NCBI GenBank assembly: GCA_003990765.1
Contig: RBNJ01000274.1
Coordinates: 1 to 34,476 of the forward strand
Reading direction: 5' to 3'
From: Jimgerdemannia flammicorona
Taxonomy: Eukaryota
Length of the DNA stretch: 34,476 nt
The translations under genes and the position numbers were made by a program. The notes under the pieces were generated by a model. The model did no database searches. It was not told the origin of the DNA and was given only the letters and a program-made list of their open reading frames with translations. Below are positions 1 through 34,476 of the stretch, one piece after another. Each line of letters begins with the position of its first letter. Positions within the stretch are counted from its first letter, which is position 1.

Positions 1-779
1 AAAAAAAAAAAAAAAAAAAAAAAATTAAATAATTTAGGTGAACTCCCTCTCTCTCCTAAATATATATATATTCTACATACTACTATCATATTGCCTTTGT
101 GCAAACTCTCCTCTCTCTATATATTGCTATATTACCTTTATATAACTATCTTACCTCATCTCTAAAAAATGCATTTTATGTACTACTGCATTACCTTCAT
201 ATAACTATTCTATCTTCTTTTTAAATAATATATTTTATTTACTACCATATTGTCTTCATACATATTACTATCTCACCCTTCTTCTCTTCTATATAATAAG
301 ATATATTAGTAATAGTCTAATGAGTAATAATGAGATAGTAACTTGAGATAATAATTGAGATATAGATAATTGAGTAGTAGTTTATAAATAGTAATAGTAA
401 TTAAGATATGAGTAATTGAGCAAGAGTGAGGTATGAGTAATTGAATAGTGATTATAAGTAGTAATAGTATTTCAGAAAGTGATAATTGATATATATTATT
501 AGAAAGAATGATAGAGAGGGGGGAGTTGTTACTATATTAAATATAGTGACATATCTTGAGATATATATATAGAGTTGTTAAGCTCAGGATTGAAGTTATT
601 ACTAGTAAATAATATATTATTATAAATAAGCTTAGTATTTAATAGTATAGTATATTTAATTAATTATATATAACTCACAGTTATATATATAGCTTATAAG
701 TTATAATAAGTTATATATGACTTATAATTATATAGCTTATGGGCTATATAGCTTATAGCTTGAGTTATATCATATGTAG

Positions 780-1219
780 TGTAATGTAGCAGATATATAA
801 CTATATAAGTATATCAGATTTCTATATTTTGAAAACTTGATCTTCTTTGACTCTATAGAGTTCTTGAGATGCAGAAGTGGGTGAGTTCAAAGTATATCTA
901 TCTATAGGCTTACTAGTTCCTTTACTTTCTCTTTGCTTTAAATTATTTTGATCTAAGGTTTATTTACTCTAGATACTGAGATATTTATACAAGTTTGCTA
1001 ACTATAAGGTAGCTAAGTTATAACTACATTTTCTATAAGTTATTTTCTATAAGTATAGATCCTCTATATCTATAGAATTTCTATATTTGTAAAGTTTCTA
1101 TATTTGTAAAATATGATTACTATTTGTAAGACTATACTATATTTAGAAATCAGATTTAAGCACTATAATCAAATATCTATTTTTTTGATTTATATTCCTA
1201 ATTTGGATCAACCATCACA
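780..1219 (-). repeat. Element A 3' LTR
   Basis: TGTAAT...ATCACA termini. Aligns along its length with 18820-19259 and 33246-33732. Minus-strand TATAAATA at 982-989 with AATAAA shortly downstream. Confidence 0.92.
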
Positions 1220-1708
1220 ACTTCCTCCTAAATAGATAATTTATATATCTCTAAAATATTTTATTTACTCAAACTCCAAAGTCTCTATAAGCTATATCTC
1301 CTTATACTATATAATCTATACTATTATATTTTCTTAATAATATCTTCTAACTTATATAAAGTCTCCTAGAACTACTTTATAAAAGTGAGCTAGGGCTGGC
1401 TCATTCTCCTTAAATAACTTATATACTTATTTAGCAATAGCAATCTGAATGTAGAAGAGCTGATACTCTCTAATTCATTCTTCTTTTCTCATCTCTGATT
1501 ATGAATTCAGTGTCTGTCCCAACTTGAAGTATTCTTGAAGCTCTGTCCAATTCTGATAGATCTTGAAGTGTAAAATTCATGACAGATGTATCTGTACTAT
1601 ACTTTGGATGCTGTCAAAAGATTTCTCTATTATGGGTGACTTGGTAGTATACTATTGTCTTTCTATAACTCATTGTACAGCATTAGTAATCTTGAGGGCT
1701 GTGGTCAT
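1208..1708 (-). pseudogene. Accessory ORF of element A in the env position (167 codons, internal stops), unknown function, resembles the LTR-embedded ORF of element B
   Basis: One frame from ATG 1708 (MTTALKITNAVQ...) through ...LQEYFKLGQTL...IAIAK*VYKLFKENEPALAHFYKVVLGDF... with no frameshift. Stops are compatible with C>T/G>A changes. The true C-terminal stop is uncertain. Confidence 0.65.
1220..1230 (-). other. Polypurine tract of element A
   Basis: Minus strand TAGGAGGAAGT immediately precedes the LTR TG at 1219. Confidence 0.75.
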
Positions 1709-2897
1709 ACTTTATTGACTAGCTATGATACTTCTTAAGTCAGTTTTGGTAAATGGTAGTAGAGATCATTATATCTGAGAGTTTTCATAGCCAAAAGGTA
1801 GTTCTTTTTATATCTTGCACAGGATAAGATCCTTTCTACTTGAGCTCTAGTTTTTATGACCATAAAGCTTTTATTATATTCTGATATACTAAGACTTTAT
1901 CTCTTATCTTGATAATCTCTAAGAGCTTGTGAATCTTTTCTGCATTATTCTATTATAGTACCTGCATCTTTATATAATCCTCAGTCTTCTTGCTGATTTG
2001 GTATAATCTCTATATTTCCATATCTATATATTTCTATACAGTATCTCTATTGAATAATAGAGTTTCTTGAGACTTTTTTCTCTGAATAGTATTTCTCAAG
2101 AGGTAAAATGGGTGCTTTGTAATCAGATATCTCAAAGAGCAGATAATACTATTGGCAGATAGTGATTCTAGTTTTTATAGTTATTACAGATCTTAGTAAT
2201 AATATTCTTAAGAGTCTTGTTAGTTCTTTCTACTTATCTATTTTTCTATAGGTGATAAGCTATAGTCCAAATGTACTAGATCTTGTACTTCTTATAGAGA
2301 ACCTCAAAGAACTGGTTTATGAATTCCATTCCTCTGTCTATAGTTACTTATATTGAGATCTTAAATTGACAGATGATTTCTTTATAAAAGAAATTGACAA
2401 TTGACTATATATATATTAGCTTTTTTAAGAGATCCTGTTTCTATCTATTTTATAAAAAGGTCTACAACAATAATGATATATCAGTTATCAGTTAATATCA
2501 AGGATAGAGGGCCAATTACAATATATATAAAGAGTACTGATTCTATATATACTAATCCTGGAATCTGATTTTGTTAGTTTTGTTTCTGTTTCTAATATTT
2601 ATCATAAGTCTTGATAAATAATCTAATGTCTTCCTCCATTTCTGGTTACTATATTATTCTTCTTACTTTATCATAGATATTTGTTTCTCCTAAATGATCA
2701 AGTTTATATACTGATTTCATTGCTTGCTTCTTGTATTTGGATATAACTAGTAGCTTTTCTTTTCTTACTATTTCTTCATCAGTCTTAAATTGTTTCTATA
2801 TTCTGTTGATAATTATTTATATCTATTCTTCCAGATATTGGGACATCTTTTGCTGTCCCAGATAGATGATAATTCTATAGTAGAGTTTCTTATTCAT
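1683..2897 (-). pseudogene. Integrase of element A
   Basis: Begins MNKKLYY and is collinear with element B integrase, including the (D)..GPL motif near 2510 and the terminal TFWL.KLS...LKKY segment. Many stops. Confidence 0.85.
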
Positions 2898-3940
2898 AGT
2901 TGATTTGCTGATTGATTGGAGGTCCTTTAGAGTATTTATAAGAGAGTATCTATATTGATATTGGTTTTTTCAGAGTAGTATATAATAGTTACATCATAGG
3001 CTTGCAACTTTATAATCTATTTGACATAGATTCCTTTGAGTTATTCAGTGGTCAGTAGCTAAGTAAGAGTGGAGTGGTCTGTTTGGATAGTGAAGTATCT
3101 TCCTGCAAGATAGTAGTAGAACTTCTCTATAGTCCAGATAACTGTGAGATATTCCAACTTGTAGGATTTATACTCTTTTTCAGCTTCTTGAGTTCCTCAG
3201 CTAAAATATGAAATAATATATTCTACTTTATCTTTCTTTTAGGCCAAGATGCCTCCTAGTTCTTGAATACTTACATCTGTCTGTAGGATGAATTCTTGAG
3301 TCCAATTGTGTCTTCTAAGGTTAGGTACTTGGGTCACCCTGATCTTGAGCTTATCAAATACTTTTTGTTGTCTACCAGTCTATTGGAACTTGATATATAT
3401 TGGACTTGCAATATTGGAGAATCCTTTAATATATCTGTAATAGTATAAGATAAGTCTCATAAAGGCTTGGGCTTTAGTGATAGTGGTGGGCCTTAGGTAT
3501 ACTACTACTGCCTAAATCTAAAGTAGATCTGTATGTATTCTATCTTAGTTAATGATGTGACCAAGATAAGAGATCTTGATTTCTACAAACTTATACTTCT
3601 TGGGCTTGATATAAAGACTATACTGTCTTAGCTTCTCTATTATCTGCTAGATGTACTGCAGATATTCTTCAGCTATCCTGCTATAGATAATAATATTATC
3701 TATATAAACCATTATCTATCTTTCTATATTATAGTAGAAGATTTTGTTCATTATTTACTGAAAGCTTACTAGTGTATTGTATATTCTAAATAGTATTTAC
3801 AGATAGATATAGATTTCAACTGGAGTAATGAAGACTAATTTTTTACTTACTGTTTCAGTGAGACCAATTTGATAGAATTCTGAGTATAAATCCAAGGTAC
3901 TATAGTACTGTACTTCATCTTCCAGAGTTATAAGAATATC
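2894..3940 (-). pseudogene. Element A pol: C-terminal RT and RNase H
   Basis: YYSTLDLYSEFYQIGL and VYIDNII (decayed YxDD), then FILQTDVS and FTIQTDHS RNase H motifs, ending in a NADALSR-like segment. Confidence 0.88.
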
Positions 3941-4404
3941 TGTAACAATTTCACAGTCATATTTAGTCTTTGTACATTTTTATATCTTTTAGTTAGTCTT
4001 TTCTTATCATTTATTGAATATTCTACTATGTTTCACCACCTTCTACTTACTTAGAAACCTCCTCTCAGTACCTAGACATCACTAGAAAATTCTTGTCTTT
4101 CCTTGGCACCAAGTATCTTGACTTAGCTAGTTATGGAATCTTTCAGAACATTGTTGAATAGTATTAGTCAGCTTTGCTAAGAACTCATTTCTTGGCATTT
4201 CTCTTTCTTTCCAAGATCCTTCAAGATCTTCCTTTCAGATTATGTATAAATATCCTTATTCTCTGCCTAAATAAAGCTCAGAATATTTTCTCCCAGAAAT
4301 CCTTTGAGAATACTTGAATCTTTAAGTATCTCTTTAAGCTACTTTAGGCCAACTAGAACTTCCAGATTTAGCTACTTTCTCTTAATGAAACTAGAATTAT
4401 TACA
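3941..4404 (+). repeat. Element C 5' LTR (464 bp)
   Basis: TGTAAC...ATTACA termini, TATAAATA at 4245-4252, AATAAA at 4270-4275. Four homologous copies in the window. Confidence 0.95.
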
Positions 4405-4406
4405 CT

Positions 4407-4420
4407 TGATAGCAGTGGTG
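4407..4420 (+). other. Primer-binding site of element C, probably initiator tRNA-Met type
   Basis: TGATAGCAGTGGTG 2 nt after the LTR. D has TAGTAGCAGTGGTG (6112-6125). Consensus TGGTAGC resembles the complement of the tRNA-iMet 3' end (GCTACCA). tRNA identity is inferred. Confidence 0.6.
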
Positions 4421-4494
4421 TTGTTATATCTTACCTTATTAAGAAACCTCACACAAATCCAGAAACCAGTCACAACTAGTCACACAAATCTGAA

Positions 4495-5682
4495 ATGAGC
4501 CACAAAGAATCAGTCTATCAACCAGACCTCTCTGCTATAGAAAAAGCAGGAGGATAGCAACTCAGCATAGAAGATATGATCAATACTATGGCCCACCAAA
4601 TCCAAGAACTTCAAGTACAACTAGAACAGCAGAAAACACAAACTATAAGTACATTATATTCTGCTATAGTATCAGCTAGTTTTAAGCTACTCAAGCTAGA
4701 TATCTTTGACAGCTATCAAGAAGGACTACATGGACCTTCCAGTTAGACCAATACTTTGAGCTCATAAGAATGAAAGATGATATACAAGTCCAATTTGCTA
4801 CCACACTTCTCTGAGGAAATGCAGCTATCTGGTAGTATAATCATATCATAATTATGTACATATATATACTTATATGCATGAATCAGAGATTGGGAAGCTT
4901 TCAAGAGAGCCCTTCATAAGCAGTTCAAGTCTACTAATGCTACCAAGCTAGCCAGGGACAAGCTAGTGAACATAAAGTAACTCAAGTCTGTACAAAGCTA
5001 CAATGCACAATTCCTATCAATCCTACTCAAGCTATCAGTAATATCCAAGAATGAAAAGATAGACTACTATATCTGAGGTCTGAAGGGAAATATATGAGTC
5101 AAGGTTGAGCTAGAAGAGTCCAAGAATCTTGATGAAGCCATAAGAATTGCCAATAGGTTTAATGTTATTACCTTTGGTAACTGCTTTGAAGCAGAATGCC
5201 ACAAGAAGAACTACTTCAAGAACTGTCACAAGAACTAACCAAGGACAGTTGGCCCAGCACTAATGAACCTAGACACTATAAATAAAAAGAATACTAAGCT
5301 CACCCCTGAAGAAAAGGACTACCTAAAGAAATCTGGAGCCTGTTTCTTCTGTTGCCAAATAGGACATATTGCAACCAAATGTCCTAAGAAGAATAGTGAA
5401 TTCTCAAGACAAGTTATCATATTGTCCAAGAATACATCTGTCAACTCCACCACCAGTCAACCTGAGCTCAAGATCAAGAAGCTTCATCCAAAGACCCAGA
5501 CCCCTCAATATCAAATAGAAGGAGCTATTGGCCTTGACCTACACTCAGTCAAACAAGTCACTATTCCAGCCAAGGGCCAAATTCTGGTGCCTACTGGAAT
5601 TGCAGTTCAATGTCCTAAAGGACATTATGCCAGAATTACACCATAATCAGGACTCAGTATTAAACATCATTTAGATATAGAT
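4495..5682 (+). pseudogene. Element C gag with CCHC zinc knuckle and N-terminal part of dUTPase
   Basis: ATG at 4495 equivalent to D 6200. ORF 5263-5646 contains CFFCCQIGHIATKC followed by LKIKKLHPK..GAIGLDL..LVPTGIAV..GHYARI (dUTPase motifs I-II). Confidence 0.9.
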
Positions 5683-6109
5683 TGTAACAATTTCACAGTC
5701 ATATTTGGTCTTAGGATATTTTTTGCATCTTTTAGCCAGCCTTTTCTTGTCATTTCTTGAACATTCTACTATGTTCTGGTATCTTCTACTTGCTTAGAAA
5801 CCTTCACTCAGCACCCAGACACTACTAGAATATTCTTATCTTTCCTTGGTACCAAGTATCTTGTCTCAGCTAATCATAGAACCTTTTGGAACATTGTAGA
5901 ATAGTATTAGTCAACTTTGTCAAGAACTTATTTCTTTGCATTTCTCTTTCTTTCCAAGATCCTTCTGGATCTTTCTTTCAGATCATATATAAATATCCTT
6001 GTTCTCTGTCTGAATAAAGCTCAGAATATTTTCTTCCAGAAATTCTTCAAGAATACCTGAATCTTTAAGTATCTCTTTGAGCTACTTTAGGCCAACTAGA
6101 ACTGTTATA
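5683..6109 (+). repeat. Element D 5' LTR (427 bp, 38-bp deletion near 3' end)
   Basis: Homologous to the other three C/D LTRs but lacks the segment between two AACTAGAAC direct repeats. Confidence 0.93.
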
Positions 6110-7171
6110 CTTAGTAGCAGTGGTGTTTTTACACTTTACCTTATTAAGAAACCTCACACAAATTCGGAAACTAGTTACAACTAGTCACATGAACCCGAAA
6201 TGAGTCATGAAGAGTCAGTCTACCAGCCAGACCCCTCTACTACAGAAGAAGTAGGAGAATTGCAGCTCAACATAGAAGATATGATCAATACTATAGCCCA
6301 CCAAATTCAAGAACTCCAAGTACAACTAGAACATCAGAAAATACAAACTATAAGAACATCACATCCTGTTATAACACCAATCAGTTTCAAGCCACTCAAG
6401 CTAGATATCTTTGATGGCCATTGAGGAGGACTATCTATAGATATATAAACCTTCCAATTGGATTAATACTTCAAGCTCACAAGAATGAAAGATGATATGT
6501 AAGTCCAATTTGCTGCCATACTTCTCTGAGGAAATACAGCCATCTAGTAATACAATTATATCATGGTTACATCTATATACTCATATACATAAATCAGAGA
6601 TTGAGAAGCCTTCAAAAGAGCCCTTCACAAGCAGTTCAAGTCTGCTAATATCACCAAGCTAGTCAGAGATAAGCTAGCAAATGTTGAGCAACTCAAGTCT
6701 GTGCAAAGCTATAATGCACAATTCTTGTCAATCCTACTTGAGCTACCAGCAGTATCCAAGGATGAAAAAATAGACCACTATATCCAAGATCTGAAGAGAA
6801 ACACATGAGTCTAGGTCAAGCTGAAAGAGCTCAAAACTCTTAATGAAGTCATGAGAATCACTGATAGATTTGATATTATCATCTTTGACAACCACTTCAA
6901 ACCAGAATGCTATAAAAAGAACTACTTTGAGAACCACCACAAAAACCAACCAAGGACAGTTGGCCCAGCACCAATGGACTTAGACACTATGAACAAAAAG
7001 AACACCAAGCTCACCCCTGAAGAAAAAGACTACTTGAAGAAATTCAGAGCTTATTTCTTCTGTCACCAAATAGGACACATTGCAACCAAATGTCCTAAGA
7101 AGACTAGCAAACCCTCAAGACCAGTCACTGTATTGTCCAAGGATACACCTGTTAATCTCACTACCAGTCAA

Positions 7172-7588
7172 CTTGAGCTCAAGGTCAAGAAGCTTCATCT
7201 GAAGGCCCAGGTCTCTCAATATCAAACAGAAGGAGCTATTGGTCTTGACCTACACTCAGTCAAACAAGTCACTATTCTAGCTAAGGGCCACACTCTAGTG
7301 CATACTGAAATTGCAGTCCAATGTCCTGAAGGACATTATATTAGAATTGCACCACAATCAGGACTCAGTGTCAAACATCATTTAGATGTAGACACTGGTG
7401 TTATTGACCCAGACTTTCAAGGACAAGTTTAAGTCTTGCTTGTCAACCAGAAGGATTAAGACTATATGATTAAAGAAGGAGACTGAGTTGCACAAATGAT
7501 CCTGGAAAAAGCCAGTCAACTCAAGATTATAGAAGTCCAAGAACTCCCTGAAACCAAATAAGATCAAAAGGGTTTTGGTAGTACTGAT
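7172..7588 (+). pseudogene. dUTPase domain of element D, between zinc knuckle and protease
   Basis: All five trimeric dUTPase motifs recognisable: GAIGLDL, PQSGLS (RSG), TGVIDPDFQG, G D * VAQMI, DQKGFGSTD. Confidence 0.92.
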
Positions 7589-10500
7589 TAAGCAGTAAGT
7601 TATAGTGAAAATCAAGCTCAAGCTATGCTCATTTTCAAAGGCCTAGTCAAAGGAAAAGAAGTTCAAGTACTCATAGACAGTGGAGTTGCAGAGAACTTCA
7701 TCAATCAGAATCTCATCAAAAACCTCAAGATCCTCATCAAGCCTGCACCCAAGAACAATAGTATAGTTACTGCAGATAGTACTCTGCACCCCATTGAGTC
7801 AATTGCCACCAAACTGCCCATCAAGATTCAGAAATATTGGGAATGAGTTGACTTCAAGGTTGCACTACTAGGAGATCATAACCTGATCTTAGAAAAACCC
7901 TGACTTACAAAACACAATCCAGACATTGATTGGTGCAAGAATGAAGTCACTCTACTTCAAGATGGAGTCAAAATTATGATCAAGACAGACAAGACCATGA
8001 GCAAGACCCAGATTGCAACACTGTCAGCTATATAGTATAAGAAAGTACTCAAGAAGGCAATGTATACCTTTGTTGTAATGATCTACCCCAAGAAACAAAA
8101 CAAGAGACTATCAGTTAATGAAAGCATCAAGCTACTGCTAGAAGAATTCAAGGATGTCTTTTCAGACAAACTAATGGGTCTACCACCTACATAAGAAGTT
8201 GATCATGGAATTGAACTGACCCCAGGAGCTGTACCACCCAAGAAATACATATACTGCATATCACCACTCGAAATTGAAGTAGTCAAGAAAGAACTAGAAG
8301 AACTACTTATATAAAGAGACATCCAGCCAAGCAAATCTCCTTATGGTTCACCAGTCTTATTTATCAAGAAAAAGGATGGTACCTTGTGAATATGCATAGA
8401 CTATCATGCACTCAACAAACTCACTGTTAAGAACTACTATCTGCTACCCTTAATTGATCAAATCTTTGATGCTCTCAAGAATGCCAAGTACTTCACCAAG
8501 TTAGACCTCATGTCAAGATACCATCAGATTCGAATCAAGCCAGAAGACATTCCCAAGACTGCATTCATGACTGCCTTTGGACTCTATAAATTCCTGGTCT
8601 TAGCATTTAGTCTCACCAATGTACCCACCACATTCCAGACTCTGATGAATAAGATATTTAAGAACTAACTATTTATTTTCCTATTGATATATCTTAACAA
8701 CATCCTGATCTTTAGTACAACTAAAGAAGAACACCTCAAACACATTCAAATAGTCCTAGAGATCCTGTGAAAACACAAGCTTTATATCAAGCTCAAGAAG
8801 TGTGAATTCTTCAAGAAACAAGTTGAATATCTTGGCTACATTGTCTCTGTACAAGGAATTCAAGTAGACCCATATAAGATAGAAGCAATTGAAGAATGTC
8901 CCATTCTGTCAAATCTCACAGAACTCTGATCCTTCCTTGGTCTAGCTGGCTATTACTGCTACTTTGTCAGAAACTTCTCTGGTATTGCTGAGCCACTGAC
9001 TAACCTCATGAGGAAGGTCCTGCACTCAGACCACTATATACCCTATACTTGGGACCTCTTCTGTCAACAAGCTTTTCAAGAACTCAAGAACTGCCTAACC
9101 CATACTCTAGTCCTGTATAATGCAGATCAAGGTCTAAAATTCATAGTCACCACTGATGTATCAAATTTTACCATTAGAGTAGTCCTGTCACAAGATGATG
9201 GCAAAGGACATCATTCTATTACTTTTAAGTCCTACAAGCTGGCCCCAGCTGAGCTACTCATGAGAAGGAACTACTAGCAATAATATATACACTAGACCAC
9301 TGACAATACTATCTAGAAGGTATTGAGTTTGATGTCATTACTGATCATCAATCTTTTAAGTATATCAATACTCAACCTACTCTGTAATGTCTACAAGCCA
9401 AGTGGAGCCTCAAGCTTCAAACCTTCAACCCGACAATCATCTACAAGCCCAGCAAGACACTTGTAGTACTAGATGTCTTATCAAGGTGCCCAGACCTCAC
9501 TACAATCATGCAAGTCACCTTGGCATCAGAATTCCTAGACCAAATTAAGCAAGCTTATAAAGAAGACACAGTTGCCACTAGAGTTTTCTTGAATGAACTC
9601 AAGGATACATATACTGTTGAGAACAATCTGATCTATCATCAAGATCAAGTCTACCTACCTGAAAACATGAACCTACACTACAAGGTTTTGTAAGAACACT
9701 ATGACTCCCCTCTTACCAGTTATCTGGGAATTGAGAAGACTATTAAGAACATCCAACACCACTACTATTGGCCAAACATGATCAAGGAAATCAAGAACTA
9801 TATTGCCAGCTGTGATCTATATTAGCACAACAAGTCTACCAACCAAGCACCTATCAGTTTGCTATAACCACTGCCAATTCCTATCAAGAAGTTCGAGCAA
9901 TTTACTATGGACTTTATAACTCAACTACCATAAACTCAATCTGGTGCTGATGCTATCATCATATTTATTAACTGCCTGACCAAGACTATAGTTGCTAAAC
10001 CAACCACTACCAATGCTACTACACCTGAGATTGCAAGAATCTTCTTCAAGTCCATCTTCTATCACTATGGTCTACCATAAGTAATTGTTAGTAATTGCGA
10101 CCCCAAGTTCACCAGCCACTTCTGGCAAACCCTCTTTAAGACTCTGGGAACTCAATTGGCTATGTTTACTGCCTTTCACCCACAAACTGATGGACAAACT
10201 GAGTACATAGACAGAACTCTAGAACAAATTCTTAGAAACTATATTTCTTATAAGCAAGATAATTAGGACATCTACCTGACTTATGTAGAGTTTGTATACA
10301 ACAATGCTGTCCAATCATCTACTGGTCTTTCCTCTTTCCAGTTACTCCATAGTCAAGATCCCAAGACCCCTGCAAGTCTATTCTCTTTCAAGAAAACCAG
10401 TCAAATACAAGTCCCAATGATCAAGAACCTTACAGACAAAATAGACAAACTACTTAAGATTGCTACCACAAACCTTCAGAAGGCTCAACAGCATCAAGCC

Positions 10501-10785
10501 AAGTATACTGACAAGAAATGCCATGATGTTACTTATACTATTGGAGATCAAGTCCTACTGTCTACTGAGAACCTCAAGATACAATCTCAAGTCAACTGCC
10601 CTTCAAATAAGTTCCAACTCAAGTATATTGGACCTTTCAAGATTACTGAATAAGTCTCTGCTTCCTCCTACCACCTCAAGCTGCCTGAAACCATAAGAGT
10701 ATACCCAGTCTTTTATATGTCACACCTCAAGACCTGGAACCAGTCACCACCCTACTCTGATTGAATTTCTAAGCCTTCTACTCCT

Positions 10786-10983
10786 GTGATTATTGAAGAC
10801 CATATTGAGTATAAAGCTGAGAAAATTCTTGACAAACGAATCCACTACCACTGTCCTGAATACCTAGTCAAGTGGATGGGTTATCCTGAATATAATGTTA
10901 CCTGGGAACCACTGGTCAATCTCAAAAACTCTCAAGATCTAGTTCAAGAATTTGAGGCAAAATACATTGCCCAATCTCTATAG
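10786..10983 (+). pseudogene. Integrase-terminal chromodomain of element D (C copy at ~15146-15342)
   Basis: EYKAEKILDKR...EYLVKWMGYPEYNVTWEPLVNLKNSQDLVQEF matches the chromodomain consensus, including aromatic-cage residues. Confidence 0.92.
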
Positions 10984-11284
10984 TGACTTTCTTGGATTGT
11001 TGATAACCTATAGCAATAACCAGTATCTTATGTATCAGAAGTTTACTTTGGGACACCGGAACCAGTAGAACATTTAATGAATAAGAAGTCTACCAAAATG
11101 AAGCTACTAGCTAGGTTCAAACCCCTCCCAGTTGATTAGTCTGATAATAGGCCCTCTGCTCTATATGAGGATGGCCAATTCCCACCAATATGCCAATTCA
11201 AGTTTGAGAAATTTTGGTTAAGTATATCTAGTCTTGTATTACCTAAGAACTCAATGAGGATATTGGTTCTTAAGAAGGAAGAGA

Positions 11285-11749
11285 TGTAATAATTTTACAG
11301 TTATATTTAGTCTTAGTATATTTTTTGTATCTTTTAGTCAGCCTTTTCTTATTATTTCTTAAACATTCTACTATATTCTAGTATCTTCTACTTACTTAGA
11401 AACCTTCTCTCAGTGCCCAGACACTACTAGAACATTCTTATCTTTTCTTGGTACCAAGTATCTTATCTCAGCTAGTCATGGAACCTTTCAGAACATTGTA
11501 GAATAGTATTAGTCAGCTTTGCTGAGAACCTATTTCTTGGCATTTCTCTTTCTTTCCAAGATCCTTCTAGATCTTTCTTTCAGATCATATATAAATATCC
11601 TTGTTCTCTATCTGAATAAAGCTCAGAATATTTTCTCTCAGAAATCCTTCAGGAACACCTGAACCTTTAAGTATCTCTTTGAGCTACTTTAGGCTAACTA
11701 GAACTTCCAGATTTAGCCACTTTCTCTTAAAGAAACTAGAACTGTTACA
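11285..11749 (+). repeat. Element D 3' LTR (465 bp)
   Basis: TGTAAT...GTTACA termini, preceded by PPT AAGAAGGAAGAGA. Confidence 0.95.
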
Positions 11750-11754
11750 TAGGT

Positions 11755-14700
11755 ACTGGTATCATTGACTCAGATTTTTAAGGGTAAGTTCAAGTTCTAC
11801 TTATCAACTAGAAGGATCAAGACTACACAGTTAAGGAAGGAGACCAAGTCATACAAATGATCCTAGAAAAAGCCAGTCAACTCAAGATTACAGAAGTTCA
11901 AGAACTCTCTGAAACCAAACAAGATCAAAAGGGTTTTGGCAGCACTGATCAAGTAGCAAGTCTTAGTGAAAATTAAGCTCAAGTTATGCTCATTTTTAAA
12001 GGCCTAGTTAAAGGAAAAGAAGTTCAAGTACTCATAGCCAGCAGAGCTGCAGAGAACTTCATCAATCAGAATCTCATTGAAAGCCTTAAGATTCTCACTA
12101 AGCCTGTACCCAAGAACAATAGTATAGTCACTACAGATGGTACTCTATAACCCATTAGTCAATTGCTGCCAAACTGCCTATCAAGATTCAGAAATATTGG
12201 GAATGAGTAGACTTTGAGATTACACTACTAGAAGATCATGATCTGATCTTAGAAAAACCCTGGCTTACAAAACACAACCCAGATATTGATTGGTGTAAGA
12301 ATGAAGTCACCTTACTTCAAGATGGAGCCAACATTATGATCAAGACAGACAAGACTACAAGTAAGATCCAGATTGCAACACTGTCAGCTATATAGTACAA
12401 GAAAGTACTCAAGAAGATAATACATGCCTTTATTGTAATGATCTATTCCAAGAAACAAGACAAGAGACTATCAGTCAATGAAAGCATCAAGCTACTACTA
12501 GAAAAATTCAAGGATGTCTTTTCAGACAAGCTATCTGGTCTACCACCTATATAAGAAGTTAATCATAAAATTAAACTGACTCCAAGAGCTGTACCACTCA
12601 AAAAACACATATACTGTATGTCACTACTCAAAATTGAAGTAGTCAAGAAGAAACTAGAAGAACTACTTATACAAGGAGCCATTCAGTCAAGTAAATCTCC
12701 TTATAGCTCACCAGTCTTATTCATTAAGAAGAAGGATAGTACCCTGTAAATGTACATAGACTATCATATACTCAACAAACTCACTGTCAAGAACTGCTAT
12801 CTACTATCCTTAATTGATCAAATCTTTGATACTCTCAAGAATGCCAAGTACTTCATTAAGCTAGACCTTATGTCAGGATACTACTAGATTTGAATCAAGC
12901 CAGAAGACATTCCCAAGACTGCATTTATAACCTCCTTTGGACTTTACAAATTCCTGGTCTTAGCATTTGATCTCACCAATGCACCCACTACATTTCAGAA
13001 CCTAATAAATAAGATATTCAAGGACTAACTATTTCTTTTCCTATTGGTATATCTTGATGATATTCTGATTTTTAGTACAACTAAAGAAGAATACCTCAAA
13101 TATATTTGAATAATTCTGAAGATTCAGTGAAAACACAAGCTTTATACCAAGCTCAAGAAGTGTGAATTTTTTAAGAAATAATTCAAATATTTTGACCACA
13201 TTGTCTCTACATAAGAGATTCAAGTAGACCCATACAAGATAGAAGCAATTGAAGAATAGACCATTCCATCAAACCTCATAGAACTCCAATCCTTCCTTGG
13301 TCTAGCTAGCTATTACTACTGCTTTGTCAGAAACTTCTCTAGCATTGCTGAGCCACTGACCAACCTCATGAGGAAGACTCTACACTCAGACCACTATATA
13401 TCCTATATCTGAGACCTCTTCTATCAACAAGCCTTTCAAGAACTCAAGAACTGTCTGACCCATGCTCCAGTCCTGCATAATGCAGATCAAGACCTAAAAT
13501 TCACAATCACCACTAATGTGTCAAATTTTACCATTAGAGCAGTTCTGTCATAAGATGATGGCAAAGAACATTACTCTATTGCTTTTGAGTCCTATAAGCT
13601 GGCCCTAGCTGAACAAAAGCTAGCCACTCATGAGATGGAACTACTAGTAATAATATATACACTAGACCACTGGCAATGCTATCTAGAAGATATTGAGTTT
13701 GATGCTATTACTGATCATCAATCTCTCAAGTACATTAACACCCAATCTACTCTGTCATGTTTACAAGCCAAGTAGAGCCTCAAGCTTCAAACCTTCAATC
13801 TGATGATCATCTACAAGCCTGGTAAGACACTTGTAGTACCAGATGTCTTATCAAGATATCCAGACCTCACCACAATCATATAGGTCACCTTGGCATCAGA
13901 ATTCTTAGACCAGATCAGATAAGCTTATAAAGAAGATACAGTTGCCACTAGAGTTTTCTTGAATAAGCTCAAGGATACATATACTGTTGAGAACAACCTG
14001 ATCTACTATCAAGATTAAGTCTATCTATCTGAAAACATAAATCTATACTATAAGGTTTTGCAAGAACACTATGACTCCCCTCTTGTCAGTTACCTGGGAA
14101 TTGAGAAGACTGTCAAGAACATCCAACACTACTACTATTGGCCAAATATGGTCAAGGAAATCAAGAACTATATTGTCAGCTGTAATCTATATCAGTGCAA
14201 CAAGTCTACCAACTAAGTTTGCTATAACTATTACTAATTTCTATCAAGAAGTTCGAGTAAGTTACCATGGACTTTATAACTCAACTACCACAAACTCAAT
14301 CTGGTGATGATGCTATCATCATATTTGTTGACCACTAGACCAAGACTATAGTTACTGAACCAACCACTACCAATGCTACTATACCCAAGATTGCAAGAAT
14401 CTTCTTCAAGTCCATCTTCTGTCACTATGGTCTACTATGAGTAATTGTCAGTGATCATAACCCCAAGTTCACCAGTTACTTCTGGTAAACCCTCTTCAAG
14501 ACTCTGGGAATTCAATTGGCTATGTCTACTATCTTTCATCTACAAACTGATAGACAAACTGAGCATATGAACAGAACTTTAGAACAAATGCTCAGAAACT
14601 ATGTTTCTTACAAGCAAGATAATTAGAACCACTATCTGACTTATATAGAGTTTGTATATAACAATGCTATCCAATCATCTACTGGTCTTTCCCCTTTTCA

Positions 14701-15342
14701 GTTACTCCACAGTCAAGATCCTGAGATCTCTGCAAGTCTATTTTCTTTTAAGAAAAGCAGTCAAATACAAGTTCCAACTACTAAGAACCTTACAGACAAA
14801 ATGGATGAACTACTCAAGATTGTTACTGTGAATCTTCAGAAGACTCAACAGCATCAAACCAAGTATGCTGACAAGAAACACCATAATGTCACTTACACTA
14901 TTAAAGATCAATCCTACTGTCTACTGAGAACCTCAAGATATAATCTCAAGTTAACTGCCCTTCAAACAAGTTCCAATCCAAGTATATTGGACCTTTTGAG
15001 ATTACTGAACAAGTCTCTGCATTCTCCTATCACCTCAAGCTACCTGAAATAATGAGAGTATATCCAGTCTTTCTTGTATCACACCTTAAGACCTGGAACT
15101 AGTCACCACTCTACCTTAGTTGAATTTCTAAGCCTTCTGCTCCTGTGATTATTGAAGATCATATCAAGTATGAAGCTGAGAAGATTCTTGACAAACAAAT
15201 CCACCACTGCCATCCTGAATATCTAGTTAAGTAAATGGGTTACTCTGAATATGATGCTACCTGGGAACCACTGGTCAATCTTAAGAACTCTCAAGATCTA
15301 GTTCAAGATTTCAAGACAAAATGTATTATCCAATCTCTATAG
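11755..15342 (+). pseudogene. Element C remainder: C-terminal dUTPase, protease, RT, RNase H, integrase, chromodomain
   Basis: Collinear nucleotide homologue of D 7394-10983, with YLDD near 13049-13060. Many stops and small indels. Confidence 0.92.
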
Positions 15343-15647
15343 TGACTTTCTTGGATTGTTGATGACCTATGGTAAAGACCAGTGTCTTATACATTAGAAG
15401 TTTACTTTGGGACCCCAGAACCAGCAGAATATTTAATAAATAAGAAGTCTACTAAAATGAAGTTATGTACTAGCTGAGTTTGAACCCCTCTCAGTTAGTT
15501 AGTCTAATAATAGGTTCTCTGCCCTATACAAGGATGGCCAATCTCTGCCAATGTGCCAATATAAGTTTGAGAAATTTTGGTTAAGTATATTTAGTCTTAT
15601 GTTATCTAAGAACTCAATAAGGACATTGGTTCTTAAGGAGAGAGGGA

Positions 15648-16111
15648 TATAACAATTTCACTATCATATTTAGTCTTAGTATATTTTCACATCTTTTAGT
15701 TAGTCTTTTCTTATCATTTCTTTAATATTCTACTATGTTCCACCACCTTCTACTTGCTTAGAAACCTCCTCTCAGTACCCAGATACTACTAGAACATTTT
15801 TATCTTTCCTTAGTATTAAGTATCTTGGCTTAGCTAGCCATGGAACCTTTCAGAACATTGTAGAATAGTATTAATCAGCTTTGTCAAGAATCCATTTTTT
15901 GGTATTTCTCTTTCTTTTCAAGATCCTTCCAGATCTTTCTTTCAGATCATATATAAATATCCTTGTTCTCTATCTGAATAAAGCTCAGAATATTTTCTTC
16001 CAGAAATCCTTCAAGAACACTTGAACCTTTAAGTATCTCTTCAAGCTATTTTAGATCAACTAGAACTTTCAGATTTAGCTGCTTCCTCTTAAAGAAACTA
16101 GAACCATTACA
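15648..16111 (+). repeat. Element C 3' LTR (464 bp)
   Basis: TATAAC (TG>TA)...ATTACA termini, PPT AAGGAGAGAGGGA at 15635-15647, followed by TSD ATATC. Confidence 0.95.
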
Positions 16112-18705
16112 ATATCACTGATAAGGAACAGTAGTTGGTAATCCTTCTTTGTAGCCAGGTTGAGCTTTCTGTAATTGATACAGAGTCTTGGGGCAAATTC
16201 TTCTAATTTGCTTCCTTTTTTTAGAGTCAATATGACTGGTGAAGTCTAAGGACTGCTAGCTTCTTTGATGATACCAACTTCTTCCATCTGCTTGCTTTCT
16301 TCTCTAAGCTATTCACAATAGGCTGATAGAATTGGTCTTACTTTTTTGTAGATTGGTTCAGTATCTTCTATATCTATATCATGATAGTAATGTGGAATCT
16401 TTTCCTTGATATCCTTGAAGTCTGTGGCTAGGATATCCTCGAATTTATAGAGTATCTTCTTGAGTTCCTTCTTGAGTGGAAATTTATTTCTGATAGTGTA
16501 GCTATGCTTATTTGTGGTTTCCTCCTTCTTGTGATCTAGTTCTGTGATCTTGGTACTAGTAAATACTCCTCTTTCAGTAGATCTGAATCCTTTCTTTCCT
16601 CTTTCTATTTTCTCCAACTTCTTGACTTCTATGATCTTTGGCTGAAGAACTGGGAAGATCAACATCTGTATCAATCAGTTCTTCTTCTTGATTGGAAATA
16701 GAATTATAGAGTTGTAATTTCTAGCAATGAGTAGTATTTTCTCAATATAGTCTGAATCAATGACTTCTTCTTCAATAGTAATCTCACTTTTGGCCAGGCT
16801 GCTTCTTATCTTGAGGATCCCAACATAGTCCTTTGAAATGGTCATTTCTAGACCAGTTATAAGTAGAATGGTTGTCTGAAGCTCTAGTATAGTTTTCTCT
16901 ACTATAGTGATATCTATTCCAGCTATATTCTCTGACTTATATTCTAGTAGAACTGTATTAAGGTGGATTTTCAAATCTTGATCTTGATTTCTTCTTCATC
17001 ATCACTGTCCTCTAAGAGGGCTGGTGGTTTGTCATCCTCTTCCTCCTCCTTTTTTATCTTGTCTGTTTCTCAAGAGTCTTCTGTCATCTTTTATGATAGA
17101 TTTTCTTTATTCTGCTGATACACTGATAGCAATCATCAATATATTTCATATAGTACATCTTGATTCTATAAGGACAGACTTCTTGTAGTATATATCCTTT
17201 AATGATTCTTTTGCACCATTCTTCTTTACTGATCCATTCAACTTTCTTTTTCTTTTTCTGAGTAGTTACCATATAGGCTTCTTCTTGCTTACTTTCTTCT
17301 TCCTCTATCTCAGACAGCACTCTTTTATTGATATTGATTGGAATTTATATCTTCTGACCTCAGTAGATGATCTGTATCTTCTGAGTATTTAGATTGATTA
17401 TTACTCTGACTTTGTGAAGCTACTGATTGCTAATTAGGATATCTTGGATCTTTTCCAAAAGTGTAGCTCTTATATCATCTGCTATGATGAATACTAATTT
17501 AGTTACTTCTTCAATCTCTCAACCTAGGTAATCTGTTGCTTTCTTGCTGAGGATACTTGAAAGTCTTGGTTTTGTGAAGTTCTTCTCCTTTTCTCCTTTA
17601 CTGACTGAGATAGTTCTTTAAATAATATCTTGAACAGCCTATTCTAGCTCTATATCTTGATCTATTTCTTTATTTTAACTTTCTATAGTAGTTTCTATCT
17701 ATTTTTCCACAGAGTTCTTCTTAGGTCTCTCTGGTAGTCTCTTATAGAGTTTGCTTGCAGACATCCTTCTTAACAGTCTCAGCAGAGTAGGCTTTCTATT
17801 CTTCTTTATCTGATTCCCCAATCTCCTTGAAGATAATAGTGTTGACCTATTTCTTATTCCTTATAATATTACTTAGCTGAGCCTTGTATTTGATTTTACT
17901 CATATATTCATATAAGTAGTAGCCTTCTTCTTCACAGGTATAGCAGATACCTCTCTTTTTGTCTGAGATGATAGCAAACTTCTGAACTGAGTAGTGCTCT
18001 CTTCCTCTAATTTCCTTTACTACATCTCTAAGATAGATAGTCATTTTGACAAACTTCTTAACAAGTTCCTCTATAGGATTGCTATTTCTCTATTACTCTG
18101 TAGCTCTTGACTAAGATGTGTTTTGATTGATCACTATGGTAGAAATTATACTGATTGCCTTGAGTGCTTCAATTCTAACTCCAGTAACTCTTTCTATTAT
18201 ATAATCTTATAGATATCTGGCTATCTAATATTACTAAGTATAGGGAATCTTTTATACTAGATTCAAGACTACTAGTGATGAGCAGATGGCCAGAGTTATC
18301 TCTGAGTAGACTTTCTTCATCAGCTACTTGATCTCAGATAGCAGCAGCATAATCTATAAGAATTATCTAATATTGAATTCTAGTATAGAATGTGTTTGAA
18401 TCCTTGCTTATTTCTTGATAAGTTATATTGAGCTGATTCTTTATGGCTTACTTGATCTTATCTATATAGTAGGTGGTTCAGAGCCAGGTCTTCTGTTCTA
18501 TTAGTATAGTATTAGTATTATTTTCTATATAGGTTATAGCTGTAAATACTGCTCTTACAGGACCTTGTAGACTGAAGGACATGAGGGCTACTTGCTGTAC
18601 TACTATCAGAGTCCTTATAGTAGTATACTGCTAGAAATCATCAATGAATGTGATGATTAATTCATCTGAGATATATCTATAGAATACTAGTGATCTCATA
18701 TCCAT
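16112..18705 (-). pseudogene. Element A gag, partial protease, dUTPase (~16575-16975) and N-terminal RT
   Basis: ATG 18705 (MDMRSLVFY, parallel to B MEMCPSTFY); decayed knuckle ICYTCEEEGYY; protease C-terminal half; dUTPase AGIDI, IRSSLAK, VIDSDY, RGKKGFRST; RT start PRLCINYRKLN. Confidence 0.88.
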
Positions 18706-18819
18706 CTTGTCTAGATGTCTTAATTTGATTTATATGATTGTTTAAGTGGTAGCAGTTGTTCATTGTTCAGCTTAAAAGTGAGGAATTCATCTGGAATCAC
18801 CAGTCAATAGACACTAAGT

Positions 18820-19259
18820 TATAATATAGTAGATATGTAACTATATAAGTATGTCTGATTTCTATATCTTGAAAACTTAATTTTCTTTGATGCTACAGAG
18901 TTCTCAGATTGTAGAGATAGATGAGTTTGAAGTATATCTGCCCATAGACTTACTAGTTCCTTTGCTTTCTCTTTACTTTGAACCATTTTAATCTGAGGTT
19001 TATTTACTCTAGATACTGAGATATTTATATAAGTTTTTTAGCTATAAGATGGCTAAGTTATAACTATGTTTTCTGTAAGTCATTTTCTATAAGTATAGAT
19101 CCTCTATATCTGTAAAATTTCTATATTTGTAAAGTTTTTATATTTATAAAATATGGCTACTATTTGTAAGACTATACTATATTTAGGAATTAGATTCAGG
19201 TGCTATAATTAAATATCTATTTCTCTGATTCATATTCCTAATTTGGATCAACTATCATA
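18820..19259 (-). repeat. Element A 5' LTR
   Basis: Homologue of 780-1219, with adjacent PBS-like sequence at ~18799-18816 shared with element B. Confidence 0.92.
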
Positions 19260-19360
19260 ATAGATTATTATATAATTGATTTTGTAAACTCTTTATAATC
19301 AGTTAGACTTATAATAAAATATACAAATCTTCATATAGTCTAATATAGTATATATCGACT

Positions 19361-19650
19361 GTTTACAATAGTTACCTTGGACCTCTAATCTTTTTCTCAA
19401 ATACTTCAAATATAGTAGTCATATTCTCCAGAACAGCCATCACTATTATATTCTCTAGAGTTACTATTACCTAAAATACAATATTAGAAGTCATCATTAT
19501 AAGTATCTATAGTTTATAATATAGTTACTTTAGAGCTTTAATCTTTTTCTCAAATATCTCAAATATAGTAGTTATGTTCTCTAGAACAGTTATTACTATA
19601 TATCATATTCTTAATAGATATCTCTAAAGCTACTATCATCTAAAGTATAA
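19361..19650. repeat. Degenerate tandem duplication, two units of ~150 bp
   Basis: atagttac..taatctttttctcaaata..tcaaatatagtagt..ttctc.agaacag occurs at ~19368 and ~19521. Confidence 0.7.
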
Positions 19651-19739
19651 CCATTGCTATATTAAAATTAACTATCAGTTCTGAGATATATTCTGGAACA
19701 AAAAAACACTCTCTTATACAACTAGTATATATGATATAA

Positions 19740-21066
19740 AATTTAAAAAACTTCAATATATTGCTAATTCTAATGATAAAGAAGAAGCAGAACTACTAAA
19801 GATAGATTTATATGAGAAAGATGATAATTTTAGTATACCAAATAGTAATACTGATAATATTAATCAAACTTCTAAAGATGAGTATGTTCTAAATTCAACT
19901 TTATATTAGATTAGTAAGTTGAATAGATATAGTATTTCTGAGATATTATAGAAAAATGAAAAAAATTTATCAAAGAGATTAACTGGATATATATTATTCT
20001 TAAAGAACTATAATTATTTAATATTCTATATAGATAAGGACATCTTTCTATAAAACTCTCTGATGAGCTTCTTTATAAATTTGCAAATAACAATTTGACT
20101 ATAAAGGAGAAACTTATTCAGTTTTAGAATATATAGCAAATATATAAGATTCTTGATATAGCTATAAGTACTAATATAGTAAATATTTGAGTTATATATA
20201 ATATATAAAGAAAGATTTATAGAGTTTAATCTACATTTATTTATAAGAATTTCAAATTAAAAAGTCATAAGTATGAAAGTTGGAGAGGTCCTATAATACT
20301 ATATTATTATAATATGATTGCTCTGATACAGAATATAATAAGTAATTCAATATTTAAAACTATATATCATTTACTATAGTATACTATTTCAAAAAGAAAG
20401 ATATTTACTGATATAGTGAAATTCACTAAAGTATATTCTGATGGGAAATATAGGTAAGTAAATAGTTTTAAGATTATATATTAAAATTCTAGAGCTAAAT
20501 AAAGTAAGTAATATTATATTTCTAAAACAATTTTGAAGCTAGTATAATAATCATTTCCATTCTTCTTAAAATAGATAAAATATATATCAATCTTCTAGGA
20601 TGAACAAAAATGTATTCTCTTTATATAATAATTGACAACATATACAAAAGAATCTAAAAAAAATATTCAAGAAATACATATTAAGTTCTTGCATACTTTT
20701 CTATATTAGAGAGTACTAAAATTGAATAAGAACAGTCTGTATTCAGACTTGCAAAATAGAATCTATATCACCTTTATATGATGGAATATTTAAAACTAAT
20801 TAATTTAAATATCTCACTTTTAACTATTCTTCAATTATTTTTATAGAGTATATATTATAAAGAGATCTGATAGTAAGCTCTAGAACTACTATCCTGTCTT
20901 ATTTTTAATAGTTATAAACTATCCTGAATTATGCTTATTAGTACTAGTATATTCTAAAATAGTTTGCTCAATATACATTATACCTCAGGAGAAATTTGAT
21001 AATTTATCTTCAATATTTGCATTTTAGGATCCTATTTTAATATTGAGAGCAATTCATGATATGTAT
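19740..21066 (+). pseudogene. Plavaka-type DNA transposase, N-terminal and central part (decayed)
   Basis: Manual translation: YYYNMIALIQNIISNSIF; IIISILLKIDKIYINLLG*TKMYSLYIIIDNIYKRI*KKYS..VLAYF..AK*NLYHLYM; SDSKL*NYYPVLFLIVINYPELCLL..CSIY. These follow the order of Plavaka motifs as I recall them (PIILxSDKT..PxYLTIGNI..ADYPEQCL..CPxC). Start coordinate is approximate. Confidence 0.75.
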
Positions 21067-21625
21067 TGTTATGTAGTGGTCACTGAGTCCTTCAAATATG
21101 CCAGATTCTCTTCAAGGTATATCTCTTAGACTAACTCAAGTTTGTTATAAGCAAATTCTTATTAAAGTACCTTTCCAAGGTCTTATAGTTCTCAAACTTC
21201 TTATTTTTAACTATCTTGTTATCTCTTAGATTGCTTGTAAGGAAGTATATATATTGCACTAAGAAGACTATATTATATACATTGTCATATAGTGAATATT
21301 GAGTCTTTCAAATACATCAGATTCTCTTCAAGATATATCTCTTAGACTAACTACAAGTTTGTTATAAGTAAGTTCTTATTGGAGTGCCTTCCCAAGATCT
21401 TATAGTCCTCAAAATTCTTATCTTTAAACTGTCTTATTATCTCTTAGATTGCTTGCAAGAAAGTGTATATATTGTACTGAGAGAAACTAACTTCATTTTA
21501 GAGGAAATAAGAGGGGTGTTTATACAAAATATAATTCAATGGTTGCTAAGATATAAAGCTAAATATAAATTCTAATAACTAAAACTACAAAGTTCCAGGG
21601 TTGGCACTGATAGTTGTACAGATTC

Positions 21626-21826
21626 AGGATGCTGGTATAATTCAGTATCACATCAGAATACTGGTGCTGGAACAATTTCACATTATCTCAGAATGCCAGT
21701 GCTGGTATTATCCAGTGTTACATCAAAATACCAGTACTGGAACAATTTTGCATCACCTCAGAATGCCAGTGCTGACATTATCCAGTGTTATATCAAAATT
21801 CCAGTGCTGGCATTATTCAGTGTAAC
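21626..21826. repeat. 35-bp tandem array (~6 units) in B 3' LTR
   Basis: Units start at 21626, 21661, 21696, 21731, 21766 and 21801 with core CCAGTGCTGG. Confidence 0.9.
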
Positions 21827-21833
21827 AAAGAAC

Positions 21834-22621
21834 TTAGAGCAGAAAGTTCAGGACCATGGGGGCTTCAACCTCATCATTACTGAAGGAGATGAGATCTGCG
21901 AATTCATCATTTTCATGTGCTTCGATGTTGCACAGGATGACATCATTGCTGATGATGTCATCATGTTTGGCAGGAAAATTGGGGGCTCTCCAATCTATGA
22001 GATTCTCTTCCACAAAATAAGGAACAAATGTGGGGTCTTGGGGAGGTCTAACCTGGATGCTTGGGCCTTGGAATACTGAGATCAATCCTTGTAAGAATTG
22101 ATCTGAGTTGTCCTGAAGGATGGAATACCAGAAGTCTTCTACTTCATCACTATTGAGAGTGATAGTGGACTGGGCTTCTGTAGCTACCCTGGCTTCTAGT
22201 GCATTGATACAGTGGGATGACAGGTCTCTGAAGTCTGAGACTCTAACATACTCCAAGTTGGGATCAACCATGGTGCATGCCTGAAGATCTGATGGATCTT
22301 CTTAGCTGTTCTTATCTCATATATATTCATAGGAGTGACATCTTATAGTTCTTGAGGGCTAGCCTGTGGGAACTCCCAGCAGAGGAGGTTTCCTATTTTA
22401 TACTCCTGCCACATTTGGAGGCATTCAGTAGCAATGGTGATCCTTGTTTCCATTTCATGGTAGTAGAGGATAAAGTGATAGAGATCTGCAGTACTCAGGT
22501 TGCCACTAGGAGTCCTTCTTAAGTGGGTTCTCATGGCTCTTCTGATGTCTTGGAATATCCTTTTCTCAACTGAGATGCCTTAGTGATTCCTTGACCTTGA
22601 GGTTTGGTGGGCAGCAGGCAT
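21834..22621 (-). pseudogene. LTR-embedded accessory ORF, B 3' LTR copy (stops plus a 1-bp deletion)
   Basis: ORF-track pieces 22343-22534 and 21834-22271 match the 5' LTR copy. ATG at 22621. Confidence 0.8.
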
Positions 22622-23177
22622 TTTATTTGTAGTAAGTCTTTGAGCTATTTTGGGATTAGTGGGTCTTGTTGGTTGCTGCTACTGTAGTTCCTTGATCCTT
22701 CTTTTATATTCCTCAAGATACTCATACTGTGGCCACAATGACTCACAGTTGGTCATCATTGCTCATCTCATATGCTGTATGATCTCCTTGTGCTCTGATC
22801 TGGTGACTTGTGAGGAAAGGCTGTTTCCTATGCTGATGTCATCATTCTGAGATCACTGTTACATCTTTTTCCTGAATAAGGATCTTCTTGATCATCCTTA
22901 TTCATTGGTCTAGTCCTGAAAAATTTGCTGATCCCATAACCTCTAACAAGGGGTTGAAAAGTGGTATTTATGGGCTGGCATCTTCCCTTTATATTTTGGT
23001 ATGATGGTGAAGAGTCGCTCCCTTTATATAGAGCAAGGGCCTGATTCTGATCTTGACCAATCAGTTGATGGTTCAAACTTCTTTGACTTCAAAAGTCTCA
23101 TAGATGAGTAGTTGCCAGTGCCATATCTCTTAGAGAATGGTCCAGACAGATAGCCTGCTAGTCATAGGACATGTTGT

Positions 23178-24424
23178 TATAATTCACAGACTAGAACCTT
23201 GTGGGTGGTCATCACATTTTACTTCTCTTGTATAGATTCATAGTACTTCTTGAGTTCCTATATACTATAGTAGGCAGTATGGTCCCTGAGATTTTTCTAA
23301 GCCAGAAGGTGGTTCCCTTGATATCTTATATATAGAAGGGTCCTTCCCATTTGGGCTCCAGTTTTCGTAACCATGAGGCTTCTACTATATTTCGATACAG
23401 TAGAACCTTTTCTTCAATTCAGATGAGTTCTAGGGCCTTGTGATTCTTTTCCACATTCTTCCTTATTAGTACTTGTGACTTGGTGATATAATCTTTAGCC
23501 TTCTTCCTGATTTGGTGTACATAGTCTCCGGATTTCTATATCAACCCATCTCCAGATTAGGTCTAGATTTGTGGCTGAGGTTCCATCAGAATCTTCTTCT
23601 CCAAAGAGCAGCTCTCTTGGGATAAAGTGTGTGCTCTGTGACTATATGTCTCATAGGATAGAGAGGGCAGTTGGGAGATAGTTATCCCAATTCTCATATA
23701 TCTCTGATATTTTCACTAGAATGTTCTTGAGGGTCTTGTTGGTTCTCTCTGTCTGTCCATTTCCTTGAGGGTAGTATACAGTGGTCTTGATGTACTGGAT
23801 CTTATATTTCTGATATATTATCTTGTGGAATCTATTGACAAATTCCATGCTGTGGTCTGTTGTGATTTGCTTTGGTGTCTTGTAGTAGCAGATGATTTCT
23901 CGGTGCAGAGAGTTAGCTATAGAGAGGACATTGGCTTCTTGTAATACTCCTGCCTCTATCCATTTGGTGAAGAGGTCTACAATAACTATAATATAGCAGT
24001 TTTCTGATAGTGTTACTGGTAGTGGCCCAATGATATCCATTGCAATGTGGTGGAAGGAGATAGGCTTAATTCTTGATGACCTGGGTGCCTGGTCTTGCTG
24101 ATCTTGTTTCTGTTTTTGGCACTTGTTACACCCTTTGACAAATTGGTATAGGTCTTCTTCTATCTTGGGCCACTATATAGTTCTTCTTACTTTGTCATAT
24201 ATATTGGTTCCTCCTAAGTATCCTTGCTCATGTACTTCCTTCATTACTTGATACTTCTTGTGTTTGGATATTACTAGCTTTCCTTCTTTTCTGAGTGTAG
24301 TATTGTCTAGTTCAAACTGTTTCCAAGTCTGGTTGATGATGGTGATTGTCCAGAGTTTAAAGTAGTTGGGAATCTTCCACTGCCCAAGATAGCTGATTAA
24401 TCCATAGTATAGCTCCTTATTCAT
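23178..24424 (-). pseudogene. Integrase of element B
   Basis: MNKELYYGLISYLG; H..GYLG..CNKC; MDIIGPLP, VDLFTKW, ITTDHSMEF, PQGNGQTERTNKTLK; KLEPKWEGPFYI (GPY/F). No chromodomain. Confidence 0.92.
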
Positions 24425-27400
24425 GTTGAATGGTCTTGATGGGGGTGTTTTGGGGTGTCCTTGAGAGTGCATCGGCATTGGTGTTGGTCTTTCCTGAGTG
24501 GTGCTTGATAGTGCAGTCATACTCTTGCAGCCTGTAGATCTATCTGATATATATTCCTTTGGGGTTCAGAGTGTGGAATAGCCAGGCAAGAGCAGAATGG
24601 TCTGTTTGAATGGTGAAGTGTTTTCTGGCTAGGTAGTAGTGGAACTTGTCTACTGCCCAAACTACTGCTAAGTATTCAAGCTTGTATGACTCGTAGTTCT
24701 GTTCTGCTCCACAGATATCTCGGCTTATGTTATTCATGTTCATCTTTCTTCTAAACTAGGACTGCTCCAAGTTCTATAGCACTTGCATCTGTCTGCAGGA
24801 TGAATCCTAGGTTCCAGTCTGGTCTTCAGAGGATAGGTGCTTGGGTCAACCTAGTCTTGAGTTCATTGAAGGTTTCTTGGTGCTCCTTGGTCCATTCGAA
24901 TTTGGTTTCCTTCTTCAGTAGCTCATAGATAGGTGCTGCAATATTGGAGTATCCTTTGATGAACCTTTTGTAGTAGCTGGCCAGTCCAAGGAAGGCATGG
25001 ACTTCTGTGGTTGTTCTGGGTCTTGGGTAGGCTGCAACAGCCTCAATCTTTATGGGGTCTGTGTGGATTCCAGTCTGGTTGATGAGGTGTCCTAGATAGG
25101 CAATTTCTTGAGCTGCAAACTTGTATTTCTTGGGCTTGATATAGAGGCCATGCTCCTTGAGCTTCTTGAGGACTAGCTGTATGTAATTGATATGTTCCCA
25201 TGCAGTGTTGCTGAAGATGATCACATCACAAAGAGCTATTTTCCAATCTTATTGCTGAAGACTCTATTCATCATTTGCTGGAAACTTGCTGGGGCATTGT
25301 ACATTCCAAATGGCATTTGCAGGTAGATATAGGTGGCATCAGGTGTGATGAAGGCTAATTTCTCACTGGCATCTTGAGGGAGACCAATCTGATGGAAGCC
25401 TGAGAACAGATCCAAGGTAGTGTAGTATTTGGCTTCACTTCCAAGAGTGGTAAGGATTTCTTGAATATTTGGCAAGGGCTGCCTATCCTTCTTGGTGATG
25501 GCATTGAGCTTCCTGTAGTCAATACAGAGTCTTAGTACAAACTCTCCAGGTTTGCTTCCTTTCTTCAGGACAAGGACAATGGGTTAGGCCCAGGGGCTGA
25601 TAGCTTGCTTGATGATTCTGGCTTCTTCCATTTCCTTGAGTTCTGCTTGCAGCCACTCTCTGTAGGCAGGTGGTATGGGTCTGGCTTTCTGGTAGATAGG
25701 CTTAGTATCACCAGTGTCAACTTCATGGTAATACTTGGGTTCTTGATTGTGGATATCCCTAAAGTCTATAGCATGTACTCCTTTATTCTGATGCAGGATC
25801 TTGAGAAGTTGTTCATCCAGGGGAAAGTTTTCTCCAATAGTATATGTGTGCTTATTCTGGTCCTTATCTTTCTTGTGCTCAAGTTTAGTAATCTTGGTAG
25901 TGGCATAGGCTCCTCTTCCAGTAGATCTAAAGCCTTGTTCTCCTCTCTTGGTCTTGATGAGTTTGATGGCTTCTATGATATTGGACTTCTTGACTTCATA
26001 AATCAGCATCTGGCCAATCCTGTCATGCTTCTTAACTTCGAAGGGGGTGGTGTGGTTGTGATTTCTGACTATGAGGAAGATCTCACCAGTGTAATCAGAG
26101 TCAATTACTCCTCCTTCAAATGAGATTTCACTTTTGGCCAGACTGCTCCTGGTCTTGATAATTCCGGCATGGTTTTCTGGCAGCTTGACTCCAATTCCAG
26201 TGCCAAGTAGGGTGGTGATCTGTGGTTTGAGGATAGCATCTTGAATGCTGGCAAGGTCCATTCCAATGACTCCTTTAGTCTTGTATTCTGGGATCTTGGC
26301 TTCAGGGTGAAACTTCTTAACCTTGAGGGTAATGTCTGATTCTTGTTCCTCCTCATCATCACTATCAGCTTGAAGCTCTGGGGGCTGGTCATCTTCTTTA
26401 GCTTTCCTTTTTGCTTTGGCAGCTTCTTGCTCATGAGGTATCCCCCAGTACCAGTATCAATGATGGCATTAAAGATATAGTCTTCGATCTGACATGGAGT
26501 ATAGGCTGATGTCTTGTGCTGGTCTTCAGATTCTTTACCTGAGTTCTCAGATTCTTCCTGTGCATTGTGAGCTTCTACAATCTTGTACTCTTGATTCTTG
26601 GCAGTAGTTGCAAGTTCTACTCTCAACTGCTGTCTGAAGGCAGAGACTTCAGCTAGTTGTCCAAAAGTAGCATTGACCTTCTGTTCCTTAAGGTCCTTGT
26701 AGATGTCATACTGGTAGATCTTGGTCTTGTGCAGCTTCTGTTCCTTCTTGCTTTCACTTTCTCCTGAGACTAGAGTAGTGCCTTCAATGATTTGTCAGAC
26801 AGCTTCATCTAACTCTATGTCTTGATCAATCTCCTTGGGTTGGGTCTTGCTTTGAATAGTGATAGCTGGGGTCTTCTTTGGTCTTCCAACTGGCTTGCCA
26901 TTGCTCTTCTTATCATAGGGCTTGGACTGGGTTCTGGTATCTTCAGTAGTAGGGTAGAATTCAAGCTCCTCATAGTATTCTTCATCATCAGTGTCACTAA
27001 TCTCCTCGATGACTACTGCATTGGTTTGTTCTCTGGTTCTGCTAGCATTGCTTTGTTGGGCTTTGTATCTTGTTTTGGTTATGCAACTCTTTGCATAGTG
27101 GCCTTCTTCTCCACATCTGAAGCATGTGATATTGCATTCTTCTGTAGTAGCTGCAAATCTCTGCACTGGTCTCCTGTTGGCACTTCAGACTTCTCTAACA
27201 ACATCACCAAGGTATGCAGTTATCTTGGTAAACTGCTTGGCAAGTTCTTCTACTAGATCAGCATTGACTGTCTTGGGGATAGGTGAGGTTGGTTGTCTGT
27301 TTATAACTGTGGTGGGTAAGATACTAGTTGGCTTTGATGGCTCCATCTTGATGCCAGTTATTTTCTCCATTGAGTGTTTGACAGAGTGTCTGGCAGTCTA

Positions 27401-27886
27401 ATATCTCTGTGCAAAGACCACTTTCTGATCAAGGGTCAGCACAGCTGGGGTAGACTGGATTGCTAGGGCAATTTCAGAGTAAACTCCTTTGAGGAAGGTT
27501 AAATCTGCTATTTGTTCCTTGAGGTGGTCATCATAGCTAGCCAAGATAATCTGGTGACAGATTTAGATATAGAATAAGTTGGGATCTTCACTAAGTCCCT
27601 GGCAGATAGTATTGAGTTAATCCTTGAGAGCTTGCTTGATCTCTTCTGTATAATATGTTGTTCTGAGAAAGACTTTCATATTGACAAGTTTGGCTGCACC
27701 AGTATCAGTAATGGTAGCTGTATTGAACTTGTCTCTGGCAGGTCCTCTGAGGCTAACTAGTAGAAGAGCTAATTGAGCATCCATACCAAGGGCTCATATG
27801 GCAGTAAATTGTTCAAAGTCTTCAATGAAGGTCAGGATTAACTATTCAGTAGTATATCTATAGAATGTAGAGGGGCACATTTCCAT
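24417..27886 (-). pseudogene. Element B gag-pol: Gag, CCHC knuckle, truncated protease, dUTPase, RT, RNase H
   Basis: ATG 27886; CFRCGEEGHYAKSC; AIIDTGTG; dUTPase in ORF 25584-26261; YYTTLDLFSGFHQI, MPFGMYNAPASFQ, FLGLASYY; ILQTDAS, QTDHSAL, NADALSR. Confidence 0.93.
25915..26330 (-). pseudogene. dUTPase domain of element B, between protease and RT
   Basis: LKVKKFHPEAKIPEYKTKGVIGMDL, KTRSSLAK, GGVIDSDYTGEI, DRIGQML, RGEQGFRSTG correspond to motifs I-V. Confidence 0.92.
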
Positions 27887-27985
27887 CTTATCTTAAATTC
27901 TTGCAGGGGTGACTCTTATAGTCAGGGTAGTTATTGTAGGGGTTGTTTGTTTTTCAGCTTAAAAGTGAGGGATTCATCTTGAATC

Positions 27986-28003
27986 ACCAGCCAATGGGCA
28001 CCA
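27986..28003 (-). other. Primer-binding site of element B (shared with A family)
   Basis: TGGTGCCCATTGGCTGGT 3 nt from the LTR end. The TGG start is complementary to tRNA CCA. tRNA species not assigned. Confidence 0.75.
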
Positions 28004-28431
28004 AGTTGTCACATAGTACTTGCTGAGTTCTTCAAATATGCCAGATTCTCTTCAAGATATATCTCTCAGACTAACTCAAGTTTGTTATAAGCAAGTCCTT
28101 ATTGGAGTGCCTTCCCAAGGTCTTATAGTCCTCAAACTTCTTATCTTTAACTATCTTGTTATCTCTTAGATTACTTGCAAGGAAGTGTGTGTATTGTACT
28201 AAGAAGACTATGTTATATACATTGTCATATAGTAGGCATTGAGTCCTTCAAATATATCAGATTCTCTTCAAGGTATATCTCTTAGACTAACTATAAGTTT
28301 GTTATAAGCAAGTTCTTATTGAAGTGCCTTTCCAAGATCTTATAGTCCTCAAACTTCTTATCTTTAAACTGTCTTGTAATCTCTTAGATTGCTTGCAAGG
28401 AAGTGTATGTATTGCACTGAGAGACACTGAC

Positions 28432-28464
28432 TTTATTTCAGAGGAAATAAGAGGGGTATTTATA
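28432..28464 (-). promoter_or_regulatory. Candidate LTR TATA box and polyadenylation signal of element B
   Basis: Minus-strand TATAAATA (28457-28464), pyrimidine tract, then AATAAA (28432-28437). The same arrangement occurs in the A and C LTRs. Confidence 0.65.
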
Positions 28465-28565
28465 CAAAATATAATTCAATAGTTATTAAGATATAAAGCT
28501 AAATATAAATTCCAATAACTAAAACTACTAAGTTCCAGGATCAGCACTGATGGTTGTACAGGTTC

Positions 28566-28766
28566 AGGATGCTGGTATAATTCAGTGTCATATCAGAATA
28601 CTGGTGCTGGAACAATTTCACATTATCTCAGAATGCCAGTGCTGGCATTATCTAGTGTTACATCAAAATACCAGTGCTGGAACAATTTCACATTACCTCA
28701 GAATGCCAGTGCTGGCATTATCCAGTGTTACATCAAAATACCAGTGCTGGCATTATTCAGTATAAC
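28566..28766. repeat. 35-bp tandem array (~6 units) in B 5' LTR
   Basis: Units start at 28566, 28601, 28636, 28671, 28706 and 28741, with two largely alternating variants. Confidence 0.9.
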
Positions 28767-28773
28767 AAAGAAC

Positions 28774-29562
28774 TTAGAGCAGAAAGTTCAGGACCATGGG
28801 GGCTTCATCCTTATCATTACTGAAGGAGATGAGATCCCAAAATTCATCATTTTCATATGCTTCGATATTGTGCAGGATGACATCATTGCCAATGATGTCA
28901 TTACATTCAGTGGGGAAATCAGGGGCTCTCCAATCTATGAGGTTCTCTTCCACAAAATAAGAAACAAATGTGGGGTCTTGGGAAGGTCTAACCTGGATGC
29001 TTGGGCCTTAGAATACTGAGATCAATTCTTGCAGGAATTGGTCTGGGTTGTCCTGAAGGATGGAATGCCAGAAGTCTTCTACTTCATCACTATTGAGGGT
29101 AATAGTGGACTGGGCTTCTGTAGCTACCCTGGCTTCTAGTGTATTGATACAGTGGGATAACAGATCTCTGAAGTCTGAGATTCTAATATACTCCAAGTTG
29201 GAGATTGACCATGGTGCATACCTGAAGATCTGATGGATCTTCTTAGCCATTCTTGCCTTACATATATCCATGGGAGTGGTATCTTGTAGTTCTTGAGGGC
29301 TAGCCTGTGGGAACTCCTGGCAGAGGAGGTTTCCTATTTTATACTCCTGCTACATTTGGAGACATTCGGTAGTAATGGTGATCCTTGTTTCCATTTCACA
29401 GTGATAGAGAATAAAGTGATAGGGATCTGCAGTACCTAGATTGATACTAGGAGTCCTTCTTGAGTGGGTTCTCATGGCTCTTCTGATGTCTTGGAACATC
29501 CTTTCCTCGACTGAGATACCTTGGTGATTCCTTGACCTTGAGGTTTGGCAGGCAGCAGACAT
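28774..29562 (-). pseudogene. LTR-embedded accessory ORF (262 codons), B 5' LTR copy, unknown function
   Basis: 789 nt in a single frame. The internal stops at 29350 (TAG) and 29008 (TAA) are TGG and CAA in the 3' LTR copy. Confidence 0.85.
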
Positions 29563-29808
29563 TTCATTTGTAGTAAGTCTTTGAGCTATTTTGGGATTGG
29601 TGGGTCTTATTGGTTGCTGCTACTGCAATTTCTTGATCCTTCTTTTATATTCCTCAAGATACTCATACTGTGGTCACAATGACTCACAGTTAGTCATCAT
29701 TGCTCATCTCATATGCTGTATGATCTTCTTGTGCTCTGATCTGGTGGCTTGTGAGGAAAGACTGTTTCCTGTGCTGATGTCATCATTCTGAGGTCACTAT
29801 TACAGTAT

Positions 29809-30312
29809 ATAAAAAATGAAGAATAATAAGGTTACAGAAACTAGATTATAAAAAATTAGACTCATAGACATAATTGTAAGTAAATAGTATATTTTAAATA
29901 TATAGTAGGTTTTGTTCTCTATTTCTAATATTCTATATCTTTATATGTACTAGTATTCTCTCTAAAATATATCTTATAATAATATATATCAGACAATTAT
30001 ATCAGATATACTTCACTAGATCAAAAAGAGTATCTGAGAATACTTGCTCAAGCTCTTTTAGTATCTTATAGAAGCTATATAATTATAGAACTGTAAAAAA
30101 TATCTCACAGAGTTAGATATCAGATTCAGTTTTATATTATGATTTTCAGAACTGAAGAAATTTCTTAAAGATATTATATAGCTACTATAAATCACTACCT
30201 TAGAGTACTTTAAGATTATGATAATATATATTTACTATTTATAAATATATTACTATTTATAAACTATATTAATGGATAAAATAATTACTATTTTTTTTTT
30301 TTTTTTAGATAT
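29809..30312 (+). pseudogene. Plavaka-type transposase, middle fragment with intron-like gaps
   Basis: NIYQTIISDILH*IK (cf. PDxLHQ) and ELDIRFSFI. GTAAGT at 29876 to CTAG at 29953; polyT-AG ending at 30308. Confidence 0.7.
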
Positions 30313-31829
30313 TGTCATATAGTAGATACTAAGTTCTCCAAGTATATCAGATTCTCTTCAAGATATATCTCTTAGACTAACTATAAGTTTCTTATAAGTA
30401 AGTTCTATTAGAGTGCCTTTCTAAGGTCTTATAGTTCTCAAACTTCTTATCTTTAAACTGTTCTATTGTCTCTTAAATTTGCTTGCTTAGAATTGAGTAG
30501 AGGACTAGAACTTCTGTACTTGAGTAGTTGGATACTTGAATGCTTGAGTATTTTAATACTAACTTTATTTCAAAGAAAATAAGAGAGATATTTATATAAA
30601 ATGTAATTCAATGATTGCTAAATTATAAAACTAAATATAAATCTCAATAACTAAATAAATAAGGTACTTGAACACAGAAAACAAATTTGAGTACTCATAT
30701 AAATGATTATATAAGATCAGAATACTAGAATAATTTCAGCAGTTATATAAGAACTTAAAGCAGAATGTTCAGAATCCTGGGAACTTTATCTTTATCACTA
30801 TCATTAAGGCTAGAGATTGAGATATTTTCAAAAGAGATAAGGTTAGTAAATATTTCTATATATATCCTATCTGTTTTACATATTTTACATGTTTTATATA
30901 TTTTGTATATTTCACACATATTGATTAACAGGATGATGATATCACTGATGACATCATCATGTTCAATAGTAGTGGAGGGAGTAAGGAGATCAGGAGTTCT
31001 CCAATCTATAACATTTTCCTCTATAAAGTAGGAGACAAAGGTGGAATCTTGAGGGGGTCTAATCTGGATACTGGGGCTTTAGAATACTGAGATTAATCCT
31101 TGCAGGAATTGATCTAGATTGTTCTTTTCAGAACTCTTCTACCTTATCACTTTTGAGAGTAATGGTAGATTGAGCTTCTGTGGCCACTATAGCCTCTAGT
31201 ACATCTGTAAGTAGACTGACAAATTTCTTAAAGTCTGAGACTCTAGTATACTCTAAGTTAGAAATTGACTAAGGTATATGTCTAAAGATCTAATAGATCT
31301 TTTTGGCTACTCTTAATTCATATATATCTATAGGAGTAATATCTTATATCTCCTGGAGACTAGCCTAAAGAAATTCCCAGTAGAGGAGATTTCTTATTTT
31401 ATATTCCTGCCACATCTAGAGGCATTCAGTAGCAGTAGTAATCCTTGCCTCCATTTCATAACAGTTATCAGTATCCAAGTTAAGGCTAGGAATCCTTCTG
31501 GTGTAGGTCCTTATAGCTCTTTTGATGTCTTGAAATATCTTTTCTTAGACTAAAAATCCTTAGTAATTCCTGAACCTTAAGGTTTGATGAGTGGTAGGCA
31601 TTTGTTTATAGTGAGTCTTGTTTAAGTTACTGCTGCTATAGTTTCTTAGTCCTTCTTATATTCCTTGAGATATCTATCTTATGATCATCATAACTCATGA
31701 TTTGTCATCATTGCTCATCTTGTAGCTTAGGTGAGTTATGCTGTATGATCTTCTTATGCTCCAATCTGATGGCTTGTAAGAAAAGGCTATCTTCTGTGAT
31801 GATGTCACTATTCTAAGATCACTATTACA
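30313..31829 (-). mobile_element. Solo LTR of a B-related subfamily (1517 bp) carrying a diverged copy of the embedded ORF (30755-31601)
   Basis: TGTCAT...ATTACA termini, 4-bp TSD ATAT (30309-30312 and 31830-31833), no adjacent PBS or PPT. Translation retains ECL*MWQEYKI, AKKIY*IFRH, RVSDF, VATEAQSTITL. Confidence 0.9.
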
Positions 31830-31833
31830 ATAT

Positions 31834-32800
31834 TTATAATTTATAGATATGTTTTCTTCTCTATGAATAAGACCATTTAATATATAGTTATATTTATAGA
31901 ATAGTTTTATTAGACATCATTACTCATATATATAGAAAGTACTTTGAAATTAATAGCTAATACTCTTCTAAAGTTTGATGAGCTAAAAGACATCTTTGCT
32001 AATATATTTCTAAGCAGTCTCTGAGTTTCCAAAATATATATATCAATATATTTTATATATTTATATACTATTATGAAATACTTGACAACTTTAATATAGA
32101 GTATATAGAGTATATATATATTTTATTCATCAAAGTACCATATTATAGATCTAATAAACACAATGTAGTACTATAAATTATTTAATATATTCTCTATAAA
32201 TAGTAATTTAGAGGAAGATTTATATCTTAGAGTCAATGTCTGATTATATTCTAGACCAGAATCAGTCTGTAGACTTTGGAAGATATACTCTGAGCTCTAG
32301 AATTGAATAACAGATGTGGGATTTAAATTCTATAGAGATTTTATTTAAGTTTTCAGAACTGAAAATAGCTCTAAGAACTTATTTTAATAATATATTACTT
32401 GAAGATAGTTCTGGAATAGATAATTTGAAAAATAAAAACTTTCTTCTCTTAATAGTAATACTGTGAGTTATTTCTTCTACTTTCTTATAATTGTTTTTGG
32501 AAATATATTTACTAATATTAATTATTTTCAAACTAGATCACTATATATCAGACTCTTATATTTCATATTGAGGATCTATATTCTGATAATAAAAATACTT
32601 CATGAAGACAAATCCTTCAAGCATCTAAGAATTTCATAAATTACAACAATATAACTGATTTATAATTCATAATTTAGATATATTAGAAATGGCTCATAAA
32701 ATTGATTATTATAAAATTAATCAAGTATAACATTTTTTGAAGTTATTCAAAATAATAAAAAGTACTATTTATTATATATAAATTGATTTGTAAAGCAAAG
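31834..32800 (+). pseudogene. Plavaka-type transposase, C-terminal fragment
   Basis: ESTLKLIANTLLKFDELKDIF; SKIYI (cf. PKxH); LDNFNIEYIEYIYILFIKVPYYRSNK (cf. DNFxTExxExxHIxxxKxxYxxSN). Right boundary is approximate. Confidence 0.72.
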
Positions 32801-32854
32801 ATCTAAAGATTAGAAGATAAATATAATAATTGTAGACAGATCTAAAATATTTAA

Positions 32855-33732
32855 TATATTATATTAAGTAGGCTTACTTGATCTTATCTTAGTATGTAGT
32901 TCAGAGCCAGATCTTTTGTAATGCTAGTATAGTATCCTCATCTGCTTTTATATAGATTATAACTATAAATACTGCTCTGGCTAGGCCTTAGAGACTAAAG
33001 GGTATAAAAACTACTTACTACTTACTATCAGAGTTCTTATAGTAGTATATTGCTCAAAATTATATATCAATGAAGATAATGATTGATTTATCTGAAGTAT
33101 ATTTATAGAATACTGGTAGTCTTATATCTATCTTATCTGAATGTCTTGGTTTGATTTGTGTGATTGTTCTTTAGATAGCAGTTATTCATTATTTAGTTTA
33201 AAAGTGAGGAATTCATCTTAAATTACCAGTCAATAGATACTAAGTTATAATATAGTAAATATATAACTGTATAAGTATATCAGATTTATATTTCTTGAAA
33301 ACTTAATTTTCTTTAACTTTGTAGAGTCCTTAGAATATAGAAGTAGGTAAGTTCAAAATATATCTATCTGTAAGCTTACTAGTTCTCTTACTTTCTCTTT
33401 ATTTTGAACTATTTTGATCTGAGTTTTATTCACTCTAGATACTGGGGATATTTATATGAGTTTGTTAGCTATAAGATGACTAAGTTATAATTATGTTTCT
33501 TGTAAATCACTTTTTACAAATATTAAATTCTTTGATATCTGCTAAGATTTTGATGATTGCAAAGATTTTAATATCTGCAGAATCTTAGTAGTTATTAAAG
33601 TTTTCTACATTACTAGAATGACTACTATTTGTAAGACTATACTATATATATATATTTAGAAATTAGATTTAGATACTGTGATCAAATATCTATTTTCCTG
33701 ATTTATATTACTAATTTGAATCAATTATTACA
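32855..33732 (-). mobile_element. Truncated A-family element: LTR (33246-33732), PBS/leader and start of gag
   Basis: Collinear with ~18423-19259. Left breakpoint approximate, and no partner LTR with a matching TSD was found. Confidence 0.85.
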
Positions 33733-33741
33733 CTATATAGT

Positions 33742-33980
33742 TATAATTTAACAGATACTTAACTTAGAAAATATATCAGATTTCTTTATTTTGAATTTTT
33801 ATCTTTTTTAACTTTAAAGTTAATTTTTAAAGTAAGCTTAAAGATATATCTAAAGATCTCTTTATCAGATTACTTATTCTTTTAAATGATTTCAATTTAA
33901 GATTTATTTACTTATAATTCTAAAGTTATTTATATAAATTAGCTATATATAATAGCTAAATTTGAAGTTATTATTATAAT
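33742..33980 (-). repeat. Highly eroded A-like LTR fragment
   Basis: Residual matches to the A LTR in order: tatatcagatttct, gatttatttact, tatttatataa, tagctaa. Confidence 0.5.
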
Positions 33981-34121
33981 AGAAATATATATAAAGATTA
34001 TAAATATCAATTTATAAATATTATGATGGTACAGCCAGATTTGGAAGAAGGAAATAGGGAATAGACACTTGATCGCACCCATTCCCAAAGTAGTATAGCA
34101 TTATAGTTAGCAGTCCTTGAT

Positions 34122-34234
34122 TTCAACATTGTCTAAATTCTTGGACATTGTCTAAATTTTAGACATTATCCAAATTGAATACCCTGATTTAGTATAGCAT
34201 TTAGACATTGTCCAAATATTTTGACAAAGTCCAA
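34122..34234. repeat. Five copies of a 15-bp palindromic motif (consensus TTRGACATTGTCYAA)
   Basis: Copies start at 34122, 34141, 34159, 34201 and 34220. Confidence 0.75.
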
Positions 34235-34476
34235 ATGACTCATTTATTACTTAGCCACCCTCTCATAGCTAGTAAACTTGTACAGTATGTTCCAAAACTG
34301 AACCAATGTTTCATTAAATTTTATATTTTAATTATTTAAATAAAAATACTCTAAATAAATATATTTTATATTATAATATATTATAGTTTTATATTAGAGA
34401 TATTTAAAAATATTAAATTTATTGTTTTTAAATTTTTATTTTATCTTTAAAAAAAAATCTAAAAAAAAAAATTTAT

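Follow-up and report, generated by a model that had tools for sequence, protein, structure and literature searches.

The window analysed here, a 34,476-nt stretch (contig C274) of an AT-rich, repeat-rich eukaryotic assembly of 231 Mb, holds two Ty3/gypsy elements, A and B, and each carries an accessory frame with a recurring motif that in A lies between integrase and the polypurine tract (PPT) and in B within the LTR. This raises the question of whether the two frames represent one gene family and, if so, how the same gene came to lie on either side of the PPT and what its product might do.

Both elements have an LTR pair, PBS, PPT and target-site duplication, with RT ahead of integrase. Element A is on the minus strand, and its 5′ LTR (19259-18820), followed by the PBS, and its non-coding 3′ LTR (1219-780, with a TATA-like box at 991-982) show 58 differences over 438 aligned nt. 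Between them lie, on the same strand, the decayed leader, gag and protease and dUTPase part (16112-18819), the decayed RT-RNaseH-integrase part of pol (1727-3940), the accessory gene (1265-1726) and, about 35 nt past the gene's stop, the PPT (1220-1229). Pol is interrupted at about 3941 by a nested plus-strand array of element C (3941-16111), a Tf2-like element with LTRs of about 460 nt and an integrase that clusters with chromovirus integrases; no match to the accessory gene was found in this array. The array, nested in the RT of A, is made up of tandem Tf2-like copies with common LTRs, four copies of which are found at 3941, 5683, 11285 and 15650, and the dUTPase of element C sits between the zinc knuckle and the protease. 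Elsewhere in the window, an A-like minus-strand LTR at 32871-33760 (73% to that of A) has the PBS and leader present, the body absent and a larger block of short U3 repeats.

Element B, also on the minus strand and with the target-site duplication ATAC, has 1.8-kb LTRs (29804-28007 and 22863-21067). The PBS follows the 5′ LTR and belongs to a decayed internal region (23241-28006) with gag (including a CCHC knuckle), dUTPase, RT and integrase. A spacer of about 370 nt between integrase and PPT (22874-23240, the upper limit being approximate) occupies the site where A has its gene, and no match to the accessory gene was found in it. The PPT (22864-22873) precedes the 3′ LTR and is upstream of the accessory gene, which lies in the U3 of each LTR: at 28774-29562 in the 5′ LTR, where it counts about 262 codons from its likely start, is interrupted by two stops and is followed some 310 nt downstream by a TATA-like box (28466-28457), and at 21834-22621 in the 3′ LTR, where it contains stops. 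The motif QEYKIG-x28-AK-x22-DF that had been described for B is indeed present in the 5′ LTR frame. The peptide quoted with it turned out to be a composite: ...FRYAPWSISNLEYIRISDF is the reading of the 5′ LTR, and a 1-nt frameshift near 22262 affects the copy in the 3′ LTR. A third, more diverged B-type LTR (30303-31839, minus strand) holds a decayed accessory gene at about 31601-30755. In the B LTRs, 35-nt repeats run from the ORF stop to the TATA box (21630-21826 and 28570-28766), and about 215 nt of R/U5 at the LTR end occur as a tandem duplication (21056-21482 and 27997-28422). B LTRs are often arranged head-to-tail, in tandem or nested, every one with the ORF (L085, L088 and L092).

All of the elements in the window have undergone C-to-T decay. 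The CpG observed/expected ratio is 0.00-0.06, and transitions account for 54 of the 58 differences in one LTR pair and 146 of the 155 in the other, about 93%. When the window elements are set against locus L069, it can be seen that old copies have decayed past CpG (for the pol of A, CpA 0.79, TpA 1.15 and GC 30%), which suggests a second process, either RIP-like or involving non-CG methylation.

The initial annotation described the frame of A as open and free of frameshifts at 1708-1208, starting at an ATG that overlaps the end of integrase. The motif QEYFKLG-x27-AK-x22-DF is present in that minus-strand frame, which is not open, as 13 internal stops were counted in it. A natural relative of 153 aa can be aligned over its whole length with 1726-1268, with the stop codon at 1267-1265, and the gene in this copy therefore spans 1726-1265 (153 codons plus stop, minus strand) and contains 12 internal stops. 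The overlap with the end of the integrase frame holds for this start; the start codon itself, now ATA, is at 1726, six codons upstream of the ATG at 1708. The latter is most likely a product of C-to-T decay, since the same codon specifies Thr in intact relatives. At the other end, the last 19 codons of the frame as first drawn run past the true stop, through the PPT and into the LTR, and a 4-nt insertion near 1248, which 25 of the 29 other aligned copies lack, also falls past the true stop. We conclude that the frame in the window is a dead copy of a genuine Ty3/gypsy accessory gene.

Less decayed copies of this gene exist. A DNA search recovered 30 A-like copies, 17 of them without a frame-breaking indel and with stops at varying positions, and a profile of these copies identified nine stop-free metagenome proteins among 452 candidates, the full-length ones being 153 aa long. 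In the genome, where 150 of 2966 candidate matches to the A protein were scored, no stop interrupts 31 of the 50 best, so that the A frame is conserved. Selection was assessed from transversions, because cytosine decay leaves these unaffected. In all eight pairs compared between A subfamilies the transversion pN/pS was 0.17-0.23, and the gene of A is thus under purifying selection, with a ratio of about 0.2.

Profile comparison bears out the proposal that the internal gene of A and the LTR-borne gene of B belong to a single family. Between profiles built from the decayed A and B copies only, the alignment falls short of significance (hhalign E 0.059 at a probability of 0.9%), and significance accordingly requires the undecayed relatives, with which E values of 1.2e-4 and 8.7e-5 were obtained over about 104 columns. 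The A-B profile score of 35 compares with a maximum of 23 across 25 column shuffles. A third family, D, bridges the two, its profile matching that of B at E 6e-18 and that of A at E 5.7e-6. An HMM built without any A sequence finds the frame of A in the window (1352-1690) at E 1.2e-8; with a profile of B and D only, the E value is 0.11. Core proteins of A and B are about 15-27% identical, whereas B and D align over about 190 columns that include a C-terminal extension absent from A.

Five element families of the genome (A, B, D, G and H) share a helical core of about 130 aa. Family D has a 358-aa ORF in each of its 2-kb LTRs, which are paired about 10.3 kb apart. Family G, the integrase of which has a chromodomain, has a 365-aa ORF within the LTR, and in H an ORF of 170 aa precedes the PPT and, like the gene of A, begins in overlap with the end of integrase. 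With the core profile, E is 1.9e-6 for G and 7.9e-7 for H; for G, direct family-to-family comparison was not significant (E 0.03-0.23). Searching the A profile against 1.84 billion representatives gave six matches, among which two more distant metagenome families, P0024 and P0025, match A at E 3-4e-9; P0026 (E 2.6e-4) was dropped as a repeat protein matching over only 40 columns. Common to the families is the signature Y-x-[IL]-G followed about 30 residues later by [AT]-x-[RK]-[ILV]-[YH]-x-[LI]-F. A very decayed minus-strand frame at L037:2081-2467 matches the core profile at E 0.002 and possibly represents a sixth family. The 8-kb internal region of D has a long proline/acidic frame ahead of gag, and several hundred codons of frame without assignment between protease and dUTPase (L127:3014-7838 and L133:5791-8988).

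With the joint alignment the AlphaFold model is all helical and its pLDDT rises from 56 (A-only alignment) to 88.9, as expected for a single common fold. The first model had given generic helical matches only. Fold searches with the confident model returned nothing significant, from which novelty of the fold does not follow. The weak matches that stand out, the HTH-type DNA binders VirB, SopB and DUF3102, all fall on the same part of the model, residues 60-153, where a helix-turn-helix-like core is predicted (helices 61-75, 81-88 and 92-105). By composition, an acidic-aromatic tail is found in B, D, G, H, P0024 and P0025 and is marginal in A, and the core has no arginine-rich RNA-binding stretch. 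As the initial annotation had noted, no transmembrane helix is evident and the protein is not a classical env: the maximum Kyte-Doolittle value over 19 residues is 0.03-1.15 in 10 proteins (0.03-0.39 in those of A), and the proteins carry one or two Cys. No named family was found in Pfam, PHROGs, PDB sequences, phage tblastn or the ESM Atlas, and no likeness to viral fusion proteins among the listed matches in Pfam, PDB and BFVD. A match to ORF6C (best E 1e-4), confined to 4 of 23 decayed B rows and to frame that precedes the likely start, was set aside; assignment to ATG5_HBR was likewise not accepted.

On which side of the PPT the gene lies differs between the families. In A (1726-1265) and H it has the layout of a sense additional ORF, on the pol strand between integrase and PPT, and in B, D and G it is in the U3 upstream of TATA. 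The ORF lies between LTR start and TATA in both LTRs of B and D, and for G was seen in 3′ and apparent solo LTRs only. In B, D and G the TATA box follows the ORF, so that the gene there is not transcribed from the main start of the 5′ LTR. Given the LTR life cycle, each of the five families carries the accessory gene 3′-terminally on its genomic RNA, with no other gene between it and R; what differs is only the side of the PPT. A subgenomic RNA might serve for expression in all five families, with re-initiation as an alternative in A and H.

To account for this difference, the long LTR of B had been proposed to descend from that of an A-like ancestor by movement of the PPT/U3 boundary upstream of the gene, and the reverse direction can also be considered. 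By both integrase and RT (the latter about 70% identical), A and B are sister families, and their homologous genes lie before the PPT in A and after it in B. Their PPT junctions (A2 against B) are identical over 16-17 nt despite the opposite placement of the gene, an identity that speaks against a moved boundary, although a duplicated PPT, the old one later lost, could leave it. However, the sequence behind the ORF holds no relic PPT in B, D or G, the A and B LTRs give no BLASTN match, and the spacer of B is not homologous to the A gene at the same place. The accessory proteins of A and B are also far less alike than their RTs, and the long alignment of B with the C-terminal extension is shared with D rather than A.

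The trees point the same way. Integrase, rather than RT, was used for a tree that covers G and H, with A2_L146 and three decayed or redundant rows excluded; it gives ((A,B),(D,H)) apart from (C,G,X), and a topology forcing B and D together is rejected (p-AU 2e-4). In the accessory protein tree, by contrast, B groups with D (92/92), and forcing A and B together is borderline (p-AU 0.047), so that this test leaves some room for a shifted PPT. On the integrase topology, in which C has no copy, the position of the gene relative to the PPT has switched at least two times. Taken together these results make a shifted boundary improbable, and recombination of a 3′ cassette appears to fit the layout of A and B better. 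We infer from the sequence comparisons that the inside/outside-LTR difference probably arose by such cassette recombination and not by a sliding PPT: B would be an A-like gag-pol-PPT joined to a D-like U3 that already held the gene, possibly through template switching in reverse transcription. PPT sequences track pol, D and H sharing a G-rich type, and the LTRs of A and D have a common TATA/AATAAA block (about 61 nt, 88%) despite about 45% RT identity. This block is seen at L069:706-766, L144:4308-4368 and L197, and a similar one is visible in H. Antisense stretches in the integrase-PPT spacers of G (L184:784-1215), B (L083:2128-2500) and D (L144:2377-2705) that look tRNA-like by eye were unconfirmed by Rfam (7 loci) and ARAGORN (15 loci).

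Exchange of the gene can also be followed among A subfamilies. Transversions per 100 nt are 0-5 through integrase, 8-16 from the gene start to the PPT and higher in U3, and fall to 1-2 at the TATA block. This profile indicates that gene, PPT and U3 have been exchanged as one block, with sharp breakpoints at the gene start and at the TATA/R block. In the A1/A2 pair the integrase is near-identical and the gene and U3 cassette is different.

Co-inheritance of gene and U3, together with the HTH-type weak fold matches and the acidic-aromatic tails, makes a transactivator our best guess for the function. We tentatively suggest that the accessory protein is a nuclear regulator, a helix-turn-helix-like activator of the LTR, in which the core would bind the element's own U3 and the acidic-aromatic tail would recruit transcription, and on this proposal gene and target would travel together. 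Palindromes that might serve as an operator exceeded shuffles in three of five A1 copies and some H copies, but not in B or D; they were rejected as operator evidence because gene-less C LTRs and two pol controls give equal signal.

With some hesitation we rank this reading ahead of anti-silencing and RNA handling. VANC of plant VANDAL transposons is an anti-silencing factor, and the accessory protein might likewise bind its own element and shield it from host cytosine methylation and C-to-T decay. The DNA-binding premise is the same as for a transactivator, the CpG depletion and transition excess in the window attest to strong host pressure, and fast turnover and swapping fit an arms race. 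Selection on the A gene is purifying rather than positive, however, and there is no similarity to known anti-silencing domains, and we regard this role as unlikely. Somewhat less likely again is a helper at the RNA level, which in the manner of CERV of Cer1 would bind element RNA and promote its export from the nucleus, its translation or its packaging. CERV provides a precedent for a novel accessory protein of the nucleus in a Ty3/gypsy element (PMC10309623). Helical folds can bind RNA, and a phage translation-repressor cluster is among the ESM feature neighbours of both the A and the B protein (0.93 and 0.80, as leads only), but the gene is exchanged with U3 and not with the leader or gag-pol, and the arginine-rich stretch is missing from the core. 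That the frame encodes an env-like protein or a movement protein, or is a product of chance whose motifs are convergent, is very improbable: the env position in A and H and the weak direct A-B similarity are outweighed by the lack of a hydrophobic segment, the scarcity of Cys, selection, stop-free relatives in genome and metagenomes, shuffle-controlled profile matches and the confident joint fold.

Several known systems resemble parts of this arrangement. Foamy-virus Tas/Bel1 is a transactivator of its own LTR encoded by a 3′ accessory gene, and the likeness would extend to the proposed DNA-binding core and acidic tail acting on the own LTR; no homology was found, however, and A is almost without the acidic tail. 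MMTV sag and lentiviral nef are ORFs in or overlapping U3, and encode retroviral proteins that act on host immunity. The coding sequence of B, D and G is similarly in U3, upstream of TATA and copied into both LTRs, but no sequence or fold link to the accessory proteins was found. The HTH domains of ParB/KorB/SopB/VirB type and DUF3102 have a similar helix order over model residues 60-153, in weak fold matches, whereas their scores are within background, Pfam gives no match and these proteins are prokaryotic.

Among mobile elements, the aORF-3S are additional ORFs in sense orientation that follow pol and precede the 3′ LTR (PMC7264820). The gene of A and H is like them in position and orientation and in being kept in many copies, but the examples reviewed there are env-like, some with transmembrane domains that the accessory protein lacks, and the portions of that review considered here describe no U3-internal homologue. 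In bdelloid rotifers, ORF3 types are common to unrelated retroelements (PMC5408684). As here, one accessory ORF occurs across distant lineages, several with dUTPase, in modular exchange; those ORFs are known enzymes or fusogens (GDSL, DEDDy, env), in contrast to an unnamed helical protein, and unlike them the accessory gene is found across the PPT. U3 subfamilies have diversified in crapaud of Podospora (PMC10787394), and RT-associated recombination is known (PMC6894440). Variation there is likewise mostly in U3 upstream of TATA, with inter-subfamily recombinants (PMC10787394, PMC6894440), but crapaud is described with gag and pol ORFs only (PMC10787394), whereas the block exchanged here holds a selected gene. 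Retrosat2 of rice combines long LTRs with an extra ORF, the fast-evolving ORF0 without known function, and this ORF is placed upstream of gag-pol (PMC3485330), while the accessory gene is at the 3′ end or in U3. Post-pol ORFs, their sharing among lineages and U3 swapping are thus already published. No description of the gene family itself was found in a literature search confined largely to open-access papers, and nothing was found there on an ORF within the LTR of fungal retrotransposons.

LTRs are usually taken as non-coding, and annotation tools overlook genes inside them. Here a selected, unnamed protein family occurs on either side of the PPT in five element families and is exchanged with U3. 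The A1/A2 pair offers a natural experiment on how an element is switched on under heavy cytosine decay. It is conceivable, if doubtful, that these proteins are unnamed retrotransposon-encoded LTR-specific activators, with a helical fold unmatched in the PDB, that move with their target U3, as a self-contained cassette of gene and promoter, between chromoviral and non-chromoviral lineages. If they are, solo LTRs of the families with an LTR-borne gene would each keep a copy of it, and thousands of loci could supply the activator in trans.

Follow-up and report, generated by a model that had tools for sequence, protein, structure and literature searches.

Genes situated within an LTR have so far been known chiefly from a small number of vertebrate retroviruses, and annotation pipelines mask retrotransposon LTRs, which are regarded as control regions without coding content. 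The superantigen gene sag of mouse mammary tumour virus (MMTV) is a whole protein gene placed in U3 and oriented in the sense direction of the LTR; each end of the provirus has a copy, and its place in the genomic RNA is downstream of pol. Its product Sag is a membrane glycoprotein. Lentiviral nef and foamy-virus tas/bel/bet are 3′-terminal accessory genes of LTR retroelements which overlap the LTR partly. Tas of foamy viruses, which acts as a transactivator, has an acidic activation region and an internal promoter of its own. Among Ty3/Gypsy elements, ORF3s and other additional ORFs lie in the internal region, from pol to the 3′ LTR. These extra ORFs (the ORF3s of bdelloid rotifer Juno, Vesta and TelKA; those of plant Tat, Retand and Athila) are lineage-specific, often have no function assigned and come in some cases from spliced messages, and dUTPase-bearing lineages are included, according to the passages that deal with them (PMC5408684, PMC2864245). 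CERV of the Caenorhabditis elegans element Cer1 is described, in the passages devoted to it, as a novel accessory protein of 517 aa with homologues only among a restricted set of hosts, required in trans by the element's own RNA and encoded by a 5-exon spliced mRNA sharing exons with gag (PMC10309623). In fungi, PosPlaTy3-5 of Postia placenta has a dUTPase between protease and RT, and some elements carry an "additional ORF with unknown function"; the corresponding passages describe no gene within the LTR (PMC2864245).

In this study, we report a gene in the LTRs of a Ty3/Gypsy retrotransposon, here called element B, located in a window of 34,476 nucleotides (the whole stretch of DNA that was analysed). 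It shares with sag its sense orientation within the LTR, its occurrence at the two ends of the element and its position after pol, and probably also its location in U3. It differs in its carrier, which is a retrotransposon without env and not a vertebrate retrovirus, and in its product, which is acidic and soluble-looking and not a membrane glycoprotein. Membership in the Sag family was not detected, the window protein and 10 relatives giving no Pfam family at or above the cut-off and no sequence match in PDB. The likeness to nef and tas/bel/bet is that of a 3′-terminal accessory gene, but the gene reported here is entirely inside the LTR, and no homology to them was detected in Pfam or PDB. 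Tas may serve, by analogy, as a working model; in the same databases no sequence relation to Tas/Bel1, Tax or Tat was found, and the likeness is compositional only (an acidic tail). As a lineage-specific extra gene of a Ty3/Gypsy element it is comparable to the ORF3s and additional ORFs, but its ATG is inside the LTR, and both the 5′ LTR and a solo LTR also contain the gene. Given that the polypurine tract and the LTR start are upstream of this ATG, any duplication of the LTR duplicates the gene too, and solo LTRs retain it, unlike ORF3s. CERV, compared by description only, is likewise a Ty3/Gypsy accessory protein, but lies outside the LTR. The backbone of element B is PosPlaTy3-5-like in the position of its dUTPase, and dUTPase-containing fungal Ty3/Gypsy elements are also found in Phanerochaete and Tuber. 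In the open-access and bioRxiv literature we found no account of an LTR holding a complete gene in a non-retroviral LTR retrotransposon; among the matches listed for phrases of the type "LTR ORF", most papers concern MMTV.

The frame is very probably a real, selected protein-coding gene. It is an integral part of the LTR, since it follows the polypurine tract and is present in both LTRs of the element and in a solo LTR with its own target site duplication (TSD). Our best guess, held with moderate confidence, is that of an accessory gene wholly within a Ty3/Gypsy LTR, probably 3′-terminal and possibly regulatory. A selected gene in an LTR means that elements can hold coding capacity never reported by standard annotation. 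Such a gene is present at twice the element copy number and outlasts the deletion of the element in solo LTRs, and this doubling and persistence bear on dosage, on trans-complementation and on the afterlife of deleted elements. It would be a retrotransposon counterpart to the retroviral genes within or overlapping U3 (sag, nef, bel), and it bears on the acquisition of accessory genes by complex retroviral genomes.

Element B and the copies of its LTR gene

Element B is a full-length but decayed Ty3/Gypsy retrotransposon. Its assignment is given by a Gag zinc knuckle followed in order by protease, RT, RNase H and finally integrase, together with TG...CA terminal direct repeats and a short target duplication. 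The annotation and organization of the element are provided in Table 1. The protease was recognized by a DTG motif alone, in frame 26105-26794, with no Pfam match. The direct repeats lie 6940 nt apart and are 91% identical in the LTR alignment. A pol search gave two metagenome proteins only. The polypurine tract AGGAAAAAGA immediately precedes the 3′ LTR, and a TGG-starting primer-binding-like stretch is found 3 nt beyond the 5′ LTR; no tRNA genes were found within the window. In all four metagenome runs, contigs diverge at 29804 into the reverse complement of the pol end and polypurine tract of element B (comparison by eye). The solo LTR belongs to a diverged subfamily, approximately 70-84% identical to the LTRs of element B over the alignable parts, and is devoid of the 35/70-bp array and of the second 217-bp unit.

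Table 1. Location of element B, the solo LTR, the copies of the LTR gene and the associated signals in the window.
Feature	Position	Strand	Description
Element B	21067..29804	-	Ty3/Gypsy retrotransposon
Element B TSD	29808..29805 and 21066..21063		4-bp ATAC
Element B 5′ LTR	28007..29804	-	1798 nt, TG...CA
Element B 3′ LTR	21067..22863	-	1797 nt, TG...CA
LTR gene, 5′ LTR copy	29562..28774	-	262 codons and terminal TAA
LTR gene, 3′ LTR copy	21834..22621	-	2 stops; 1-nt deletion near 22260
Solo LTR	30313..31829	-	Diverged subfamily; own 4-bp TSD, ATAT
LTR gene, solo-LTR copy	30755..31601	-	8 stops; 11-nt frameshifting deletion
TATAAAAG	29642..29649	-	Putative promoter of the LTR gene or, in a rival model, of the element as a whole; motif reading
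Tandem array	28570..28761	-	35-nt unit, 70-nt higher-order unit, ~2.6 x 70; lies between the stop codon of the gene and the TATA box downstream
TATAAATA	28464..28457	-	Candidate genomic promoter
AATAAA	28437..28432	-	Candidate polyadenylation signal, 27 nt after TATAAATA
217-nt unit, x1.9	28033..28454	-	Presumed U5 of element B; one unit in solo LTR
Decayed gag-pol	23651..27184	-	Pfam on internal frames
Zinc knuckle (zf-CCHC)	26795..27184	-	Pfam
dUTPase	within 25584..26456	-	Between protease and RT; Pfam
RT (RVT_1)	24826..25583	-	25236-25583 and 24826-25248; Pfam
RNase H (RT_RNaseH)	24540..24755	-	Pfam
Integrase (rve)	23651..24172	-	Pfam

The original prediction, made from the letters of the window, had placed a sense 262-codon frame in LTRs of about 1.8 kb. 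The two LTRs of element B have the expected length, and the frame was located in these and in the solo LTR; a tblastn search of the window matched these three LTRs only. In the 5′ LTR the gene has internal stops at codon 71 (TAG) and codon 185 (TAA) and no frameshifts, and its translation is 70% identical to that of P0003, an intact relative, across 271 aa. The statement that the stops of one LTR are sense codons in the other proved correct for all four of them, with TAG/TGG and TAA/CAA in one direction and two TAA/CAA in the other. As had also been anticipated, the solo copy keeps the start Met and has a 21-nt in-frame indel and a separate frameshift, which correspond to the 21-nt and 11-nt deletions observed; a 15-nt insertion is a further in-frame change. 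This copy shares with those of element B a C-terminal ...LISF...LNILL end, and EIFTNLISFE...LNILL is common to it and to relatives P0005 and P0008. The gene had been called complete, which is true of intact relatives elsewhere and of none of the three copies in the window.

The ATG of the gene is situated 242 nt into the LTR, downstream of the polypurine tract, and an in-frame TAG is found 20 codons 5′ of it; therefore, the gene is not an extension of pol. Read-through of pol into the LTR is ruled out by this TAG together with the start Met shared by the relatives.

The G+C content was 43.6% in the LTR gene, 42.1% in the internal region of element B and 34% in the downstream non-coding part of the LTR. 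CpG is nearly absent from the whole window (observed/expected ratio of 0.03-0.05). RIP was rejected as the cause of the decay: the C-to-T changes of the window copy with respect to the family majority were found before A, C, T and G in 10, 9, 6 and 3 of 28 cases, respectively, and are not CpA-specific.

Placement within the LTR and putative expression signals

The 35-bp array and the TATA/AATAAA pair are all located downstream of the stop codon of the gene, in agreement with the order originally proposed. The TATAAATA/AATAAA pair, 310-340 nt past the gene, would constitute the genomic promoter and the poly(A) signal. With TATAAATA as the genomic promoter, the gene would be in U3 and would be the 3′-terminal gene of the genomic RNA. 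From the arrangement of these motifs, we consider the location in U3 probable. Regarding expression, the gene could be translated from a spliced subgenomic RNA or be transcribed from a box of its own. A TATA-like box had been indicated about 85 nt before the ATG, and TATAAAAG was indeed found 87 nt upstream of it, in both LTRs of element B; the solo copy reads TATAAG, with a 2-nt deletion. Just upstream of TATAAAAG are TGAGTCA (29686..29680) and TGACTAA (29696..29690), which we take to be AP-1/GCN4-like motifs by consensus. We infer that TATAAAAG may be the gene's own promoter. A transcript driven by it would stop at the poly(A) signal of the LTR itself, so that any LTR would yield an mRNA of ~1.2 kb.

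The same box may be read in another way, in which the gene is real but lies in R/U5: TATAAAAG would be the genomic promoter, the gene would be a first cistron or leader ahead of gag, and the downstream TATA/AATAAA would be only a poly(A) region. Consistent with this are the AP-1/GCN4-like motifs 31-47 nt upstream of TATAAAAG, the position of the latter within the first 160 nt of the LTR, which is a frequent place of LTR promoters, and the identity of 73-85% between subfamilies in the upstream LTR part that holds it. However, an R of ~1.2 kb would be needed, and we know of no R region near this length. In addition, each genomic RNA would contain the AATAAA 1.2 kb from its start, and this 5′ signal would need to be bypassed. 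The block formed by TATAAATA, 27 nt and AATAAA is itself conserved across subfamilies (80-81% identity), which fits a poly(A) signal at or before the start site and hence at the 3′ end of the RNA only, and the upstream box of the solo copy is the one with the 2-nt deletion. For these reasons the R/U5 placement is a possible but rather unlikely alternative to U3.

As part of the LTR, the gene is placed by reverse transcription at either end of each new insertion, and it remains in solo LTRs. Extending the U3 placement, each LTR might be a self-contained gene cassette, in which TATAAAAG and the bZIP-like sites drive a gene ending at the LTR poly(A), with the genomic promoter just downstream, positioned such that genomic RNA would begin beyond that signal; solo LTRs produced by recombination would continue to make a factor acting in trans, which would serve or police the whole family. 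This is a speculative proposal, to which we give about the same weight as to the R/U5 placement. If it were true, the dosage of this regulatory gene would rise in proportion to the LTR count of the genome, and the system would be an independently evolved retrotransposon counterpart of the accessory genes of complex retroviruses.

The protein family and its possible role

Judged by sequence, the product of the LTR gene is a small new protein family without recognisable relatives. A profile search of 1.84 billion representatives recovered 5 clusters only, all of the LTR-gene family, with distant members of 47% (214 aa), 40-42% (342 aa) and 28% (200 aa) identity. Intact relatives on metagenome contigs measure 138-342 aa, with identity down to 28%, and 4 open relatives measure 174-271 aa, with 60-78% identity; it must be noted that the database relatives come from gene callers, which list open frames only, and therefore their openness is partly ascertained. 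Of the distant members, the two that extend to the N-terminus retain the MPxxR start. The core is kept in the distant relatives where covered, and the tail is acidic in those members reaching it; it is variable among relatives, its length changes being in-frame indels. The search for the DNA of the relatives on metagenome contigs gave 261 pattern stretches, none of them confirmed, and a degenerate 23-nt pattern derived from the best-conserved codons gave no stretches.

The protein has a front part that is predicted, at low confidence, to be helical, followed by a tail that is acidic and probably disordered. The latter carries the repeated acidic-hydrophobic motifs DLISF and LNFLL. The net charge of P0003 was -25 over the six 30-residue blocks after residue 90, and -22 over residues 121-270. 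The N-terminus is basic and arginine-rich in most members. In P0010, the most distant full-length member, located on a contig of 4.8 kb, the net charge of the first two 30-residue blocks was +1 and 0, and this weakly basic N-terminus weakens the reading of an arginine-rich motif. The best Pfam match, ATG5_HBR, was rejected (E-values of 0.024-0.088, 14.9 bits against a cut-off of 21.3, and 3 of the 10 members). The family profile gave 0 matches in PDB at E ≤ 10, and the best result in the ESM Atlas was 0.83 by features, below the lead level, and a TM of 0.33 by structure. AlphaFold runs on 6 and 10 sequences gave mean pLDDT values of 34.7 and 44.2, respectively, too poor for fold comparison, so the fold supports no particular function. 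All of this bears out the earlier remark that the function cannot be read from the sequence, with no family, domain or usable fold recovered.

The product may act in trans on the expression of its own element, as a regulator or adaptor, a role that we liken to that of a retroviral transactivator or RNA-export factor. Such a regulatory or adaptor function is proposed tentatively. In a second model the gene is also real but its role is the defence of the element, for instance by suppressing silencing by the host (RNAi, DNA methylation) or by serving as an RNA-export factor of the Rev/CERV type. The CpG ratio of the window is consistent with heavy methylation-linked repeat decay, and such decay in the host would imply a pressure to evade silencing. 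In this regard, Cer1, also Ty3/Gypsy, is described in the passages on its export as needing a novel accessory protein to export its genomic RNA (PMC10309623), and the arginine-rich N-terminus of most members could be accommodated as well. Nevertheless, neither Pfam nor PDB nor structure prediction gave a domain, motif or fold tie to silencing or export pathways, and conservation of the arginine-rich stretch does not extend to P0010. We regard defence as unlikely, somewhat more so than the R/U5 placement. Whatever the role, the function of this new protein family could reveal a new way in which elements manipulate their hosts.

Coding evidence and selection

The 262-codon frame has 2 internal stops. 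Across 5000 mononucleotide shuffles the stops averaged 14.2 and never fell below 5, and the remaining five reading frames over the gene have 9-23 stops. Differences fixed between subfamilies (the LTRs of element B agree and the solo LTR differs) were distributed over codon positions 1, 2 and 3 as 36, 23 and 73 (chi-square, p = 2e-7), while the same class of differences outside the frame gave 12, 16 and 13 in the upstream LTR and 22, 23 and 25 in the downstream LTR. The third-position excess is absent from the post-insertion differences between the two LTRs of element B (31, 14 and 22). Over 203 codons, the dN/dS ratio (Nei-Gojobori) between the copies of element B and the solo copy was 0.148 and 0.143 when read in frame, as against 0.72-1.35 for the two shifted frames. 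These values are based on three copies that share a single window, and their synonymous sites are close to saturation (pS ~0.6). The periodicity and dN/dS counts leave out the columns beyond 1025, where MAFFT misaligned the tail of the solo copy; this tail is collinear with the copies of element B at the protein level. On this sequence comparison, purifying selection acted on the gene as the element lineages separated.

The family is present in high copy number, 2138, 468, 234 and 269 pieces of soil-metagenome contigs having been aligned to the window in the four runs. At position 29351, the metagenome majority letter turns the TAG of codon 71 into TGG (Trp). Of the best-supported 20 majority differences in the gene, 13 are in the third position and 11 are synonymous (binomial p = 0.004). 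Among the 9 non-synonymous ones, at least 5 (E179G, S167P, T141A, I128V and stop71W) shift toward the residue of most of the relatives in the alignment.

These data also bear on whether the frame is a passenger, that is, a host or other-transposon coding piece captured into the LTR and not serving the element. The capture of foreign ORFs by LTR retrotransposons is documented in the part of PMC5408684 that treats it. Moreover, element C, the closest pol relative in the window (~50% pol identity), is without trace of the gene, which is thus a lineage-specific gain. A passenger would be expected to drift, yet dN/dS is 0.14-0.15 between subfamilies, where the original prediction had set a value near 1 against a functional gene. 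It had likewise set against it frameshifts fixed between subfamilies and a recent capture; the frameshifts found are private to single decayed copies and intact relatives read through, and neither a donor nor any matching host gene or protein of another transposon was found in Pfam, PDB sequences or the 1.84 billion representatives. The frame, its start codon and its end are retained down to 28-42% identity. The passenger reading is, in consequence, improbable.

The last alternative, a chance open frame or a non-coding sequence conserved for regulation, would account for the stops in all window copies, but is very hard to reconcile with a third-position periodicity specific to the 262-codon frame, the stop deficit against shuffles, distant open relatives differing by in-frame indels and metagenome-contig indels that avoid the frame. 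The copy number of the tandem array differs between family members, and the joints of metagenome contigs skip 35, 101, 125 and 164-183 nt there. Among the metagenome indels listed, 11 of 12 are in the non-coding 28081-28425, and the only one in the gene is of 12 nt, in frame.

LTR architecture of element B and the copies of the frame

Element B, a decayed minus-strand Ty3/Gypsy retrotransposon (21067..29804), carries a conserved accessory gene inside its LTRs. The gene is real, its product represents a new protein family, and its position is probably in U3. The 262-codon frame is enclosed by a 1.8-kb direct repeat whose partner lies 6940 nt away (see table). The LTR pair is flanked by a 4-bp duplication (ATAC), the 3' LTR is directly adjoined by a purine run (AGGAAAAAGA), and a stretch starting with TGG lies 3 nt past the 5' LTR. 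In the internal region, decayed reading frames matched zf-CCHC, dUTPase (E = 1.8e-26), RVT_1, RT_RNaseH and rve, and the order is that of Ty3/Gypsy elements. The third LTR has its own duplication and no adjoining internal region, which identifies it as a solo LTR from a diverged subfamily.

Features of the LTRs and of the LTR gene
Feature	Position	Strand	Remarks
Two LTRs of B	29804..28007 and 22863..21067	-	TG...CA ends; 91% identical
Solo LTR	31829..30313	-	~70-84% identity over alignable parts; own 4-bp duplication ATAT
LTR gene, 5' LTR copy	29562..28774	-	262 codons + stop; no frameshift
LTR 5' stretch	first ~160 nt	-	holds TGACATCA, TGACTAA, TGAGTCA
TATAAAAG box	29649	-	upstream of ATG
LTR gene ATG; stop codon	29562; 28776..28774	-	
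TATAAATA; AATAAA	28464; 28437	-	AATAAA 27 nt on
LTR 3' stretch past AATAAA	~420 nt		contains 217-nt duplication

With six relatives as queries, tblastn matched each of the three LTRs once and no other part of the window, giving three copies of the frame. Two stops interrupt the 5' LTR copy (TAG at codon 71 and TAA at codon 185); the 3' LTR copy has two stops and a 1-nt deletion. Each of these stops is a sense codon in the other B LTR, and the original prediction of an LTR-borne frame was accurate. The solo copy presented eight stops, an in-frame 21-nt deletion, an in-frame 15-nt insertion and an 11-nt frameshifting deletion, so that the 21-nt in-frame indel and the separate frameshift described earlier are both present. 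Only the term "complete" must be withdrawn for the window, since all three copies carry stops and none is intact. The tail of the solo copy also has an AT-rich insertion (30860-30925, minus strand), coding for ...NMCEIYKIYKTCKICKTDRIYI..., which occurs neither in B nor in any of the database relatives.

A 35/70-nt tandem array, variable in copy number across the family, separates the stop of the gene from TATAAATA. On the opposite (plus) strand, a stop-free frame of 166 codons was present in both B LTRs (28519-29019 and 21579-22079), spanning this array and the antisense of the last ~80 codons of the gene; this frame probably arises incidentally from the repeat and the facing coding frame. The presumed U5 of B (28033-28454) contains a 217-nt unit 1.9 times and the solo LTR (compared over 30313-30655) one unit; joints in metagenome contigs skip 219-232 nt here, indicating that the number of units is variable in the family.

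Coding capacity and selection

The two internal stops of the 5' LTR copy compare with a mean of 14.2 and a minimum of 5 in 5000 shuffles of the frame, and the other five reading frames have 9-23 stops. Informative sites were those at which the B LTRs agree and the solo LTR differs, which comprise divergence prior to insertion plus the decay of the solo copy itself. They were distributed over codon positions 1, 2 and 3 as 36, 23 and 73 within the frame (chi-square p = 2e-7), versus 12/16/13 upstream and 22/23/25 downstream of it in control LTR DNA. The differences accumulated between B's own LTRs after insertion (31/14/22) had no third-position excess. Over 203 codons, dN/dS between B and the solo copy was 0.148 and 0.143 (Nei-Gojobori) in frame and 0.72-1.35 in shifted frames; as synonymous sites are near saturation (pS ~0.6), the ratio is rough, but it contrasts clearly with the controls. 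Columns of the alignment past 1025, in which MAFFT misaligned the solo tail, were excluded from both counts. The ratio between LTR subfamilies is not near 1. Between the two LTRs of B, the in-frame value (0.46) does not stand out from that of one shifted frame (0.43). Since selection acted during the replication of lineages, the gene serves the element.

Parts of the LTR were found in ten sequencing runs from seven studies, eight of the ten labelled as soil metagenome. In four of these runs, 2138, 468, 234 and 269 contig pieces aligned to the LTR with at least 80% likeness, counts which point to a high copy number of the family in its host. Compared with the commonest letter among these contigs, the window copy differs mostly by A>G and T>C towards the family on the plus strand, with A or T in the window against G or C in the family, and at 29351 the family letter turns the TAG of the window into TGG (Trp). 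Among the 20 best-supported differences listed for the gene, 13 were at third positions and 11 were synonymous (binomial p = 0.004); at least five of the nine non-synonymous ones shift toward the residue of most aligned relatives. The full set contains 234 further differences. Eleven of the 12 indels listed, out of 18, were in the non-coding stretch 28081-28425, and the one in the gene measured 12 nt.

Relatives and properties of the protein

A word-indexed search retrieved four open relatives of 174-271 aa and 60-78% identity, all of them on short metagenome contigs. When a profile of six such sequences was run over 1.84 billion representatives, only five clusters came back. They comprise the close group and a fragment of 138 aa, along with members of 214 aa (47% identity), 342 aa (40-42%) and 200 aa (28%). 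None of the cluster records of these relatives bears an informative product name. The distant members covering the N-terminus keep the MPxxR start, and those covering the core keep KKIHQxFRHxPW ... LExxVAxExxSxI ... LQDNxDQxLQxL ... FxGPxI ... I.W; the C-terminal tail is acidic and varies by in-frame insertions and deletions. In this tail, EIFTNLISFE...LNILL is common to the solo copy and the metagenome proteins P0005 and P0008, and ...DLISF...LNFLL to B and the other relatives. Each of the two window subfamilies is thus represented elsewhere by open relatives, and the 11-nt frameshift belongs to the solo copy alone, not being fixed between subfamilies. An open 514-aa relative of the dUTPase-RT region of B (89% identity) was also found.

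No Pfam family reached the cut-off for the window protein and 10 relatives (best ATG5_HBR, 14.9 bits against a cut-off of 21.3), no PDB sequence matched the family profile at E <= 10, and no ESM Atlas score exceeded 0.83. With no Pfam hit and only its own family in the profile search, a captured host fragment or a piece of another transposable element was not recovered. AlphaFold models of low confidence, with mean pLDDT of 34.7 and 44.2, suggest helices at about residues 18-185 together with two short strands, the last ~60 residues having little regular structure. The intact relative P0003 has a net charge of +8 in its first 60 residues and an overall pI of 4.5; its six 30-residue blocks past residue 90 have a summed charge of -25, with -22 over residues 121-270. 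In P0010, the most distant full-length relative, the N-terminus is not basic and the tail is acidic with a repeated motif. What the family conserves is thus the helical core, together with a tail that is acidic and bears short acidic-hydrophobic motifs. P0010 runs 45 residues beyond the usual C-terminus of the family, and its residues 240-300 include three to four occurrences of the tail motif (PDLINFS, PDLITFS, PDLDIWS, VLNFT).

Proposed expression, possible function and comparison with other elements

In all four runs, contigs leave the window sequence at 29804 and continue into the reverse complement of the end of B pol and its polypurine tract (compared by eye), so the LTR boundary upstream of the gene is fixed family-wide. 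The TATAAATA/AATAAA block has 80-81% identity between subfamilies. On the simplest reading of the sequence, TATAAATA would be the genomic promoter, with a start at or just past AATAAA, so that the poly(A) signal would be complete only at the RNA 3' end. This arrangement would give a short R and place the gene in U3, making it the 3'-most gene of the genomic RNA. Alternatively, the genomic RNA could be driven by the upstream TATAAAAG box, with the gene as a leader cistron, which we consider less likely because R would have to measure ~1.2 kb and the poly(A) signal would have to be ignored. A U3 gene would be expressed via a spliced subgenomic RNA, for which GACTAAC...CACAG at ~29695-29669 is a speculative branch point and acceptor, or from the TATAAAAG box. 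A transcript driven by this box would traverse the gene and end at the poly(A) signal of the same LTR; any LTR could produce it, even a solo one. The TGACATCA, TGACTAA and TGAGTCA sequences near the LTR 5' end are bZIP-like motifs.

Judging from composition, the product may tentatively be regarded as a trans-acting regulator or adaptor of element expression or RNA handling; a role in silencing evasion or RNA export is about equally probable. CpG is nearly absent across the window (1-34476; observed/expected 0.03 overall and 0.00-0.05 in sub-regions, including inter-element stretches of 21-25% GC). Such depletion points to a host in which repeats are methylated and left to decay, and where a counter-silencing role would be plausible. 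A TpG/CpA excess (1.18/1.33) occurred only inside element B. RIP was ruled out as the cause of the decay of the window copy, which is not CpA-specific.

Genes inside or overlapping the LTR occur in vertebrate retroviruses (MMTV sag, nef, foamy bel). The extra ORFs so far known from Ty3/Gypsy elements sit between pol and the 3' LTR, whereas that of B lies inside the LTR. Published work documents extra ORFs in Ty3/Gypsy elements, e.g., the bdelloid ORF3s (PMC5408684), a dUTPase between protease and RT in basidiomycete elements (PMC2864245) and CERV, a novel spliced accessory protein needed by Cer1 (PMC10309623). Of 46 papers with phrases of the "LTR ORF" type, most of the 40 listed deal with MMTV, and two non-retroviral uses mean ORFs between LTRs; among open-access papers and preprints, none was found to describe an LTR retrotransposon with a complete, selected gene within its LTR.

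Element C, a dUTPase-bearing Gypsy element of the same window with ~50% pol identity to B (range 46-59%), has no trace of the LTR gene, which was therefore gained in B's lineage. Its pieces lie at 16971-16093 and 3946-2135 (minus strand), with an LTR-like repeat present three times (782, 18822 and 33248), and it seems to be split by the insertion of element A. The latter (3943-16000, plus strand) is a second dUTPase-bearing Gypsy element, with 29-41% identity to B pol, and appears to be a tandem or nested array: a repeat of at least 300 nt was observed at 3943, 5686, 11288 and 15650, and an internal stretch of ~3.5 kb (7389-10852) recurs 4360 nt downstream (11750-15211).
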